From Synergistetes bacterium HGW-Synergistetes-1 (lineage in GTDB: Bacteria > Synergistota > Synergistia > Synergistales > Synergistaceae): a stretch of 64,000 nt of DNA. The translations under genes and the position numbers were made by a program. This document shows positions 1 to 64,000 of the stretch, piece by piece (the stretch's first letter is position 1; every line of letters begins with the position of its first letter). Location: assembly GCA_002839185.1 (NCBI GenBank), contig PGXO01000004.1, forward strand, positions 276,806 through 340,805, given 5' to 3'. The notes beneath the pieces are model-generated. The model saw only the letters and a program-made list of their open reading frames with translations. It searched no databases and had not been told where the DNA came from.

Positions 1-50
1 ATCGACTACCCATTGATTTCCAACTGATTTCCCATTGATCCCCCGTGGTC
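1..50. repeat. Truncated right (C-linker) arm of an 11-nt phased AATYGATT sub-repeat array; the window starts inside the element
   Basis: Tandem units atcgactaccc / attgatttcc / aactgatttccc / attgatccccc. Same unit type as the right arms at 6055-6162, 21593-21730 and 34482-34607. Confidence 0.7.
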
Positions 51-141
51 AACGCCTGCCTCTTCTCATTCTAACCGATTCTGATTACTTGCTATTCAAA
101 ACTGATCAGAACGGATATAATGGACTTAACGGATCGGCGAG

Positions 142-1455
142 GTGATCGAAGTGAAGAGTGAGAGTACAACTACTGAATTCAAAAGAGAATACACTGCAGA
201 TATCAGTAAGACTGTTATTGCATTTGCCAATACCGATGGAGGGGAGATCTTTATCGGTGTTGCAGATGACGGGACAGTTGTCGGGGTCGAAGATGCAGAT
301 GAGATAATGCTAAGGACGATGAACAACATCAGGGACGCGGTCAGTCCTGATGTTACTATGTTCATCGACTGCGAACAGAAAATTGAAAATGGAAAGAACG
401 TAATTCTCATAACCGTTCAGAGAGGTACGGCTTCCCCTTATTATCTGGCCCGTAAAGGGATACGGCCTGAGGGGGTCTATGTGAGGCAGGGGCCCTCAAC
501 TGTTCCGGCCACGGAGAGCATGATCCTTAAAATGATCATGGAAACGGGGGGGGAGAGTTACGAGAGGACGCGCTCCCTTGAACAGGCACTGACTTTTGAA
601 TTTGCTTCAAAAGTTTTTAAGGATGAAAACATAAAATTCGGAACGGAACAAAAAAGATCCCTGGGCATAATTGGCGATGACGGGGCATTCTCTAACCTCG
701 GCCTGTTAATTTCCGACCTGTGCAGGCATACTGCAAAGGCTGCTGTTTTTGAGGGAACGGGAAAGACACTTTTGAAGGACAGGATAGAATTTTCGGGCTC
801 GCTTTTGAAGCAGGCAGATGAAATATTTGCATACATAGACCGTTCAAACCGTACAAGTTCTGAATTTTCGGGACTCAGACGGATCGATAAACGCGATTTC
901 CCCCGGGAAGCTGTAAGAGAGGCCCTGCTAAATGCGATCGTTCACAGGGACTATTCTTACAGCGGAAGTACCCTGATAAGCATCTTTGACGACAGGATTG
1001 AGTTCGTCTCTTTGGGAGGACTTCCGAAAGGAATAGCATACAGCGACCTGATGCTCGGTGTTTCCGTTCTTCGTAATGAACGGCTTGCTGATATTTTTTA
1101 CAGGCTGCACCTGATCGAGGCTTACGGCATTGGAATGCCGAAAATAATGGATTCTTACAGCCATTTCAGAGTAAAGCCGTCAATAGATGTCTCTGAAAAT
1201 GCATTCAGGATAACTTTGCCCAATACCAACTTTACAAGCAGGGTCGGAGAGGACCGGGACAGGTTGACTCATGACGAAAGAAGGGTAATGGACTACATTA
1301 CGTTGAATGATAATGCAGGAAGAAAAGACATCCAGGCTGAATTGGAGCTTTCTCAGAGCAAAGCGATCCGCTTACTCAGGGCACTGATCGAAAAAGGGGT
1401 AATAGCTGCAAACGGCAGGGGGAAGAACACCAGATACACAACAAGGAACGAGTAG
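142..1455 (+). CDS. AlbA_2 (Schlafen-like) divergent AAA domain / HATPase_c_4 / C-terminal wHTH putative DNA-binding regulator (COG2865-type, often mis-annotated as RecG-like)
   Basis: 437-aa ORF. N-terminal E-x-x-x-EFK AlbA_2 signature (ESTTTEFKREY). Central NAIVHRDYS ... YGIGMPKI ATPase-like block. C-terminal HTH-like tail (SQSKAIRLLRALIEKG). Start could be GTG 151, with gaggtg 7 nt upstream. Confidence 0.75.
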   Translation: MIEVKSESTTTEFKREYTADISKTVIAFANTDGGEIFIGVADDGTVVGVEDADEIMLRTMNNIRDAVSPDVTMFIDCEQKIENGKNVILITVQRGTASPYYLARKGIRPEGVYVRQGPSTVPATESMILKMIMETGGESYERTRSLEQALTFEFASKVFKDENIKFGTEQKRSLGIIGDDGAFSNLGLLISDLCRHTAKAAVFEGTGKTLLKDRIEFSGSLLKQADEIFAYIDRSNRTSSEFSGLRRIDKRDFPREAVREALLNAIVHRDYSYSGSTLISIFDDRIEFVSLGGLPKGIAYSDLMLGVSVLRNERLADIFYRLHLIEAYGIGMPKIMDSYSHFRVKPSIDVSENAFRITLPNTNFTSRVGEDRDRLTHDERRVMDYITLNDNAGRKDIQAELELSQSKAIRLLRALIEKGVIAANGRGKNTRYTTRNE

Positions 1456-1522
1456 GATATATTTGGGTCCATCATAAATATATTTGTGCTATTCTCAGAC
1501 GAGACTGTTTACATCAGGGGAA

Positions 1523-2575
1523 ATGAATATGAAAAAACTTACTGCTTCTTATAAAAAGCTGAAGGCCGCAGGGGAACGCCAGGGATGGTGGGACTCTGAG
1601 GGACTGGTCGCTGCGCTTTCGGGCGGCGGGGACTCTGTGGCGATGCTGTGGCTACTTCACCGCTTTTACAAAGGAAGGATAGTTGCGGCACACCTTGACC
1701 ACTGCACACGTGAGGGTATGTCACACGAAGACGCGGCCTTCTCGAAAGACCTTTGCGAGAAGTGGGGCATTAAATGCATCGTGAAGACTGTCGAAGTATT
1801 TCAGGAGCGTTTGACCGGCGAGTCTTTTGAAATGGCGGGACGCAGGGAGCGTTACACCCATTTCTGCGAGACAGCGAAGGCGGAAGGGCTGCCATTTATC
1901 GCTGTCGGGCATTCATCTGACGATGTAGTCGAGACGCAGCTCATGAATCTTTTCAGGGGGACGGGGCTTGACGGTCTCAGGGGTATACCTGAGAGACGCG
2001 GCATGATAGTCCGTCCGATAATCGATTTTCGCAGGGATGAACTCAGAGAACTGCTTCGTGATAACTGTGTTGTGTGGCGTGAAGACGCAAGCAACGCAGA
2101 CACTGTTTACAAAAGAAACAGGGTAAGGGAAGAACTCATACCGTGGATCAGGGAAAACATGAACCCGAACTTTGAGTCATCCATGATCGGCCTTTCGAAA
2201 CAGATAGATGCGGAGCTTGAACAAAAGCAGAAATTTACAGAAAAACTCCTTGCAGATGCGGTTATCGCCATGCCCCCTGCCATCGTCTGCTGGTCTCCTG
2301 CCTTTGTAAAAAATGTTCCTGACACTGACCTGGCGGACATGCTCCGCCTTCAGGGCATTATGCTGGACCTGCCCAGGCTGGACAGGGACAGGACCCTAAA
2401 ACTGGTCGCCCTGATCCGAAAGGGCGGAAACTGGCGCTTCCAGTGGGCAAGTGATATCGAGGTATGCTGGTCGAACAGGGGAATGGGATGGCTGCACCGT
2501 GAAGATATTGGAAAAGGCGTAGCTGAAAATAGGCAAAATGCCGAAAAACCCGTCCTTCCATGGTGGGCGAGATAG
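1523..2575 (+). CDS. tilS: tRNA(Ile)-lysidine synthase
   Basis: PP-loop SGGGDSVAML. Conserved tilS-hpt-ftsH neighbourhood. ATG 1523 preferred over the ORF-maximal 1484 (cagggg upstream). Confidence 0.9.
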   Translation: MNMKKLTASYKKLKAAGERQGWWDSEGLVAALSGGGDSVAMLWLLHRFYKGRIVAAHLDHCTREGMSHEDAAFSKDLCEKWGIKCIVKTVEVFQERLTGESFEMAGRRERYTHFCETAKAEGLPFIAVGHSSDDVVETQLMNLFRGTGLDGLRGIPERRGMIVRPIIDFRRDELRELLRDNCVVWREDASNADTVYKRNRVREELIPWIRENMNPNFESSMIGLSKQIDAELEQKQKFTEKLLADAVIAMPPAIVCWSPAFVKNVPDTDLADMLRLQGIMLDLPRLDRDRTLKLVALIRKGGNWRFQWASDIEVCWSNRGMGWLHREDIGKGVAENRQNAEKPVLPWWAR

Positions 2576-2644
2576 TGATATTTATGTTATTATGTCTAAT
2601 GTTTTTGAGCGGAAAAAACTTTGGCATCAAGGAGTGTTTCTCAC

Positions 2645-3181
2645 TTGGAATATAAGATTGGTAAAACACTTATTTCTGAAGAAAAACTACAGGCCAAAAT
2701 CAAGGAACTCGGAGAGAGATTAAGCAAGGATTATGCCGGAAAACAGCTGATCTGCGTCTGTGTCCTAAAAGGTGCAGTAATTTTTCTTGCAGATCTTATC
2801 AGGAATATCAGTCCTGAGGTGGATGTAAGGATAGACTTCCTCGCTATTTCCTCTTATGGGGCATCAACGAAGAGCAGCGGGGTAGTGCAGATCCAGAAGG
2901 ACCTCAGTACAGACATCTATGGCAAAAATGTCCTTATAATTGAGGATATTGTCGATACCGGACTCTCACTGAAGTACATAAAGTCGCTTCTGCTGGAACG
3001 TAAACCGCAGAGCCTGGCGATATGCGTGCTGCTTGACAAGCCGGAACGCCGCAAGGAAACAGTTGAGGTAGAATATACAGGGTTTACGATCCCCGATGAG
3101 TTCGTGATAGGCTACGGCCTGGATTATGCCGGAATGTTCCGGCATCTGCCGGCGGTGTTTATCGCCGAGCCCGTCGCCTAG
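2645..3181 (+). CDS. hpt: Hypoxanthine phosphoribosyltransferase
   Basis: PRPP-binding loop VLIIEDIVDTGLSL. Alignable by eye to E. coli Hpt over the full length. TTG 2645 has aaggag 10 nt upstream; the ORF-maximal start is TTG 2621. Confidence 0.9.
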   Translation: MEYKIGKTLISEEKLQAKIKELGERLSKDYAGKQLICVCVLKGAVIFLADLIRNISPEVDVRIDFLAISSYGASTKSSGVVQIQKDLSTDIYGKNVLIIEDIVDTGLSLKYIKSLLLERKPQSLAICVLLDKPERRKETVEVEYTGFTIPDEFVIGYGLDYAGMFRHLPAVFIAEPVA

Positions 3182-3183
3182 CT

Positions 3184-3311
3184 GCAATTGGGGCATCTCG
3201 GAGCCCTGGTTTAGCAACACTCGAAGTCCTGCGCTTCGACGTATGACCAATACGCCTTAGCTTGAACTTCTTCGAGTTGCGTCACCATCATCTCCGATCT
3301 GCTCCAATTGC
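3184..3311. repeat. 128-nt inverted-repeat module (family F): termini gcaattggggcatctcggagc / ctccgatctgctccaattgc around nested hairpins
   Basis: The terminal 20-21-mers are reverse complements with a few mismatches. The identical 21-mer recurs at 23100-23120. A related copy lies at 13298-13447. Interior hairpin is cttcgacgtat-gacca-atacgcctt. Confidence 0.65.
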
Positions 3312-3375
3312 GGAGGAATTGTTTATTAGAAATAACAAATTGAAAAAGGTCACTAGGATCAAGAACTAAAATCAC

Positions 3376-3494
3376 CGTCATTCCCGTATGGACCTGAGCG
3401 GGAATCCAGCGTCTCAGAACTTAGGTTATTACAAAGTTTTAAAGATTTAAACAAAAGACACTGGATCCCGGCTCAGGTGCATACCGGGATGACG
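3376..3494. mobile_element. MITE-like core element, copy 1 (~36-nt imperfect terminal inverted repeats cgtcattcccg...cgggatgacg)
   Basis: Left end: cgtcattcccgtatggacctgagcgggaatccagcg. Reverse complement of the right end: cgtcatcccggtatgcacctgagccgggatccagtg. AT-rich ~50-nt loop. Related copies at 7041, 37628, 45237 and 57151. No coding capacity. Confidence 0.6.
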
Positions 3495-3540
3495 AAGAGT
3501 GAAAAATGGTTATGAAAATAGTTTGACAGTATTTTAAACG

Positions 3541-3586
3541 ACTGCTTGCCAATTGCTTGCCCACTCTTGCCAATTGCTTGCCAGTC
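3541..3586. repeat. Tandem 11-nt CTTGCC sub-repeat array (right-arm orientation)
   Basis: actgcttgcc aattgcttgcc cactcttgcc aattgcttgcc agtc. Same flavour at 7378-7436, and inverse (ggcaagc) at 57033-57055. Confidence 0.7.
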
Positions 3587-3672
3587 TTTACAACAGTTTA
3601 GCTGAACCAATTGATTACCCACCGGATGTTTTTCCGGTAGATTAGTAAAGATATGAAAGCGAGGTCACACGT

Positions 3673-5646
3673 TTGAAGAAAACCTCTAAAAATGTTGGGA
3701 TGTATATAATACTGATCGTTCTTGTTGTCAGTCTGGTGAACGTATTCTTGACGCCGGATGCAAACAAGTCCGGTCAGGGTGCTGAGGTACTTCCTTATAG
3801 CCAGTTTTTGAACGAAGTAAACGCAGGCAATGTTGCCAAGGTAAAGATAGACCACGAGCAGCTCAAAGGAACATTGAAATCCGGCAAAGAGTTTACAACT
3901 TATATCCTTGATCCCGGAACACTGCCCAGTGAGATATCCCAGAAGGGCGTTGAAGTCGAGGTCGTTCCTCCGCCAAAGAACTCATGGCTGACGTCCCTGC
4001 TTGCTTCCCTGCTTCCCACACTGCTTCTGATAGGTGTATGGATATACTTCATATACAACATGCAGGGCGGGGGAAACAAGGTCATGGGCTTTGCAAAGAG
4101 CAAGGCCAAACTCTTTATGGACAACAGGCCAAAGGTCACGTTTGATGACGTTGCGGGCTGCGACGAGTCCAAGGAAGAGCTTGAAGAGGTCGTCCATTTC
4201 CTCAGGGATCCCGCAAAGTTCACCCGGCTTGGTGCAAAGGTACCCCGAGGTGTACTGCTTCTGGGTGCACCGGGAACGGGTAAGACCCTTCTTTCAAGGG
4301 CTGTTGCCGGAGAGGCCAATGTGCCCTTTTTCAGCATAAGCGGATCTGACTTCGTTGAAATGTTTGTCGGTGTCGGTGCTGCGCGTGTCAGGGACCTTTT
4401 TGAGCAGGCCCGCAAGAACCAGCCGTGCATAATATTCATAGACGAGATAGACGCTGTAGGACGTCATCGCGGTGCCGGTCTCGGAGGCGGACACGATGAA
4501 CGTGAACAGACACTTAACCAGCTTCTTGTCGAGATGGACGGTTTTGAAGCGGGGACAGGCATTATCCTGCTTGCCGCAACAAACAGGCCTGACATACTTG
4601 ACCCGGCGCTGCTCCGTCCTGGACGTTTTGACAGGCAGATAGTTGTAGACAGGCCGGACGTAAACGGAAGGCGCGACATACTGAAGGTGCATTTGAAAGA
4701 CAAGAAGGTCAGCAAGAAAGTCGACCTTGATGTCATTGCCCGCAGGACACCCGGTTTTGTCGGTGCTGACTTAGCCAACCTTGTAAACGAAGCCGCGCTT
4801 CTTGCAGGTCGGAGAGGCAAGGCCAGCCTCGGAATGGCAGAGTTCGAAGAGGCCATCGACAGAGTAATGGCAGGTCCTGAGCGAAAGAGCAGAGTAATAA
4901 GCAAGAAAGAGCGCGAGATCATCGCATACCACGAAGCCGGACACGCGCTGGTCGCAAGCAAGATAGACGGAAGCGATCCGGTACATAAGATATCAATAAT
5001 ACCGCGCGGCCACATGGCGCTTGGTTACACACTGCAGCTGCCGGAAGAGGACAGGTTCCTCATATCGAAGAAAGAGCTTTCTGACAGGATAACGATACTG
5101 TTGAGCGGTCGTGTAACAGAAATGCTCAAGTTCGGTGATGTTACGACAGGAGCTTCGAACGACCTTGAAAGAGCTACACAGATCGCAAGGCAGATGGTGA
5201 CCGAGTTTGGCATGAGCGACAGGCTTGGGCTGGTAACGCTTGGCAGGAAACAGCATGAAATCTTCCTTGGCAGGGATATCATGGAGGACAGGAACTACAG
5301 CGAGGAGATCGCCTACGCGATAGACCAGGAAGTCCGTAGTATGATAGATGAGTGCTTTACCCGAGCAAAGAAGATCCTTACCGAAGAAAATGAACGACTT
5401 GAGGAGATAACAGCGCTGCTTCTGGAGAAAGAAGTCCTTGAAGGCGACGAGCTTGACGAACTTCTTGGGTACCCGAAGAAAGATCACCCGGCCTCAACTG
5501 CCGGATCTGAGGATGAAGGATCCGAAGAGGAAGAGACTGAAGATAACGGATCAGAAACAGAAGAGGAAGAAGATAAAAAGAAACAGCAGGAAGAAGAAAG
5601 TTCTGAAGATCAGGATGATGATGATCCTGACGAAGAGGAAGAATAG
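3673..5646 (+). CDS. ftsH: ATP-dependent zinc metalloprotease FtsH
   Basis: Walker [12 protein letters not shown] region, HEAGHA zinc site, N-terminal TM helices. TTG start with gaggt 7 nt upstream. Unusually long acidic C-terminal tail. Confidence 0.97.
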
Positions 5647-5661
5647 AACATAAGATATATT

Positions 5662-5685
5662 AGGAGCCAAACGGCTCCTTTTTTA
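5662..5685 (+). terminator. Rho-independent terminator of ftsH
   Basis: aggagcc-aaac-ggctcct followed by a T-run. Confidence 0.8.
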
Positions 5686-5719
5686 TCGGATATTTTAGCT
5701 GCCCCACAGCCGTAATATT

Positions 5720-5748
5720 TCCACAATCAAAGGAATATATGATATAAT
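5720..5748 (+). promoter_or_regulatory. Candidate sigma70-type promoter for tRNA-Pro
   Basis: -35 tccaca, 17-nt spacer, -10 tataat (5743-5748), about 12 nt before the tRNA 5' end. Confidence 0.5.
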
Positions 5749-5759
5749 GCCCATCGTCA

Positions 5760-5837
5760 CGGGATGTAGCGCAGCCTGGTTAGCGCACCTGCTTTGGGAG
5801 CAGGGGGTCGTCGGTTCGAATCCGACTATCCCGACCA
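5760..5837 (+). tRNA. tRNA-Pro (anticodon TGG), CCA encoded
   Basis: Hand-folded cloverleaf. Acceptor cgggatg/tatcccg, anticodon stem cctgc/gcagg with loop tttggga, T-arm gtcgg-ttcgaat-ccgac. Confidence 0.9.
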
Positions 5838-5850
5838 AGAATTTAAAAAA

Positions 5851-5885
5851 GCTCAGCGAAAATTATTTCGCTGAGCTTTTTTTTT
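5851..5885 (+). terminator. Rho-independent terminator after tRNA-Pro
   Basis: gctcagcgaaa-attat-ttcgctgagc followed by T9. Confidence 0.85.
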
Positions 5886-6162
5886 GCAAATCGATGGGGA
5901 ATCAATGGGTAATCAATTGGGAGAGGCTGCGGCGTGGATAATGCCGCGGGAATCGATAGCAAATCAGTTGGTTGGTTCATATAATTCGTTATAGTGAAGG
6001 TTCAAAGTGCCTGGATCCGGGATCTCAGTGAGAGGCCAAGTTTTCAGATCTAAACAACTGATTCGCCATTGATTACCCATTAACTCACCTATCGATTTCC
6101 GCGGCACGATTCTTGCCGCTGCCCCTAACAATCGATTTGCCATTGATTTCCCACTGATTCCC
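5886..6162. repeat. Foldback element: left arm of GNNAATCRRTT units, ~80-nt centre, right arm of complementary units; one GCGGC-type hairpin in each arm
   Basis: Left: gcaaatcgat ggggaatcaat gggtaatcaatt ... ctgcggcgtggataatgccgcggg aatcgatagcaaatcagttgg. Right: caactgattcgccattgattaccc ... ccgcggcacgattcttgccgc ... aatcgatttgccattgatttcccactgattccc. Confidence 0.8.
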
Positions 6163-6268
6163 GAACCATCATCTCAGCATTCCCCACATAACATTCACAC
6201 ACGTTAACGTTATAATAATAAAGTGATAAGATTTTATCATGCTAAAGATATTGACTGGAGGGATCCAT

Positions 6269-6814
6269 ATGACACATGAAAGTATACGGAAAGTAAAGAA
6301 AATAGCTGCCCTGATGGCGGCATTTGTTCTTATATCAGGTACTGCTGCTATTGCTGCTCCAAAGGAAAAGAAAGATATGCCAAAACAGAGCCAGCAGAAC
6401 GGTCCGGAATGGCAGGATACACAGCAGCAGAATGAAAAGAAGGACAAAAAAGTTAAGATCCGCGAAATGAAGTACAAACAGGGAGGCAAATTGTTGGTAG
6501 TGTTTGGATATCCTGAAGGCAACGGTTATCCTCCATATCCGGGATATCCCGGAAGACCGGGCAACCCAGGCAAACATTATGGAAATAATATCCGCTGGGA
6601 TAAAAACCAACCCATCACCATCACCGACAGATTCGGCAGAACGTACGATACCAGAGTTGTAAGATCAGAGAATAACGTTCTCGAGCTTATTGTCGACGGA
6701 CTGTACGGCGGAGCACTTTATAACTTAAATATAGGGGGTGTATACCTCGACGATGTTATAAACGGTGTAAACGGTGAATTCTGGGCAAAGGATAACTGGC
6801 AGTATAGGAATTAG
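6269..6814 (+). CDS. Secreted protein of unknown function (signal peptide; Lys-rich then Gly/Pro/Tyr-rich region)
   Basis: ATG 6269 has ggaggg 6 nt upstream. The N-terminus KKIAALMAAFVLISGTAAIAAP looks like a Sec signal. GYPPYPGYPGRPGNPG low-complexity stretch. No family recognised. Confidence 0.6.
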   Translation: MTHESIRKVKKIAALMAAFVLISGTAAIAAPKEKKDMPKQSQQNGPEWQDTQQQNEKKDKKVKIREMKYKQGGKLLVVFGYPEGNGYPPYPGYPGRPGNPGKHYGNNIRWDKNQPITITDRFGRTYDTRVVRSENNVLELIVDGLYGGALYNLNIGGVYLDDVINGVNGEFWAKDNWQYRN

Positions 6815-6818
6815 TAAC

Positions 6819-6962
6819 TGCGGCGAGATATCTGCCGCGGTAATCAATTGGTAATCGGTTGCAAATCTATTGCAAATCAATCGTTAGGGACGGCGGCGAG
6901 TACCGTGCCGCGCAAAGTGGCGATTTCATTGCCGCGAAGCAATTGCAAATCAATTGTTTGGA
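6819..6962. repeat. Left arm of a composite foldback element (AATCRRTT units plus two GCGGC-type hairpins)
   Basis: ctgcggcgagatatctgccgcgg taatcaattggtaatcggttgcaaatctattgcaaatcaatcg ... gccgcgaagcaattgcaaatcaattg. The matching right arm is at 7378-7556. Confidence 0.75.
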
Positions 6963-6982
6963 TTTGAGACTACAGAACCTAA

Positions 6983-7024
6983 CTGCGATCCCGGAATAAA
7001 CTCGTGCCGGGATCGCAGTTTTTT
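6983..7024 (+). terminator. Rho-independent terminator (12-bp stem plus T6) embedded in the composite element
   Basis: ctgcgatcccgg-aataaactcgtg-ccgggatcgcag-tttttt. Confidence 0.75.
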
Positions 7025-7040
7025 GCCCTGTCGCCCTTCC

Positions 7041-7313
7041 CGTCGTTCCCGAGTGCTCCAGTCGGGAATCCAGCGGCTTTTGTTTAGGCCCCAAAAATAA
7101 AGAATAGAACAGATCCATAAGAACTAAATCCCCGATCTCAAATCGCACTCGAAACAGTGTTGACACTAAGGTTTATCTATGAGTTTCTTTGACGAGAAAC
7201 AGTGTCCTTCTGATCTCGGAACGCACTCGAAATAGTGCGGATACTAAGGTTTATCTATGAGTTTCTCTGACGAGAAACAGTGTCCTTCTGATCAGAAGCA
7301 TAACGGGATGACG
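7041..7313. mobile_element. MITE-like core element, copy 2, carrying an internal 78-nt tandem duplication
   Basis: Left end cgtcgttcccgagtgctccagtcgggaatccagcggc; right end cgggatgacg. Lies at the centre of the 6819-7556 composite. Confidence 0.55.
7144..7299 (+). repeat. Direct tandem duplication, 2 x 78 nt
   Basis: The unit cgcactcgaaa[c/t]agtg...ctaaggtttatctatgagtttct[t/c]tgacgagaaacagtgtccttctgatc starts at 7144 and again at 7222. A partial third copy is at 57302-57326. Confidence 0.85.
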
Positions 7314-7377
7314 GAGGGGCGATGGGATCGCCACTTCCTGCATCATCATCACGCTGCATTTCTACGCCCCAAACTAT

Positions 7378-7556
7378 CGCTTGCCAACTGCTTGCCAACC
7401 GGCTTGCCAACGCTTGCCATTTTCTTGCCCTCCCTTCCAACCGACTCCCCATCGATTGCCAACCGATTACCAATCGATTACCGTGGCAGGATTTTTGCCA
7501 CAGTCCGAAACTATTGATTTGCCATCGATTCCCCATTGATTACCAATCGACTCCCT
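7378..7556. repeat. Right arm of the composite foldback: five CTTGCC units grading into AATCGATT-type units with a GTGGCA...TGCCAC hairpin
   Basis: cttgccaactg cttgccaaccgg cttgccaacg cttgccatttt cttgccctccc ... atcgattgccaaccgattaccaatcgattaccgtggcaggatttttgccac ... attgatttgccatcgattccccattgattaccaatcgactccc. Confidence 0.75.
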
Positions 7557-7603
7557 CGTCATCCGTGACATTGCAAACTGAATATGCAATGTCACGGATG
7601 ACG
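7557..7603. repeat. Perfect 19-bp inverted repeat with a 9-nt loop, 57 nt upstream of the uvrB start
   Basis: cgtcatccgtgacattgca-aactgaata-tgcaatgtcacggatgacg. The termini resemble the cgtcatccc MITE ends. Confidence 0.85.
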
Positions 7604-7659
7604 CATTCTTTAAAAAGCTATATATTAATAAAGTTGCATTCATATAAAGGAGAGAATTT

Positions 7660-9702
7660 ATGTCTGACGAATTTAAGCTCTTTTCACCATGGCCTATGTC
7701 CGGGGATCAGCCTCAGGCAGTGGAGAAGCTTGTCCGGGGATTTGAAAAGCCCGGTGCTGTGCAGACGCTGCTTGGGGTTACGGGCAGCGGTAAGACCTAC
7801 ACGATGGCCAATGTGATCCAGAGGCTGCAGAGGCCTACTCTTGTCATGGCCCACAACAAGACCTTGGCTGCGCAGCTCTACAGTGAGTTCAAGGAATTTT
7901 TTCCCGGCAACTCGGTCAATTATTTTGTCAGCTATTACGACTACTACCAGCCAGAGGCCTACATGCCGGCTCAGGATATTTATATAGAGAAGGACGCCTC
8001 AATAAACGAGAGGATAGAGAAGCTGCGGCTTGCAACGACCAAGGCCCTGCTGGAGCGGCGGGATGTCATTGTTGTTGCAAGCGTCTCGTGCATCTATGGT
8101 CTGGGCAAACGTAAAAACTATGAGGATGCCATTTTCCGTTTTGCTGTCGGCGAGCGATGGGACCGCAGGACATTCATGACGAGGCTTCTGGATAATTATT
8201 ATCAGCGCAATGACTTCGTGCTCCAGCCCGGAAACTTCCGGAGCAGGGGAGAGTCGATGGAGATATACCCCGCATACAGCGATACGGCTGTAAGGGTCAT
8301 TTTTTTTGATGATGAAATAGAGCGCATAGAGGAGATAGACCCTGTGAGCGGAAGGGCTATCCTAACAAAGGACCATACGGGGATATTCCCCGCCCAGCAC
8401 TATGTTACCTCTTCCGATGCAATAAACAATGCGGCAGAGCTGATAGAGAAGGAGCTTGCAGACAGAGTCACAGAGCTTGAGTCGGCAGGGAAGATCGTCG
8501 AGGCGCAGAGGCTGAAGATGAGGACCAAGTATGATCTTGAGATGCTTCTTGAGGTCGGTTACTGCTCAGGGATAGAGAACTATTCGCGCTTTCTTGACGG
8601 ACGTGAGCCCGGAGACGCCCCCGGAACTCTTATGGACTTTTTTCCGGAGGATTCACTGATCTTCATCGACGAATCCCACATGACGCTTCCCCAGGTTCGC
8701 GGGATGTACAACGGGGACAGGGCAAGGAAAGAAGTCCTTGTCGAGCATGGTTTCAGGTTACCTTCATGTCTCGACAACAGGCCGCTCAAGTGGACAGAGT
8801 ATGAGCCGCTTCTCAAGAACGCGCTCTTTATCTCCGCTACGCCGGGGGATTATGAGTTTGCCCATTCAGAGAATGTCGTGGAGCAGCTTATTCGGCCGAC
8901 GGGAGTTACAGACCCGATCGTGGAGGTCCACCTCGCAACGGGGCAGGTGGATGACATTCTTGGCGAAGTCAGGCCGATCATTGAAGCAGGGGAACGAGTC
9001 CTCATCTCAACGCTTACCAAGCGCTCGGCGGAGGACCTTGCTGAGTATATGGCAGAGCTGGGGATAAAGGTGAGATATATCCATTCCGAGCTTGATACAT
9101 TTGAACGGGCCGAGTTGCTTCGCGATCTTCGCCTCGGTGTTTTTGCCGTTCTTGTGGGAGTCAACCTCCTAAGGGAAGGAATAGACCTGCCGGAAGTCTC
9201 CCTTGTGGCTATCCTTGATGCGGACCGCGAGGGGTTTATGAGATCGCAGAGGTCGCTGATACAGATGATAGGAAGGGCTGCAAGGAACCAGGCCGGGAAG
9301 GTAATACTCTACGCTGACAGGATAACGGACAGCATTGATGCTGCAATGAAGGAGACGGAAAGAAGAAGAAACCGTCAGATATCATATAATGAAGAACACG
9401 GTATAATACCTCAGACAATATCGAAGGCGGTAAAGGACCTTCTGCCCGCCGAGCTTCTTGAAGAGGGCGGATATGCAGGCAGGAGAGCGGCTTCACCGCT
9501 TAAGGGCGCAGAAAGTGCTCCTGATATACATGAGCTTGAAAGAAAGATGTGGGCTGCGGTAGAAAAGCTTGATTTCGAGACTGCAGCGGAGATAAGGGAC
9601 AATATACAGAGACTGAAAGGCGATGCGAAAATTGGAACAGAGCATAAAAATTACAGGGGCAAGACAGCACAATTTAAAAAACATAAACGCAGAAATTCCT
9701 AA
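7660..9702 (+). CDS. uvrB: Excinuclease ABC subunit B
   Basis: Walker A GVTGSGKT, helicase motifs, C-terminal UVR domain ([16 protein letters not shown]), then a basic 26-aa tail. Confidence 0.97.
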
Positions 9703-12463
9703 AAACCAGCTCGTAGTGGTGACGGGCCCATCGGGTTCCGGCAAGTCTTCACTGGCTTTCGACACTATCTACGCCGAGGGGCAGAGACGCTATGTGGAAT
9801 CCCTCTCGTCATATGCCAGGCAGTTTTTAGGAATGGCGGACAAACCCGATGTGGACGACATTAGCGGACTGTCTCCGGCCATATCGATAGAGCAGAAGGG
9901 AGCCGGTCACAATCCGCGCTCAACTGTCGGGACCGTTACAGAAATTTATGACTATTTGAGGCTTCTTTTCGGCAGAGCCGGTACTCCGCACTGCCCAAGC
10001 TGCGGCAAGGAAGTGCGCCGTTACAGCGTTGACGAGATAGTGGACAAGATATACAGAGACTATGACGGCAAACCGATAGAGATCCTCTCACCGCTTATAA
10101 AAGGCAAAAAGGGAGAGTATAAGAACCTGCTGCTGAAGCTCCATCAGCAGGGCTACCTCAAAGCCAGGGTGGACGGGACAGTCCTCTGGCTTGAGGAGGA
10201 GATAGAACTCGACAAGAAGAAAAAGCACACTATCGAATGCATCATCGACAGGCTGAGGGTGAAGGAAGATAACCGCCAGCGGCTTTCGGAAGCTATAGAG
10301 ATGGCAATGAAACTATCTGAAGGATTTGTTCTTCTGGTCTCCGAGGGCATGGATGACCTGGAACTCACAGAAAAGTATATCTGTCCGGATTGCGAGATAA
10401 GTCTGCCGGAAATAGAACCGAGACTTTTTTCCTTCAATAACCCATACGGGGCATGTCCCGACTGTTCAGGCCTTGGGGTGCACCTCCATTTTTCCGAGGA
10501 ACTTGCTGTCAATCCTGAATATCCTATCGGAGACGGCGGTTTTATCCCGTGGAAGAGCATGAAGTATATGATACAGAAAGCTGAGCTCATGGCCGCCCGT
10601 CACAAAGGCTGGGACCTCTCCAAACCATTTAAGGACCTTCCGGAAGATGCGAAACAGGCCCTCCTGTATGGCACTGATGAAGTGATCCCGATGATATTCA
10701 GCGACAGGAACGGGGACTGGGAATACAACGGCCATTATCCCGGACTGCTCCCCTGGCTTGAGAAACGTCTTGGCGAGACTGAATCTGATAACTACCGTGA
10801 AGAACTCCTGCGCTACCGTACAGAAGACATCTGTCAGACCTGCAGCGGAGCGAGGCTCAAGCCGGAGGTACTTGCCGTCACCCTTGGCGGATACAACATA
10901 GCTCAACTTACAGAGATGCCTATTGAGGACCTTATTAAGGTCCTTGACACAATGCAGCTTGGCGCAAGAGAGCAGAAGATAGTCGGGCAGGCTTTGACGG
11001 AAGTTCGTAAGAGACTTGCCTTCCTTAACAACGTAGGTGCTGGATATCTCAGCCTTTCAAGGCGTGCTGACACGCTGAGCGGCGGGGAGAGCCAGAGGAT
11101 AAGGCTTGCCACCCAGATCGGATCCCAGCTTACAGGAGTCCTGTATGTACTGGATGAACCGACGATAGGACTTCATCCCAGGGACACGAACAGATTGCTG
11201 GACACGCTCAAGGATATCAGGGATATAGGCAATACAGTTATAGTAGTCGAACATGACAGGGAAACAATGATGGCAGCTGATTACATACTGGAGCTTGGTC
11301 CCGAGGCCGGCGAAAACGGCGGGAACCTTATCGCATGCGGAAGCGCAGCAGATATCATCAGCGGGGATACCCCGACAGCCCTCTATCTCAGAGGTGAGGC
11401 CGACGGGACATACAGGCCTAAACCAAAAAGACGGAAGGCGAAGGGAAAGATAAAGGTAACGGGGTGCTGCGAGAACAACCTGAAAAATATCGATATTGAT
11501 GTCCCGCTTGGAGTCCTTGCTTCACTGAGTGGTGTATCAGGCTCAGGTAAGAGCACATTCCTGTACGAGATACTCTATAAGGGCCTCAAAGGAAAATTCG
11601 ACAGGGAATACCGGGACCGCGCAGGAAAATTTGACAGCATTTCGGGTTACGAGTCACTGAGGAACGTGGTTCTCGTTGACCAGAGCCCCATCGGAAGAAC
11701 CCCGCGCTCGAACCCCGCAACGTACACCGGTGTTTTTACTCCCATAAGGGAGTTCTTCGCGCAGCTTCCCGAATCCAAGCTCAGGGGATACCAGCCGGGC
11801 CGTTTCAGCTTCAACGTAAAGGGCGGGCGCTGTGAGTCGTGCAAAGGGGACGGGGAACTCAAGGTCTCAATGCTCTTTTTGCAGGATGTCTATGTCAAAT
11901 GCGATGTCTGCAAAGGAACGAGGTACAACAGGGAGACGCTCGAGGTAAAGCACAAGGGGCTGTCGATCGCTGATGTGCTTGAACTGACGGTAGACGAGGC
12001 CGTGGAGCATTTCAAGGATATTCCGAGGATAGTCAACAAACTGAAAGTGATCCAGGAGGCGGGGCTTGGGTACATAAAACTTGGACAGCCTGCGCCTACG
12101 CTGAGCGGGGGAGAGGCCCAGAGGGTCAAGCTCGCTACTGAACTGAGCAAAAAGTTCAGGGGCAGCACCCTCTATCTCCTTGACGAACCAACTACAGGGC
12201 TTCATTACAACGATGTCAAAAAGCTGCTCAAGCTTCTGCACAAGCTGGTCGATCACGGTAGCTCCGTGCTCGTCATTGAGCACAATCTCGATGTCCTTGC
12301 CTCGGCTGATTACATAATGGACCTTGGCCCGGAAGGCGGCAGAAGGGGCGGAGACCTTATTGCAAAGGGAACTCCTGAAGAGATCGCCGCATCGGACGGC
12401 CCGACAGGAAAGTACCTTGCAGAATTTTTCAACGATATCAAGGAAGGCAGGAAAGCCGGATGA
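9623..12463 (+). CDS. uvrA: Excinuclease ABC subunit A
   Basis: N-terminal [14 protein letters not shown], two ABC modules ([18 protein letters not shown]; [16 protein letters not shown]) and zinc modules. The start must lie before residue 8, hence an 80-nt overlap with uvrB. Confidence 0.97.
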
Positions 12464-13218
12464 GAGAAGAAAAGACAAGCGTAAGCGAAGACATCTGCTG
12501 GGGCAGGAACCCGGTATTTTCCCTTCTTGAGGAGTCACCTGAGAGGTGCATGAAGGTCCTGACCTCAAAGACAGTCCAGCTCCATATAAAGGCCAGGCTG
12601 CAGGATCTCTGCAAAGCTGCCAACATAGTCCTTCTGACTGTGGATCCTGCAGCTTTAGATAAGATGACGAATAAAGAGAATCACCAGGGAGTAGTTGCCT
12701 ACATGGCGCCGATGAAACTCTGGGACGCAGAGGAAATTATCCAAATGCTGCCCAAAGCGCCGGAACCCGCAATGGTGCTGCTCTGTGACCATCTCCAGGA
12801 TCCGCATAACCTTGGAGCCGTGATCAGGAGCGCCGAAGCTGCAGGAGCATCGGCTGTGATGATCCCCAAGCGAGGCGGAGCTCTTCCGACAGGAACGGTA
12901 GTAAAGACCAGCGCAGGCGCTGCTCTGAGACTGCCCATAGCAAAGACAGGAAACGTATCCCAGACGATAAGGCTGCTTCAGGAAGCTAATTTCTGGGTGG
13001 TAGGCCTTTCGATGGAAGCCGAAGAGACCCTCTTTAAGGAAGACATGCCCCCGAGGGTCGTGATCGTAATAGGTGCCGAAGGCGACGGCCTGGGCCAGGC
13101 AGTAGCAAAGTCCTGCGACGAGTTGAGGCACATCCCCATGGCCGGAAAGACCGGATCACTGAACGCATCGGTGGCGGCTTCTCTGGCGCTTTTCGAATAC
13201 AAAAGATCTCGCAGGTGA
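12460..13218 (+). CDS. rlmB: 23S rRNA (guanosine-2'-O-)-methyltransferase, SpoU/TrmH family (RlmB-like)
   Basis: N-terminal substrate-binding region (WGRNPV). SpoU motifs HNLGAVIRSA, IGAEGDGL, PMAGKTGSLNASVAA. ATGA overlap with uvrA. Confidence 0.85.
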   Translation: MREEKTSVSEDICWGRNPVFSLLEESPERCMKVLTSKTVQLHIKARLQDLCKAANIVLLTVDPAALDKMTNKENHQGVVAYMAPMKLWDAEEIIQMLPKAPEPAMVLLCDHLQDPHNLGAVIRSAEAAGASAVMIPKRGGALPTGTVVKTSAGAALRLPIAKTGNVSQTIRLLQEANFWVVGLSMEAEETLFKEDMPPRVVIVIGAEGDGLGQAVAKSCDELRHIPMAGKTGSLNASVAASLALFEYKRSRR

Positions 13219-13227
13219 ACCATCTGC

Positions 13228-13277
13228 GGAAGTCAATTGGTAGTCAATAGCGAATCGATAGCAAATCAATTGTTTGG
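13228..13277. repeat. Left-arm AATCRRTT array (four units) without a full right arm
   Basis: ggaagtcaatt ggtagtcaat agcgaatcgat agcaaatcaatt gtttgg. Confidence 0.7.
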
Positions 13278-13297
13278 AACTGATAATCTGTCCCCTT

Positions 13298-13447
13298 CCG
13301 CGATCTGCCCCAAATGCGGCAATTGAGATTTAGAGCAAGTGATAACGACGCAATGCGCAGTGGAGCCTTTCGAAGGCGTATATGAATACGTCGAAGGGAG
13401 GCTCCGCAAGTCTTGCTATGTTAGCGCTGCTATAAATCACAATTGCT
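13298..13447. repeat. Family F inverted-repeat module, second locus (solo terminus plus one ~130-nt copy with the interior hairpin inverted relative to 3184-3311)
   Basis: ccgcgatctgccccaaatgc resembles the 3292-3311 terminus. The interior ggagcctttcgaaggcgtat-atga-atacgtcgaagggaggctcc is the reverse complement of the hairpin words at 3232-3262. Confidence 0.5.
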
Positions 13448-13474
13448 TGCTTTTTCTCAGAATAATGCTACAAT
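13447..13474 (+). promoter_or_regulatory. Candidate promoter of the rimP-nusA-infB operon (extended -10)
   Basis: -35 ttgctt, 16-nt spacer ending in tgc, -10 tacaat. Confidence 0.55.
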
Positions 13475-13549
13475 TTATTTACTAATTCAGGGGCAAGTAC
13501 TGGAAGAGTGGGTCGTGCCCACTCTTCTTGCTTTACAGGGGGGTATACG

Positions 13550-14044
13550 GTGGAAAAGATCAAGCTGAGCGACATATACAGCGGACTCAGGGAGCGGATA
13601 GAATCGCTCGGTTACAACTGTGTCGGCTTTGAAAACGTCACCGAGGATGAGATGAAGATACTCCGTGTCTATGTAGACCTTCCCGGAGGAGTGAACCTCT
13701 CCGACTGTGAAGCAGTGGCAAGGGAGGTAAATGTCTATCTTGATGAGATGGAAACCTCTCTTCCCGAAAGATATTATCTGGAGGTCAGTTCACCCGGTCT
13801 GGAACGCCCCCTCTTCACTCCGGAAGATTATAAATCATTTTCCGGCAGGGAAGCACAGATATCGCTGAAAGGCGGCAGAAAGATCGCCGGCATTATAAAC
13901 GGAGTGGACGACGATGGCATGGTACATTTCCTTTTTGCCGATGGTGAGAGTTCGGTTCCGTTTGCTGACATAAAAAAAGGCAAGCTCATTTATAAAGAGG
14001 AAAAGGGCCAGAAGAAGACTTTCAAAAAGATAAAGAAAAAGTGA
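13550..14044 (+). CDS. rimP: Ribosome maturation factor RimP
   Basis: YLEVSSPGLERPL motif; position upstream of nusA. GTG 13550 follows a gggggg SD-like run; the ORF-maximal start is 13508. Lys-rich C-terminal tail. Confidence 0.9.
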   Translation: MEKIKLSDIYSGLRERIESLGYNCVGFENVTEDEMKILRVYVDLPGGVNLSDCEAVAREVNVYLDEMETSLPERYYLEVSSPGLERPLFTPEDYKSFSGREAQISLKGGRKIAGIINGVDDDGMVHFLFADGESSVPFADIKKGKLIYKEEKGQKKTFKKIKKK

Positions 14045-14126
14045 GTTTTGTAAAAACGCCTTTTTCTTCCCTCCTTTTAGCGGTCGGACAACAGTCAAGA
14101 ATAATTTCATGAGAGGAGTTAAATAG

Positions 14127-15242
14127 ATGCAGCTTGGAAAAGATTTCAAGAAAGTACTTAAGCAGATAGAGGAAGAAAAGGGACTTTCGGAGGAGATCAT
14201 CGTTGCGAGTCTGGAAGCTGCTATGGTATCTGCCTATAAGAAGTACAAGGGCGGAAATCAGACGGCAGAAGTCCATATAGATGTCGATTCCGGTGATTTC
14301 ACCCTCTATGAGGTCAGACTTGTCGTTCCTGACGAGACTTCCGATGAATCGGAGATCTCTATTGCTGAAGCAAAGCGCAGGGGAAATGACGATGTTGAGC
14401 CCGGAGATATCATAAGGAAAGAAGTTTTTCCTGAAGATTTTGGTCGGATAGCCGCCCAGACAGCTCGCCAGGTCATCATCCAGAGGCTGAAGGATGCTGA
14501 GCGCCAGGTGATTTACGAGCAGTTCTCGGACAAGATAGGCAATATCATCACGGGAACTATATTCAAGTCTGAAGGTGATCAGATACTGGTCCGCCTTAAC
14601 GAAAAGACAGAGGCTATAATGCCCAAGGAAGAGCGTATAATCGGAGAAAAATATCTTCCGGGTTCAAGGATGAAGTTTTATCTGCTTGATGTAAGGCAGA
14701 CAACTAGAGGTCCCCGCATAATAGTATCAAGGACCCATCCGAAACTCCTTCACAAGCTTCTTGAGCTTGAGGTGCCGGAAATCCAGGACGGAGTAGTTGA
14801 GATCCGCAACATCGTCAGGGAGGCAGGCACACGTGCCAAGATCGCTGTTGCAAGCCTTGATGCGAACGTTGAGCCCCTTGGGGCCTGCGTGGGAAAGCAG
14901 GGAGCGCGCATCAAGTCTATAAGCAACGAGCTGCACGGCGAGAGGATAGATATTATCGTGTGGAGCCAGGATATCCTTACTTATATAAGGAATTCCCTCT
15001 CTCCTGCGAAAGTACTGAAGATCGAGCCTCTGCTTGACCAGGACCGCTCTGTTATTGTCTATGTCCGCTCGGACCAGCTCTCACTTGCGATAGGGAAGGC
15101 CGGACAGAACGTACGGCTTGCTGCGCGTCTGACGGGCTGGAAAATTGACATCAAGGTCAAAGAGGACGAAAAGCTGCCTACGATGAAGGATCTTTTTGAA
15201 GACCTGAGCAGCGTTATCGAAGACGAAGACGACGAAGGATAG
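14127..15242 (+). CDS. nusA: Transcription termination/antitermination factor NusA
   Basis: S1 and KH domain blocks (GRIAAQTARQVI, LGACVGKQGARIKSI, AIGKAGQNVRLAARLTGWKIDI). Confidence 0.97.
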   Translation: MQLGKDFKKVLKQIEEEKGLSEEIIVASLEAAMVSAYKKYKGGNQTAEVHIDVDSGDFTLYEVRLVVPDETSDESEISIAEAKRRGNDDVEPGDIIRKEVFPEDFGRIAAQTARQVIIQRLKDAERQVIYEQFSDKIGNIITGTIFKSEGDQILVRLNEKTEAIMPKEERIIGEKYLPGSRMKFYLLDVRQTTRGPRIIVSRTHPKLLHKLLELEVPEIQDGVVEIRNIVREAGTRAKIAVASLDANVEPLGACVGKQGARIKSISNELHGERIDIIVWSQDILTYIRNSLSPAKVLKIEPLLDQDRSVIVYVRSDQLSLAIGKAGQNVRLAARLTGWKIDIKVKEDEKLPTMKDLFEDLSSVIEDEDDEG

Positions 15243-15248
15243 AACGGC

Positions 15249-15545
15249 ATGATGGGCGAGGAACGTAAGACAGAAAAAAGAAAACGTCCCCGCACATGTG
15301 TCGGATGCGGCGAAGAATCTCCCAAACGCGAACTTCTGAGAGTTATAAGAACTCCTGAAGGCGAGGTCAGATATGATCCGACAGGGAGAGCTAACGGCCG
15401 CGGGGCGTATATATGCAGCTGCCGGGAGTGTGTGGCACTGGCTAAAAAGAAAAAAGCGCTTTCCAGGGCTCTTAAGTCAGATGTCAGCGAGGATGTATAC
15501 GAAAACCTGCTGGCGCTTTGTATAGATGAAATGAGGGAGGCTTGA
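15249..15545 (+). CDS. ylxR: YlxR/RnpM family RNA-binding protein (DUF448)
   Basis: RTCVGCGE...PKRELLRV signature; canonical nusA-ylxR-L7Ae-infB order. Confidence 0.9.
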   Translation: MMGEERKTEKRKRPRTCVGCGEESPKRELLRVIRTPEGEVRYDPTGRANGRGAYICSCRECVALAKKKKALSRALKSDVSEDVYENLLALCIDEMREA

Positions 15546-15546
15546 G

Positions 15547-15897
15547 ATGAATCAGTCAAAAAACGAGGAACTGATGAATATCCTTGGCCTTTCCAGAAGA
15601 GCAGGAATACTTCTTATTGGACAGGATCAGGTGCTTGCCGGCGATAAACACAATGAAAAACTTGTAGTTATTGTAACTTCGGATTGTTCCGCCAACGTCC
15701 TCCGTTCCCTGAAGCCAAGGGTCGAACGTGGAGAAGTCGTCCTGCTGAAATTGGAAGATACGGATAGGACCGCTCTGGGATCACATCTCGGAGTGGGATC
15801 AGCACAGATCGCCGCCCTTCCGCATGGCGGACTGGCTAAAAAGGTTTTGGCAATTTATGACAGGAGTGATGCCAATGAGCAAAATCAGAGTTTATAA
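15547..15897 (+). CDS. ylxQ: L7Ae/L30e family RNA-binding protein (YlxQ-like)
   Basis: LGLSRRAGILLIGQD motif; position between ylxR and infB. Confidence 0.8.
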   Translation: MNQSKNEELMNILGLSRRAGILLIGQDQVLAGDKHNEKLVVIVTSDCSANVLRSLKPRVERGEVVLLKLEDTDRTALGSHLGVGSAQIAALPHGGLAKKVLAIYDRSDANEQNQSL

Positions 15898-17905
15898 TCT
15901 CGCGAAAATGTTTGAGATGAGCAATACGGAGATGGTGGAATTATTGACTGAAATTGGGGTCAATATCAAATCGCACATGAGTTCGATCGATGAGGAAGTT
16001 TCCATTCTTGTCGAGGAGGAACTGAAAAGAAGAAAAGATGCGGAAGAGAAAAAGGCTGTCGAAGCCATAACGACGTACCAGGTAGTAAATGTCAGCGAAG
16101 GCGCGTCAGTTTCGGATGTGGCCGCCAGCATCGGGGAAAAACCGGGCAGTGCGGTCAAGATCCTTATGGCTGAGGGCCTTATGGTCCCTGCAACAGTTGC
16201 GGCTGACGAAAAGATCCTTGAGATCCTCGGAAAAGGCTTCGAGAAGCACTTTGTCTTCGGAAAACCTGAAGAGAAAGAAACTGCATCGGATAAGACTGAG
16301 GCCAAGACCGCCAAAAAAGAAGAGAAGCAGCCCGCACCCAAAAAAGGGACGAAAAAGGGCAAAGAATCTGCAGCGAAGGACCCGTCGGATCTGCCCTTCA
16401 GGCCTCCTATCATTACTGTCATGGGCCACGTTGACCATGGAAAGACGACACTCCTTGACTACATAAGGAAGACAAGAGTGACTGAAAAGGAAGCTGGAGG
16501 TATCACACAGCATATAGGTGCCTCAAGGGTCAATTACGAAGGCAATACGCTGGTATTCCTCGACACCCCTGGACACGAGGCGTTTACCTCCATGCGCGCA
16601 AGGGGCGCTCAGGTGACTGACATAGCGATCCTGGTAGTTGCGGCAGATGACGGCATAATGCCCCAGACCATTGAGGCAATGAACCATGCCAAAGCTGCCG
16701 GAGTTCCTATAGTCGTAGCAGTCAACAAGATAGACAAACCTGCAGCCAAGCCTGAAAGGGTCCGCCAGCAGCTTTCTGATTACGGCCTTGCTCCAGAGGA
16801 GTGGGGCGGTGATACGATCATGGTCGACGTTGGTGCCAAGACCGGCATAAATGTTGATCAGCTGCTTGAGATGGTCATTCTGGTCGCGGAGATGCAGGAA
16901 CTTAAGGCAGACCCGAACGCCGCGCCGGAAGGCACTGTTATAGAGGCGAACCTCGACAAGGGCAAGGGCCCCGTTGCTACTGTCATCGTGCAGAACGGGA
17001 CGCTTCGCCGCGGAAACATTATCCACACAGAAACTGCCTGGGGAAAGATAAGGGCAATGATAGATGATTCAGGCCGGAATGTTGACAGCGCCGGTCCCAG
17101 CATGCCTGTTGAGATCCTTGGGCTGGAAAACGTCCCCCAGCCAGGCGAAAAGTTCTCGGTCATCGGCTCAGAACGTGAAGCACGCGATATCATGTCGCAC
17201 TACGAGTTCGAGCGCAGGGAGATGGACCAGAGCAAGTCAAAGAGGCTTACCCTTGAAGAACTTTATGAGAAGATGCAGACGGAAGAAGTCCCGCAGCTTC
17301 GCATAGTCCTCAAGACTGACGTCCAGGGTTCACTCGAGGCCTTCCACTCATCACTCATGAAGATGAACACGGATGCTGTAACTGTGAACATAGTACACGA
17401 AGGAGTCGGAAGGATATCTGAATCCGATGTCATGCTTGCATCGGCTTCCAACGCCATCATCGTTGGATTCAACGTCAGGCCTGACGGCAATGCAAAGAAG
17501 ATCTCCGAAGCAGAAGGGGTGCAGATAAGACTCTATCAGGTCATTTATGACATGCTGGACGATGTTCATGCAGCCATGGAGGGTATGCTTGCTCCTGAGC
17601 TTCGTGAAAACACTCTTGGAACGGCAGAGATAAGGGAAATGTTCAAGGTACCCAAGATCGGCAACATAGCCGGATGCAGAGTTATGGAAGGTCTTTTAAG
17701 AAGAAACGCTAAAGTACGCCTTATCCGCGACGGAGTGGTTTTCTGGAACGGAGAGCTTTCAAGCCTCAAGCATTTCAAGGATGACGTAAGGGAGATCCGC
17801 TCAGGCAACGAATGCGGTCTCAGCTTTGAAAAGTTCCAGGATTTCCGTGTTGGAGACGTGATCGAGGCTTACGAAATAGTAAAGGAAAAGAAGACTCTGG
17901 ATTAA
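15875..17905 (+). CDS. infB: Translation initiation factor IF-2
   Basis: G domain ([24 protein letters not shown]). ATG 15875 ([11 protein letters not shown]) with caggag upstream is preferred over the ORF-maximal 15824. Confidence 0.97.
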
Positions 17906-17915
17906 GGAGCAGAAA

Positions 17916-18227
17916 ATGCCTTTCTGGATAGGAGTCGCCGAGTGTTCTTTGAGGCTGCCTTACGCGGGAAGCCTTAAGGAACGAAGGCATGTCGTCCGAT
18001 CTATACTGGACGGAGTGCGAAACCGTTTCAGCCTCTCTTCATCAGACCTTGGGCCTGCAGACAAATGGCAGGACGCAGAGCTGGGTTTTGCTGCGGCCGG
18101 TTCTTCTCCATCTGAGCTTGAAGAAAGACTCAGGAACCTGGAGAGCTTCCTGGCGAGAAGGGAAGCGGAAGGTGAGTTTGAGATAGTACGTTTCACTTGG
18201 GAGGTTTTTGCCTATGGTGACTTATAG
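17916..18227 (+). CDS. DUF503 (YlxP-like) protein
   Basis: 103-aa ORF in the conserved slot between infB and rbfA. SLKERR ... ELGFAAAG pattern typical of DUF503. Confidence 0.8.
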   Translation: MPFWIGVAECSLRLPYAGSLKERRHVVRSILDGVRNRFSLSSSDLGPADKWQDAELGFAAAGSSPSELEERLRNLESFLARREAEGEFEIVRFTWEVFAYGDL

Positions 18228-18585
18228 GATCGACCGTATAAACAAAGAATTTTTAAGGGCAATTTCTGAGATACTTCAGGTCCGGATAAAGAAAGATAAC
18301 GTAAGGGATGCGATCCTGACCAAGGTAAGCACATCGAAAGACCTGAGCTTTGCCAAGGTCTTTTATACCCTTATAGACATGGACCGCAAGGATGAGATAC
18401 AGAAGGCGCTTGACTCCACGGCAGGACAGATAAGGTCTATGCTTGGGAAAGATATGCATCTGCGTACCATACCGGAACTCCACTTTGTCTACGACGACTC
18501 GGAAGCCAAAGCTAGAGCGATGGAGGAACTGCTTGACAAAGTAGCTGCCATGGATGCAGAAAAAAAGTCTTCAGGAGAAAACTGA
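18214..18585 (+). CDS. rbfA: Ribosome-binding factor A
   Basis: RINKEFLRAISEIL ... TIPELHFVYD blocks. ATG 18214 lies 9 nt after gggagg. Confidence 0.93.
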   Translation: MVTYRIDRINKEFLRAISEILQVRIKKDNVRDAILTKVSTSKDLSFAKVFYTLIDMDRKDEIQKALDSTAGQIRSMLGKDMHLRTIPELHFVYDDSEAKARAMEELLDKVAAMDAEKKSSGEN

Positions 18586-19583
18586 TGCTGGATATGGCAG
18601 TCATGAGAGAGGTCATAAAAAAATTTAGTTCAAGTGATAAATGGGTGATTTTATGTCATGAAAATCCTGACGGGGACACAATGGGATGCGGTCTTGCCCT
18701 CTATTCACTTGGAAAGAGGCTGGGGAAAAAAGTCAGGGTAATGGGAAGAGATCCTATTCCTGGAAGATACAGGTTCCTTCCCTATTACCACGATTTCGAG
18801 TGTTGCAAAGAGATCGTGGAAGAGGACATCAAAAATGCCCTTATGATCTGCGTTGACACCAGCACCGTGGCAAGAAGCATGCCAGGCCTTAAAGAAGTGC
18901 TTCCCGTTGCGGACAGCATAAACATCGATCATCATGGCGACAACCATCTTTACTGCAAGCTTAATCTGGTGGATCCTGATGTCTCCGCATCTGCAGAGTT
19001 GATCACCGAACTGTTTATTGAAGGCGGATGGGGCATTGAAGAGGATGAGGCGATCTGTCTCTATACAGGGCTGTCGACAGACAACGGAAATTTCAGGTTC
19101 GGAACTACCACAGCAAGGAGCCATCTGTGTGCTGCTAGGCTTCTTGAAGCAGGAGTAAAGCCTGCTGTAATAGATGAATATGTAAATGAAAACATGACGC
19201 CCTCAATACTTAAACTCTGGGGCCTGGCCTTCACGAGAACAGAGATGTTTTCTAACGGCAGAGGAGCACTCTTCTGGCTGAAGAAGGAAGATTTCGAAGA
19301 GGCTGGAGCTGATTCAAGCGCAGTCGATGGTCTTGTTAATAAGCTGCTTAAGATCACAGGCGTAAAAGTTGCATTGTTCCTGACTGAAGTAAATGGTGAA
19401 AATAAGGTCAGTATAAGGACTAAAACTCCATACGTAGCCAGGGATATAGCGTCTGTATTCGGCGGCGGAGGCCATCTTCAGGCTGCCGGAGCAAAGGTCG
19501 AGGGTACTTTTCATAATGCATTCGATTCTGTAAAGGCAGAGGCGGAGAAATATATTGATGACAGGACTGCTGCTCTTAAATAA
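18585..19583 (+). CDS. nrnA: DHH/DHHA1 phosphoesterase (NrnA-type oligoribonuclease / pAp phosphatase)
   Basis: Motifs HENPDGD, DHHGDN, GGGGHLQAAG. Confidence 0.88.
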   Translation: MLDMAVMREVIKKFSSSDKWVILCHENPDGDTMGCGLALYSLGKRLGKKVRVMGRDPIPGRYRFLPYYHDFECCKEIVEEDIKNALMICVDTSTVARSMPGLKEVLPVADSINIDHHGDNHLYCKLNLVDPDVSASAELITELFIEGGWGIEEDEAICLYTGLSTDNGNFRFGTTTARSHLCAARLLEAGVKPAVIDEYVNENMTPSILKLWGLAFTRTEMFSNGRGALFWLKKEDFEEAGADSSAVDGLVNKLLKITGVKVALFLTEVNGENKVSIRTKTPYVARDIASVFGGGGHLQAAGAKVEGTFHNAFDSVKAEAEKYIDDRTAALK

Positions 19584-20484
19584 GCCGACAGAGATGCGCA
19601 GCACAAAATGTGTAGAGCTGGTGCGCAATAAACTTGGCAGAAAAACTAAAGTCGGACACGGAGGCACACTTGATTCCACAGCCTCCGGTCTTCTTATTAT
19701 CCTTATAGGCGCTGCGACAAGGCTTAGCAATTTTGTCATGGATATGCCGAAGTCTTACGAGACTGTTGCATGTCTGGGTGTTGAAACATCTACCGATGAT
19801 GCATCGGGCGAAATCATCCGCAGGAACGGCTGTGGAAATATCAGCGAAAAAGATATTGATCTGGCTCTTCCTTCTTTTTTTGGCTGGAGGATGCAGGCTC
19901 CGCCGGACATATCTGCTGTCCACGTTGACGGACGGAGAGCACATGAACTTGCAAGAGAGGGACATGATGTCCATATCGAAATGAAGCCAGTTTTTTTTGC
20001 TTTTTCTTTAAGAACAAGCGTAATATCGGATGACTGCAAAGTTTCTTTCCGGATAAACTGCAGGAAAGGCACCTATATCAGAAGCTTTGTAAGAGATATG
20101 GGACAGATTCTTGGTTGTGGAGCACACGTGAGCGAGCTTAAAAGGCTAAGCTGCGGACCCTTTGAACTGGATAACGCGCTGGATGCAGCGTTATTGGAAG
20201 AGATCAGCAAAGAGGATCTGGCAGAAAAAGTAATTCCCCTTGAAAGCGTTTGTCCTGCAGCAGCATCTTACCTATGCGGGGAAGAAGAGACAGAGAGGCT
20301 TATCAATGGTCAGCACATCTCTCTGCATAGGCTGAAAAGAGAGAACTTTGCAAGATACTCAAGCACTTCCGGGGACATGATAGTAAGATCTGAAAAGATA
20401 TTTTCCATCTGTAAATTCAAAGATCAGGGCAAATCATACGACCTTTTGCCTGCAGTCAATATAATCAACGACAGGAGCAATTGA
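19555..20484 (+). CDS. truB: tRNA pseudouridine(55) synthase
   Basis: GHGGTLDSTASGLL catalytic block. 29-nt overlap with nrnA. Confidence 0.93.
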   Translation: MMTGLLLLNKPTEMRSTKCVELVRNKLGRKTKVGHGGTLDSTASGLLIILIGAATRLSNFVMDMPKSYETVACLGVETSTDDASGEIIRRNGCGNISEKDIDLALPSFFGWRMQAPPDISAVHVDGRRAHELAREGHDVHIEMKPVFFAFSLRTSVISDDCKVSFRINCRKGTYIRSFVRDMGQILGCGAHVSELKRLSCGPFELDNALDAALLEEISKEDLAEKVIPLESVCPAAASYLCGEEETERLINGQHISLHRLKRENFARYSSTSGDMIVRSEKIFSICKFKDQGKSYDLLPAVNIINDRSN

Positions 20485-20485
20485 A

Positions 20486-21412
20486 ATGATTTTTGCACTA
20501 GGAGCCTTTGACGGTTTTCATCTGGGTCATCAGCGTCTGCTTGAGACAGCTAAAGAGCGTGCTGCCAAAGCTGGAACTGAATGGGGAGTCATTACCTTTG
20601 AGGGACATCCTCAGCTGGTTTTCAATAAAGACACATTCAAACTCCTATTCACTCCGGAAGAGAGAGACATGCTGATAAAGTACCTCGGCATACCTGTTGC
20701 GGACAAAGTGCCTTTCAACATTACCCTGGCAGACATGCTTCCGGCTGATTTTTTGGACCATATTGCCAAGAGGATATCGATAGAAGGGCTTGTAATAGGA
20801 GAGAATTTCCGCTTTGGAAGAGCCAGGATAGGAACTCCGGAACTCCTCGCAGAACTTTGCGAAGAACGCGGATGGTCTCTTGATGTTATTGGTTCATACA
20901 GGCTTAACGGCGGCATAGTAAGCAGCACCTCTGTCAGAGAGGCTGTCCTGAGAGGCCAGGTCGAGTCTGCCTGTGAGATGCTTGGTTATCCCTTTATGAT
21001 ACAAAGTAAGGTCATAAAAGGCGACGGAAGGGGCAGAGTGCTTGGATTTCCAACAGCAAACCTCTCTGTGAGGCCCAATAAGATCTATCCGGCCAGGGGA
21101 AGCTATGCAGGAATTTCCCATATTAATGGGAAATGGTATCCCGTTGCTCTTAATATCGGATATAACCCTACTTTTGAAGGATCAAGAGGGCTGCACTGTG
21201 AAGCTCATATCGTTGGTTTTGACGGAGATCTTTATGAGAAAACCATAACGCTGCACATTGTTTCCAGAAATAGGGAAGAGATGAAATTTGCCGGTGCTGA
21301 TGCCCTTGTACAGCAGCTTAAAAAAGACATAAGGCACGCCAAAGCCAAAGCAGCGGAGTATATGAAAAGCTCAGCAGCGCAGCTTGATAGGTTTGCGAAG
21401 CTTATTCTTTGA
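20486..21412 (+). CDS. ribF: Bifunctional riboflavin kinase / FMN adenylyltransferase
   Basis: GAFDGFHLGHQ nucleotidyltransferase motif and a C-terminal riboflavin kinase block (GFPTANL ... PTFE). Confidence 0.95.
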   Translation: MIFALGAFDGFHLGHQRLLETAKERAAKAGTEWGVITFEGHPQLVFNKDTFKLLFTPEERDMLIKYLGIPVADKVPFNITLADMLPADFLDHIAKRISIEGLVIGENFRFGRARIGTPELLAELCEERGWSLDVIGSYRLNGGIVSSTSVREAVLRGQVESACEMLGYPFMIQSKVIKGDGRGRVLGFPTANLSVRPNKIYPARGSYAGISHINGKWYPVALNIGYNPTFEGSRGLHCEAHIVGFDGDLYEKTITLHIVSRNREEMKFAGADALVQQLKKDIRHAKAKAAEYMKSSAAQLDRFAKLIL

Positions 21413-21456
21413 CATGAGGGCGTAGCTGACGTATTATTGTCACCGTGTCCTAAATT

Positions 21457-21730
21457 GCTGCCGCGGGAGTCAATAGGGAATCGATAGGAAATCAATAGGC
21501 AGTCAATGGGTAATGCCTACGGCGAAGATCGTGCCGTGGGAATCAATTGCAATTCGGTTGGGAGTCAATTGGTAAGATTTTAGGATTACACAACTGATTT
21601 GCTATCGATTCCCAATTGATTACCAATAGAATCTCGCGGCACAGCCATTGCCGCAGCTCCTAACAACTGATTTGCAACCGATTACCAATAGATTACCAAT
21701 AGAATCCCGCGGCACGTTTTCTGCCGCACC
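21457..21730. repeat. Foldback element (AATCRRTT arms, GCGGC-type hairpins, short asymmetric centre ggtaagattttaggattacacaac)
   Basis: Left arm 21457-21580, right arm 21593-21730. 40 nt (21563-21602) are identical to 40069-40108. A 41-nt module (21614-21654) is identical to 32846-32886. Confidence 0.85.
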
Positions 21731-21762
21731 CAGGCTTTTTAATTGAAGGAGGACGATTTTCC

Positions 21763-22803
21763 TTGTTGAGGTATCTAAGATCACACGTTAAGTCAATAAT
21801 GATAGCTGTAATAGTTTTGTTTGTGGTTTCCATCTTTGCCGGTTATGGTCTCTATGCCCGCTCCGGAAAGGGGTCAGATGGTCAGAGAGATTATGCTGTT
21901 GCTGAGATAAACGGGAAAGATGTTATGCGTTCTGACATAGAAAAAGGAACGATGCAGCTTGCTGAACAGCTTGGTTCAGAAAAAGAGGTCACATCTGCGG
22001 ATATTCCTCTCATGAGGAAAGCTATTCTTGACAGCACAGCGATAGAGGCCGAGCTCGAAAAAGAGATCAAAAGCCGCAATATCGAAGTGACTGAGGATGA
22101 GATAGATGAGGCTTATACAAACATAATGGACAGCTATCCTACAAGGGAAGAGTTCAAAGCATTCATGGAACGCTCAGAAATAACAGAAGTTCAGGTAAAG
22201 TCAGATATCAAAAAGCAGATATCGCAGAAAAAGGTTATGGATGCGCTTGCTGCAGAGATAAATGTACCTGATGATGAAGCGCGCAAGTTCTATGACTCAG
22301 CCAAGACTTTCCTCTATAAACAGCCTGCAGGATTTAAGGTAAATATAGCTACTTTCAAGAGCAACGAAGCCGCCAAGCTTGCTCAGAAGTCGATCGAAGG
22401 CGGAGAAGGCTGGGATAAGGTCATGGATCAGCACAAAGCTGACATAATGACATCGACGCCTTACGATAAACCTGTGCTTATAACAGTACAGATGATGGTC
22501 GATTCACTTGCTGCGCTGAAAGATCTCCCGCTCAACAAAGTCTCGCCTGTTATGCCTGTTACCAGCAGTGATTCCTATGTTGCGATAAAACGGAGCAAAG
22601 AGGCAGAAAAACAGCTGAGCTACAATGAAGTAAGTGCAGATGTAGTTGCGATGATAAAAAACCAGAAAGCTCAGGAAAAGCAACAGGAGTTTTATGAGGA
22701 GCTTCTTTCCAGGGCAAAGATAAAGATCCTTGATCCCGAAATTTTCCCTGCTCCGACATCGGCTGACATAAAAACAGAGGTAAAATCTGAAGATAAGCAG
22801 TAA
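21763..22803 (+). CDS. Membrane-anchored SurA_N/PpiD-like periplasmic chaperone (parvulin-like region degenerate)
   Basis: N-terminal TM anchor, a SurA N-terminal-like helical region and a weak parvulin-like segment. TTG start after gaaggagg. Confidence 0.6.
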   Translation: MLRYLRSHVKSIMIAVIVLFVVSIFAGYGLYARSGKGSDGQRDYAVAEINGKDVMRSDIEKGTMQLAEQLGSEKEVTSADIPLMRKAILDSTAIEAELEKEIKSRNIEVTEDEIDEAYTNIMDSYPTREEFKAFMERSEITEVQVKSDIKKQISQKKVMDALAAEINVPDDEARKFYDSAKTFLYKQPAGFKVNIATFKSNEAAKLAQKSIEGGEGWDKVMDQHKADIMTSTPYDKPVLITVQMMVDSLAALKDLPLNKVSPVMPVTSSDSYVAIKRSKEAEKQLSYNEVSADVVAMIKNQKAQEKQQEFYEELLSRAKIKILDPEIFPAPTSADIKTEVKSEDKQ

Positions 22804-22821
22804 CAAGCCCCATTAAAGGTA

Positions 22822-22850
22822 TTGACAAAGCCAGTCTTGAGCAATAAAAT
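22822..22850 (+). promoter_or_regulatory. Promoter of the tRNA-Ser/tRNA-Arg pair
   Basis: -35 ttgaca, 17-nt spacer, -10 taaaat, 10 nt before the tRNA 5' end. Confidence 0.7.
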
Positions 22851-22860
22851 AGCCCCTGTT

Positions 22861-22956
22861 GGTGAGGTGGCCGAGCTAGGCTGAAGGCGCTCGCCTGCTA
22901 AGCGGGTAGGGTGGCCAAAACCGCCCTCCAGGGTTCAAATCCCTGCCTCACCGCCA
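22861..22956 (+). tRNA. tRNA-Ser (anticodon GCT), long variable arm, CCA encoded
   Basis: Acceptor ggtgagg/cctcacc, anticodon loop ctgctaa, variable arm gggtggccaaaaccgccctc, T-arm cagggttcaaatccctg. Confidence 0.9.
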
Positions 22957-22970
22957 TCAAATAAGGAATT

Positions 22971-23047
22971 GCGCCGGTAGCTCAACTGGATAGAGCATCG
23001 GACTACGGATCCGAAGGTTACGAGTTCAAATCTTGTCCGGCGCGCCA
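22971..23047 (+). tRNA. tRNA-Arg (anticodon ACG), CCA encoded
   Basis: Acceptor gcgccgg/ccggcgc, anticodon stem tcgga/tccga with loop ctacgga, T-arm acgagttcaaatcttgt. Confidence 0.9.
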
Positions 23048-23056
23048 TTGGAAACA

Positions 23057-23091
23057 AAGGAGTCCCGTCTGTATAGACGGGACTCCTTTTG
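23057..23091 (+). terminator. Rho-independent terminator after tRNA-Arg
   Basis: aaggagtcccgtct-gtat-agacgggactcctt-tt. Confidence 0.8.
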
Positions 23092-23099
23092 ATTAAGCG

Positions 23100-23347
23100 G
23101 CAATTGGGGCATCTCGGAGCGCTGCATTAGTAATTTGCCATTGTGAAACTGCGGCCGGAGAAATGCCGCGTGAAGCGGCGATTATTATCGCCGTGAAGCG
23201 ATTGTTTTTCAAGACGTCCGAACTATGGTTTCATCTTAAACGACTGCTTCACTCTCGCTTCACGTGACTGTATTTGTCGCAGTTTCACAATTGTAACCAT
23301 TGTTTCACAACCGTTTCACGCCGGAGTTTTTCCTGCAGCTTCACTAC
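23100..23347. repeat. Mosaic repeat: family F 21-mer, left arm of GTGAAAC/GTGAAGC units with GCGGC hairpins, right arm of GCTTCAC/GTTTCAC units
   Basis: gcaattggggcatctcggagc is identical to 3184-3204. Left: ttgtgaaactgcggccggagaaatgccgcgtgaagcggcgattattatcgccgtgaagcgattg. Right: ctgcttcactctcgcttcacgtgac ... cagtttcacaattgtaaccattgtttcacaaccgtttcacgcc. Confidence 0.7.
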
Positions 23348-23393
23348 AACCCTTTGCTAAGCCAGAAGGGACAGAGATCTCATTGCTTGAGAC

Positions 23394-23427
23394 AAAAAAA
23401 GCGGTCCCGTCTTTTGACGGGACCGCT
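23394..23427 (-). terminator. Rho-independent terminator of the minus-strand symporter gene
   Basis: On the minus strand: gcggtcccgtc-aaaag-acgggaccgc followed by T7. Confidence 0.8.
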
Positions 23428-23453
23428 CGCCGGATGGCTGGAAACAACTTAAA

Positions 23454-24692
23454 TTAGAATTTCTCTCCTTCAGACCTGGCAACAACTGCCGAGACGCACA
23501 TGTCGCCTGTGACGTTGATGGAGGTGCGGGCCATGTCGAGGACTGCGTCGATACCTGCTACAAGTCCGATACCCTCAATAGGGAGACCGGCAGAGGTGAG
23601 GACCATGGAAAGCATGATCAGTCCTGCTCCGGGAACGCCTGCTGTACCAATTGAGGCCAGGGTCGCTGTGAGGAGGATGCCGACCTGTGCACCTATAGAG
23701 AGAGGAATTCCGAATGCCTGTGCAACGAAGAGAGCGCAGACGCCCTGATAAAGGGCGGTTCCGTCCATGTTGATCGTGGCTCCCAATGGGAGGACAAACG
23801 ACGAAACTTTTTCTGATACTCCGAGGTTTTCCTGGACGTTTCTCATTGAGATGGGGAGAACTCCGGAGCTTGAACGTGTTACGAAAGCTGCGAGCATCGC
23901 TTCTTTAACTCCGTTGAAGAACCAGAGCGGTGATTTCTTGACGAAAACCGTGATCAGGCTTGAGTATACGAAAACAGCCTGGAGGAAACAGCCAAGATAT
24001 ACCGCGAATATGACCTTCGCAAATGGAGCAAGGACTGCAGGGCCATACTTTGCCGCAGTAACGGCGATGAGTGCAAAGATGCCGAGGGGTGCAAATTTCA
24101 TGACGATCCCGGTCATTTTGTACATCGTCTCAGCCAGGGATTCAGTGAACTGAAGGAATATCTTTCCTTTTTCCCCTATTAGGGTAGCAGATACTCCAAG
24201 GAAGAGGGCAAATACGATGATCTGAAGCATTGAACCGCTGACAAGGGCTTGCAACGGATTTGACGGGACTATGCCGAGAAGGACATCGACCATGCCGGCC
24301 GCTGCCTTTGCTTCTCCTGCAGCGCCTTCAATACTGAGTCCCACTCCGGGCTGGATGATATTGCCGAGGATCAGACCGAAGATTATCGCTACAACAGTTG
24401 TAGATAGATAGAGAACGATCGTCTTTACTCCAATGCGACCCAGAACTTTAGGGTCTCCTATCGATGCCGCACCTGTGATGATGCTGGCAAAAACAAGGGG
24501 AACGATGAGCATTTTCAAGAGTCCGAGGAAGATTTTACCAATGAGGTCAAGAAGGGGGATAAGGAAATTTGAGATGAAGGTACTTGATTGCTGCATCGGG
24601 CCAATTACGAACCCTAAAACGATACCAATTACGAACCCGATGGCTATCTTCCAGATAAGGGGCATCTGTTTTTTCTCCTGCATTCGAATCAC
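23454..24692 (-). CDS. Dicarboxylate/amino acid:cation symporter (DAACS family)
   Basis: Family motifs TRSSSGVLP, ATINMDGTALYQG, IGTAGVPGAGLIML, VLDMARTSINVTGD. Confidence 0.9.
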   Translation of the reverse strand: MIRMQEKKQMPLIWKIAIGFVIGIVLGFVIGPMQQSSTFISNFLIPLLDLIGKIFLGLLKMLIVPLVFASIITGAASIGDPKVLGRIGVKTIVLYLSTTVVAIIFGLILGNIIQPGVGLSIEGAAGEAKAAAGMVDVLLGIVPSNPLQALVSGSMLQIIVFALFLGVSATLIGEKGKIFLQFTESLAETMYKMTGIVMKFAPLGIFALIAVTAAKYGPAVLAPFAKVIFAVYLGCFLQAVFVYSSLITVFVKKSPLWFFNGVKEAMLAAFVTRSSSGVLPISMRNVQENLGVSEKVSSFVLPLGATINMDGTALYQGVCALFVAQAFGIPLSIGAQVGILLTATLASIGTAGVPGAGLIMLSMVLTSAGLPIEGIGLVAGIDAVLDMARTSINVTGDMCVSAVVARSEGEKF

Positions 24693-24847
24693 TCCTTAAG
24701 AAATGTTTTTTGATAAAAATAAATCCAAAGGCCTTAAGAGATACAGCCCTATATCTCTTACGTTAATTTTAGCATAAATGATAGATAAACAAGCAAAAAG
24801 CACTAAATGATTTAAAGAGGATAAAACTTTTCCTAATTGTAGATGCT

Positions 24848-24856
24848 TGTTATAAT
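24848..24856 (+). promoter_or_regulatory. Candidate extended -10 element (TGtTATAAT) for the cbiM operon
   Basis: tgttataat sits 26 nt upstream of GTG 24882. There is no convincing -35. This argues against the ORF-maximal start at 24843. Confidence 0.4.
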
Positions 24857-24881
24857 CTTTAACTATAAGGAGTTGATTGCC

Positions 24882-25874
24882 GTGCATATGGCCGACGTAC
24901 TTGTTTCTCCTGCAGTTGGCGGTGTTTTTTGGATTGTCAGCGCGTATTTGACAGCAAAAAGTTCTGCCGTATTGAAAAAAAGTGATGATACAGGCAAGAC
25001 TGCATTGATGGGCGTGCTTGCCGCCTTTGTATTCGCGTCACAGATGATTAATTTTTCTATCCCTGGGACCGGATCAAGCGGGCACATAGGAGGAGGACTG
25101 CTGCTGTCCATATTCCTGGGTCCTGAACGGGCATTCCTTTCAATGGTATCGATACTGGCAGTACAGGCACTCTTCTTTGCGGACGGTGGGCTGCTGGCAT
25201 TAGGGTGCAACATTTTCAACATGGGATTTTTCCCCTGCTTCATTGCCTATCCATTTATTTATAAAAAATTATCCGAGAAGATAGGCGGAACCAAAGGAAT
25301 ATTCTGGGGTTCGCTAATTGCTTCAATAGCAGGCCTTACCATGGGAGCATTCTTTGTTGTTCTTCAGACTGCGTTTTCAGGGATCACTTCTCTTCCTGTA
25401 AATATTTTCCTGCTTCTGATGCTTCCCATACACTTTGCAATAGGTGCGGTGGAGGGCTTTGCTACAGCTATGGTCGTAATTTATGTATATTCAAAAATGC
25501 CTGGGGTGCTGACTGAGTTGGAGACTGAGAGTCGTCATAAGGAAATGAAACGGGCGGTCGCAGTTTTTGCCCTGCTTGCCCTCGTGACCGGCGGACTTTT
25601 TGCATGGTACGTATCTTCTTCTCCCGACGGACTCGAATGGTCGATAGAGGGTGTTGCAGGTAGTTCAGAATTAGAGGCTCCGCGGTCATTACTTCATTCT
25701 TTCTCAGCTTTGATCCAGGAACGGTTTGCTCCGTTACCTGATTATGCCTTTAAAAACAAAGCAACTTCCGAAAATATGGGTACAACAGTTTCAGGCTTAG
25801 TGGGAAGTATTATAACCCTGACACTTGCTCTTGCCCTGGGAATGTTCTTTAGAAAAAGAAATGGCCGGCCGTGA
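24882..25874 (+). CDS. cbiM: ECF-type cobalt/nickel transporter substrate-capture component, CbiM-like with a fused C-terminal PDGLE (CbiN/NikN-like) domain
   Basis: The N-terminus reads (M)HMADVLVSPAVGG from GTG 24882, with aaggag 9 nt upstream. Polytopic CbiM body. C-terminal SSPDGLEWS motif. Confidence 0.8.
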   Translation: MHMADVLVSPAVGGVFWIVSAYLTAKSSAVLKKSDDTGKTALMGVLAAFVFASQMINFSIPGTGSSGHIGGGLLLSIFLGPERAFLSMVSILAVQALFFADGGLLALGCNIFNMGFFPCFIAYPFIYKKLSEKIGGTKGIFWGSLIASIAGLTMGAFFVVLQTAFSGITSLPVNIFLLLMLPIHFAIGAVEGFATAMVVIYVYSKMPGVLTELETESRHKEMKRAVAVFALLALVTGGLFAWYVSSSPDGLEWSIEGVAGSSELEAPRSLLHSFSALIQERFAPLPDYAFKNKATSENMGTTVSGLVGSIITLTLALALGMFFRKRNGRP

Positions 25875-26656
25875 GGCTGAAGGATCTTTACAGGACAGAG
25901 ATATATGATGAAAGGAGAGGCACTTCTTTTTCGCCTATCGTTCTTCTTGCTGTAACACTTGTTTACACCGTTGCAGTTGTTTCTTTTGACCGTTATCAGA
26001 CATTCAGGATGCTCCCGCTTGCCGCATATCCAATTTTTATGGGATCATTTGCGTGCGTATCCGGTAGGGATCTTTTCAGGAAGATACTGACAGTCTTGCC
26101 TTTCGTTATTTTCATAGGCATTTGGAATCCATTTTTTGACACAACACGCACAGAATATCTCGGTATTATGATCTCAATGGGATGGATATCATTTTTCTCC
26201 TTGATCCTGAAGTTTCTGCTGATTGTTCCAGCTACGCTTATAATGGTAGCTGCAACAGGCTTTGATGGACTTTGCAGGACCGCCGCATCTCTTGGGCTTC
26301 CCGATGTTCTTGTTACACAACTTTTTCTTCTCCAGCGTTATATCAGGCTTCTGGTTGAAGAAACACATAATATCGTCAGGGCCAGGGTTTTCAGGGGTGG
26401 TAAAATAACTATTGCAAATGCCGGAAATATTTGCGGTCCTTTGCTGCTCCGGTGTCTCAGCAGATCGGAGAGGATCCACAGCGCTCTTATGTGCAGAGGT
26501 TTCGGCGGACAGCTTTACCACAAGCATGGAAGAGAGAACAGATTATCAGTGCATGATCTGATATTTGTTTTGACCTGGGGCGTATTCTTTTCTATGGTGC
26601 GAATGTTTGATATGCCAATAATAATTGGCGACCTGATAGTAGGGTGTGTATTTTGA
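25871..26656 (+). CDS. cbiQ: ECF transporter transmembrane (T) component CbiQ
   Basis: 261-aa polytopic protein between cbiM and the ATPase. ARVFRG loop typical of EcfT/CbiQ. Confidence 0.8.
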   Translation: MRLKDLYRTEIYDERRGTSFSPIVLLAVTLVYTVAVVSFDRYQTFRMLPLAAYPIFMGSFACVSGRDLFRKILTVLPFVIFIGIWNPFFDTTRTEYLGIMISMGWISFFSLILKFLLIVPATLIMVAATGFDGLCRTAASLGLPDVLVTQLFLLQRYIRLLVEETHNIVRARVFRGGKITIANAGNICGPLLLRCLSRSERIHSALMCRGFGGQLYHKHGRENRLSVHDLIFVLTWGVFFSMVRMFDMPIIIGDLIVGCVF

Positions 26657-27387
26657 AGGTTTTTGAAATCGAAAATATCTGCTATTCTTACCCGGATGGA
26701 ACGAAAGCGCTGAACGATCTTTCTTTTTCAGTATATGAGGGAGAGATACTGGGCATAGCGGGTGCGAACGGTTCCGGAAAATCGACGCTTCTTATGCTGA
26801 TGATGGGCTGTCTCTCTCCTTTACACGGAAAGATAATTTATGAAGGAGAGAAACTCAGCAAAGAGAAACTAATGATCATGAGGCGTGCGACGGGAATTCT
26901 CTTCCAGGATCCTGACGATCAGCTTTTTCTCCCTACCGTATGGGAGGATGTTGCCTTTGGCCCTCGAAACCTCGGCCTGACCGAGGAAGAAGTGGCGTCA
27001 AGAGTTAAAAGCGCACTGCGTGATACCGGAATAGAGGTGCTTGCAAATAAGGCGCCATGGAAATTATCAGGTGGCGAAAAAACACTTGCTGCACTGGCAG
27101 GTCTTTTTGCAATGAGGCCCAAAACTCTGCTGCTTGACGAGCCGACTTCAGGACTGGACCCTAAAAGCAGGCGTGAACTGATAAATATAATAGGCAGGAC
27201 AAAAATTACCGCTGTCATTGCCACGCATGACCTGGACATGGTGATGGATGTCTGCCAAAGGGTAGTTATTATGAAAAACGGGACCATTGAAAGTGATGGA
27301 AAGGTACCAGGAATTCTTACAGATCGAAAGTTTATGGCATCGTGCGGACTTGAAATACCTCTCAGCCTTACGAGCCGTTTCAGTTAG
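26644..27387 (+). CDS. cbiO: ECF transporter ATP-binding component CbiO
   Basis: Walker A GANGSGKST, signature LSGGEK, Walker B LLLDEPTSGLD. Confidence 0.92.
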   Translation: MCILKVFEIENICYSYPDGTKALNDLSFSVYEGEILGIAGANGSGKSTLLMLMMGCLSPLHGKIIYEGEKLSKEKLMIMRRATGILFQDPDDQLFLPTVWEDVAFGPRNLGLTEEEVASRVKSALRDTGIEVLANKAPWKLSGGEKTLAALAGLFAMRPKTLLLDEPTSGLDPKSRRELINIIGRTKITAVIATHDLDMVMDVCQRVVIMKNGTIESDGKVPGILTDRKFMASCGLEIPLSLTSRFS

Positions 27388-27396
27388 GAGAAAATT

Positions 27397-29004
27397 ATGT
27401 TTCTATTCAGATCTTTACCCGTATTGCCTTTACCGGTGTTAAGCCTGTTGCTGCCACTAGCCGCAGCTTTTCTTCCTCTTGGTTTTTATATATACAAAAG
27501 GATCAAATGCTGGCATAAATATGAAGAATGTGTCTGCGAAATTAATTTGAGGTTTTTAAAGATATTTTTTCTTGCCGTTCTATCGGCCAACCTTTTTCTT
27601 ACGTGGTCGGTATGGACAAGTATGGGAAAGGGCGGAACGGAACTATTTGTTCTGAGCAGCGGCGGATGGTCCCAAACTCTCTCTCCTGACAGTCCGATGC
27701 TTATTAAGGCAGTGCTTCAGGTAGATGTCTTTGGCGCGATGTCTGCCTTTCTGATGGGCTGCATAGCCTTTATTGCCGGACTTACTGCCATGGCTGACAA
27801 GAATGATACGATCAACCTTTCAAAGGTGAGCTTTTTTCTCACAACACTTGCAGGAATACAGGGGATCTTTTACTCAGGAGACTTATTCTCACTCTTTATT
27901 TTCATACTTATCTCACAGATCGGAGCATCAGGACTTTTCCATGGAATATTGACCAAAAAGGAAGAAATAAAAGAACTTGTCTGGTATTACCTTTCAAGAT
28001 CAACAGCATTGCTTATGTTCCTGGCAGGAGTTGGGCTATTTTATTATAATTATAAGACAACGAATATCGCAGTTTTATCTACAATGATAAAACTGGGAAC
28101 AAATGAAAAATTTGCGTATGCACTTCTCATCGTTCCGCTTTTTTTCATGTTTGTAAAGTCATCTTCATATGTAACCGACGGTTCAAGACGGGTATTTTTT
28201 GCAATACGGGCACAAGCGGCACTTTTTGTGGTTTTCAGGATCGTATTTTCCCTCTACGGTCCCCTTCACGGACTGGAAAAGATCCCGAATCTATTCATCA
28301 TGCTTGGCTTGATATTGCTTGTCGTATCCCTGATCCTGACTGCGAATGAAAAAGATCCTGTGAAGTTTGCTGAGGCAGCAGAGCTGTTCATGAAGGGGTT
28401 CCTGGTCATCTCAATGGGAATAAGCATCAGCGGAACATACGCAGCTCAGGCTGCTGCAGAGTATGGTTTTGGGGCGATCGAGAGCATGGTCGCGCTTTGG
28501 ATCCTTTTCCTGCCTGTCTCAGCGACCCTTTCGTTTGTTTGCTGCACATTGAAGCAGAAGACAGCTGAAGGTGAATTATGGCAGCAGCAGGGACTTTTTA
28601 GAAAGATACCTATTTCAGGTGTTGCATTTTTCTTTGCAGTCTGTGTGATCGCCGGACTCCCGCCATTTGTCGGCTTTCCTTCAAAACAGTTCCTTTACAG
28701 GTCTTCGAGTTACATTACACCGCTTCTGACGATATTTCTTCTGATATCCGCCCTGCTTATGCTTTTGATATCTATCCGTTACATTTCAAAAGTGATGTTC
28801 GGCAAGCCATCGGAGAACTCTGAAAATATAAGAAATGACGATGTTCAGGTGATAGTTCCGCTGATAATCCTTTTCGCTTTTCTCTTTTATTCCACAGTAA
28901 CTCCCTCGCTTTTTATCAACTCTATGGTCTCACCTTCTGTCTATTCCCTGCTCAATAGGGGACAGCTGGTCAACGCGATCCATCAGGGAGGGGTTTCTGA
29001 ATGA
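27397..29004 (+). CDS. Divergent proton-conducting antiporter-like membrane subunit (NuoL/M/N - MrpD - HyfB family, PF00361-like)
   Basis: About 14 predicted TM helices. LQVDVFGAMSAFLMG and GDLFSLFIFILISQIG blocks match the family layout, but the TM5 Glu position is not acidic. C-terminal AGLPPFVGFPSK hallmark. aggag SD. Confidence 0.55.
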   Translation: MFLFRSLPVLPLPVLSLLLPLAAAFLPLGFYIYKRIKCWHKYEECVCEINLRFLKIFFLAVLSANLFLTWSVWTSMGKGGTELFVLSSGGWSQTLSPDSPMLIKAVLQVDVFGAMSAFLMGCIAFIAGLTAMADKNDTINLSKVSFFLTTLAGIQGIFYSGDLFSLFIFILISQIGASGLFHGILTKKEEIKELVWYYLSRSTALLMFLAGVGLFYYNYKTTNIAVLSTMIKLGTNEKFAYALLIVPLFFMFVKSSSYVTDGSRRVFFAIRAQAALFVVFRIVFSLYGPLHGLEKIPNLFIMLGLILLVVSLILTANEKDPVKFAEAAELFMKGFLVISMGISISGTYAAQAAAEYGFGAIESMVALWILFLPVSATLSFVCCTLKQKTAEGELWQQQGLFRKIPISGVAFFFAVCVIAGLPPFVGFPSKQFLYRSSSYITPLLTIFLLISALLMLLISIRYISKVMFGKPSENSENIRNDDVQVIVPLIILFAFLFYSTVTPSLFINSMVSPSVYSLLNRGQLVNAIHQGGVSE

Positions 29005-29318
29005 TTTCGACATTGGAAACAGGATATTTTATATGGAATTTCACTGCCTGGCTAAAAATTTACCTTCTCTCCGCAGGAGTTTTTTGCCTTTTGACGTTCA
29101 TTATCAAAAAAAATACCGGTGGCAGCCTCGTAAGCAAAAAAATGATGCGTGGATGTGAAAGAGATATTGATGAGGGTTTTTTTGAGCAGATAGTGAGTTC
29201 GTTTAGAAGCAGGATCATGCAGCCATGGTTCGATTTTCCTTTTTCTCATATCTTGTCTATTGTTTTGCTTTTCCTGCTTTTTGCTGTAGCACTTTTTTCG
29301 AAAAGCGGGGTCGAATAA
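29001..29318 (+). CDS. Small two-TM membrane protein, unknown function
   Basis: 105-aa ORF translationally coupled (ATGA) to the upstream gene. Two hydrophobic helices flank a charged loop. Confidence 0.5.
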   Translation: MISTLETGYFIWNFTAWLKIYLLSAGVFCLLTFIIKKNTGGSLVSKKMMRGCERDIDEGFFEQIVSSFRSRIMQPWFDFPFSHILSIVLLFLLFAVALFSKSGVE

Positions 29319-29321
29319 GCT

Positions 29322-30344
29322 ATGCAGAACATATTATTTAATATTTTGGGGTACTTTTCATCATGGGTACTGATGCTTGTCACGTTGATGATCGCCCTTT
29401 TTGCAGAGAGTACACACACATATTTTTCCGGCAGGAGTTTAAGCAGGAGGGGCATGATCGTATCATTGCTTCCTCTTCGTGACATATTCAAATCGATGAC
29501 TATGCCAATAAGCCTTCCTGAAGCTTCAGTGATAAGGCTCTCAACATACCTGCCATGCTTTGCTCTAGCCGCACTTATTCCAATTGCAGCAAGCATACCG
29601 TTTTTTTCATTTTTGCCGATAATGGACAACGGAGGAGATCTGATTCAGATCCTCCAGTTTGCAGCTCTTTCTGAAACACTGGCAATATTGGCGATATTCT
29701 CATTAGGTACAACTGATGCACAGATCACAGCTAACAGAATGATAAGGGAGCTTGTCAAACTTATTGTTCCAATGATGGCTGCGTTTATATCTATAGCCTT
29801 TTATTATTCAGCTAACGGGATCCAGGGCGATCCATTCAGCCTGAACGTCTTCACGACGGCGCTGCACATGACTCCATCAGCTCCCTTTTCACTGGCAGGG
29901 ACGCTTATTTTTATCTTTGTGATATTCAGTCAGATACCTCACAGCAACGCCGGATTCGGCTGCTCATTGCTAGAAAATTGCGAGCTCCCTGACTTTAACG
30001 GGGCTCCGAGGTCAATGCTTCAGCTTTGGTCGATATTCAGGGCCTTTCTGGTGGTAGCTCTGGTTACACATATTTTTTTCCCCTGGGGATATTTCAAGGG
30101 GCTTAACGCCGGTTTCAGCATCTCCTGGTGGGCACAGTCTGTCAATTTTGCAGCTTTCTGGACAACGGTCCTGGTGATGCGGGTTTTTGGTGTAACGCTC
30201 TGCTGGAAAGTAATGGAACTGCTCGAAAAAAAGGTCAGGATAAAAAATTCCGGAGTATGGTTATTTATAATACTTACCACAGTTGCGACTCTTCTCGTTG
30301 TATATGAAGGTATAAAAATATCGATGGAAGTGGCGGCGTTTTAA
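29322..30344 (+). CDS. Divergent NuoH/HycD/ND1-like polytopic membrane protein (tentative)
   Basis: The layout parallels E. coli NuoH by eye: an N-terminal TM then a charged loop (SGRSLSRRGMIVSLLPLRDIFKSM, compare GERRLLG...LVADMIKMF), and a late loop (LLENCELPDFNGAPRSMLQLW, compare [20 protein letters not shown]). The match is weak. Confidence 0.35.
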   Translation: MQNILFNILGYFSSWVLMLVTLMIALFAESTHTYFSGRSLSRRGMIVSLLPLRDIFKSMTMPISLPEASVIRLSTYLPCFALAALIPIAASIPFFSFLPIMDNGGDLIQILQFAALSETLAILAIFSLGTTDAQITANRMIRELVKLIVPMMAAFISIAFYYSANGIQGDPFSLNVFTTALHMTPSAPFSLAGTLIFIFVIFSQIPHSNAGFGCSLLENCELPDFNGAPRSMLQLWSIFRAFLVVALVTHIFFPWGYFKGLNAGFSISWWAQSVNFAAFWTTVLVMRVFGVTLCWKVMELLEKKVRIKNSGVWLFIILTTVATLLVVYEGIKISMEVAAF

Positions 30345-30349
30345 AACGT

Positions 30350-30396
30350 GGCTGAGCGATAGCTGAGCAGTTGCTGAGCAATAGTTGAGCGGTCGT
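30350..30396 (+). repeat. Tandem 11-nt GCTGAGC sub-repeat array (left-arm orientation)
   Basis: ggctgagcgat agctgagcagtt gctgagcaat agttgagcggtc. Same flavour at 37424-37468 and 45126-45170; inverse at 45461-45505. Confidence 0.8.
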
Positions 30397-30419
30397 AGGG
30401 GCGGGAGGACAGTGGCGCC

Positions 30420-30652
30420 TTGGCCACGGAAAATTTGCAGCCTCTGGGCTGCGGAGAATTCGCAACTTAATAACCATGCCGCTGGTGAATTTGCGACGAA
30501 CTTATGTCGCGGTGAATTAAATCTTAATGATTCATTAACCAATTCTCCGCTGAATGTTACATTCAGCAAATTCTCCGCAACGCAAAGCGTTGTGAATTCA
30601 CCGCAGCGTTATCGCTGCAAATTCACCGCGATGCATGGCATCGCAATTCACC
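30420..30652. repeat. GAATTC-box / mini-hairpin array with inverted left and right halves
   Basis: Left boxes: ggaaaatttgc, gcggagaattcgc, gctggtgaatttgc, gcggtgaatt. Right boxes: ccaattctccgc, gcaaattctccgc, gtgaattcaccgc, gcaaattcaccgc, gcaattcacc. Unique short palindromes lie between boxes (tgaatgttacattca, aacgcaaagcgtt, agcgttatcgct, gatgcatggcatc). Confidence 0.8.
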
Positions 30653-30694
30653 TCAGTGATGGCATAAGATATAAACTAATGGTAAACTGAACTT

Positions 30695-30722
30695 TTGACA
30701 GACGTTTATTTGGAAATATAGA
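30695..30722 (+). promoter_or_regulatory. Candidate glnS promoter
   Basis: -35 ttgaca, 16-nt spacer, -10 tataga. ggaggt SD at 30733. Confidence 0.5.
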
Positions 30723-30745
30723 AAGCGATCTTGGAGGTATAATCA

Positions 30746-32425
30746 ATGGCTTTTGATGAAGGATCTAGAAATCTTAATTTTCTTGAAGAGATAATAACGA
30801 AAGATCTTGAAAATGGGGTTACAGAGAGTGTAGTTACCCGTTTTCCGCCGGAGCCTAACGGCTACCTGCACATAGGCCACGCGAAGTCGATATGCCTTAA
30901 TTTTGGACTTGCACAGCAGTTTGGCGGAAAGTGCAACCTTCGTTTTGATGACACGAATCCTGCGAAGGAAGAAACAGAGTACGTAGAATCGATAATGAAC
31001 GATGTAAAATGGCTCGGTTTTGAATGGGCTAACCTCCGGTATGCATCTGATTACTTCGATCAGTTCTATCAGTGGGCCCTCGACCTGATCAATGCAGGCA
31101 AGGCTTATGTTGATGATCAGAGCGCCGAAGAGATGAGGCAAAAGAGAGGCACATTAACAAAACCGGGAGAGGATTCTCCATACAGGGAAAGAAGCGTAGA
31201 GGAAAACATTGATCTTTTCAAAAGAATGACGGCCGGAGAATTCGAAGAGGGCACGAGAGTTCTTCGCGCTAAGATAGACATGTCCAGCAACAACCTTAAC
31301 ATGAGGGACCCTGTTATATACAGGATATTGAAGAGAAGCCACCACAGGACAGGAGATAAGTGGTGTGTATATCCGATGTATGACTTCGCTCATGGCTACG
31401 AAGACGCAATAGAAGGAGTAACTCACTCCATCTGTACGCTGGAATTCCAGGACCATCGCCCCCTCTATGACTGGTTCATAGATAACGTAGATGTACCGCA
31501 TGTCCCGCGTCAGTATGAATTTGCACGTTTGAATCTGACATACACGCTTATGAGCAAACGCAAGCTTCTTGAGCTTGTCACAACAGGTATAGTTTCAGGA
31601 TGGGACGATCCCAGGATGCCCACCATATGCGGTTTCAGGCGCAGGGGCTATACACCTGAGTCGATCAGGCGCTTCTGCAAAGAGATAGGTGTTGCAAAAG
31701 CTGACAGTATGGTAGAAGTGGAACTTCTGCATTATTGCCTCAGGGAAGAGCTCAACAGGACAGCACAGCGCGGCATGGCAGTTTTGCGTCCTCTTAAGGT
31801 GGTCCTTGAAAATTGGCCCGAGGGCTTCGTGGATGAACTGGATGCAGAAAATAATCCTGAGGATGAAAATGCCGGGAACAGGAAGGTCTCAATAGGAAAA
31901 GAGATATACATCGAGAGGGACGACTTTATGGAGGAACCTGTTAAGGGCTTCTTCCGGCTCGCTCCTGACAAAGAAGTGCGCCTCAAATATGCATACATAA
32001 TAAAGTGCAGGGACATTGTCAAGGATGAAAAGGGAGAGGTCGTCGAGCTCCGCTGCACTGTTGACATGGACAGCCGCGGAGGAGATGCGCCAGACGGCAG
32101 GAAGATAAAAGGCACGCTCCACTGGGCATGGGCCGGAGAGGCCGTCAAAGCAAAGGTCAACCTCTATGGCCATCTCTTTACACTAAAAAACATGAGTGAC
32201 ATGGAAGAGGGCAAAGACTACAAAGATTATCTTGATCCCAATTCTCTTGTAGTGATTGAGGACGCGTTGGTTGAACCGATCCTTGCTGATGCGAAGCCAA
32301 TGGACAAGTTCCAGTTTATGCGCCATGGATATTTCTGCGCAGATCACGACAGTACGCCGGAAAAACCCGTATTCAACCTTACTGTGTCCCTTAAGGATTC
32401 CTGGGGCCGTCAGAATAAGATGTGA
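30746..32425 (+). CDS. glnS: Glutaminyl-tRNA synthetase
   Basis: [17 protein letters not shown] (HIGH) and LMSKRKL (KMSKS). GlnRS-type C-terminal anticodon-binding domain. Confidence 0.95.
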
Positions 32426-32996
32426 AGCGGCTAGGGGCGTGCCGCGGGAGTCAATTGGGAATCGGTCGGAAATCGGTTGGGAATCAATGGGTAGGGCCTG
32501 TGGCATATTTCGTACCACGTCAGTCAATTGCAAATCGGTGGGTAGTCAATGTGTAGGGCCTGCGGCTAGGATCAAGCCGCGGGAATCAATTGCAAATCGG
32601 TTGGTAGTCAATGTGTAGGGCCTGCGGCTAGGATCAAGCCGCGGGAATCAATTGCAAATCGGTTGGTAGTCAATTGGTAAGACCTGTGGCATAGACCGCG
32701 CCACGGCAGTCGATTGGCAATCAATTGCAAATTAATAGAAAATCAGTTGGAAGTGATTGGCAAGGTCTAAGATACACCAACAGATTTGCAACTGATCACC
32801 AATCGATTCGCAATAGATTTGCAATCTATTTGCCGTTGATTTTTTAATTGATTACCAATAGAATCTCGCGGCACAGCCATTGCCGCGGCTCCTAACAATC
32901 GATTTACAACTGATTTCCAATTGATTACCGATCAATTCCCGTCGGAAGCAGCCGGATGATTTTCCGGCAGCTTCACGTGGCAGGCTGCCATGCCAC
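32426..32996. repeat. Largest foldback element: left arm with four 62-nt higher-order repeats (hairpin plus three 11-nt units), asymmetric centre, inverted right arm, two trailing hairpins
   Basis: 62-nt copies start at 32489, 32551, 32613 and 32675; the middle two are identical. Centre ggcaaggtctaagatacaccaacag. Right arm 32775-32942. Confidence 0.9.
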
Positions 32997-33027
32997 AAAT
33001 AATCACAAACTACCGGAGGTTTATAGA

Positions 33028-34365
33028 ATGTCCTTAAAAACACGCGTAAGATTTGCTCCAAGCCCCACAGGGTCACTGCACATCGGGGGAGCGCACACGG
33101 CACTCTTCAACTGGCTGTATGCACGCCATACCAGGGGTACCTTTGTCCTCCGCATAGAAGACACAGACAAGGAACGTTCAACTGCTGAATACGAGCAGTC
33201 GATAATGGACGGGATGAGATGGATGGGCCTCGACTGGGACGAAGGTCCCGATAAGCCGGGGGAGTTCGGTCCCTACAGACAGTCAGAGCGCATGGATTCC
33301 TACACTAAATACGCAAACCGGCTCCTTGATGCCGGACTTGCCTACAAAGAAGACGGCGCAGTACTTTTTAAAGTCCCTTCAGGCAAACTCGTCACATTTG
33401 ATGATGAAGTCTATGGACACATCGAGGTGCTGAGCGAAAATGCCTCTGTCAATCAGGACGGGACCATCAAGGACATAGTAATCCTCAAGAGGGATGGTAT
33501 GCCTACATACAACTATGCTGTCGTTATTGATGACTATACTATGAACATAAACATGGTCATTCGCGGAGAAGACCACATTATCAATACGCCTAAGCAACTG
33601 CTGATCTATCAGGCCCTCGGGTTCGAGGCGCCAAAGTTTGCACACCTTCCGATGATACTTGGCAAAGATAAAAAAAAGCTCTCTAAGCGCCAGGGAGCCA
33701 CAAGTGTATTCGAATACAACGATCTTGGATACCTTCCCGACGGCGTGTTCAACTTTCTTGCCCTTCTTGGTTGGTCGCCGAAGAACGGACAGGAGATATT
33801 TACAAGGGAAGAGGCTATAAAAAACTTTGATCTCTCCTCGGTAACAAAGAAACCGGCAGTCCTTGATATGGACAAGCTGAACCACATCAACCAGGAACAG
33901 ATGAAAATAATGGATCCGTACAAGCTCCTGGAGATAATAAAGCCGTTCTGGAAGGACCTTGGGTTTGACATCAACAGCTATTCCGACGACTACCTTGCTT
34001 CCTCACTTCAGGCAATGGGCGGCAGGGGCCAGACTACACTTCAGCTTGCCGAATACAGCGACTACTTTATAAGTTTTGATGCAGTTAAAGAGAGATACAA
34101 GGCGGACGATATTAACGAAGAACGCCGCCCTGTACTGAAAAAATTCTACGGGGAGCTCATTAATGCCCCTGACTTTACACCTGAAGTACTGGAAACCTTC
34201 ACAAAATCATGGGTCGAAACCAACGAAAGCAGCATGAAAGAGGTCGCCCTCCCGCTCAGATGGGCCCTTACCGGAAGAAAGGTAAGCCCGGGAGTTTTTG
34301 AGGTGGCAGCTCAGCTGGGCCCGGAAGAATGCCAAAGGAGACTGGCCCACTACTGTCTGGTTTAG
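33028..34365 (+). CDS. gltX: Glutamyl-tRNA synthetase
   Basis: RFAPSPTGSLHIGGAHTA (HIGH) and KLSKRQG (KMSKS). ATG 33028 lies 8 nt after ggaggt; the ORF-maximal 32956 start lies inside the repeat. Confidence 0.95.
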   Translation: MSLKTRVRFAPSPTGSLHIGGAHTALFNWLYARHTRGTFVLRIEDTDKERSTAEYEQSIMDGMRWMGLDWDEGPDKPGEFGPYRQSERMDSYTKYANRLLDAGLAYKEDGAVLFKVPSGKLVTFDDEVYGHIEVLSENASVNQDGTIKDIVILKRDGMPTYNYAVVIDDYTMNINMVIRGEDHIINTPKQLLIYQALGFEAPKFAHLPMILGKDKKKLSKRQGATSVFEYNDLGYLPDGVFNFLALLGWSPKNGQEIFTREEAIKNFDLSSVTKKPAVLDMDKLNHINQEQMKIMDPYKLLEIIKPFWKDLGFDINSYSDDYLASSLQAMGGRGQTTLQLAEYSDYFISFDAVKERYKADDINEERRPVLKKFYGELINAPDFTPEVLETFTKSWVETNESSMKEVALPLRWALTGRKVSPGVFEVAAQLGPEECQRRLAHYCLV

Positions 34366-34417
34366 AAGTACTGAGTCGCCAAACGGCCTTATATGGCAGT
34401 GGCAAGGAGAGTGCCCG

Positions 34418-34607
34418 TGGGAGTCAGTTGCGAATCGATTGGTAATCAGTTGCAAATCTGTTGGTGTATCTTAGACCTTGCCAATCATTTCCAACTGATT
34501 CCCTATTGATTTGCTATTGATCAGCGATCGACTTCCGCGGCAGGGTCCACGTTGCCGCTTATAATCATTGATTCCCCATTGATTACCAATTGATTCCCAA
34601 TTGACTC
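34418..34607. repeat. Foldback element whose 56-nt centre is the reverse complement of the centre at 32741-32796
   Basis: The reverse complement of 34445-34500 matches 32741-32796 at 55 of 56 positions. The arms keep the usual G-linker-left / C-linker-right polarity. Confidence 0.85.
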
Positions 34608-34714
34608 ACCGGGCGCCTCTCGGTGCCCTGACATTGTCTCTCCTCTCCTTTACCCTTACAATGTGAATTATATAAAGCACAAGATATTTTTTACAGGTAA
34701 AGAGGATGGTAAAT

Positions 34715-37309
34715 ATGAGTAAAAACCTGCTTCTGATAGATGGGCACGGACTTGCATTCAGGGGCTTTTACGCGCTTCCGGAGACATTGTCCGCAGCTGA
34801 CGGAACCCCTACCAACGCTATATTGGGATTTACAACGATGCTTCTGAACGGACTTGATAAATGGAGCCCGGACAGGGTAGGGCTCTTTTTCGACCCAAAG
34901 GGACCTACGAGGCGTCATGAACTTTTCAAAGAGTATAAGGAGGGCAGAAAGCCTACTCCTGAAGGTTTTAAAATCCAGATGCCGCTGATAATTGAGATAA
35001 GCAAGGCAATGGGCATTCCTGTTTTTATCAGGGAAGGCATGGAAGCTGATGATTATATCGTATCTACCGCAAAGAAAGCCTCCGATGAAGGATGGAACGT
35101 CAGTATTTTTTCTGCCGACAAAGACCTTTTTCAGATCATAAACGGAAATATCAAAATTATTCGTCCGACAAAAGGAGTAAGCGACTTTAAGATCTACGAC
35201 AAGGAACTTTTTATTGAAGAATACGGTTTTAAACCTGAGTCTATGGCTGACTACCTTGCTTTAGTGGGCGATGCCGTCGACAATATTCCCGGGGTCCCCG
35301 GAATAGGAGAAAAGACCGCCAAAGAACTGATCGGGAAATTCGGGTCATTGGAAGGCATTTTTGAAAATATGGAAGAGGTGCCCAAGGGGAGAAGGTCAAA
35401 GCTTGAGGAAAACACAAAACTTGCCTATTCAAGCAGGGACCTGATAATACCCCAGATAACAGAAAGCGTTCCTCTTGAAGAGCTTGTAATGAAGGGACCT
35501 GAGGAAGACCTTCTTGTTGAACTATGCACAAGGCTGAGCCTTAGAAGGCTTTTGGAACGTATTCTGCCGCATGCAAAAATTTCCGACAGCGCAAAGGTCC
35601 AGAAGAAACCGGTCAGCAATGTACTTACAAAAGTACCTGCTGTCACTCCGATCGTCGATATCGGGGATAGGCCTGACAGTGTGGAGGCCGCCCACGAAGA
35701 GCTGTTCAAGGCTGTTGAGCTTGCCCTGGCACCTGCCGACAGGGATAAGAAAATATTCTGCCTCTTTGACAGAAAGGGGAGGACCGCATATCTGGACCTA
35801 GGTGACCCCGAACAGACGGAGAAGTGGGCAGAATGGTGCAAACGAGGTACTTTGACTCTCTTCGGTTACAGGGATCTGCTTTCAAAATTTAATATCCCCC
35901 TTCCTCCAACGAAGAAGATCAGGGACGTTGAGATAGCACATTACCTTCTCCATCCTGACCGTGGGGGAAGCTCCATTGAAAAGACCCTGGGACGCAAACT
36001 TCCGCAGGGGATAGACCTTGCAAGGGAGCTCTTCGCGCTGTGGGATGCTTTTGAGCCGGAAATGAGGAAGTTCGGACTCGACAAGCTCATGATGGAGCTT
36101 GACCTTCCGCTTTCTGTAGCACTGGCTGATCTTGAGCGCAATGGTGTATTTGCAGATGTCACCAAACTAGCCTCAATGGGGAAAGATCTGGAGAAAACTA
36201 TAGCGCAAACTGAAACAGACATAGAAAAATTAGTGGGAGAAAGAATTAACCTTAATTCACCAAAGCAGGTAGGATGGCTTCTCTTTGAGCATCTTCACCT
36301 GCCTCCGTTAAAGAAAACACAGACCGGCTACTCAACTGACATGAGCGTTCTCGAAGAACTGGCACGGCTCCCTGAGCCGCTTTGTGACGTTCCAAACAAA
36401 ATTATCGAGTATCGTGAAGAGGCTAAAATACTTTCCGGATTTGTCCAGCCCTTCCTATCTATAGCTTCAGAAGGGGATGGTTTTATCCATTCTACTTTTG
36501 ACCACCTTTCGACCGGCACGGGCCGTCTTTCAAGCAGAGACCCAAATGTGCAGAACATGCCGCTTTTCGGCAAATGGGCTGTCAGATTCAGGGATTGTTT
36601 TATTCCCTCAGATAACGGAAAGATATTTGTAGCGGCGGACTATTCACAGATCGAGCTGAGGGTTCTTGCCCACTTATCCGGTGAGGAAAGGCTGATAAGC
36701 GCTTTTTCAGAAGGGCGTGACGTACACATGGAGACAGCATCGTGGGTCTTCGGGCTTCCTGCGGATAAGATAACCCAGGAACAGCGGCGATTTGCGAAGG
36801 TCGTCAACTTCGGTCTCCTATATGGGATGGGGGCTCACGGTCTTGCGCAGCGGCTGGGAATATCCAGGCCGCAGGCAGCGAGTATGGTTGAGAGGTACTT
36901 CAGCGTCCTTCCCAATGTTAAGGGATATCTTGAAAAGAGCGTGAAGGAAGCAAAGGAAGCGGGATATACCCGTTCAATATTTGGCAGGATAAGGCCTCTT
37001 GCTGAAGTAGCCACGACAGCGGGAAGAGGAAATAACCCTATAGACAGGGTGGCAGTCAATACGCCAATCCAGAGCGCCGCATCTGACATTGCAAAAGTTG
37101 CCATCATGAGGTTTGACAAGGTAGTAAAGGAAGAATTCAAAGGTGCGAAGACAGTCCTGCAGATCCATGACTCTATAGTCTGCGAGTGTTTGGCAGAAGA
37201 TGCTGACAGGCTGGAGAAGAGGCTGGTCGAAGTAATGGAAAGCGTAGATGTCCTGAGTGTACCTGTTAAGGCAGAACCAAAGCGCGGCGGTTCCCTCAGC
37301 AAAGTGTGA
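34715..37309 (+). CDS. polA: DNA polymerase I
   Basis: 5' nuclease block (LLLIDGHGLAFR), family A polymerase motifs (DYSQIELRVLAH, RRFAKVVNFGLLYGM, QIHDSIV). ATG 34715 lies 8 nt after agagga. Confidence 0.96.
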   Translation: MSKNLLLIDGHGLAFRGFYALPETLSAADGTPTNAILGFTTMLLNGLDKWSPDRVGLFFDPKGPTRRHELFKEYKEGRKPTPEGFKIQMPLIIEISKAMGIPVFIREGMEADDYIVSTAKKASDEGWNVSIFSADKDLFQIINGNIKIIRPTKGVSDFKIYDKELFIEEYGFKPESMADYLALVGDAVDNIPGVPGIGEKTAKELIGKFGSLEGIFENMEEVPKGRRSKLEENTKLAYSSRDLIIPQITESVPLEELVMKGPEEDLLVELCTRLSLRRLLERILPHAKISDSAKVQKKPVSNVLTKVPAVTPIVDIGDRPDSVEAAHEELFKAVELALAPADRDKKIFCLFDRKGRTAYLDLGDPEQTEKWAEWCKRGTLTLFGYRDLLSKFNIPLPPTKKIRDVEIAHYLLHPDRGGSSIEKTLGRKLPQGIDLARELFALWDAFEPEMRKFGLDKLMMELDLPLSVALADLERNGVFADVTKLASMGKDLEKTIAQTETDIEKLVGERINLNSPKQVGWLLFEHLHLPPLKKTQTGYSTDMSVLEELARLPEPLCDVPNKIIEYREEAKILSGFVQPFLSIASEGDGFIHSTFDHLSTGTGRLSSRDPNVQNMPLFGKWAVRFRDCFIPSDNGKIFVAADYSQIELRVLAHLSGEERLISAFSEGRDVHMETASWVFGLPADKITQEQRRFAKVVNFGLLYGMGAHGLAQRLGISRPQAASMVERYFSVLPNVKGYLEKSVKEAKEAGYTRSIFGRIRPLAEVATTAGRGNNPIDRVAVNTPIQSAASDIAKVAIMRFDKVVKEEFKGAKTVLQIHDSIVCECLAEDADRLEKRLVEVMESVDVLSVPVKAEPKRGGSLSKV

Positions 37310-37316
37310 TATAAAA

Positions 37317-37406
37317 TTGTGAAACTGCTGGAATAACGCCGGCGTGAAACAGCGAATACCTTTGTGAAACTGCCAGAATAACGCTGGCGTGAAACAATGA
37401 TGAAGC
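37317..37406 (+). repeat. Direct tandem repeat 2 x 45 nt containing four GTGAAAC boxes
   Basis: ttgtgaaactgctggaataacgccggcgtgaaacagcgaataccttt followed by gtgaaactgccagaataacgctggcgtgaaacaatgatg. Confidence 0.8.
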
Positions 37407-37423
37407 TGTGGTTTTCAAGGAAC

Positions 37424-37468
37424 GGCTGAGCGATGGCTGAGCAGTAGCTGAGCAGTGGCTTAGCGGTT
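37424..37468 (+). repeat. Tandem 11-nt GCTGAGC sub-repeat array
   Basis: ggctgagcgat ggctgagcagt agctgagcagt ggcttagcggtt. Confidence 0.8.
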
Positions 37469-37488
37469 GTAGAAGCCAAGAGCAGGGT

Positions 37489-37880
37489 CGGGGAATTGCA
37501 TCCTTTGGCTGCGGGGAATTTGCAGGACTTTGTCCTGCGGAGAATTTGCTTGCTTCGCATTGCGGAGAATTTGCCGGAAGACCCTTCCGGCGGGGAATTG
37601 AGACTTTGATCAAGAATCAAAAAGCACCGTCGTTCCCGAATGCCTCCGTCGGAAATCCAGTGGCTTGTGTTTAAAGGTTTTTAAATTCTACAACTGCTGC
37701 GATTGTGAGAAAAGCCGTCAAACGGTTGTTAAATGCGCGGGGAATTGGACCATGAATATTAAAGACTGAATTCTCCGCGATGCGAAGCGAGCAAATTCTC
37801 CAGCGGCGGATGCCGCGAATTCTCCGCAGCCCTGAGGCTGCAAATTCCCCGCACCTACGACCGCTTAGCAAATTCTTCTC
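37489..37880. repeat. GAATTC-box / mini-hairpin arms flanking a partial MITE-like core (37628-37700)
   Basis: Left boxes: cggggaattgc, gcggggaatttgc, gcggagaatttgc (x2), gcggggaattg. Right boxes: gaattctccgc, gcaaattctcc, cgcgaattctccgc, gcaaattccccgc. Core left end: cgtcgttcccgaatgcctccgtcggaaatccagtggc. Confidence 0.8.
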
Positions 37881-38003
37881 CATCTTCCTTCAATAAAATA
37901 TATAGGGAAAATAGTGTGTAAATTTGCTTGCGTCTTTCTGAAACCTGCAATATAATATACAGCTGTATGTTAGACGTATCAGAACATCTGGAGGTGCAAT
38001 ACA

Positions 38004-38243
38004 TTGAAAAAGGATATACATCCAAAATACGAAACCTGCAAGGTGACCTGCGCCTGCGGCAATACTTTTGAAACCAGGGCTACTACAGGGGACATGAGGG
38101 TCGCGGTATGCAACGCATGTCATCCATTCTACACTGGCAAGAAGGGCCGCGTAATAGAAGCCGGACGACTTGAGAAATTCCGTCAGAAATACGCAGGCGT
38201 GAACTACGGACAGAAGAACGTAACAGAGGGTACAGAAGAATAG
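38004..38243 (+). CDS. rpmE: 50S ribosomal protein L31 (zinc-binding type A)
   Basis: MKKDIHPKY start, CxC ... CxxC cysteines, HPFYTGK. TTG start after ggaggtg. Confidence 0.95.
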   Translation: MKKDIHPKYETCKVTCACGNTFETRATTGDMRVAVCNACHPFYTGKKGRVIEAGRLEKFRQKYAGVNYGQKNVTEGTEE

Positions 38244-38252
38244 CTTTTACCC

Positions 38253-38285
38253 ACGAGGGGAGCGAATCGGCTCCCCTCGTTTTTC
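38253..38285 (+). terminator. Rho-independent terminator of rpmE
   Basis: acgaggggagc-gaatcg-gctcccctcgt-tttt. Confidence 0.85.
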
Positions 38286-38343
38286 TAGTAACTACAGCCT
38301 GTTGTCATATCGATATCCTGTCTGATGAAAGGAGGCTGTCTCC

Positions 38344-39036
38344 TTGCCTATTGAAGTTGAATTGATCGCGAGTACACCTGATGCAGCCAGGATAGTTGCC
38401 GCTGCCGCCAAGATCTGTTACAGCCCCTCAGGAGCTGTGGACATACTTGAAGGACTCGACAGAGAAAAAACGGTCTCTTTTCTTAAAATGCTTCGTGAGT
38501 CAGGGCATCTTTCACCATTTGAGCATATATCTTTCACCTTTGCTGTTGAGGGCATAAGCAGGGTAGCTACCCACCAGCTTGTGAGACACAGACTTGCAAG
38601 CTACTCTCAGCAGAGCCAGAGATATGTTGCCATGTCCGGACAGACATGCATAGTGCCTCCTTCGGTACTGAATAATGAAAAAGCACACGCACTATTCATG
38701 AAACAGATCGAAGATGCGTGGAACTGTTATAAAGAACTGGTCGATCTTGGCATCTCCAAGGAGGACTCCCGTTTTATCCTGCCTCATGGAACTGAGACCA
38801 GGCTTGTGATGACTATGAATGCGCGTGAACTACATCATTTTTTCTCCCTGAGGCTTTGCAGGAGAGCTCAGTGGGAAATAAGGGAACTTGCCCGGAAAAT
38901 GCTCATACTGGCAAGGGATGCTGCCCCTGAAATATTTGATCTGGCCGGACCTTCATGTGTTGTTGAAGGTGTATGCAAAGAGGCCCATTCCTGCAACGAA
39001 CCCTACGAGAACATGGAGAAGATGTTGTCTGAATGA
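38344..39036 (+). CDS. thyX: FAD-dependent thymidylate synthase
   Basis: ThyX signature RHRLASYSQQSQRY. Confidence 0.93.
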   Translation: MPIEVELIASTPDAARIVAAAAKICYSPSGAVDILEGLDREKTVSFLKMLRESGHLSPFEHISFTFAVEGISRVATHQLVRHRLASYSQQSQRYVAMSGQTCIVPPSVLNNEKAHALFMKQIEDAWNCYKELVDLGISKEDSRFILPHGTETRLVMTMNARELHHFFSLRLCRRAQWEIRELARKMLILARDAAPEIFDLAGPSCVVEGVCKEAHSCNEPYENMEKMLSE

Positions 39037-39986
39037 AAATTTATATTGCTTTACAGCGGATAATATTATCCGCTTTTATTGCTGTTCCCAAAAGGATACC
39101 CGTTGGCGGACAGGCGGTTATAGAAGGAGTCCTTATGAAAGGCCCGGAACATTGGGGACTGGCAGTCAGAGAACCGGGCGGTTCTATATGGCTTAAAGCC
39201 TGGCTTGGTTCAGATTGGCTCAAAAATGGCATATGGAAGTATCCAATTATCAGAGGCTTTGCCACCATGGTCGAGATGATGAGGATAGGCATGAGGGCAT
39301 TGTCCATTTCTGCCGAGATCAGTCTCGGCGAAGAGGATAAAATATCGCCTCTTGAGATGGCAGGTGCTATTGCAGTTGCTATATTTGCCGTTGCGGGTCT
39401 TTTTGTTGCGCTGCCGATGCTGGTTTCTGAATATCTGACATTCCTTTTAGGACTTACCCATCTTTCTAAGAATATAATGGAAGGTATCCTCAGGGGAGTA
39501 ATTTTTGTGGGATACGTTGCAATGATAGGGCTTTGGAAAGACATACAGCAGGTATTCGCCTATCATGGAGCGGAACATAAAACGATAAATGCATACGAGA
39601 ATGATGCTGAACTCACGCCTGAAAGTGTAGCAAAATTTTCAAGGATTCACAGGCGCTGCGGTACATCCTTTTTGCTTGTAGTGATCTTTGTAAGCATAAT
39701 AGTATTCTCTGCCATAGGGGGAGGCTCACTTCTGTGGAGGATAGGGAGCAGGGTGCTGTTGCTGCCCTTTGTTATAGGCATATCGTACGAATTTATAAAA
39801 GGAGCCTCAAACTCTGAAACATGGGGCAGATACTGTATAATGCCCGCTCTCTCGCTGCAGTACATAACGACAAGGGAACCGAGGCTGGATCAGATAGAGG
39901 TAGCCCTCGCAGCGCTTGACCTGGCTCTGAACCCGGAAGCTGCCGGACAGGATTCCGGCGGGAGTCAATTGGAAATCGATGGGTAA
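39033..39986 (+). CDS. DUF1385 membrane protein (commonly linked to prfA/prmC)
   Basis: VGGQAVIEGVLMKGP and YHGAEHKTINAYE blocks. ATGA coupling to thyX. The last ~15 codons and the stop codon lie inside the repeat element. Confidence 0.85.
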   Translation: MKIYIALQRIILSAFIAVPKRIPVGGQAVIEGVLMKGPEHWGLAVREPGGSIWLKAWLGSDWLKNGIWKYPIIRGFATMVEMMRIGMRALSISAEISLGEEDKISPLEMAGAIAVAIFAVAGLFVALPMLVSEYLTFLLGLTHLSKNIMEGILRGVIFVGYVAMIGLWKDIQQVFAYHGAEHKTINAYENDAELTPESVAKFSRIHRRCGTSFLLVVIFVSIIVFSAIGGGSLLWRIGSRVLLLPFVIGISYEFIKGASNSETWGRYCIMPALSLQYITTREPRLDQIEVALAALDLALNPEAAGQDSGGSQLEIDG

Positions 39987-40200
39987 TCGGTTGGGAGTCA
40001 ATTGGTAAGACCTGTGGCATAGACCGCGCCACGGCAGTCGGTTGGCAATCAATTGTAAATCGGTTGGAAGTCAATTGGTAAGATTTTAGGATTACACAAC
40101 TGATTTGCAATTGATTCCCAATTGATCACCAATAGATTCTTGTGGCACAGCTATTGCCGCAGCCCCTCCCAATTGATTTGCAACCGATTACCGCGGCAGC
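39942..40200. repeat. Foldback element overlapping the 3' end of the DUF1385 gene
   Basis: The hairpin gccggacaggattccggc followed by gggagtcaattggaaatcgatgggtaatcggttggg parallels 32441-32480. Centre and right arm are near-identical to 21563-21700. Confidence 0.85.
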
Positions 40201-40261
40201 ACAGCTGCAGCTTTATGCAGGAATAATTATCCTGCAACTTAAACAGGTGGTGTGATCTTAG

Positions 40262-41335
40262 ATGGAATTAATGGATAAGCTTAGAGAGATCGAAAAAAGT
40301 TATAAAGAGATCGAGGCGCGTATGGCAGACCCTGATGTGGCAAACGATCAACAGGAGATGCAGTCTCTTGGAAAGAAACATGTTGATCTTTCGAAGATCG
40401 TTGATGCTTTTATGAAGTATGAGTCAGTTCTTAAAGGAATAGATGACGCTAAGGAAATGATCGCTGCAGATGACAAAGAAATGGCAGAGCTTGCCAAAGA
40501 AGAGCTCGCCCTTCTTGAAGCACAGGTCGATGATCTGGAGAAGAATATACAGGTGCTCCTTCTCCCCAAGGACCTCAATGACGACAGGAGCGTCATCATT
40601 GAGATAAGAGGCGGAGCAGGAGGAGACGAGGCAGCACTATTTGCTGCGAACCTCTTCCGCATGTACACAAGATTTGCTGAACGTGAGAGATGGAAGACTG
40701 AGATAATTTCCGGAAGCGAGACCGGCATAGGCGGATACAAGGAAATAGTATTCAGGATCGACGGTGTAGGCGCATACAGCAGTCTGAAGTTCGAAAGCGG
40801 CGTCCACAGAGTACAGCGCGTCCCGGAGACAGAGGCAAGCGGCCGCATACATACCTCTACTGCAACTGTTGCAGTTCTGCCCGAAGCTCAGGATGTTGAT
40901 ATAGAAATTCGAACGGAGGATCTCAGGATCGATACATACCGCTCAAGCGGAGCAGGTGGACAGCACGTCAACATGACAGATTCAGCCGTCAGGATAACCC
41001 ACCTTCCATCAGGAATAGTTGTTACCTGCCAGGACGAAAGATCCCAGATCAAGAACAGGGCAAAAGCGATGCAATTCCTCAGGACGAAGCTCTATGATGC
41101 CGAACTTCAGAGACAGAATGACGTAATGGCCGCGGAAAGAAAGGGCCAGGTCGGCACAGGCGATCGCTCAGAGCGCATCAGGACCTATAATTATCCTCAG
41201 AACAGAATATCGGACCATAGAATAAACCTTACTCTCTACAAACTGGATCAAATTTTGGATGGAGATATATATGAGCTGATCCGTGCCCTTTCTGATGCGG
41301 ATCAGGCAGAAAAACTCAAAATGCTCACTGTTTAA
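40262..41335 (+). CDS. prfA: Peptide chain release factor 1
   Basis: GGQ motif ([10 protein letters not shown]). RF1-type tripeptide region RVPETE (P-x-T). Confidence 0.95.
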
Positions 41336-41345
41336 GGTGTGAAAT

Positions 41346-42191
41346 TTGAAACTCTCCGAACTTCGTTCCGAATGTGTTGGTATACTTCTGAGGGAAGGAA
41401 TAGAGAGGCCCTTCTATGCTGTTGATCTCATAATATCAAAAGTTCTTGATATTGAGAGAGCTCTCTTGATAACAAAAGGAGAAATGGCAATTCCCGCGCA
41501 GAAATGTGTGGGAATTTTGTCTATGACAGAAATGCGTTCTAAGAGAGTGCCGCTCTCATATATATTGGGGGAGGCAGAATTCTACGGCAGACCGTTTGAA
41601 GTTGGTGAAGGCTGCCTCATACCTCGGCCGGAAACGGAATTACTGGTCGAAGAAATGCTGAGAGCCTGTCCTGATGCTTCAATGTTCGCTGACTGGTGTA
41701 CGGGAAGCGGATGCATTGGTTTAACATTGCTTCTGGAAAATAACAACTTATTTGGCTACGGTATAGACTCAAGTCAAGAAGCTTTAAATTGGGCAGTTAT
41801 AAATACCAATAAATACAAATTGAAATCAAGATTTAATTTGATATTGAATTCTAACCCTTCTGTTTGCGGCATAGTGCCCGGATCGCTTGATTTCATAGTT
41901 GCCAATCCACCTTATATTCCTTCCAAAGATGTTGAAGGGCTAATGTCAGACGTAAAGGATCACGAACCCATTGAGGCTCTTGACGGGGGAGAGGACGGAG
42001 CAGACTTGTACAGGCTCTTTTTTATTCATTTACCCGGATTGCTCAAAGATGGAGGTTCAATAGGATTTGAGATAGCAGGAGACGATCAGGCGAAGACCCT
42101 TTTGTCGATAGCTCCGTCGAATTTTGTTCTTACGAACAGGATATTTGATTATAATGGCATATTAAGACACCTGACGTGGAAAAAGAATTAA
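41346..42191 (+). CDS. prmC: Release factor glutamine N5-methyltransferase
   Basis: VANPPYIP motif, SAM-binding DWCTGSGCIG, position after prfA. Confidence 0.9.
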   Translation: MKLSELRSECVGILLREGIERPFYAVDLIISKVLDIERALLITKGEMAIPAQKCVGILSMTEMRSKRVPLSYILGEAEFYGRPFEVGEGCLIPRPETELLVEEMLRACPDASMFADWCTGSGCIGLTLLLENNNLFGYGIDSSQEALNWAVINTNKYKLKSRFNLILNSNPSVCGIVPGSLDFIVANPPYIPSKDVEGLMSDVKDHEPIEALDGGEDGADLYRLFFIHLPGLLKDGGSIGFEIAGDDQAKTLLSIAPSNFVLTNRIFDYNGILRHLTWKKN

Positions 42192-42254
42192 AGATAGTAT
42201 AGAATTCTGAAAGTTATATCAGACAAATAATATTTTCGTGAAGGAGCGTTTTTT

Positions 42255-43451
42255 ATGGAAAAAAGAGAACTTGTCATAATTGGAGCGGGACCCGCAGGTC
42301 TCACCTCAGCGATTTACGGCCGCCGCGCCGGCCTTGATGTGCTGCTTCTCGAGAAAGGCATCCCTGGAGGTCAGATCAACATCACTGACGAGATAGAAAA
42401 CTGGCCCGGTGTTATACATTCATCTGGTTCAGATCTTGGTGTTTCCTTTAGGAAGCATGCCGAACATTTTAAAACAGAATTCAGGGACTGCACAGTTTCA
42501 GGAATCGAAATCCGGAACGGAAGCAAGATTGTTTTGACGGATAAAGGCGAAGTTGAAGCCGAAGCGATAATCCTTGCCACAGGAGCAAGCTTCCGCAAGC
42601 TCGGCTGCAAAGGCGAAGCCGAGTTTACAGGCGGCGGAGTAAGTTACTGTGCTGTCTGCGATGCTGCATTTTTTGAAGACGAAACGATTGCGGTAATAGG
42701 CGGAGGAAATGTCGCGGTAGAAGAGGCAGGTTACCTTACCCGCTTTGCATCAAAGGTATATATAATCCACAGACGCGATGAATTCCGCGCGGACAGGCTC
42801 GCGATAGAGCAGGCTCTCTCAAATCCCAAGATCGAACCGATCTGGAACTCCGTTGTTGAATCCATCGAGGGTGAAGGGCTTGTCGAAAAATTAGTGTTGA
42901 AGAACGTCAAAACAGGAGAGGTCTCAGATCTTCCTGTTGCAGGAGTATTCATTTTTGTTGGCACTGAGCCTAACGTATCCTATCTTGGCGAGCCTGGGTC
43001 TGTAGTAAAACAGACAAGAGGCGGCTGGATAGACACTAATGACAAAATGGAGACATCTGTCGAGGGAATATTTGCTGCCGGTGACATCCGTGAAAAGTAC
43101 CTGCGCCAGGTCGTCACTGCTGCAGGTGACGGCGCTGTTGCCTCCATGGCTGCATATTCCTACATTACGGAACAGCTCCACCTCCGTTCTGTGCTGATCG
43201 ACCCAGAACATGTCTACGCCCTTCTGACGTCGAGCATCGACCAGGATCAGATCAACCTTCAGGTCGAAGCTGAAAAATATGCTAAGGAAAGCGGAGTCAA
43301 GATCGCACTTATTGATGGATATAGAAACGCAAGGATGGTCGAAAAACTGGGTATCAAAGAACTTCCGGCGCTTCTTGAACTCAAGAAAGGCGAGATCGTC
43401 CGCTCTGCCAAGCCTGATAATATGGAAGCAGTCAAAGAGTTCCTTAAGTAA
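42255..43451 (+). CDS. trxB: Thioredoxin-disulfide reductase with an ~85-aa C-terminal Cys-less thioredoxin-fold-like extension
   Basis: GAGPAG FAD motif, redox CAVC, NADPH motif HRRDEFRA, GDIRE. The protein continues ~85 aa past the usual TrxB C-terminus. Confidence 0.9.
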   Translation: MEKRELVIIGAGPAGLTSAIYGRRAGLDVLLLEKGIPGGQINITDEIENWPGVIHSSGSDLGVSFRKHAEHFKTEFRDCTVSGIEIRNGSKIVLTDKGEVEAEAIILATGASFRKLGCKGEAEFTGGGVSYCAVCDAAFFEDETIAVIGGGNVAVEEAGYLTRFASKVYIIHRRDEFRADRLAIEQALSNPKIEPIWNSVVESIEGEGLVEKLVLKNVKTGEVSDLPVAGVFIFVGTEPNVSYLGEPGSVVKQTRGGWIDTNDKMETSVEGIFAAGDIREKYLRQVVTAAGDGAVASMAAYSYITEQLHLRSVLIDPEHVYALLTSSIDQDQINLQVEAEKYAKESGVKIALIDGYRNARMVEKLGIKELPALLELKKGEIVRSAKPDNMEAVKEFLK

Positions 43452-43480
43452 GTCCCGGCGGCCGTAAGGGCCATCCGCCG

Positions 43481-43860
43481 GGGAAATTGCAGCCTCAAGG
43501 CTGCGGGGGATTCGCGACATTCGTCGCTGGTGAATTTGCGGCAATGTTTATGCCGCGGTGAATTGGTCCTTAAAGATCAAGCCTTCATTCTCCGGCGGAT
43601 GAAACGCCCGCCAAATTCACCGCAGCTTGATCTTTGCTGCAACTTCCTCACGAGTGTATTTCTCGTAATTTATCCGTGGTTTGAAAAGCCACAAATCTTT
43701 CATTCACCGCAGCTTAAAAAGCTGCAGATTCACCGTGGCATGATACTCGCCGCAAATTCTCCGTCGCGTACACACGACAAATTCTCCGCGGCTTCAAAGC
43801 CGCAATTCCCCACAGCAATATATTGCAGTAATTCCCCCAATTGTTTCATTAGAAACGAAC
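43481..43860. repeat. Longest GAATTC-box / mini-hairpin array (about 4 left boxes, about 10 right boxes)
   Basis: Right-half boxes: aaattcaccgc, cattcaccgc, agattcaccg, aaattctccg (x2), aattccccac. Each is followed by a different 12-18-nt palindrome (gcagcttaaaaagctgc, gtcgcgtacacacgac, gcggcttcaaagccgc, gcaatatattgc ...). Confidence 0.8.
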
Positions 43861-43904
43861 AGCTAGAATAAACAAATGTCATAACAACTCCAGGGGGAAA
43901 CTTA

Positions 43905-45119
43905 ATGAAGAAGTTCCTGATGCTGATTTTCGCTGTCCTAATGATATCTGCTGTCTTTATTTCTCAGAGCCCAGCCTCTGATAAAGACCTGACCTCTGAT
44001 GATATCAGAGAAAAGGAACAAAGGATTACAAAAAACATATCAGAACAGGTAGAGAAGCAGATCCCCCGGGTCAGGGACCCTGAAATTGAGAACAGACTTT
44101 CATATCTTACTGCAAGGATCTCACCGCATATGGGAAGGGATCTTAATTACGAAGTTCGTATAATAAAAAGAAATGACCCTCATGCCTTTTCCCTGCCCGG
44201 AGGACTGACATACATAACGACAGGAATGCTTAAATTTCTTAAAAGTGAAGATGAGATAGCCGCAGTCCTTGCGCGTGAATTTACCCACTCTGATCTTTCT
44301 CATTGGCTTGTCCAGTCATCCCGGAATGAGAAGATAGATTTTCAAACCATGGCAGAAGTTGCTGCGGCGACTCAAAGTGGCAAGGTGGCAGGTAACATGG
44401 TCAGAGCATATCTCAACAGGGCTGTCATTAACTTTTATGACATAGACCTGGAAAAAGAGACAGATCTTAAGGTTCTTGATGTCATTGAAAAAGCAGGAAA
44501 TAATAAGGCAGCCCTGCTGACATTTCTGGAGCGGATGAGGATGGAAAGACTCAAACAGATTTATGTAAGAGGCATAGACATTAAGTACAAGAGCGGATTC
44601 AAACCATTGGAGACAGTAATGGAAACGATGAAATTCCTGAAGAGAAATGACGAGAAAAGACTGACTGACCCTGTCCAGACAGATATGATCCAGGCCAATA
44701 CAGACATGGAAGAAAGAGTGGCGCTATTATTACAGTACTTTAAAGAGAACAACATAGATATAAAAAGAAAGAGTGTACTGAACATACTTCGGGTAAGTAC
44801 TAAGGATCATTTAGGCCGGATAATCCTAAGTATTGACAACACGGAGGTTATGAGTGCAGAGAAGAACGACAGGACTGATAACATATTCGAAGTATTCAAA
44901 TCCAGAATTGACAGAGACCTGCAACTTGAGACAGCCCCATATGACATACAGGTGCAAAATATACTTGGCACCAAAGCGATTTTGATCTCAGGCAGACCTC
45001 TGCTTTACGAGAAAGACCTCACCGATGGAATGCCGAACCTTTTTTATATAAGGGCCCATATAATAAAGGCCCTTACAAAGGCGAGAAGAGAGAATTTTTT
45101 GACGGATTATTACGAATAA
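43905..45119 (+). CDS. M48-family peptidase paralogue with a degenerate zinc site (REFTH instead of HExxH); secreted or periplasmic
   Basis: Signal peptide. Alignable to the downstream paralogue (FSLPGGLTYITTGMLKFLKSEDE). First zinc-ligand His replaced by Arg; EKETD replaces EKEAD. Confidence 0.8.
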   Translation: MKKFLMLIFAVLMISAVFISQSPASDKDLTSDDIREKEQRITKNISEQVEKQIPRVRDPEIENRLSYLTARISPHMGRDLNYEVRIIKRNDPHAFSLPGGLTYITTGMLKFLKSEDEIAAVLAREFTHSDLSHWLVQSSRNEKIDFQTMAEVAAATQSGKVAGNMVRAYLNRAVINFYDIDLEKETDLKVLDVIEKAGNNKAALLTFLERMRMERLKQIYVRGIDIKYKSGFKPLETVMETMKFLKRNDEKRLTDPVQTDMIQANTDMEERVALLLQYFKENNIDIKRKSVLNILRVSTKDHLGRIILSIDNTEVMSAEKNDRTDNIFEVFKSRIDRDLQLETAPYDIQVQNILGTKAILISGRPLLYEKDLTDGMPNLFYIRAHIIKALTKARRENFLTDYYE

Positions 45120-45125
45120 TAATAC

Positions 45126-45505
45126 AGCTGAGCAATGGCTGAGCAGTAGCTAAGCAGTAGCTGAGCGGTCGTAAAGGCAGGCGGGATAACCGCAGGCGGA
45201 GAATTGCGGTCCAAGGCCTCGGAGGTTCAAAATCACTGTCGTTCCAGAATGATCCAATCGGGAATCCAGCGGCTTAGAACTTAGGTTATTACAGGCATTT
45301 AAAGATTTAAACAAAAGAAACTGGATCACCGCTCACGGCCAGAGAGCCAACGAGTTGCGAGTTGCGCGAATCGGCTGGTAGTTACACCAGAGGTATACGT
45401 GGATTACGGAGATAGAAGCATAGCTGGATGACTCGGTAAAAGATTTTTAAGTTTCTACAACTGCTCAGCGATCGCTCAGCCATTGCTCAGCAACAGCTCA
45501 GCCGA
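45126..45505. repeat. Composite element: GCTGAGC left arm (45126-45170), one GAATTG box, MITE-like core copy 4 plus a conserved 59-nt module, GCTCAGC right arm (45461-45505)
   Basis: Left: agctgagcaat ggctgagcagt agctaagcagt agctgagcggtc. Right: ctgctcagcgat cgctcagccatt gctcagcaac agctcagccgat. Core 45237-45340 is alignable to 3376-3470. Confidence 0.8.
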
Positions 45506-45553
45506 TTTTTACAACTGCAATCGCTGTTCCACCATCGTTCAAGGGGGGATAAG

Positions 45554-46663
45554 ATGTTGAGAAGATCTTTTCTTTTTATCATGGCAGTTTTTTCGCTGCT
45601 CCTCCTGTGTACTGCACAGTCATTCGCAGCTGCCTCCCCAGAGCCTACGGATAAGACCATCTCAAGAGAGATAAAGATAGGGAAGAAGACAGCCGAGCAG
45701 GTCGAGAAGGAAATACCGCGCGTTCATGACCCATCTCGAGAGGCAAAACTTGCGATGATCGCAAACAAGTTGACGCCTTATCTTCAGAGAGATCTTCAGT
45801 ACTACGTGAAGATCCTGGAGATGAAGGATCCAAACGCTTTTTCACTTCCGGGAGGGTTTACTTACATTACTACTGGAATGCTTGATTTCCTTAAGAGCGA
45901 GGATGAGACAGCAGCGATACTGGCTCACGAATTCGTACACGCCGACAGAGCACATGGCATAATTCAGGCTGCGCGGAACAACAGGCTCAATCTGCTGACA
46001 CTGGCAGGAATGATAGCTGCGACCCAGGGCGGAGGAATGGCTGCCGCAATGCTGTCAAGCGCTATTCAGACTGCGATAATGGGAGCATACAGTATAGAGC
46101 TTGAAAAAGAGGCCGATGCAAGAGGAATAGACATAATGTACAAAGCCGGCTATAACCCGGCAGCAATGCTTACAACGATGGAACGCCTCCAGGTCGAACG
46201 TATGAAAAGAGCTTATGTAGATCCGGGAATATTCCAGACCCACCCTGAAGTCGAAGAGAGGGTAAAAGCAGCCCTTAAGTATATGAAAGACAATGGAATA
46301 GAGGTCGACAGAAAGGATGTTGTCCAGAGACTTAAGACCGAGGTCTCAGTTAAGGATGGCAGGGCAGTTTTGATCATTGATAGTAAAACATTTGTTGACT
46401 TGCCTGAAGGTGATAGATCAATTAAATTTCTAAACGAGCTCAAAAGACGGCTAGACGATAACCTTGCGCTGGAACTTGCTCCATATGATGTGACAGTTCA
46501 TGGTGACCCGGGAGATCAGACTCTTATCATCAAGGGCAAGGTAATATTGAGTGAAAATGAAATGCCGGAAGAAATGCCCTCAATACCTGAAATAAGAGAT
46601 AGAGTGATCACGACGCTTGCTGATGCAAGAAGGGATAACCCGTTGGCAGATTACTACGAATAG
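45554..46663 (+). CDS. M48-family zinc metallopeptidase (intact HEFVH ... EKEAD), secreted or periplasmic
   Basis: Signal peptide, HEFVHADRAH, ELEKEADARG. Confidence 0.88.
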   Translation: MLRRSFLFIMAVFSLLLLCTAQSFAAASPEPTDKTISREIKIGKKTAEQVEKEIPRVHDPSREAKLAMIANKLTPYLQRDLQYYVKILEMKDPNAFSLPGGFTYITTGMLDFLKSEDETAAILAHEFVHADRAHGIIQAARNNRLNLLTLAGMIAATQGGGMAAAMLSSAIQTAIMGAYSIELEKEADARGIDIMYKAGYNPAAMLTTMERLQVERMKRAYVDPGIFQTHPEVEERVKAALKYMKDNGIEVDRKDVVQRLKTEVSVKDGRAVLIIDSKTFVDLPEGDRSIKFLNELKRRLDDNLALELAPYDVTVHGDPGDQTLIIKGKVILSENEMPEEMPSIPEIRDRVITTLADARRDNPLADYYE

Positions 46664-46761
46664 CCTGATGATCATAGGATCTTTATATTTACTCACACAA
46701 ACTGAGGTCAATAATTCTTGTTCTTCCTGTAAAATAGATAGAGCTGAATAGGAGGGGTAGA

Positions 46762-48474
46762 ATGTACATTTCACTTTATAGAAGATACAGACCCCAGAAA
46801 TTTTCTGAAATGGTAGGACAGAGTGCAGCAGTAAGCGTCCTCCGTGAAGCTTTAAAAGAAGGTCACCTTGGTCATGCATATCTCTTCTCAGGTCCGCGTG
46901 GCTGCGGTAAAACATCTGCTGCCCGTCTTGTCGCAAAAGGACTCAACTGTCAAAATCTCGGATCAGACGGTGAACCATGCGGTGAATGCGAAGCATGCAA
47001 AGCGATCGCCCAGGGTGAGCATCTTGATGTTATAGAGATAGACGGCGCATCAAACAGGGGCATCAATGAGATCCGTGACCTAAAGAGTCATGTCAACCTC
47101 AAGCCACTGATCGCCCCTTATAAAGTGTATATAATCGACGAAGTCCATATGCTTACCGAAGCAGCTTTCAACGCACTTCTGAAGACTCTGGAAGAGCCGC
47201 CCGCTAACGTGGTCTTTCTTCTTGCAACGACTGAACCCCACAAGGTGCCGGTTACGATCAGGTCAAGGTGCCAGCACATCCCTTTCCACAGGATATCCAT
47301 GGCGGACATGGTCAACAGAGTCTCGTATGTCTGCACCACCGAAAATATCCAGGCCGACATGGAAGCAGTGTGGGAAATTTCAAGGCAGGCAGACGGTGCA
47401 CTTAGGGATGCGCTGTCACTTACTGAACAGGCTGTTTCTCTTGGAAAGGGAAATCTTACCCTTGAAAGCGTTAAGGCTCTGACAGGTGGAAGCAACAGGA
47501 CAGAACTGGAAAAATGGGTAATAAACCTCCGCCTTGATCCCAATGAATCAAACTCAGCACTCCACGCAATGCTTGGCAGGGGTATTTCAGTAGAGAGGCT
47601 TACGGAATCTCTTTTTGCAGTATTCAGGGACATGTGGATATTCTCCCTTTGGGGAGAAAAGGGAATGGAAGCCCTTGAGATATCTGAAGAAGAGGGCAAG
47701 TTCCTCAGGGAAGAAACTCCGCATTGGAATGCAGAAAAGCTTAGGTCCGCCTGCATTTTCTGCAACAGCCTATTGCCAAGGGCAAGGTATGGCATGCGCA
47801 TGGAGGTTTTTTCCGGACTGATAATGTTAGAGCTGGTCAACATCATCGAGGGGAAAAATGATACTTTGTCTTCGGTTCTGGAAATCATCAAACCTCAGGA
47901 GAGATTACGATCAGCAGAGACAGAGCAGCCAAGACCGGACCACATGGTCCGGCAGGCGGAACCGACAGCGAATGTCCATAAGCCTCTCACTGAAAGAGTT
48001 GCGGATATTCCGCCTTTGCAAGCCACAGAAGCGGCCTCTTTTGAAGAGCTGCCGGACAAGAACTATGCAAAACTCCTTTCAAAGCTTGGAAACAGGGGGA
48101 TAGCAATTGGGGCAGCTCTGCTGAATAACGGCATTTTAATAGAAGATTCAGAATGGAAACTTGATTCCGATGTTCACTCACCATCACATACATATCTTAT
48201 GGTGCCCCAAAACCGTAAGCTCCTTTCGAAGGCCCTGGAAGAACTTTGTGGGGTAAAAGACCCGGCCGGGAAGGAAAATTCTGCGGTGATGCCCGAAAAC
48301 CTTCCTGTTGAAAACCGAGTCGGGGAGGATAATTCAAATATCCGCGACAAAGCTCCAAAGGGATCACTCATTGCCGACACTGACAGAATCATAAAATTGC
48401 TTGGGGCTGAAGTTCTTTATGTCAAGGATGCGAACGGAGATAACGAGACTGATGATTTTGGGAGCGCTGACTGA
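46762..48474 (+). CDS. dnaX: DNA polymerase III subunits gamma/tau
   Basis: GPRGCGKTS Walker A, zinc module CQNLGSDGEPCGECEAC, DEVHML, SRC motif. Confidence 0.95.
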   Translation: MYISLYRRYRPQKFSEMVGQSAAVSVLREALKEGHLGHAYLFSGPRGCGKTSAARLVAKGLNCQNLGSDGEPCGECEACKAIAQGEHLDVIEIDGASNRGINEIRDLKSHVNLKPLIAPYKVYIIDEVHMLTEAAFNALLKTLEEPPANVVFLLATTEPHKVPVTIRSRCQHIPFHRISMADMVNRVSYVCTTENIQADMEAVWEISRQADGALRDALSLTEQAVSLGKGNLTLESVKALTGGSNRTELEKWVINLRLDPNESNSALHAMLGRGISVERLTESLFAVFRDMWIFSLWGEKGMEALEISEEEGKFLREETPHWNAEKLRSACIFCNSLLPRARYGMRMEVFSGLIMLELVNIIEGKNDTLSSVLEIIKPQERLRSAETEQPRPDHMVRQAEPTANVHKPLTERVADIPPLQATEAASFEELPDKNYAKLLSKLGNRGIAIGAALLNNGILIEDSEWKLDSDVHSPSHTYLMVPQNRKLLSKALEELCGVKDPAGKENSAVMPENLPVENRVGEDNSNIRDKAPKGSLIADTDRIIKLLGAEVLYVKDANGDNETDDFGSAD

Positions 48475-51400
48475 TGAGTGACAGACCATTTGTTCATTTG
48501 CACGTCCACAGTGAATACAGCCTGCTGGACGGCGCAAATAAGTGTGATGACCTTGCATCGGCTGCTGTCGAAATGGGAATGGATTCCATTGCAATTACAG
48601 ATCACGGAGTCATGTACGGATGTGTGGAGTTTTACAACAAATGCAGGGCTAAGGGAGTAAAACCTATTCTTGGATGCGAGGTCTATGTCGACCCTAACGG
48701 CTACACCTGCAGGGAGGGCAAAAACCAGTACCACCTTATACTTCTTGCCGAAAATGAAGAGGGATACCATAACCTCATGAAGATAGTCTCTGTTGCGAAC
48801 ACAGACGGCTTCTACTATAAACCAAGGATCGACCATGAACTGCTCTCGAAATACAGTAAGGGGATAATTGGTGCCTCTGCCTGTCTTGGCGGAGAGATAC
48901 CGGGACTGATACTGAAAGGTGACACGGATGGCGCATTATCCAGAGCTGCACTTTACAGAGACATCCTTGGTGAAGGAAATTTCTTCCTTGAGCTGCAGCA
49001 CAACAGCATCCCTGAGCAGGCCATCGTCAATAAAAGTTTGATCGAGATGGCAAAAAAAGGAAATTATCCTCTGATAGCAACAAACGACGTTCACTACATG
49101 CGTAAAACAGACGCGGAGTGGCATGACGTCCTGCTTTGCGTCCAGACAAACAGTAATGTAGATGATCCGAACAGGTACAGGTTCAGGGGAAATGATTATT
49201 ACTACAGATCGCCCCAGGAAATGTGGGACTTGTTCGGCACAGATATCCCTGAATGCCTTCTCAATACGCAGAAAATTGCAGACAGATGCGATGTAAAACT
49301 TGAGATGGGACATTATTACCTTCCTGAATTTCCGCTTCCCGAGGGTGAGACCCTGGAGTCTTATCTGCGCAGGACAGCAGAGGCGGGTCTCAAAAAGAGA
49401 CTTAAAAGCGATTCCCCTCCGGAAAATTATATTGAACGCCTTTACTACGAACTCGGCGTAATTGAACAAATGGGATTTCCAGGCTATTTCTGCATAGTTG
49501 CGGACATCATCTCCGCTGCTAAGGACAGGGGCATACCGATCGGCCCCGGAAGAGGATCCGCAGCAGGTTCAGTGGTGGCCTGGTCACTTGGCATAACAGA
49601 CCTTGATCCTATCAAATACAATCTGCTCTTTGAACGTTTTCTTAATCCGGAACGCATAAGCATGCCTGATATCGATACTGACGTCTCCGATAAAAGAAGG
49701 GACGAACTTATAGAGTATATAGTGCAAAAGTACGGCAGTGACAGGGTAGCACAGATCATTACCTTCGACCGGATGAAGAGTAAGGGCGCGATCACGGATG
49801 TTGGCAGGGCATTAGGAATGACTGTTCCTGACGTTAGGAGAGTCACGAAGCTGATACCCGATTCACTTAAATCCGGGATTACCAACATAGGCGAGGCGCT
49901 TGCAGGAGTCCCTGACCTCAAGGCCATATACGATACTGAACCTGCGGTAAGGAAACTCCTCGACATATCAGCTAACATAGAGGGGATTTCAAGACACTGT
50001 TCGCAGCATGCCGCAGGCGTCGTCATTACTCCTAAACCTATAATTGAAATGGTCCCGGTGAGAAAATTCGGAGAAAACCAGATAGTGACACAGTATTCAA
50101 TGGATCCTGTTGAAAAGCTGGGGCTTGTAAAAATGGATTTTCTTGGGTTAAGGACGCTTTCTGTTATTGAGGGGGCGCTGGAAAATATCAAGTCCAACGG
50201 CAAAGGGACCATAGACCTCGAAGAGATACCGATGGATGACCAGAAGACATTCGAAATGCTTCAGCGTGGTGACACCCTGGGGGTATTCCAGCTCGAATCC
50301 AGCGGTATGACCGCACTGGTCATAAGGATGAAGCCTGACTGTTTTGAAGACCTGATAGCCCTTGTCGCCCTTTACAGACCGGGACCGCTGGAAAGTGGAA
50401 TGGCAGACCAGTATGTAAGGTGCAAACACAAGGAAGAACCGGTCCACTTCCTCCATCCGGCACTTGCAGAATCTATGAAGGAGACTTACGGAGTCATCCT
50501 GTACCAGGAACAGGTCATGCAGAGCGCGTCCGCACTTGCAGGCTACACTCTTGGGGAAGCCGACCTCCTCAGGAGGGCAATGGGAAAGAAAAAAGTCGAG
50601 GTCATGGCTGAACAGCGTGAGAAATTCATCGGCGGTGCAGTCAAAAACAATGTAGATGCAAGAAAAGCCGGAGAGATCTATGACATCATAGAAAAATTTG
50701 CGGGATATGGATTCAACAAGTCTCACAGCGCGGCCTATGCCCTTATAAGCTACAGGACCGCCTGGCTCAAAGCCAATTACGGGCCGGAGTTTCTTGCTGC
50801 GTATCTTTCCAGCATAGTTGGATCCAAAATGAGCATACTGGGGCAGTATATAAGAAGTGTGAGAGAGGCCGGTTTCTCCGTATTGCCCCCTGATATTAAT
50901 GAATCCAAAGAAGATTTCTCTGCATCGGGAGAGATAATAAGGCTTGGGCTATCTGCAGTTGCAAAGGTAGGACACAGCGCAGTAAAAAACATCATAGAAT
51001 TGCGTGATAAAGAGGGTGCATTTCAATCCTTCTGGGATTTCTTCCTGAAAATAGACACGCGGGTGGTAAACAGAGGCGTAATAGAGAACCTCATAAAATC
51101 CGGAGCCTTCGACAGCCTTGAAAAAAACAGGGCAAAGCTTCTTAACGCGCTGCCTTCGTTTCTGGAGTACGCGTCAAAAAGGTGTACTGATACCAATCAA
51201 TGCTCTCTTTTCGACAATGTTGAGGATGCTGTGCTCGACCCGGTGATGGATGAATGTGAAGATTTTTCTGTCAGGGGAAAGCTCGATTTTGAAAAAGAGA
51301 GCATGGGGCTTTATATTTCAGGTCACCCTTACGATAACTATTTCCCCATTATCAAGAACTATATCAACTGCTCATTCTCAGATATGCAGCTCTGGCAGGC

Positions 51401-51893
51401 CGGTAACCAGCAGGTCGTCACAGCCGGTCTGCTTACTTCATATAAGGAGCGCTATACAAAAAAAGGAGACCCTATGGGAGTCCTGGATTTTGAGGATTCT
51501 GAAGCAACTATCGAAGCTGTGATGTTCCCGAAACAGTGGAGCAAATACAAACCAATTCTGAATATAGGAGCTCTTTACTTTATCAGGGGACAGGTGAGAC
51601 AGGACAGGGGACTTTCCATACTTGCCGATGAGGTATACCCTGAAGAAGATTTTCAGTTGTTCCTTGTGCCACATGTTACAATTACTGTTGAAGCGGATGG
51701 ATTGGGAGAGGTTTTTTATGGAGATCTCTGCAAACTGCTTCGCAAACATCCGGGAAAGTATGACGTACTGCTTAAATTAGTTAATTCTGAACAGACAGTT
51801 GTCTCCTTGCTCAAGTCGATCAAGGTAGACCTTAACGAGAAACTGTGTGCGGATATCATAGATCAATCAAAGGGCAGGGCATATTGTTCCTGA
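48474..51893 (+). CDS. dnaE: DNA polymerase III alpha subunit (DnaE type)
   Basis: PHP domain HLHVHSEYSLLDG, polymerase core GPGRGSAAGS ... MPDIDTD, OB-fold C-terminus. Start overlaps the dnaX stop (TGATG). Confidence 0.96.
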   Translation: MSDRPFVHLHVHSEYSLLDGANKCDDLASAAVEMGMDSIAITDHGVMYGCVEFYNKCRAKGVKPILGCEVYVDPNGYTCREGKNQYHLILLAENEEGYHNLMKIVSVANTDGFYYKPRIDHELLSKYSKGIIGASACLGGEIPGLILKGDTDGALSRAALYRDILGEGNFFLELQHNSIPEQAIVNKSLIEMAKKGNYPLIATNDVHYMRKTDAEWHDVLLCVQTNSNVDDPNRYRFRGNDYYYRSPQEMWDLFGTDIPECLLNTQKIADRCDVKLEMGHYYLPEFPLPEGETLESYLRRTAEAGLKKRLKSDSPPENYIERLYYELGVIEQMGFPGYFCIVADIISAAKDRGIPIGPGRGSAAGSVVAWSLGITDLDPIKYNLLFERFLNPERISMPDIDTDVSDKRRDELIEYIVQKYGSDRVAQIITFDRMKSKGAITDVGRALGMTVPDVRRVTKLIPDSLKSGITNIGEALAGVPDLKAIYDTEPAVRKLLDISANIEGISRHCSQHAAGVVITPKPIIEMVPVRKFGENQIVTQYSMDPVEKLGLVKMDFLGLRTLSVIEGALENIKSNGKGTIDLEEIPMDDQKTFEMLQRGDTLGVFQLESSGMTALVIRMKPDCFEDLIALVALYRPGPLESGMADQYVRCKHKEEPVHFLHPALAESMKETYGVILYQEQVMQSASALAGYTLGEADLLRRAMGKKKVEVMAEQREKFIGGAVKNNVDARKAGEIYDIIEKFAGYGFNKSHSAAYALISYRTAWLKANYGPEFLAAYLSSIVGSKMSILGQYIRSVREAGFSVLPPDINESKEDFSASGEIIRLGLSAVAKVGHSAVKNIIELRDKEGAFQSFWDFFLKIDTRVVNRGVIENLIKSGAFDSLEKNRAKLLNALPSFLEYASKRCTDTNQCSLFDNVEDAVLDPVMDECEDFSVRGKLDFEKESMGLYISGHPYDNYFPIIKNYINCSFSDMQLWQAGNQQVVTAGLLTSYKERYTKKGDPMGVLDFEDSEATIEAVMFPKQWSKYKPILNIGALYFIRGQVRQDRGLSILADEVYPEEDFQLFLVPHVTITVEADGLGEVFYGDLCKLLRKHPGKYDVLLKLVNSEQTVVSLLKSIKVDLNEKLCADIIDQSKGRAYCS

Positions 51894-51924
51894 CGAACAA
51901 AAGCAGACGAGAGGAGAGGTATTC

Positions 51925-52167
51925 ATGCCTCAGAGCGAGAGCGAAGGACGCCTCACCGGTGGAGATTATATCGCGGTGAAAGCGCTTGAGAACGGAGTTA
52001 CAGTCATAGGTGTAACGAGAGGTGCCGAGAACAGGTTTCTGCACACTGAGAAACTTGACGAAGGGGAAGTATGGATCGCCCAGTTTACAGAACACATATC
52101 GGCAATGAAAATCAGAGGCTCTGCCACTATATTGACAAAACACGGTGAGATCAAGAGCGGAAAGTAA
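51925..52167 (+). CDS. mtrB: trp RNA-binding attenuation protein (TRAP) homologue
   Basis: 80-aa ORF. Residues 14-80 align colinearly with B. subtilis MtrB as I recall it ([54 protein letters not shown]), at roughly two thirds identity by eye. The RNA-contact Lys/Lys/Arg positions are conserved (EKLD, MKIRG). Confidence 0.85.
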   Translation: MPQSESEGRLTGGDYIAVKALENGVTVIGVTRGAENRFLHTEKLDEGEVWIAQFTEHISAMKIRGSATILTKHGEIKSGK

Positions 52168-52185
52168 AAGGTGTATGAACCTATT

Positions 52186-53943
52186 ATGAAAAGATTAGAG
52201 AGAAAAGTTAAAATAATTTGCACAATGGGTCCGGCGTGCTGGGAGGAGGAAATCATCACTCAGCTTGTGAACTCAGGGATGAATGTTGCTCGTCTTAACT
52301 TCAGCCACGGAGATTATGCATCGCATACAAGGACTATAGACAATGTCCGCAAGGTCGAAGCCACACTTCGCAGGCCAGTCGCAACAATTCTCGACACAAA
52401 GGGTCCTGAGATCAGAACCGGCATGCTGCCAAATCATGAAAAGATCCTGCTTGAGTCGGGTAAAGAATTCTATCTTTTTTTTGAGCACGTTGTGGGGAAC
52501 GCAGATGGAGTATATGTAGATTATCCTGATCTCTATAAGGAGGTCTCTGTTGGTCAGGAAATATTTATAGACGACGGTTCTATTCTTCTGTCAGTGGAAG
52601 CCCTTGACCCCGCAGCGATCAAATGCCGTGTTCTGGTTGGCGGAGAACTTGGTGAAAAGAAGGGCGTCAACGTCCCGGGAGCGAACCTTTCAGTACCGAC
52701 ACTTACAGATAAGGATATTAGCGACATCAGATGGGGTGTTGAGCACAAAGTTGACTATATAGCTGTTTCTTTCGTCAGAGGAAAGGAAGATATCATTGGC
52801 GTAAGAAAAGTTTTGGAGGAAAATTCGGGCGAATCAAAGATAATCGCAAAGATAGAAACAAGACACTCGGTCGAAAATATAGATGAAATACTTGCTGTCG
52901 TTGACGGAATAATGGTCGCTAGGGGTGATCTTGGTGTAGAAATGCCCACCGAGGATGTCCCTATGGTACAGAAAGAGATAATCGAAAAATGCCGCTCACA
53001 GGGAAAGCCGGCTATAGTCGCAACTCAGATGCTTGATTCAATGATCCGTAATCCAAAGCCAACGCGGGCAGAGGCAAGCGATGTCGCCAATGCTGTAATA
53101 GACGGTGCAGATGCAGTTATGCTTTCAGGTGAAACAGCAAGCGGCAAATATCCTGTTGAATCAGTAAAGATAATGAATAAAATATTAATGAGGACAGAAG
53201 AAAACCTCAGGGAATGGCAAAGGACACCTAAGATCTTTTTCAACTGCGGAGAGATAGCGGATGCTGTAAGCCGTGCTGCACGGGATATTTCCGAAACAGT
53301 ATGTGCTGCTGCTATCCTTTCATTAACGAGGAGCGGGTCAACAGCAAGAATGGTGAGCAAATACAGACCTGACTGTCCGGTCATTGCTCTGACACCATCA
53401 TTTTCAACATGGCGTGAACTGGCGCTTGTCTGGGGAGTATATCCACTGGTTTGTCCATTCACTACAGATGTAGAAGAATCTGTTTCAAATTCTCTCTCCT
53501 TAGTCCAGGAAGAAGGGCTTATTAAAGGCGGAGATAACGTAGTGTTCACATCTGGGATCCCACTTGGAGTTCCGGGCAGTACTAACTTAGTTCAGGTCTA
53601 TACTGTTGGAGAAATAATTGGGAAAGGACTTTCGCTTATAAAAAGAAAAGTCAGAGGGGTCGTTTGCAAGGCAGAGAGCTGCGAGGAAGCAAATGAGAAG
53701 GTAACACCTGGTTCGATCCTGGTCGTAAGAAAAACTGACAGGGGGTTTATCCCCTCCATGGAAAGGGCTGCAGGCGTCGTCAGTGAAGAGGACGGTTTTT
53801 CCTGCCATACTGCAGTTGCCTCTTTAGATATGGGACTTCCGGGAATTGTTGGAGTTTCCGGGATATTTGATGCGGTCGAGGACGGTATGTTAATTACTCT
53901 TGACGGGATACGCGGCGTTGTTTATCTGGGGCGGAGCCAGTAG
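52186..53943 (+). CDS. pyk: Pyruvate kinase with a C-terminal PEP-utilizer mobile domain
   Basis: KIICTMGPA, MVARGDLGVE, extra ~100-aa C-terminal domain as in Bacillus-type Pyk. ATG 52186 is preferred (aaggtg upstream); the ORF-maximal start is GTG 52171. Confidence 0.93.
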   Translation: MKRLERKVKIICTMGPACWEEEIITQLVNSGMNVARLNFSHGDYASHTRTIDNVRKVEATLRRPVATILDTKGPEIRTGMLPNHEKILLESGKEFYLFFEHVVGNADGVYVDYPDLYKEVSVGQEIFIDDGSILLSVEALDPAAIKCRVLVGGELGEKKGVNVPGANLSVPTLTDKDISDIRWGVEHKVDYIAVSFVRGKEDIIGVRKVLEENSGESKIIAKIETRHSVENIDEILAVVDGIMVARGDLGVEMPTEDVPMVQKEIIEKCRSQGKPAIVATQMLDSMIRNPKPTRAEASDVANAVIDGADAVMLSGETASGKYPVESVKIMNKILMRTEENLREWQRTPKIFFNCGEIADAVSRAARDISETVCAAAILSLTRSGSTARMVSKYRPDCPVIALTPSFSTWRELALVWGVYPLVCPFTTDVEESVSNSLSLVQEEGLIKGGDNVVFTSGIPLGVPGSTNLVQVYTVGEIIGKGLSLIKRKVRGVVCKAESCEEANEKVTPGSILVVRKTDRGFIPSMERAAGVVSEEDGFSCHTAVASLDMGLPGIVGVSGIFDAVEDGMLITLDGIRGVVYLGRSQ

Positions 53944-54785
53944 TGGCTCTTATAGGAGCTCACATATCAACTGCGGGAGGCCTTCACAAAGCATATCAGA
54001 GAGCTGACGCAATTGGCTGTGAGTCAATGCAGATATTCACGAGGAACCAGCGTCAATGGCTAAACAGACCGCTCTCATTTCAGGAGATCGAGGATTTTTA
54101 CATAGCATCTAAACAAAGCTCAGTCAAAAAAGTGGTGTCTCATGCTTCTTACCTGATAAACCTTGCAGGTACAGACGCTACACGAGAAAGAAGTGAAGAA
54201 GCGCTGATCAGTGAGCTGGAAAGGTGTAATAACCTAAGTATCGGCGATGTTGTCCTCCATCCCGGATTTGCGGTCAATGGGACCCGGGAAGAGGCTTTGA
54301 AGCAGGTATCTGCATCTCTCCGGAAAGTGCTCAATCTTACCTGTGAGATGAAAGTAAGGATCTTGCTTGAGACCATGGCCGGACAGGGTTCAGTGCTTGG
54401 CGGTGACGTGGCTCAGTTTTCCGGCCTTCTTGATCTTTTGGAAGATGATCCCAGGATAGGTTTTTGTGTGGATATTTGCCACGTTTTTGCAGCAGGTTAT
54501 GAGATAAGGACTTACGAATCATATAACAGGCTGGTAGGAATACTCCAAAAGAATGTTGGCCTGGAAAGGATACATTGTTGGCATCTTAGTGACAGCAAGA
54601 TGGAAAAAGGAAGCAAAAAAGACAGGCACCAGCACCTGGGAGAAGGAACTATAGGGCTTGCCCCCTTTTCAATGCTGGTAAACGATATAAGGTTTGAAGA
54701 TGTTCCGGCAGTACTTGAAACGCCCAAAGAGGGAATGGGTGATGAGGGGAATCTTGCGCTGCTCAGAAAACTCAGGGGAGAGTAA
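53943..54785 (+). CDS. nfo: Endonuclease IV (deoxyribonuclease IV)
   Basis: GAHIS, HASYLINL, VLHPG, LETMAGQG, CVDICH, HLSDS metal-ligand blocks. Confidence 0.93.
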   Translation: MALIGAHISTAGGLHKAYQRADAIGCESMQIFTRNQRQWLNRPLSFQEIEDFYIASKQSSVKKVVSHASYLINLAGTDATRERSEEALISELERCNNLSIGDVVLHPGFAVNGTREEALKQVSASLRKVLNLTCEMKVRILLETMAGQGSVLGGDVAQFSGLLDLLEDDPRIGFCVDICHVFAAGYEIRTYESYNRLVGILQKNVGLERIHCWHLSDSKMEKGSKKDRHQHLGEGTIGLAPFSMLVNDIRFEDVPAVLETPKEGMGDEGNLALLRKLRGE

Positions 54786-54813
54786 GTGATAATAGTAAAA
54801 GGAGGTGGTACCA

Positions 54814-55644
54814 TTGCCGTTTTTTGATTTGCGCTGGCAGGATATCCCTGACATTTTTATTGTTGCCTTTATTATATACAGAGTTCTTTTGCTCCTGGTC
54901 GGAACTCGTGCCATGCAGCTCATACGAGGTGTAATGATCATAGGACTGATCGGCGCTTTAGCTAACATCCTTGAACTGAGAAGCCTTTCTTGGATGATTG
55001 GAAAACTTTTGAGTGCTTTCATTATTGTAATCCCCATCCTGTTCCAGCCTGAACTGAGGCACATGCTTGAAGAACTTGGCAAGGGGCACCTGTGGAAAGT
55101 TGACAACAATGAAGAGATGGTAGACATAAAAGCCGATAACCTCACCAAGGCTATGCTTTACTGCAAATCTCAGAGGATAGGAGCTCTTTGTGTACTTCAG
55201 AGAAACACAAGTCTTAAAGAGGTATGGAGGACAGCTGTTTCTCTCAAGGCAGACATAACAGAGGAATTGATGGTATCGATCTTCTGGCCTGGCACTCCCC
55301 TTCACGACGGTGCGGTAGTCATAGACCAGAATAATATCATAGCAGCTGGATGTTATTTGCCGCTCACAGAAAAGACTGACATTTCAAGATGGTACGGAAC
55401 CAGGCACAGAGCTGCCCTCGGTGTTACAGAGATGTCTGATGCTCTTGCTATAGCTGTTTCTGAAGAACGAGGAGAAATCACAGTTGCAGTTGGCGGCCGG
55501 CTCTCAAAACCATTGAGCGAGGTCCAGCTCAGAAGTATATGCGGCCATTATTTCAGCTATGAAGGCAGAGGTTCCAACTTCATGGACAGGCTGAGAGAAG
55601 AGATCGTTCAGCAGTGGCCGGGGAGTGTTCCAAATGAAGAATAA
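54814..55644 (+). CDS. cdaA: Diadenylate cyclase CdaA (DisA_N domain)
   Basis: Three N-terminal TM helices, DGAVVI, GTRHRAALG, SEERG. TTG 54814 lies 8 nt after aaaggagg; the ORF-maximal start is GTG 54805. Confidence 0.92.
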   Translation: MPFFDLRWQDIPDIFIVAFIIYRVLLLLVGTRAMQLIRGVMIIGLIGALANILELRSLSWMIGKLLSAFIIVIPILFQPELRHMLEELGKGHLWKVDNNEEMVDIKADNLTKAMLYCKSQRIGALCVLQRNTSLKEVWRTAVSLKADITEELMVSIFWPGTPLHDGAVVIDQNNIIAAGCYLPLTEKTDISRWYGTRHRAALGVTEMSDALAIAVSEERGEITVAVGGRLSKPLSEVQLRSICGHYFSYEGRGSNFMDRLREEIVQQWPGSVPNEE

Positions 55645-56947
55645 TAACAATAGCAGCAGCGGCAGCTCAAAGGACGTTCGGAGAATGCAGGATATAGCTA
55701 AAAGATATATTGAAAGGCTGAATCGCTGGATCAATATACGTGGAACGGGAAGACTTAGGTCTAACCTTGGTCTTTTTACCGTTTCTCTAGTAATTTCACT
55801 TATGTTGTGGGCTTTTGTCGCATGGGACGGAAATAGCGACGGAACTCGTTCGATGTCTGCTAACATTGAGTATGTGAACCTCCAGAGGGGGTACTCAATG
55901 TTCGACAATTCAAGAAAAGTAGAAATTAAGCTGGCAGGAAACCTCAATGCTCTTTCCAGGGTCGAACAGACTGACATTTCGGTCAGGGTAGACCTCCAGG
56001 GACTGCAGCCGGGCAAATACAGCCTTCCGATAAGCATCAGCACACCGTCCTTCGTAAGGCTAAGAAGCTGGCAGCCCTCAACAGCTGATGTTGAAATATA
56101 CAGGCATGTAGAGCGTACGGTGAGTATATCTTACAGGGTCGAAGGAAATATACCTGAAGGTATGGTCATATCATCTTCAAAGATCCTTCCCAAGGAAGCT
56201 GTGATAAGCGGTCCTGAATCTGATGTTCTTGCCGTTCAGGCTATTGAGACAGTTATTCCAGGCTCTAAGATCAAAGACGGTGAGAGCATGATGCTCCCTG
56301 TTACAGTAGCAAATACTTCCGGAAGTGCCGATCGGATCACCATAACCCCGAAGAAGGTCGGAGTGACTGTCACTCTCGAAAACGAGATACTGAGAGAGAG
56401 CATACCTGTCGAGGTCTCTGTTGTCGGAACACCTGCCGAAGGATATGAGCTTGACACTGTGAAGGTAATACCAGAGAGCGTAGCGATCAAGGGAAAGAGT
56501 ACTGCTGTGAAAAAGATGACATCCCTTGTTTTGCCGCCGGTGGATATATCCGGGCTTGATCAGAATCTGAACCTTATGCTTCCGCTCCAGCCTGTTGAAA
56601 TAACGCCTGAGATAGAGATAAGCGGCCCTGAAAGGGCAAGAGTAGAAATATATATTCGAAAAAAAATTGCGGATAAGACATATAACAATGTTGGGGTCAT
56701 GACTGAGGGGGCTGTACAGGGGAGAGAATGGAAAATTTCTCCGCAGTCTGTAAAGCTGACTATCCAGGGTACAAAGGCAGATGTTGATGCACTTCAGTCG
56801 GGGTCTGTGCCTTGTGATCTTTACGTAGACGTATCCAATATAGTTTCAAAGCAGCTAAATCTGCCGGTACTTGTAAAGAATCTAAGATCTGATTTCAAAG
56901 TCCTAAGGATAGAACCTGAACAGGTAACAGTAACAGTAGTGGATTAA
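55634..56947 (+). CDS. cdaR: CdaA regulatory protein CdaR (YbbR-domain repeats)
   Basis: N-terminal TM anchor, then repeated YbbR-like beta modules. Canonical position after cdaA. ATG 55634 lies 8 nt after ggggag. Confidence 0.85.
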   Translation: MKNNNNSSSGSSKDVRRMQDIAKRYIERLNRWINIRGTGRLRSNLGLFTVSLVISLMLWAFVAWDGNSDGTRSMSANIEYVNLQRGYSMFDNSRKVEIKLAGNLNALSRVEQTDISVRVDLQGLQPGKYSLPISISTPSFVRLRSWQPSTADVEIYRHVERTVSISYRVEGNIPEGMVISSSKILPKEAVISGPESDVLAVQAIETVIPGSKIKDGESMMLPVTVANTSGSADRITITPKKVGVTVTLENEILRESIPVEVSVVGTPAEGYELDTVKVIPESVAIKGKSTAVKKMTSLVLPPVDISGLDQNLNLMLPLQPVEITPEIEISGPERARVEIYIRKKIADKTYNNVGVMTEGAVQGREWKISPQSVKLTIQGTKADVDALQSGSVPCDLYVDVSNIVSKQLNLPVLVKNLRSDFKVLRIEPEQVTVTVVD

Positions 56948-56953
56948 AGACAT

Positions 56954-57469
56954 GGCTAAGCAATGGCTAAACGGCAGGACTTGTGTCCTGAGTGAAGCGG
57001 CGATCTTATCGCCGTGAAGCGATTGTAAGGACGGGCAAGCTATTGGCAAGCGGTTATTGGGGACAGCGACTATAGTCTTGTCGCGGGAATCGGTGGTGAA
57101 TCAATTGCAAATCAGTTGGTAGTCAATAGGTAAGACCTAAGCCCAATCTCCGTCATCCCGGCTGACGGGAAGAGAGCCAACGAGTTACAAGTTGCACGAA
57201 TCGGCTGGTAGTTACACCAGAGGCATACCGGGGAGACAAAAGAGACGAATCTCAGATTCAAGAACGCATTTGTAGTAAGGCGGAAATAAATCTTTTTCTA
57301 TAAGTTTATCTAACGAGAAACACTGTTTTTATGATCAAGGGCACACGGAGATGCAGAGAATGTGATATGCCGGGATTATGGTGATTTGGGGTTTGGGTAT
57401 TTTAACCACTGACTCCCCACTGATTCCCGACTGATTTGCAACCGACTCAAGCGGCATGTTCTTGCCGCA
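56954..57469. repeat. Composite element between cdaR and glmM: the left arm carries four sub-repeat flavours in series, then MITE-like core copy 5 (57151-57380), then a right AATYGATT arm with hairpin
   Basis: ggctaagcaat ggctaaacgg | gtgaagcggcgatcttatcgccgtgaagcgattg | gggcaagctatt ggcaagcggtt | gggaatcggt ggtgaatcaatt gcaaatcagtt ggtagtcaat | core | ccactgactcccc actgattcccg actgatttgc aaccgactc aagcggcatgttcttgccgc. Confidence 0.8.
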
Positions 57470-57498
57470 GTTCTGCTATTTATTAAGGGGTGGCTTGG

Positions 57499-58869
57499 GT
57501 GGAAAATACTAAAGTAAGACGCATGTTTGGCACAGACGGTGTCAGGGATATCGCAAACAGGGGGATGATGAAACCTGAATCGGCCATGAAACTGGGAAGA
57601 GCATTTACGCTTTTTCTTTTAAAAAGGGGCAATTCTAAGCCTAAGATCGTTGTTGGCAGAGACACCCGCTATTCCGGACACATGATCGAATATGCGCTGT
57701 GTGCAGGAATAACATCAGCAGGAGGGGATGTTTATACAATAGGCGAGATCCCGACTCCAGGGGTAAGTTATTCCGTCGCGGCTGGCGATTTTGACGGAGG
57801 GGCTGTCATAAGTGCTTCCCATAACCCGGCAGAGTATAACGGCATTAAATTTCTTGACGGAGAAGGTTTCAAGCTATCTGACGATGAGGAACTGGAAATA
57901 GAATCTCTTTTCGATGTGAAAGAAGAAATAGAGAGGCCGATCCATGGGAGCATAGGCAGGATCACCAACGCCCCCGGCCTAACGGATGATTACCTGAAAT
58001 TTCTCATTGGAATTATGGATAAGGTTGAAAACAGGGAATATTCGATCGTGATCGATGCTGCCAACGGTGCCGCTTCAGCGCTGGTGGAACCATTGTTCAA
58101 GAATTGGAAGGGCAAAGTCTCGATTTTCGCTAACGAACCTGATGGTTTAAATATAAATTTGGGTGTTGGGGTCACAAATATGGGTTTTCTCAGGGAAAAG
58201 ACTATAAATAAAAAGGCAGACATAGGTATAGCTTACGATGGCGACACAGACAGAGTGCTGATGTGCGACGGAAAGGGCAGGATCATCGATGGTGACATCA
58301 TGCTCTGGGTGATAGGACGCTGGCTTTCAATGAAGGGGACTCTTGGTTCCGGTGTTGTAGCTACCGTTATGAGCAACATGGTTCTTGAGGATCTGCTCAG
58401 GAAAGACGGGATAAAGGTTTTCAGGTGCGGTGTAGGAGACAGATATGTCCTTGACACTATGCGTAAGAAAAAAAGCCGAGTTGGTGGGGAACAGTCCGGT
58501 CACCTGATCGCTCTTGACTTTGCAAACACCGGAGATGGATTATGTTCAGGCCTCTTGTTTCTAAGAGCGATCTCTGATCTGGGTGAAGACATATCCACGC
58601 TCTCTGACCGATTTGACAGATACCCGCAGGTACTCAGAAATCTCAGGATTGAAAACAAAGATTTAATTTTGGGCAGTTCCAGGCTTAAGAAAGCTGAAAA
58701 AATTGCGATGAATGAGCTTAAAGGAAAAGGAAGGATGCTCCTGCGGCCATCAGGCACCGAACCGCTGATAAGAATATTTGTTGAGTCGAGGAACCACGAT
58801 CTAATGAATGCTACAGCAGACATGCTTGAAAATACTATACTTGAAATAGCATGTACAGGGGGTAATTAA
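57499..58869 (+). CDS. glmM: Phosphoglucosamine mutase
   Basis: FGTDGVRD, active-site SASHNPAEYNGIKF, GDTDR (DGDxDR-type metal-binding motif). Start uncertain: GTG 57499 has aagggg 8 nt upstream; alternatives are 57490 and ATG 57523. Confidence 0.93.
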   Translation: MENTKVRRMFGTDGVRDIANRGMMKPESAMKLGRAFTLFLLKRGNSKPKIVVGRDTRYSGHMIEYALCAGITSAGGDVYTIGEIPTPGVSYSVAAGDFDGGAVISASHNPAEYNGIKFLDGEGFKLSDDEELEIESLFDVKEEIERPIHGSIGRITNAPGLTDDYLKFLIGIMDKVENREYSIVIDAANGAASALVEPLFKNWKGKVSIFANEPDGLNINLGVGVTNMGFLREKTINKKADIGIAYDGDTDRVLMCDGKGRIIDGDIMLWVIGRWLSMKGTLGSGVVATVMSNMVLEDLLRKDGIKVFRCGVGDRYVLDTMRKKKSRVGGEQSGHLIALDFANTGDGLCSGLLFLRAISDLGEDISTLSDRFDRYPQVLRNLRIENKDLILGSSRLKKAEKIAMNELKGKGRMLLRPSGTEPLIRIFVESRNHDLMNATADMLENTILEIACTGGN

Positions 58870-59751
58870 ATGACATTCCATCATATCAGAAAGGCCGTCT
58901 TCCCGGTTGCCGGACTTGGGACGAGGTTCCTGCCGGTAACAAAGGACATCCCTAAAGAAATGATGCCTCTTATAGACAGGCCACTAATCCATTATGGAGT
59001 AGATGAGGCGGTAGCATCGGGATGCGAAGAAATAATTTTCGTTACAGGTACGGGGAAGGAAACCATTTTTCAGTACTTCCAGCATTCTTCTGAGCTTGAG
59101 GGACATCTTATGGACATAGGCAGGGAAGACCTGGCTGAACAGTTGAAAAAGATACCTGAACTTGCCGACTTTCATTACACTCTTCAGGAGAAGCCTCTTG
59201 GACTTGGCCATGCTGTTATGTGCGCAGAAGAATTCTGTAATGATGAATACTTTGGGCTTTTGCTGCCTGACGATGTAATGATAGCTGAGCCTACAGTGCT
59301 TGCTCAGCTTGAATCAGTGAGAGAAAAATACAGCGGTTCAGTTTTGAGCCTTGAGGAAGTTGATAAAGAAGATACTTCCAGGTATGGGATAGTTGATGCA
59401 GAAGAGGTGGAACCGGGAGTTTACAGGGTGAAGGGGCTCGTCGAGAAGCCAGATCCGAATGATGCTCCGTCAAACCTGGCAATAATGGGAAGATATGTAC
59501 TCTCTCCTTCTATATTCAAGCACCTCAAAAGCATAAAGAGGGGCAGGGGAGGCGAATACCAGCTTACTGACGCTATTGCTTCGATGCTGGAAGAAGAGCC
59601 TGTCTATGCGCTTTTGTATAAGGGAAGAAGATTGGACTGCGGTGTAAGGGAGGGCTGGATCAAAGCGACCATTATAAAGGCCCTTCAGGATCATGATCTC
59701 AGGAAGATCATCATAGATACTATCGAAAAAGAATTGAATGTGAAGATATGA
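58870..59751 (+). CDS. galU: UTP--glucose-1-phosphate uridylyltransferase
   Basis: AVFPVAGLGTRFLPVTKDIPKEMMP signature. Confidence 0.93.
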   Translation: MTFHHIRKAVFPVAGLGTRFLPVTKDIPKEMMPLIDRPLIHYGVDEAVASGCEEIIFVTGTGKETIFQYFQHSSELEGHLMDIGREDLAEQLKKIPELADFHYTLQEKPLGLGHAVMCAEEFCNDEYFGLLLPDDVMIAEPTVLAQLESVREKYSGSVLSLEEVDKEDTSRYGIVDAEEVEPGVYRVKGLVEKPDPNDAPSNLAIMGRYVLSPSIFKHLKSIKRGRGGEYQLTDAIASMLEEEPVYALLYKGRRLDCGVREGWIKATIIKALQDHDLRKIIIDTIEKELNVKI

Positions 59752-59754
59752 AAA

Positions 59755-59783
59755 AGCAGGGCAATTGCCCTGCTTCTATTTTT
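59755..59783. terminator. Bidirectional rho-independent terminator between convergent galU and the minus-strand gene
   Basis: agcagggc-aatt-gccctgct with an A-run upstream and a T-run downstream. Confidence 0.8.
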
Positions 59784-59809
59784 AGGTTGCAAAATCGTTT
59801 TAGAATTCT

Positions 59810-60970
59810 TTAAAGAGCCGGTTCATCTGTGAACGGGAAATATATTTTGAGGTGTGTCACATCTTTAAGCGCGTAATCATTTCTGCCGGTGACTTCAGGA
59901 AGTTTTTCCCACGGGCCCCCGTTTTTTCTTGCCAGGATGAGAGATCTTCTTCCATAGGTCGACCATATGTCCCATAGAAGTTCCCCTTCTGACGGACCGG
60001 AGACAAGAACACCTTTGAAAAGAGGGGATGTACCTCCCATCATAGACCTTCCGTCACTTGGACCGATTATCATCCATTGGGTCATGTCCCACGAGCCCTG
60101 CATTTCTTTTGATAATAGTGCGTGATCCCAGGGAATTATCTGGAATCCCCCGATCTTGCCCCTTTGCGAGGAACTGAAATCGATAACACCGCAGTGATTT
60201 GCCCTAAGCGAGCCGGTTTTTTGGAACAAAGTGCCTTCAAAACGCCCTGTTCCGGCAAGAGGCCTGATCACACGACCTATGATGCGATATCCGTCTTTGC
60301 TCCACTCTGTGACCCTTCCACCCGGTCTGTTTTCGATCTCAGCCATGTATCCATGATCCATTGTTTGAACAGTGACGATAAGAGTGTCACCCTTTTGGGG
60401 GAGATTATTGACAGATAATTGGGATGGCTTATCTGTTCCTTTTTTTATAACCGAGATCTTTGACCCTACAGGAGGAGCCCAGGCACCAAAAATTCCGGTT
60501 CCTGCCTTCGAGGAGATTACCACGGATGCTCCGGGACCCGCGGCAGGGGCGATTGTCTCGCGTGGGATGATACTGAGTGTCCTTCCTTTTTCTTTTTCAA
60601 CAGAAACGAGCATATGCACAGCGTTGACAGCTGATGCGCATACTTCTCCAGGAGTACCCCATGCACTGGCACTGTAGCTGGGCCATCTTGTCGTCTGCGG
60701 CAAAGCGGTTACCTGACCGATAACAGCAGTTGTACCGTCTATTGAACTTACGGTCACATCTTTGCCTGGTTCCATGGGAATACTTATCTGGTAAAGGGTT
60801 GAAGGTGCAGTGTTTGCGCGAGCAGGAGCATAAACTACAGTTGCAGACAGCAAAATTATCGTTACAAAAAGAAGAGTGTTTGTGGTTTTCGATACGATAT
60901 GCTGCAGAAAGGTGAACTCCTTATTAAATATAAACGGACCTGTTATTTTTGGCTGAAGCAATCTGTGCAA
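59810..60970 (-). CDS. Secreted protein of unknown function, downstream of and overlapping the Fur-family gene
   Basis: 386-aa ORF (TTG at 60970). Hydrophobic signal-like segment LLFVTIILLSATVVYAPARA. No family recognised. A strong aaggag (60917-60922, minus strand) suggests a later, possibly non-canonical start. Confidence 0.6.
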   Translation of the reverse strand: MHRLLQPKITGPFIFNKEFTFLQHIVSKTTNTLLFVTIILLSATVVYAPARANTAPSTLYQISIPMEPGKDVTVSSIDGTTAVIGQVTALPQTTRWPSYSASAWGTPGEVCASAVNAVHMLVSVEKEKGRTLSIIPRETIAPAAGPGASVVISSKAGTGIFGAWAPPVGSKISVIKKGTDKPSQLSVNNLPQKGDTLIVTVQTMDHGYMAEIENRPGGRVTEWSKDGYRIIGRVIRPLAGTGRFEGTLFQKTGSLRANHCGVIDFSSSQRGKIGGFQIIPWDHALLSKEMQGSWDMTQWMIIGPSDGRSMMGGTSPLFKGVLVSGPSEGELLWDIWSTYGRRSLILARKNGGPWEKLPEVTGRNDYALKDVTHLKIYFPFTDEPAL

Positions 60971-61371
60971 AGACCGTAGAGAAATACTTCCGCGTTGTCT
61001 ATCTGAGCAATGCTGTTCTGAGCAGTGCTGGCTGACTTGAAGAATCCCTCTTCATCAATTTTGAGGTCAACAAGCTTTCCGCAGTTTCTGCAAAGGAAGT
61101 GACCGTGAGTGGATGTTGTCGGATCAAAATATACTCTTTTATCGTCTATGCTGAGTATTTTTATGAGCCCCGCATCCGCAAGAAGCTGAGCTGTGCTGTA
61201 AACAGTAGCAACAGACATCGTCGGGTAATCAACAGCGAGTTCTTTGTAGAGCATGTCAGCTGACGGATGATCTGTCCTGCCTTCAAGCTGCTTCAATATC
61301 GCGATCCTCTGAGCGGTAATTTTTGCCCCTCGTCCTCTTAAAATGTTTATACCTTCACTTATTGTCCACAT
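60943..61371 (-). CDS. Fur-family metalloregulator (Fur/Zur/PerR type)
   Basis: wHTH (ITAQRIAILKQL), HGHFLCRNCGK and CTDC zinc cysteine pairs. Confidence 0.85.
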   Translation of the reverse strand: MWTISEGINILRGRGAKITAQRIAILKQLEGRTDHPSADMLYKELAVDYPTMSVATVYSTAQLLADAGLIKILSIDDKRVYFDPTTSTHGHFLCRNCGKLVDLKIDEEGFFKSASTAQNSIAQIDNAEVFLYGLCTDCFSQK

Positions 61372-61494
61372 ATATTTATACCTCCGGTTTAAATAGAATC
61401 CGACTTAAGAGTCATTATAAATCATATAAAAATAATTGTATATCTTATGCGGAAAATGCTGAAATATAATGACTATAATATAGAGCCCCTCTAC

Positions 61495-61524
61495 TTGCCT
61501 AATTTTCTATATACAGGCTATAAT
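61495..61524 (+). promoter_or_regulatory. Promoter of tRNA-Gln
   Basis: -35 ttgcct, 18-nt spacer, -10 tataat, 15 nt before the tRNA. Confidence 0.6.
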
Positions 61525-61539
61525 GTCCGTTGCACGTTA

Positions 61540-61613
61540 TGGGGTGTAGCCAAGAGGAAAGGCAGCGGACTTTGGATCCGCCACCGATGGTTCGAATCCA
61601 TCCACCCCAGCCA
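61540..61613 (+). tRNA. tRNA-Gln (anticodon TTG), CCA encoded
   Basis: Acceptor tggggtg/cacccca, anticodon stem gcgga/tccgc with loop ctttgga, T-arm gatggttcgaatccatc. Confidence 0.9.
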
Positions 61614-61708
61614 GCATTTTTTTGACCGGGTAGGCAATGATAATGCCTTCTCAATGTTTTACTGTGTTTTATATAAAATTTATGTTTTTGATGAAAGGAG
61701 CCGGAGTC

Positions 61709-63106
61709 ATGCAGCATGAACAGAGACGATTCTGTGTATTGATATTGGCGGCAGGCAAAGGTACACGTATGCGCAGTAAAACGCCCAAAGTCCTTCACAA
61801 AATAATGGAAGAACCGCTTCTTTACTACCCCCTTTCTGAGTTAAAGTTTGCAGGTTTCAATGACATATCTGTAATGGTTGGTTTTTCTGGTGAAACAGTC
61901 GAGGAATGGACAAAGAATGAGTTTCCCGAAATAAATGTTCTTTGGCAGAGGGAACAGCTTGGCACAGGACATGCAGCAAAGCTTGCGCAGGACTGGTGGA
62001 AGGATTTTGAAAACGTAGTCATTCTCCCTGGGGACACTCCTCTGATTAGGGCTGTGACCCTTCAGAAATTTATTGATACGCACATAGATAAAAATAACAG
62101 CTGCAGCTTTCTCAGCTTCGACCTCACTGATCCCACAGGTTACGGCAGGGTGATAAGAGACGGCATGTCAGTAAGGATAGTAGAGCACAAGGACGCGACG
62201 CCTGACGAACGGAAATGCCGTGAAGTGAACAGCGGGATGTATGTATTCAATACAGGCGCGCTGTCAGCGGTCATAGACGATCTGAATTGCATGAACAGCC
62301 AGAAAGAATATTACCTTCCGGATGCTGTAGCTCTTATAGAAAAAAACGGCGGACGGACAGATGCTGTTAAAGCGCCTGATCCTACGGAATTCCTTGGAAT
62401 AAATGACCCTAACCAGCTGGCTGATGCCGCTGCAGTTATGAAGAAAAGGATACTCGATAAGTGGATGGGAATGGGAGTAAGGTGTAATGATCCGGTTTCT
62501 ATCTGGATCGGTCCCAGGGTCAGCCTCGGAGAGGACACTGAGATCCAGCCCAACGTCCAGATATGGGGAGAAACATCGATAGGAAGCGCGTGCAGGATAG
62601 GAAGTTTTACCGTCCTCCAGGACTCTGTGCTTGAGGATAATGTTGAGATAGTCGGATCAGTAAGGATCAAAAAGAGCAGGGTCGGTGAAAATTCGATAAT
62701 AGGACCCTTCGTATTTATCCGCGACGGAGCAGAACTTCATCAGAATGTTCACGTCGGAAGATTTGTCGAGATTAAAAAGAGCATTGTGAGGAAGGGTGCA
62801 AAGGTTCCTCATTTATCATATGTGGGTGATGCTGATATTGGTGAACATACAAATATTGGAGCAGGTACGATAACCTGTAATTATGACGGAGAAAAAAAGA
62901 ATTTTACAAAAATTGGCAACAATTGTTTTGTCGGCAGTGATACAATGTTTGTAGCGCCGGTCACTATAGGAAATAATGTCGTTACGGCGGCAGGTTCTGT
63001 GATAACAGAGGATATTCCTGAAGGCGCTCTTGGTGTTGCAAGAGCAAGACAGAAAAATATAGAGGGCTGGAGTTCCCGCAGAAAGATCCATAAGGGAGGA
63101 AATTGA
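61709..63106 (+). CDS. glmU: Bifunctional UDP-N-acetylglucosamine pyrophosphorylase / glucosamine-1-phosphate N-acetyltransferase
   Basis: LAAGKGTRM, left-handed beta-helix hexapeptide repeats in the C-terminal half. ATG 61709 follows aaaggag. Confidence 0.95.
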   Translation: MQHEQRRFCVLILAAGKGTRMRSKTPKVLHKIMEEPLLYYPLSELKFAGFNDISVMVGFSGETVEEWTKNEFPEINVLWQREQLGTGHAAKLAQDWWKDFENVVILPGDTPLIRAVTLQKFIDTHIDKNNSCSFLSFDLTDPTGYGRVIRDGMSVRIVEHKDATPDERKCREVNSGMYVFNTGALSAVIDDLNCMNSQKEYYLPDAVALIEKNGGRTDAVKAPDPTEFLGINDPNQLADAAAVMKKRILDKWMGMGVRCNDPVSIWIGPRVSLGEDTEIQPNVQIWGETSIGSACRIGSFTVLQDSVLEDNVEIVGSVRIKKSRVGENSIIGPFVFIRDGAELHQNVHVGRFVEIKKSIVRKGAKVPHLSYVGDADIGEHTNIGAGTITCNYDGEKKNFTKIGNNCFVGSDTMFVAPVTIGNNVVTAAGSVITEDIPEGALGVARARQKNIEGWSSRRKIHKGGN

Positions 63107-63107
63107 C

Positions 63108-64000
63108 ATGTCTGCAGGTTTAAGGGAAGTCAAAATTTTTTCGGGGAGTGCTCATCAGCAGTTTGCTGAAAGCATATGCATGAATCTCGGTGTTCCCCTT
63201 TCAGCGTCTAAACTGTTCAGGTTTTCTGACGGTGAGATAGGCGTTTCGATAGAAGAAAGTGTCAGGGGAGCCGACGTATATGTTGTGCAGCCGACTTGTG
63301 AACCTGCCAACGAGCACCTGATGGAGCTTCTTATCATAGTAGATGCTTTGAGAAGAGCATCTGTATATCGTGTAAACCTTGTCATGCCCTATTTTGGCTA
63401 CGCCAGGCAGGACAGAAAAACACGATCGAGGGAACCTATCACATCGAAATTGATAGCAAACCTTCTTGAAAAGGCAGGAGCAGACAGGGTCATTTCTGCC
63501 GACCTTCACGCAGGCCAGATACAGGGATTTTTTGATATCCCCGTTGACCACCTTACAGGCGTTCCGCTTCTTGCTTCTTATTTTCACAGGACACTCAAAA
63601 AAGAAGTTGATCAGGGGCTGGTAACAGTAGTCTCGCCTGATATCGGAGGAGTTGTTAGGGCAAGAAAATTTGCTGAACAGATAGGCAACGCAGAACTCGC
63701 TATTGTTGACAAAAGACGCTCCCACGAAGTGACGAATGTTTGCGAAGTGATGGAGATAATAGGAAACATAGAAGGAAGGACAGCGATCCTTGTCGACGAT
63801 ATAATTGATACTGCCGGTACTATGGTAAAGGCAGCCGAAGCGCTCCGCGAAAGAGGCGCGAAAGAAATTTATGCCTGCGCGACGCACGGAGTCCTTTCCG
63901 GCCCTGCAATAGACAGACTGAAGGCTTCTCTCATCAAGGAGGTCGTTGTAACAGATACGATCCCGCTCAAGGAAGAGAAGAAGTTTGACAGACTGACAGT
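63108..64000 (+). CDS. prs: Ribose-phosphate pyrophosphokinase (3' end beyond the window)
   Basis: My own translation from ATG 63108: MSAGLREVKIFSGSAHQQFAESIC ... VMPYFGYARQDRK ... VDDIIDTAGT. The ORF is absent from the supplied track because no stop lies in the window. Confidence 0.93.
   Translation, partial: MSAGLREVKIFSGSAHQQFAESICMNLGVPLSASKLFRFSDGEIGVSIEESVRGADVYVVQPTCEPANEHLMELLIIVDALRRASVYRVNLVMPYFGYARQDRKTRSREPITSKLIANLLEKAGADRVISADLHAGQIQGFFDIPVDHLTGVPLLASYFHRTLKKEVDQGLVTVVSPDIGGVVRARKFAEQIGNAELAIVDKRRSHEVTNVCEVMEIIGNIEGRTAILVDDIIDTAGTMVKAAEALRERGAKEIYACATHGVLSGPAIDRLKASLIKEVVVTDTIPLKEEKKFDRLT

Follow-up and report, generated by a model that had tools for sequence, protein, structure and literature searches.

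Knowledge of the intervening sequences (IVSs) of 23S rRNA and of their S23p/PF05635 open reading frame (ORF) goes back to the early 1990s, and IVSs encoding S23p (PF05635) are known in Leptospira, Coxiella, Brucella and Xanthomonas relatives. The PF05635 protein, or 23S rRNA intervening-sequence protein, is a pentameric four-helix bundle related to Avd. In Coxiella, the IVS is bounded by terminal inverted repeats, carries S23p in its loop and tandem heptamers 5' of the ORF, and is excised by RNase III (PMC4990558). For rRNA IVSs with an S23p/PF05635 ORF, neither the function of the protein nor the mechanism of spread has been established (PMC4990558).

Here we describe elements that may be related to these in a window of 64,000 nt from a Synergistaceae genome (contig PGXO01000004.1), starting from the spacer between glnS and gltX. 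Like the rRNA IVSs, these elements have long terminal inverted repeats that can form a stem, full-length copies with a PF05635 ORF in their loop, short ORF-less versions, presumed passive carriage in the host transcript and short tandem repeats (in Coxiella, GACAGAT heptamers; PMC4990558) 5' of the ORF. Unlike the rRNA IVSs, they lie in spacers of protein genes and not in rRNA helices, the copies of the window have no ORF, and their arms are far longer and modular, combining hairpins with 11-nt arrays of several unit families. With Neisseria NIME/Correia and ERIC-type repeats they have in common that they are intergenic mosaics bounded by inverted repeats. Those repeats are co-transcribed with neighbouring genes, and some of them (Correia) are cut by RNase III; however, they show no similarity to the Synergistaceae elements in sequence or unit architecture and are without tandem 11-nt arrays. 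No description of such elements was found in the literature on Synergistetes repeats, on 11-nt or undecanucleotide repeats, or on PF05635/S23p mobile elements, and the family is apparently undescribed. We conclude that the elements are a lineage-specific family of composite palindromic intergenic repeats in a clade of uncultured Synergistaceae, with, by extrapolation, dozens to hundreds of copies per genome.

Repeat architecture of the glnS-gltX spacer and the window

The gltX start most likely lies at 33028, where it is preceded by GGAGG, giving a spacer of 602 nt instead of the 570 nt assumed in a sequence-only reading of this DNA. The 10-12-nt periodicity proposed in that reading is borne out, as autocorrelation within the spacer is highest at lags 11 (0.44) and 62 (0.485), over a background of about 0.25; TRF returned a 62-nt unit repeated 3.3 times along with many 11-nt arrays. 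When lags 5-19 were scanned through the whole window at a threshold of at least 24/33 self-matches, lag 11 gave 115 positions and every other lag none, and the two-unit motif ARTCRRTNGNNARTCRRT matched 56 times against 0.00 expected from 100 dinucleotide shuffles. An independent ENA assembly (L001) carries the same spacer except for one 62-nt unit fewer, so the repeats are not an assembly artefact.

At least 13 composite palindromes were found in the window (Table 1), amounting to about 4.76 kb or about 7.4% of its length, all of them between protein-coding or tRNA genes; the window is without rRNA. The loci listed earlier hold every match of ARTCRRTNGNNARTCRRT but omit four palindromes made of other unit families (X1 to X4), and the stretches of 40 and 41 nt said to be shared between copies are exact identities. 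A foldback-like design with arms of about 11-nt tandem sub-repeats had been proposed, and it does describe a genuine multi-copy intergenic family, whose arms are interrupted by GC hairpins. An arm module consists of a GC hairpin of variable sequence, three to five tandem 11-nt units and a GTAR junction. The units follow the frame G-x5-C-R-R-T-N, which unit logos showed to be common to families A (113 units, G1 in 98%), B, C and D and likewise to E, G and H, and their 5-nt cores differ from element to element. The arms are inverted, with the G-rich version 5' on whichever strand is read, and modules are shuffled between copies. A perfect hairpin of at least 5 bp abuts 26 of the 53 array starts, compared to 2.7 +/- 1.6 in shuffles (a 10-fold enrichment), and about 20 different compensating stems occur among the hairpins. 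The combination of GTAR junction and hairpin recurs within arms, the outermost hairpins are often without the GTAR head, and the stems are not conserved. Arrays of this kind occupy most long spacers in these genomes.

Table 1. Composite palindromes of the window and parts of the glnS-gltX element (E6), in order of position.
Feature	Position	Strand	Description
E1	1-50		A-type, truncated at the window edge so that the C-arm alone is present; 59/60 identity with species L138
X1, hpt-ftsH spacer	3182-3672		P module, asymmetric core, P', C-family arrays (TGCTTGCCAA), terminal A-type unit and hairpin
E2	5886-6162		A-type; 3' of a tRNA gene and its terminator
E3	6819-7556		A-type arms 6819-6962 and 7437-7556; 475-nt centre with terminator-like hairpin, Q module, 78-nt tandem module and C-family arrays
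E4	13228-13291	+	Half element: G-type A array alone
E5	21457-21730		Compact A-type; two modules in each arm
X2	30345-30660		B-family G array (GCTGAGC units), then [GC hairpin + GGAGAATT] mirrored by [AATTCTCC + hairpin]
E6 outer GC hairpin H1	32427-32445		GCGGC-N9-GCCGC; immediately 3' of the glnS stop codon
E6 array 1	32446-32499	+	Four G-type 11-nt units GGGAGTCAATT GGGAATCGGTC GGAAATCGGTT GGGAATCAATG, junction GGTAGGGCCT
E6 modules 2-4	32500-32685	+	Three tandem 62-nt modules: hairpin, three units, junction TGTAGGGCCT/TGGTAAGACCT
E6 module 5	32686-32758	+	GTGGC-N9-GCCAC hairpin (identical to the E8 hairpin at 40014-40032), then five G-type units
E6 apical loop	32759-32778		GGCAAGGTCTAAGATACACC; the E7 loop is its reverse complement
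E6 inner C-arm	32779-32866	+	Eight C-type units, complementary to G-type units
E6 C-arm hairpin and junction	32867-32895		Hairpin CGCGGCACAGCCATTGCCGCG (itself 32867-32887), junction GCTCCTAA; inside the 41-nt stretch identical to 21614-21654
E6 outer C-arm	32896-32940	+	Four C-type units
Two terminal hairpins	32945-32996		32945-32974 and 32977-32996; without T-run; 31 nt 5' of the gltX start
E7, gltX-polA spacer	34405-34625		A-type; missing from sister species L003
X3	37310-37880		Nested: GTGAAAC + hairpin / B array / GGAGAATTT + hairpin / Q module / mirrored C-type layers
E8	39942-40205		A-type; first hairpin and units code for the final ~15 codons of a DUF1385 gene
X4	45120-45510		B-family G array, Q module, asymmetric core, P', B-family C array
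E9	56948-57475		Outer GTGAAGC/GGCAAGC units; A-type arms 57085-57137 and 57407-57469; 270-nt centre with partial 78-nt module

In E6, the left arm is made of five modules with hairpins at 32427-32445, 32500-32518, 32562-32580, 32624-32642 and 32686-32704, behind which follow 4+3+3+3+5 = 18 tandem 11-nt units (three to five behind each hairpin), and each array closes with a GTAR-type junction. The right arm has eight and four complementary units on the two sides of its single internal hairpin. The spacer had been described as one long imperfect palindrome; its inverted arms are real, but they are lopsided (about 333 nt and five modules on the left, about 165 nt and two modules on the right) and only about 72-80% complementary. 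Similarly, the order of a 5' G-arm and a 3' C-arm holds at every locus, but it says nothing on orientation relative to the genes, because a palindrome reads alike after reverse complementation. The fixed orientation to the coding strand that had been read from this order is not supported by the asymmetric parts (apical loops and central modules), which are found both ways between + strand genes: the loops of E6 and E7 are opposed, and the Q module of X3 is inverted in sister species L003, where the outer B array of X3 is conserved and its centre different. For asymmetric cores, orientation relative to genes could be read in only five cases, too few to settle the matter: four co-oriented and a fifth ambiguous. 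The argument that the unit length equals one helical turn is weakened by 12-nt units in a sister family (L219) and by the 7-nt arrays of the same layout that accompany PF05635 genes in another phylum.

Database searches gave no relative among catalogued families. A scan against Rfam 15 at gathering thresholds returned four tRNAs alone, and at E<=1 only sub-threshold hairpin look-alikes (MIR6140, WsnRNA46) appeared, none of them relevant. Searching E5 by blastn against PLSDB and INPHARED gave no plasmid or phage match, and viral contigs gave chance pattern matches only, without blastn similarity. An exact 32-mer had no match in the GTDB species genomes, which means that the species representative is without that copy or differs there. 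CRISPR arrays have the reverse architecture, since here it is the hairpins that vary and the units between them that are conserved, and no CRISPR-DR match was obtained in Rfam. The heptamer repeats (TAACTGA) of Beggiatoaceae form direct arrays of period 7 and differ in kind from the present elements (PMC4679880). Loci L104/L119, which turned up in the metagenome scan, are TIR transposons of low GC without relation to the elements.

Association with PF05635 genes

Pfam scans took in all main ORFs of the window but one, a MrpD-like ORF (27397-29004) for which NCBIfam alone was used; no family match whatever was obtained for eight of the scanned main ORFs. In agreement with the sequence-only reading, no transposase, integrase or reverse transcriptase was recognised among the ORFs of the window. 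An autonomous, transposase-coding relative of the elements was not found; the only ORF that repeatedly lies inside such arms is PF05635, which is no known transposase. That reading had offered three generic roles (a non-autonomous mobile element, RNA hairpins acting on operons, or phased binding arrays), and these overlook the link to PF05635 and rRNA IVS-type elements, which is a more specific context.

All nine Synergistaceae-type PF05635 loci examined, which are metagenomic, have lag-11 or lag-12 unit arrays beside the ORF. A G-type array 5' and a C-type array 3' of the ORF were present in seven of them (L138/L112, L209/L211, L216, L221, L203, L224 and L213); as for the remaining two, L219 has a more complex layout and the contig of L256 ends before the 3' side. 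Inverted arms thus flank PF05635 wherever both sides can be read, with the layout of L219 being more complex. Unit type follows PF05635 clade, a match that is confounded by orthology of the loci. At the hpt-ftsH spacer, related species have an A-type element in which a PF05635 ORF is present. L138 is collinear with the window at 88.6% identity and carries an ORF-bearing element exactly at the position of X1, with which this element shares its right-terminal unit and hairpin. In another phylum, a PF05635 gene (L230) lies between inverted 7-nt arrays, G-rich upstream and C-rich downstream. The PF05635 protein matches the pentamer of PDB 2GSC (E = 6.8e-17), and the ORFs are co-directional with their neighbours in 12/12 loci of six locus types. 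A tblastn search with the protein found nothing in the window, where the copies are ORF-less. Since arrays fill most long spacers in these genomes, the PF05635 gene could be a nested guest at the palindrome centre and not the owner of the arms.

Turnover, folding and the nature of the elements

Comparison with sister species showed, as anticipated from the sequence alone, that the presence of copies varies. Species that are about 92% identical differ by gains and losses of copies, with no target-site duplications, and E6 as well as E7 is missing in L003. At filled compared to empty or altered spacers (window against L003 and L001), neither flanking direct repeats nor clean boundaries were found; the spacers are remodelled and not cleanly interrupted, and element centres are replaced or inverted between species. 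On the other hand, the spacer at 39987-40261, which holds most of E8, is 97.1% identical in L003 compared to 78% at 4-fold sites of the flanking genes, and such conservation is more easily reconciled with a function for the host than with pure selfishness, whereas the dispensability of E6 and E7 argues against a host function.

The genes flanking the elements are co-directional housekeeping genes, and between 30300 and 40300 there is a single strong terminator match, the one after rpmE; at least one element, E3, holds a terminator-like hairpin in its centre. As RNA, the glnS-gltX spacer folds at -237.6 kcal/mol (z = -8.0), and Watson-Crick-only (noGU) folds of seven elements likewise indicate that the arms can form a long stem. 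In these folds G.U and A.C mismatches numbered 29 and 22, showing no asymmetry indicative of strand-specific selection on RNA, and the flanking wobble pairs of the small hairpins merely mirror between arms. Complementarity between the arms of one element is no higher than between elements, so that the long stem shows no sign of compensatory evolution in situ.

In our judgement there is an even chance that the window copies are ORF-less relatives of rRNA IVS-type elements, living in operon spacers as read-through RNA hairpins. Miniature, ORF-less selfish elements of the IVS type would then have colonised spacers within and between housekeeping operons, not rRNA helices, and the arms, being without a recognisable terminator, would be transcribed by read-through and fold into a long imperfect stem with side hairpins. 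By analogy with the stems of rRNA IVSs, RNase III would probably cut this stem, as a result of which the insertion would be tolerated and the neighbouring cistrons separated. Because of the G-first polarity, the transcript would be alike in either orientation, and the C-rich arm could pair once it is made. Copies would most likely spread and turn over as DNA, through recombination or gene conversion with one another and through insertions into the centres of palindromes, and the PF05635 protein may bind the unit arrays.

This last point can be taken further, to the unlikely but consequential proposal that PF05635 proteins and unit arrays are matched pairs, in which a toroidal pentamer, acting like TRAP, binds a run of some five units on single-stranded DNA or nascent RNA. 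The five would be four canonical units and the degenerate GTAR unit, one for each subunit, and each paralogue would read its own 5-nt core (x2-x6) inside the constant frame, with the G-first polarity letting the protein meet its sites before the complementary arm is made. The elements would in that case be self-contained 'IVS' modules, either mobile or regulatory, whose code of nucleic-acid recognition is simple and evolvable. If true, matched pairs would give PF05635/S23p its first function and explain the rRNA IVSs, the PF05635 genes scattered in operons and cas loci and perhaps also the ancestry of Avd; a unit frame that is a protein-read code would represent a new modular nucleic-acid recognition system.

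We consider it improbable that the elements are of the REP/BIME/REPIN type known from Proteobacteria, in which case the GC hairpin with its GTAR head would be the functional unit, recognised as single-stranded DNA by a REP-associated tyrosine transposase (RAYT) encoded elsewhere in the genome, the 11-nt arrays would serve as filler or accessory motifs specific to each family, and the PF05635 genes would be incidental neighbours. The REP of E. coli carries such a head, and RAYTs recognise conserved REP sequence. In favour of this, a GTAG/GTAA junction stands 5' of a GC-rich hairpin, copies are dense and strictly extragenic, modules common to different copies form mosaics of direct and inverted tandem clusters, symmetric doublets look like REPINs, turnover between relatives is fast, and target-site duplications are absent, as for Y1-type mobilisation. 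However, it is the presence of the hairpin and not its sequence that is conserved, and the wide variation of the stems (about 20 distinct ones) is at odds with the conserved sequence needed by RAYTs. The outermost hairpins often have no GTAR head, and most of the arm consists of tandem 11-nt units, which are absent from REP/BIME. A RAYT/IS200 scan found no HUH/Y1 motif in six-frame translations of the window and loci L001-L202, nor was there a Y1_Tnp match among the window ORFs. The recurrent association with PF05635 genes and the conserved unit frame would be left unexplained.

Arrays of binding sites in double-stranded DNA appear less probable still. In this reading, a nucleoid-associated, partition-type or ribbon-helix-helix protein, or PF05635 itself, would bind the units as phased sites and thereby organise the chromosome or insulate operons, and the palindrome would reflect converging site polarity and not hairpin formation. 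The units combine cores specific to each family with an invariant frame (G1, C7, R8R9, T10), as operator or iteron families do, the 11-bp period is near the helical repeat, E8 is conserved well above neutral sites, and the finding that the arms of one element are not specifically co-adapted suggests that pairing may not be the selected trait. A precedent exists in the parC centromere of plasmid R1, where ParR binds two clusters of five 11-bp repeats, and the clusters of about four to five direct repeats in the elements are likewise plausible sites of cooperative protein binding. Unlike the single parC locus, which lies by par genes and has all repeats direct, the elements are dispersed, with 13 copies in the window and by extrapolation hundreds on the chromosome, and have inverted arms and hairpins, and no ParM/ParR/ParA/ParB-type domain, nor any linked candidate gene for a binding protein, was found among the window ORFs. 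Related arrays run at 12-nt and 7-nt periods, hairpins with compensating stems point to single-stranded structure, and the loss of E6 and E7 in the sister species also speaks against such sites.

Very unlikely, finally, are miniature cut-and-paste transposon derivatives (a bacterial Foldback or MITE) whose sub-repeats would serve as multiple transposase-binding sites in the way of eukaryotic Foldback, CACTA or Tn7-like ends: inverted arms of sub-repeats around a small or cargo-bearing centre, non-autonomous copies and presence/absence polymorphism between species recall eukaryotic Foldback elements and MITEs with subterminal repeats, and the unrelated eukaryote-like TIR elements with 11-nt subterminal repeats at L104/L119 show that the design exists in true transposons, but here the host is bacterial, the remodelled spacers have neither target-site duplications nor sharp termini or clean insertion boundaries, no transposase was recognised in the window or beside any copy, the arms are lopsided with a varying number of modules, variable hairpins interrupt them, and other repeat modules are nested symmetrically.

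The lineage appears to hold a large and diversified population of IVS-kind elements outside rRNA, with many ORF-less copies, several unit 'dialects' and clear gain and loss among close species, and the arms that enclose PF05635 genes in related bacteria tie these repeats to a 30-year-old puzzle on selfish hairpin elements. The binding of protein to arrays, the stems as RNase III substrates and the way in which copies move become testable. In practice, the elements break short-read assemblies and therefore matter for MAG quality and operon annotation in the Synergistaceae of digesters and guts. Deletions between neighbouring copies appear to be driven by the elements, and in L112 a hybrid element stands in place of E2, the ORF and E3.

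Unit families and nested modules

The sequence-only reading had proposed that several spacers are built of roughly 11-nt units. Autocorrelation of the glnS-gltX spacer, which contains element E6, showed maxima at lags 11 (0.44) and 62 (0.485), and over the whole window self-matches of at least 24/33 occurred at lag 11 only among lags 5-19 (115 positions versus 0). A two-unit motif matched 56 times in the window compared to 0.00 times in shuffles, every match lying within the loci first listed, and the 40-nt and 41-nt stretches said to be common to copies were confirmed as exact. Nor does an assembly artefact explain the repeats, as an independent ENA assembly (L001) is identical except for one 62-nt module fewer (L001 4777-4838 versus window 32519-32642), reflecting either true copy-number variation or tandem-repeat collapse by the k=141 assembler. 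A Logan contig breaks inside E6, because such repeats make assemblies break.

In the sequence, glnS ends at 32425 and gltX most likely starts at 33028, with GGAGG ahead of it. The left arm of E6 reads as five modules, each consisting of a GC hairpin, 3-5 tandem 11-nt units and a closing junction (e.g. GGTAGGGCCT, TGGTAAGACCT); the 18 units take the form G-S-N-A-R-T-C-R-R-T-N, and modules 2-4 form a tandem repeat with a period of 62 nt. Downstream of the loop, 8 + 4 complementary units surround the hairpin CGCGGCACAGCCATTGCCGCG, and E6 ends in two further terminal hairpins. The spacer is indeed one long palindrome (folding z = -8.0 for the + strand, -9.2 for the - strand), but a lopsided one (~333 versus ~165 nt) with 72-80% complementarity.

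While the loci originally listed do belong together, the family is larger than described and includes several further unit families, which have one frame in common, G1-x2..x6-C7-R8-R9-T10-N11. In locus L219, the tandem units, about 25 of them, are of a 12-nt variant (GGRGAAACRRTN) and lie on both sides of a PF05635 gene (590-830 and 1385-1470), indicating that the repeat period can differ from 11.

Nested symmetrically between the arms are a hairpin with GGAGAATTT, GTGAAAC with a hairpin, and a 34-nt P module with the related Q module; an asymmetric core and a 78-nt module are also found between arms. With all nested modules included, the window contains at least 13 composite palindromes, covering ~4.76 kb (7.4%) of its length and about three-quarters of the long spacers. 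The 78-nt module folds into three conserved hairpins, in which 5/19 predicted pairs keep pairing despite changes on both sides; possibly it is either a structured small RNA or another mobile module. The asymmetric core is conserved as AGAACTTAGGTTATTACA-N5-TTTAAAGATTTAAACAAAAGA between inverted P/Q modules (CGTCATCCCGG...CCGGGATCCAG), together looking like a MITE nested at the centre of larger palindromes; its sole Rfam match was a sub-threshold WsnRNA46 look-alike.

Unit families, modules and E6 features (window positions unless a locus is named; L, other loci; P, individual PF05635 proteins)
Feature	Location	Core, size or remark	PF05635 proteins with this unit type
Family A	window, many loci	(G/C)NARTC	P0001, P0003, P0004 (74-89% identical)
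Family B	window	GCTGAGC	
Family C	window	GGCAAGC	
Family D	L004	GTCAAAC	
Family E	L213	GCACAGC	P0036
Family F	L219	GGRGAAAC, 12-nt variant	
Family G	L221	GTGAAGC	P0018
Family H	L256	GACAAGC	P0038
Further unit type		GCTAAGC	P0024, P0031 (75% identical)
78-nt module	7144-7299 (tandem x2), 57293-57336	centres of some elements	
78-nt module, other loci	L151 6558-6635; L187 5058-5135; L003 13859-13932		
Asymmetric core	3380-3500, 45230-45340; L149 7780-7960; L004 ~220, ~2151		
E6 left-arm GC hairpins	start at 32427, 32500, 32562, 32624, 32686	one per module	
E6 loop	32759-32778	20 nt, between left arm and complementary units	

Association with PF05635 genes

Loci L138/L112, from related bacteria, are collinear with the window and 88.6% identical to it. 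Their hpt-ftsH spacer, occupied in the window by the composite palindrome X1, contains A-type arms enclosing a 122-aa ORF for a 23S rRNA intervening-sequence protein (PF05635, E = 4.5e-32), homologues of which are common in Synergistaceae metagenomes, chiefly on very short contigs. Tandem-unit arrays of the same frame adjoin the PF05635 ORF in 9/9 readable loci, and in 7/9 a G-type array lies upstream and a C-type array, made of reverse-complement units, downstream; of the other two, L219 has a more complex layout and the L256 contig stops just beyond the ORF. The repeats of the window form a modular, polar and rapidly remodelled family, matching in kind the arms that enclose PF05635 genes, and the window copies would be ORF-less relatives of elements of the intervening sequence (IVS) type in operon spacers. 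The unit family tracks the protein clade, a correlation that is confounded by locus orthology. The most serious caveat is that the PF05635 genes may not own the arms but insert at palindrome centres as guests.

In other phyla, the PF05635 gene likewise lies between co-directional operon genes. On a non-Synergistaceae contig (L230) it is wedged between two ACR_tran efflux genes and bordered by inverted 7-nt arrays, with ~5 G-rich units upstream (1113-1147) and ~7 C-rich units downstream (1636-1688). The protein matches 2GSC, a pentameric four-helix-bundle structure. The IVS of Coxiella is bounded by terminal inverted repeats and carries S23p in its loop, with tandem heptamers lying upstream of the ORF; it is excised by RNase III, its origin and mobility being unexplained (PMC4990558). 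PF05635 genes have also been described wedged between cas genes (PMC3936711) and, in the literature, within rRNA insertions of CPR bacteria.

No description of the present elements was found in Rfam or the searchable literature, and they are best classed with known kinds, IVS-like and BIME-like, as a variant of these. They are distinguished by a shared unit frame with variable cores, variable-stem hairpins, nested symmetric layering, invariant G-first polarity and the association with PF05635.

Remodelling and distribution

The sister species (L003) aligns collinearly to the window (91-92.5% nucleotide identity) and lacks both E6, in a spacer of 55 nt with two B-type units inside, and E7, in a gltX-polA spacer of about 30 nt. 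The centres of X2 and X3 differ there and the outer B array is retained. E8 is present, and its spacer shows 97.1% identity (264/272), compared to 78% at 4-fold degenerate sites in the genes on either side (n = 293). A DUF1385 gene takes its last ~15 codons and stop codon from E8 itself, through its first hairpin and units (39942-39986), and does so in L003 as well. In L004, the same spacers are occupied by members of different families. L112 lacks the whole segment 5917-7526, and one hybrid element replaces E2, a 191-aa ORF without a Pfam hit (6239-6814) and E3, which suggests recombination between neighbouring elements, as deletion or insertion. As rival readings, the elements may be mobilised in REP/RAYT fashion or be classical MITEs; neither target-site duplications nor clean boundaries were seen in the between-species comparisons.

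Window positions 1-60 are 59/60 identical to L138, but this region is locally conserved. The adjacent Schlafen/AlbA_2-domain gene (142-1455; L138 328-1641) is 82% identical at 4-fold sites and its upstream spacer 98.6%, whereas the following two genes are far less conserved (60-68%), which may reflect a recent exchange of the segment.

The nearest GlnS relatives, from the Synergistaceae MAGs UBA6101 (95% aa) and CTOTU7595 (89%), come with lag-11 arrays, which were absent from 15 other glnS loci, three of these lying on short contigs from less closely related Synergistaceae. Scanning JGI metagenomes for the pattern gave ~20 more contigs with blastn-confirmed members (GC 0.42-0.50), and no members turned up in plasmid, phage or viral collections. 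Two low-GC matches (L104 1990-2866 and L119 79-1349), with 11-nt subterminal repeats TAATCRATGAG, resemble eukaryote-type TIR transposons (CAGACATAACTAATC... termini) and are unrelated to the family.

Polarity, folding and transcription

That the G-linker arm comes first, read along the coding strand, had been taken as an orientation signal, but the opposite strand of a palindrome likewise shows the G-arm first, so it carries no such information. The arm order is always G...C and never C...G, in independent unit families and even in the 7-nt arrays of another phylum, and is an intrinsic polarity of the elements. Parts that are genuinely asymmetric are found in either orientation: reverse-complementing the E6 loop gives that of E7, and L003 has the X3 Q module inverted relative to the window.

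Small hairpins adjoin 26/53 array starts compared to 2.7 +/- 1.6 in shuffles, with about 20 distinct, perfectly compensating stems, indicating that the hairpin itself and not its sequence is under selection. In the long stem we saw neither element-specific co-variation nor an excess of G.U over A.C on the sense strand (29 versus 22), thus the arms pair since both follow the family consensus. The structure tests do not tell RNA hairpins from DNA hairpins, and the arrays may instead bind protein as duplex DNA.

A terminator scan of 30300-40300 gave a single strong hit, after rpmE. Since the flanking genes are co-directional housekeeping genes, the elements would be transcribed by read-through and could fold into long RNA stems, which RNase III may process. 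The G-first order is possibly selected, as a C-rich arm made first would lie exposed as single-stranded RNA (e.g. to Rho), while one transcribed second could pair at once; owing to palindrome symmetry, this advantage would hold for either insertion orientation. Two very strong hairpins, whose perfect stems measure 19 bp and 14 bp, lie at the edge (7557-7603) and centre (6981-7020) of E3, the second followed by a T-run, so that E3, at least, may contain a terminator.

Follow-up and report, generated by a model that had tools for sequence, protein, structure and literature searches.

A modular family of intergenic palindromic repeats in Synergistaceae, probably retained by the host

Three intergenic sites of the window, the 64,000-nt stretch of DNA analysed here, carry arrays in which an 8-nt core, GGNGAATT, is repeated at 23-30 nt steps and alternates with short GC-clamped palindromes. 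These GAATTC-box arrays are a real and statistically solid feature, and on balance we consider them probably to be lineage-specific non-coding interspersed repeats of Synergistaceae, that is, a modular palindromic element of BIME-, BOX- or MITE-like type that is retained by the host and whose role we infer below. The preliminary description of this DNA, made from the letters of the sequence alone, had missed that the arrays belong to an interspersed, apparently mobile repeat family within a wider mosaic of intergenic modules.

Three arrays in the window and the anatomy of the element

The arrays lie at 30428-30652 (array A), 37490-37850 (array B, extending to 37878 with a degenerate box) and 43480-43837 (array C), with GGNGAATT on the plus strand in the left arm and its complement AATTCNCC, the core on the minus strand, in the right arm. 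Whereas dinucleotide shuffles give 12.7 ± 3.6 exact copies of GGNGAATT, the window has 31, of which 25 fall inside the three loci. A three-box pattern gave seven matches in the window where 0 were expected, which places the arrays, at the positions first reported for them, far above chance. At no more than one mismatch, there are 9 boxes at 30428-30652, 10-11 at 37490-37878 and 12 at 43480-43837, the total for array C rising to about 14 once degenerate units read by eye within 43641-43700 are added; this recount agrees with the earlier figures of about 14 boxes in array C and about 30 in the window. The unit period has its mode at 25 nt, and nearly all units measure 23-28 nt. Arrays are present at the coordinates originally given, but the element itself reaches further, taking in an outer hairpin, a GTCGTAGG motif and 11-nt tandem repeats at 30351-30399 and 37424-37475.

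A full copy spans approximately 250-300 nt, copies overall range from approximately 230 to 390 nt, and none contains a credible ORF. The parts follow one another as optional 11-nt tandem repeats, a GTCGTARG motif, an outer hairpin, the left arm, the centre, the right arm, a further outer hairpin and an inverted flank. In the Synergistaceae loci parsed, the tandem repeats of the flank consist of 3-4 copies of GCTGAGCANNN, GTGAAGCANNN, GGCAAGCANNN or GTCAAACNNNN, and a pattern search for this 11-nt repeat flank returned 15 matches against 0.76 expected. The outer hairpin has the form GGCGGA...TCCGCC. The left arm is built of 2-6 units, each consisting of GGNGAATT, a T or C and a GC-clamped palindrome, and the right arm of 2-5 inverted units (up to about 10 in array C). 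The centre, approximately 22 nt long, AT-rich and with the consensus AAATCTTAAAGACTTAGGRYCC, sets the polarity of the element. Units are direct within an arm and their orientation flips once, at the centre; this architecture, the polar centre and the order of the hairpins are all conserved among copies.

Array A is flanked on its outer side by 11-nt tandem repeats on the plus strand at 30351-30399 (GCTGAGCANNN, about 3.6 copies, with the end GGTCGTAGG), which were detected by TRF at period 11 and have the same flank as a counterpart in other copies. Its left arm (30412-30518, plus strand) comprises the outer hairpin gtggcgccttggccac and four units, with boxes at 30428 (degenerate, GGAAAATT), 30453, 30484 and 30511. 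The AT-rich centre aaatcttaatgattcattaacc, of forward polarity, occupies 30519-30540 and is followed by a right arm of five units on the minus strand (30541-30652), with AATTCNCC boxes at 30541, 30569, 30595, 30620 and 30645.

The outer flank of array B (37424-37475, plus strand), found by pattern search and TRF, holds 3.7 copies of the 11-nt repeat GGCTGAGCAGT together with GGTTGTAG. The first arm (37490-37599, plus strand) has five units, with boxes at 37490, 37513, 37539, 37564 and 37592. Reading of the sequence then places a foreign repeat module, D (gtcgttcccgaatg...cggaaatccagtggctt), inside the array at 37600-37738, between direct repeats of GCGGGGAATTG; the same module is found at 3375-3420 and 45240-45280, and in loci L059 and L011. 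Beyond it lie a box and the centre ggaccatgaatattaaagactg, of reverse polarity, at 37739-37768. The second arm (37769-37878, minus strand) carries four units with boxes at 37769, 37794, 37818 and 37843, then an inverted CCTACGACC, one GCTTAGC word and the degenerate box at 37871.

Array C starts with the outer hairpin ggcggccgtaagggccatccgcc, which begins 5 nt 3' of the stop codon of a thioredoxin-reductase-like gene, with no terminator between, and continues with four units (43457-43564 including the hairpin, plus strand; boxes at 43480, 43505, 43529 and 43557). Its centre ggtccttaaagatcaagcctt, at 43565-43585, is again of reverse polarity. The long arm (43586-43837, minus strand) has approximately 10 units; its boxes stand at 43586, 43614, 43701, 43727, 43755, 43780, 43804 and 43830, and 2-3 further units with degenerate boxes lie within 43641-43700.

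The connector box and its hairpins

A logo of 316 boxes in arrays gave the 13-nt unit consensus GC-GGNGAATT-T-GC, in which the variable base N is A in 47%, T in 31% and G in 21% of boxes. At the position 3' of GAATT, T accounts for 65% of boxes and C for only 17%, which makes GAATTC a minority form. Because T, and not C, mostly comes after GAATT, the box lacks symmetry and has an orientation. It had first been read as a palindromic dimer site, GAATTC or GTGAATTCAC, a reading that does not survive, since the box is asymmetric, has GAATTC in 17% of cases and forms direct repeats inside each arm. A cluster of EcoRI-type restriction-modification targets was rejected on the proportions of C and T after GAATT, and the broader EcoRI or dimer-site idea on the asymmetry of the logo.

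The hairpins differ from one another within an array yet recur elsewhere, in the same order, in other copies. Recurring ordered hairpins include gcatcgcttcgcatcgc, gcagcctttggctgc, gcgacataggaaccatgtcgc and gcgacttgattatgtcgc on one side, and gcgatgcgaagcgagc, gcagcgcagacgctgc and gcgaccggttttgtcgc on the other. The alternation of a constant box with hairpins is therefore upheld, but the hairpins are not unique, as had been thought; they form a shared repertoire in fixed order around the polar centre. The right arm is not a mirror image of the left. Units are common to both arms without being in nested order, which is why no complementarity across the arms had been seen in array C. The earlier statement that left and right hairpins are not complements of each other breaks down for some units, for example 37539-37571 and 37769-37801, which are 94% complementary.

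Our analysis of 256 units recovered 173 distinct spacers, 74% of which have a stem of at least five Watson-Crick pairs, against 7% after shuffling. When similar spacer pairs are compared, change per position is 7.0% in stems and 33.5% in loops, approximately five-fold less in stems, and 61 of 64 two-sided stem changes restore Watson-Crick pairing (e.g., gcgAc..gTcgc to gcgGc..gCcgc), the counts being of sequence pairs and not of independent events. Palindromy is selected and is kept by compensatory change, symmetrically on both strands. The proposed grammar of a constant connector and small stem-loops is thus real, with stems under selection. The commonest spacer contains GCGAAGC, which we take to be an unusually stable DNA mini-hairpin, although we draw no conclusion from it.

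Approximately 97% of stem pairs are Watson-Crick. In a classical strand-specific RNA, G·U pairs would be in excess. Mismatches of the G·T and A·C types numbered 15 and 16 in box orientation, 7 and 7 in element polarity, and 5 and 7, of 443 pairs, on the strand that is sense for co-directional flanking genes; under none of the three strand definitions (box, element or gene) was G·U therefore in excess of A·C. An RNA-only reading is without support because this excess is lacking. The symmetric pairing fits palindromy at the DNA level, and it equally fits an element that folds on whichever strand is exposed or transcribed.

The preliminary description had also suggested a stem formed by pairing of boxes across the arms, for which we obtained no positive support: in nested register the variable box base matches in 17 of 43 cases, with 17.5 expected. 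Arms are usually unequal in box number, and the long box-paired stem was rejected on the two grounds together, namely no covariation of the variable base across arms and unequal arms. The folds predicted for the arrays are highly stable (z-scores from -6 to -10), but values this negative are what any palindrome-rich sequence gives. A search of the window against Rfam at the gathering score returned tRNAs only, and a search of three array-bearing loci in E-value mode returned only sub-threshold, spurious matches; the arrays match no Rfam family, which counts in favour of the preliminary description. The arrays contain no T-tracts and are therefore not canonical terminators.

Distribution, turnover and constraint

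Scanning one genome per species with the three-box pattern yielded at least 120 stretches. About 50 of the 120 listed come from at least nine Synergistaceae MAGs, typically from several contigs each, and the 2.41-Mb chromosome record OY821326.1 contributes seven blocks among the matches listed. The family is found, among the matches listed, only in Synergistaceae MAGs and usually at several loci per genome, a taxonomic range that is to be read as a minimum. Enrichment beyond the three loci, on which the preliminary description had made its own case depend, is borne out by the presence of the grammar in many loci of at least nine Synergistaceae MAGs. The non-Synergistaceae matches that were inspected are plain tandem repeats (minisatellites) with identical, non-palindromic spacers. 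The exceptions are L058 and L005, contigs binned outside Synergistaceae yet carrying the same modules, which are probably mis-binned. All seven three-box matches in IMG/VR were discarded as coding repeats or unrelated iterons, with identical, non-palindromic spacers. Locus L057, from OY821326.1, is collinear with the window over 38289-45394 at 92.6-96.5% identity; it follows that the DNA of the window is from an organism closely related to that of the record.

The family turns over: copies have been duplicated to new sites, have been inserted and lost, and have undergone reshuffling at the connector boxes. The MAG CTOTU7657 contains five copies (L011, L024, L059, L078 and L112) with a near-identical core of approximately 150 nt, unrelated flanks and differing outer units. 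The spacer of L066 that is orthologous to the spacer of array B lacks the array altogether, and the one in L061 has a single unit. Between the orthologs of 39033-39986 and 40262-41335, an array is present in both L057 and L066, the window having a different repeat there, and the two arrays at this orthologous site differ from each other in unit content. In L112 an array stands where the window (3315-3540) has a D-type module, with the same flanking modules, and in L024 a block of module-C and an array is found at the 3' end of a gene, between it and the next gene, whereas the window counterparts of the two genes abut at 12440-12463. No clean pair of empty and filled sites with a target-site duplication was found, orthologous spacers differing by replacement of whole modules; the sole candidate for a target duplication is the direct GCGGGGAATTG on both sides of the module nested in array B.

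Arrays are found in either orientation and in every kind of intergenic spacer. Judged from the centre motif, polarity is forward in array A and reverse in arrays B and C, with all flanking genes on the plus strand, and the intergenic contexts across loci are 12 convergent, 10 divergent and 13 tandem (ORF calls are approximate). The neighbouring genes are of the housekeeping type: a Glu/Gln-tRNA synthetase, PolA, a pyridine-nucleotide disulphide oxidoreductase and two M48 peptidases, as well as rpmE, identified by eye from its translation. A Pfam scan of 16 window ORFs detected no transposase families, and no cas-like genes were found among the same 16. A tblastn search with an IS200 TnpA query had no match in the window or the sampled loci, and no ORF lies between the separated arms of L112. 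Neither an autonomous copy nor a transposase was detected in the scanned window ORFs, between the arm pairs of the loci or in approximately 366 kb of array-bearing loci.

Array C and its ortholog in L057 are 96.9% identical, with 12-13 differences in 384-386 nt and none within 43717-43891. In the same comparison, identity at four-fold degenerate sites is 83.6% for the upstream gene and 79.9% for the downstream gene. Divergence stays normal as far as the borders of the array; over its last 280 nt the upstream gene shows approximately 26 differences, most of them separated by multiples of three. In the spacer 3' of the M48 gene, which is filled with repeats, identity to the ortholog reaches 99.6%. 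In this single orthologous pair that spans an array, array C evolves 3-8-fold more slowly than neighbouring synonymous sites. Array C thus appears, from the one pair, to be constrained by purifying selection, with a local recombination tract as an alternative.

Proposed role, alternative explanations and relation to known repeats

Under the reading that we judge the likeliest to hold, that of a lineage-specific repeat retained by its host, the functional unit would be an oriented connector joined to an extrudable hairpin. Whether as read-through RNA or as single-stranded DNA, either strand would present its 5' arm as a series of GGNGAAUU-hairpin units and its 3' arm as a series of hairpin-AAUUCNCC units. 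Since the two arms are inverted, the same grammar is read on either strand and is hence independent of orientation. The element would most likely have spread in a non-autonomous manner or via recombination at boxes, and the host may keep it as a structured intergenic spacer. Array C, in what is predicted to be a co-directionally transcribed region, would be read through from the upstream gene. The string of hairpins in such transcripts could block 3' exonucleases, or could insulate or uncouple neighbouring cistrons, as REP and BIME sequences do, and the oriented 13-nt connector is a candidate recognition site for a protein.

A broader proposal is tentative, and we give it a rather low probability. 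The arrays would be one module class of a hitherto undescribed, host-maintained intergenic module system of Synergistaceae, with the 11-nt words and further hairpin modules as its other classes. Oriented boxes, and hairpins extruded on either strand, would recruit clade-specific proteins, modules would be exchanged as cassettes through recombination at boxes, and the system would organise or insulate transcription units or the chromosome, and would not be selfish DNA. If true, this would represent a new way to organise or insulate transcription units or chromosome structure.

Two further explanations, each of which we regard as unlikely, emphasise mobility and DNA mechanics, respectively. The arrays might be MITEs in the strict sense, internally deleted derivatives mobilised in trans, whose arms are the ends of an unknown transposon with its transposase binding at multiple subterminal sites (the 13-nt boxes), as in Tn7, Mu and CACTA-type elements. 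Oriented sites that repeat directly within an arm and face the other way in the opposite arm, in numbers that differ from side to side, would be consistent with such ends, as would near-identical copies with different flanks in one genome, variable presence at orthologous sites, and MAG contigs that break inside arrays (L024). However, neither conserved terminal nucleotides nor a target duplication could be defined, and the scanned window ORFs and approximately 366 kb of array-bearing loci supplied neither a transposase nor an autonomous copy; ends that bind a transposase would not be expected to show selection for variable palindromes between their sites, and the constrained ortholog of array C also argues against it. 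Alternatively, the arrays could act as a platform of double-stranded DNA, in which the boxes bind a clade-specific DNA-binding or nucleoid protein and the palindromes extrude as cruciforms or set the mechanics of the DNA, serving a chromosomal role such as domain boundaries or supercoil management and not acting as RNA. BIMEs bind IHF and gyrase. The equal rarity of G·T and A·C in symmetric palindromes, the similar occurrence in divergent, convergent and tandem spacers, the AT-rich centre and the conservation in the ortholog of sequence, and not merely of structure, would all agree with this platform. Yet a spacing of 25 bp does not keep units in phase with the helix, the stems, at 5-8 bp, are short for a cruciform to be stable, the proposal comes without a candidate protein, and symmetric palindromy is equally expected of an element that works as RNA in either orientation.

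We consider very improbable the dedicated structured non-coding RNA, gene or cis-regulator, with a long box-paired stem bearing mini-hairpins, that the preliminary description had put forward. Although the fold z-scores and the compensatory changes in hairpins would suit such an RNA, the element occurs in both orientations relative to flanking genes, in many copies per genome beside unrelated genes, and with variable unit number and content; it shows no G·U over A·C excess on any strand definition and no covariation of the box base N between its unequal arms, and it belongs to no Rfam family. Scarcely credible at all is a CRISPR-like memory array or an EcoRI-type restriction-modification site cluster, for which a superficial constant/variable alternation and the GAATTC of some boxes speak, and nothing else. 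The regular alternation is the only likeness to CRISPR. Direct repeats there measure approximately 23-55 nt, whereas the constant part here is 8 nt (13 nt with flanks), its orientation flips at the centre to give inverted arms, and there is no leader; CRISPR spacers are unique and foreign, whereas those of the arrays are palindromes common to several loci and genomes, where they are reused in the same order. No cas-like gene was found among the 16 scanned window ORFs. The shared hairpins, the short constant part and the inverted arms dispose of the CRISPR analogy drawn earlier, and the restriction-site reading is contradicted by the box logo, with GAATTC in only 17% of boxes.

Among known repeats, the BIME and REP sequences of Enterobacteria and the REPINs of Pseudomonas resemble the arrays in being clustered intergenic hairpin palindromes with many copies per genome and in combining palindromes with short conserved linker motifs in a mosaic; they tolerate transcription within operons and are thought to be mobile and co-opted. 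REP and BIME sequences are defined by a conserved imperfect palindrome of approximately 20-40 nt with a 5' tetranucleotide, and by a cognate RAYT (a Y1 HUH transposase). In REP and BIME it is the palindrome (approximately 35 nt, with a GTAG tetranucleotide) that is conserved and units alternate in orientation, whereas here the 13-nt linker is conserved, the palindromes (12-20 nt) differ, and units are direct within an arm with one flip at a polar centre; tblastn with the IS200 TnpA revealed no RAYT-like gene in the sampled DNA. The element thus lacks two defining features of REP and BIME, the conserved palindrome unit and the alternating orientation. The BOX element of Streptococcus pneumoniae is likewise built of modules, its defined ends enclosing internal subunits whose number varies, and is strongly structured, intergenic, non-coding and without a transposase of its own. 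Its boxB subunits (45 nt) are near-identical, whereas each unit here is a different palindrome in conserved order, and BOX belongs to another phylum and has no sequence similarity to the Synergistaceae element.

MITEs such as Correia/NEMIS of Neisseria, or RUP, share with the arrays a length of less than 600 nt, the lack of coding capacity, an inverted-repeat architecture, insertion polymorphism between related genomes and nested insertions. They have simple TIRs, whereas the arms here are arrays of sub-repeats without definable terminal tips, target-site duplication or parent IS. Descriptively, the element is a MITE, being small, non-coding and multi-copy with inverted arms, but the mechanistic features, a target duplication and a parent element, were not found in the window and the loci sampled. 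Integron attC sites similarly place short conserved motifs around a variable palindromic core and are expected to function in folded single strands; they are single sites of 57-141 nt beside gene cassettes whose R and L boxes pair, in contrast to the cassette-free tandem units of 25 nt with unpaired flanking motifs described here.

Bacterial interspersed palindromic and mosaic repeats are a familiar class, but this architecture and the wider mosaic of 11-nt words are unusual and undescribed, our search of the full-text literature having found no description of such repeats in Synergistota. The design inverts the usual logic of REP, the linker being constant and the palindromes variable, and it reads alike on either strand. 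Synergistaceae are abundant in anaerobic digesters and guts, and their genetics has been little studied. Should the constraint hold genome-wide, the family would provide a tractable case of bacteria domesticating hairpin repeats, as well as a marker for strain typing, assembly breaks and mis-binned metagenome contigs.

The surroundings of the arrays are themselves repetitive. DNA repeated within the window amounts to approximately 3.9 kb, all of it between genes, or roughly 40% of the intergenic DNA, and these repeats obey a strict grammar. Repeats with an 11-nt period occur in at least 13 intergenic regions of the window, and an element of approximately 130 nt with GCAATTGGGGCAGATC inverted ends is among the modules that lie beside or inside the arrays.

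Repeat content of the window

Called open reading frames show an extreme strand bias, with 46 of the 52 lying on the + strand, and about 3.9 kb of the window, approximately 40% of its intergenic DNA, is repeated within the window itself. At least 13 intergenic regions carry short tandem repeats with a period of 11 nt, in three to four copies. Class I repeats, with words similar to AATCAATTGGG or AATCGGTTGG, occur at 5889-5922, 6842-6881, 7437-7555, 21465-21703, 32460-32926, 34424-34604, 39960-40139 and 57406-57436, and class II repeats, with words similar to GCTGAGCANNN, GTGAAGCANNN or GGCAAGCANNN, at 3543-3583, 7378-7419, 30351-30391, 37424-37464, 45126-45166 and 45463-45502. In the examples read, each run is closed by GTAGG or GTAAG followed by a GC hairpin, and some spacers are bracketed by inverted runs, as at 45126-45166 with 45463-45502. 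Longer tandem repeats composed of these 11-nt words and a GC hairpin were also found at 32470-32674 (62 nt, 3.3 copies) and 7144-7293 (78 nt, 1.9 copies).

The spacer 3' of the first M48 gene (45120-45394) is filled with repeats and shares 99.6% identity with its ortholog in L057, a collinear locus of OY821326.1, versus approximately 80% at four-fold sites of the adjacent gene. This sequence comparison suggests that repeat modules other than the GAATT arrays may be under constraint.

Inverted-end element and D module

A MITE-like element of approximately 130 nt with inverted ends GCAATTGGGGCAKMTC lies at 3184-3311, with further copies near 13302, 23100 and 48103 and at 130-262 of L024, a locus of MAG CTOTU7657; the window copy and one in L024 are 98.5% identical. 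At L024, this element together with a GAATT array separates two genes that adjoin each other in the window, at 12440-12463.

The D module, of the form gtcgttcccgaatg-loop-cgggaatccagcggcttagaa, is shared by 3375-3420, 37625-37680 and 45240-45280, as well as by two other loci of the same MAG, L059 (375-420) and L011. Its insertion at 37600-37738 in array B, a GAATT array, is flanked on both sides by a direct repeat, GCGGGGAATTG, which may have arisen by target duplication or may mark a joint left by recombination at the box.

Repeats in metagenomic contigs

L058, binned to Methanobacteriota, and L005, binned to Paceibacterota, each contain complete GAATT arrays whose hairpins and flanking modules are those of the Synergistaceae copies; both are probably mis-binned Synergistaceae contigs. 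Because the short MAG contigs of L024 (at both ends) and L011 terminate inside or beside GAATT arrays, these repeats appear to break short-read assemblies. Separately, in an unrelated viral contig (L126; IMG/VR UViG_3300031241_000009), the perfect palindrome GCGCGGGGAATTCCCCGCG occurs six times, at intervals, within 4346-4540, an arrangement resembling an array of iterons or operators.
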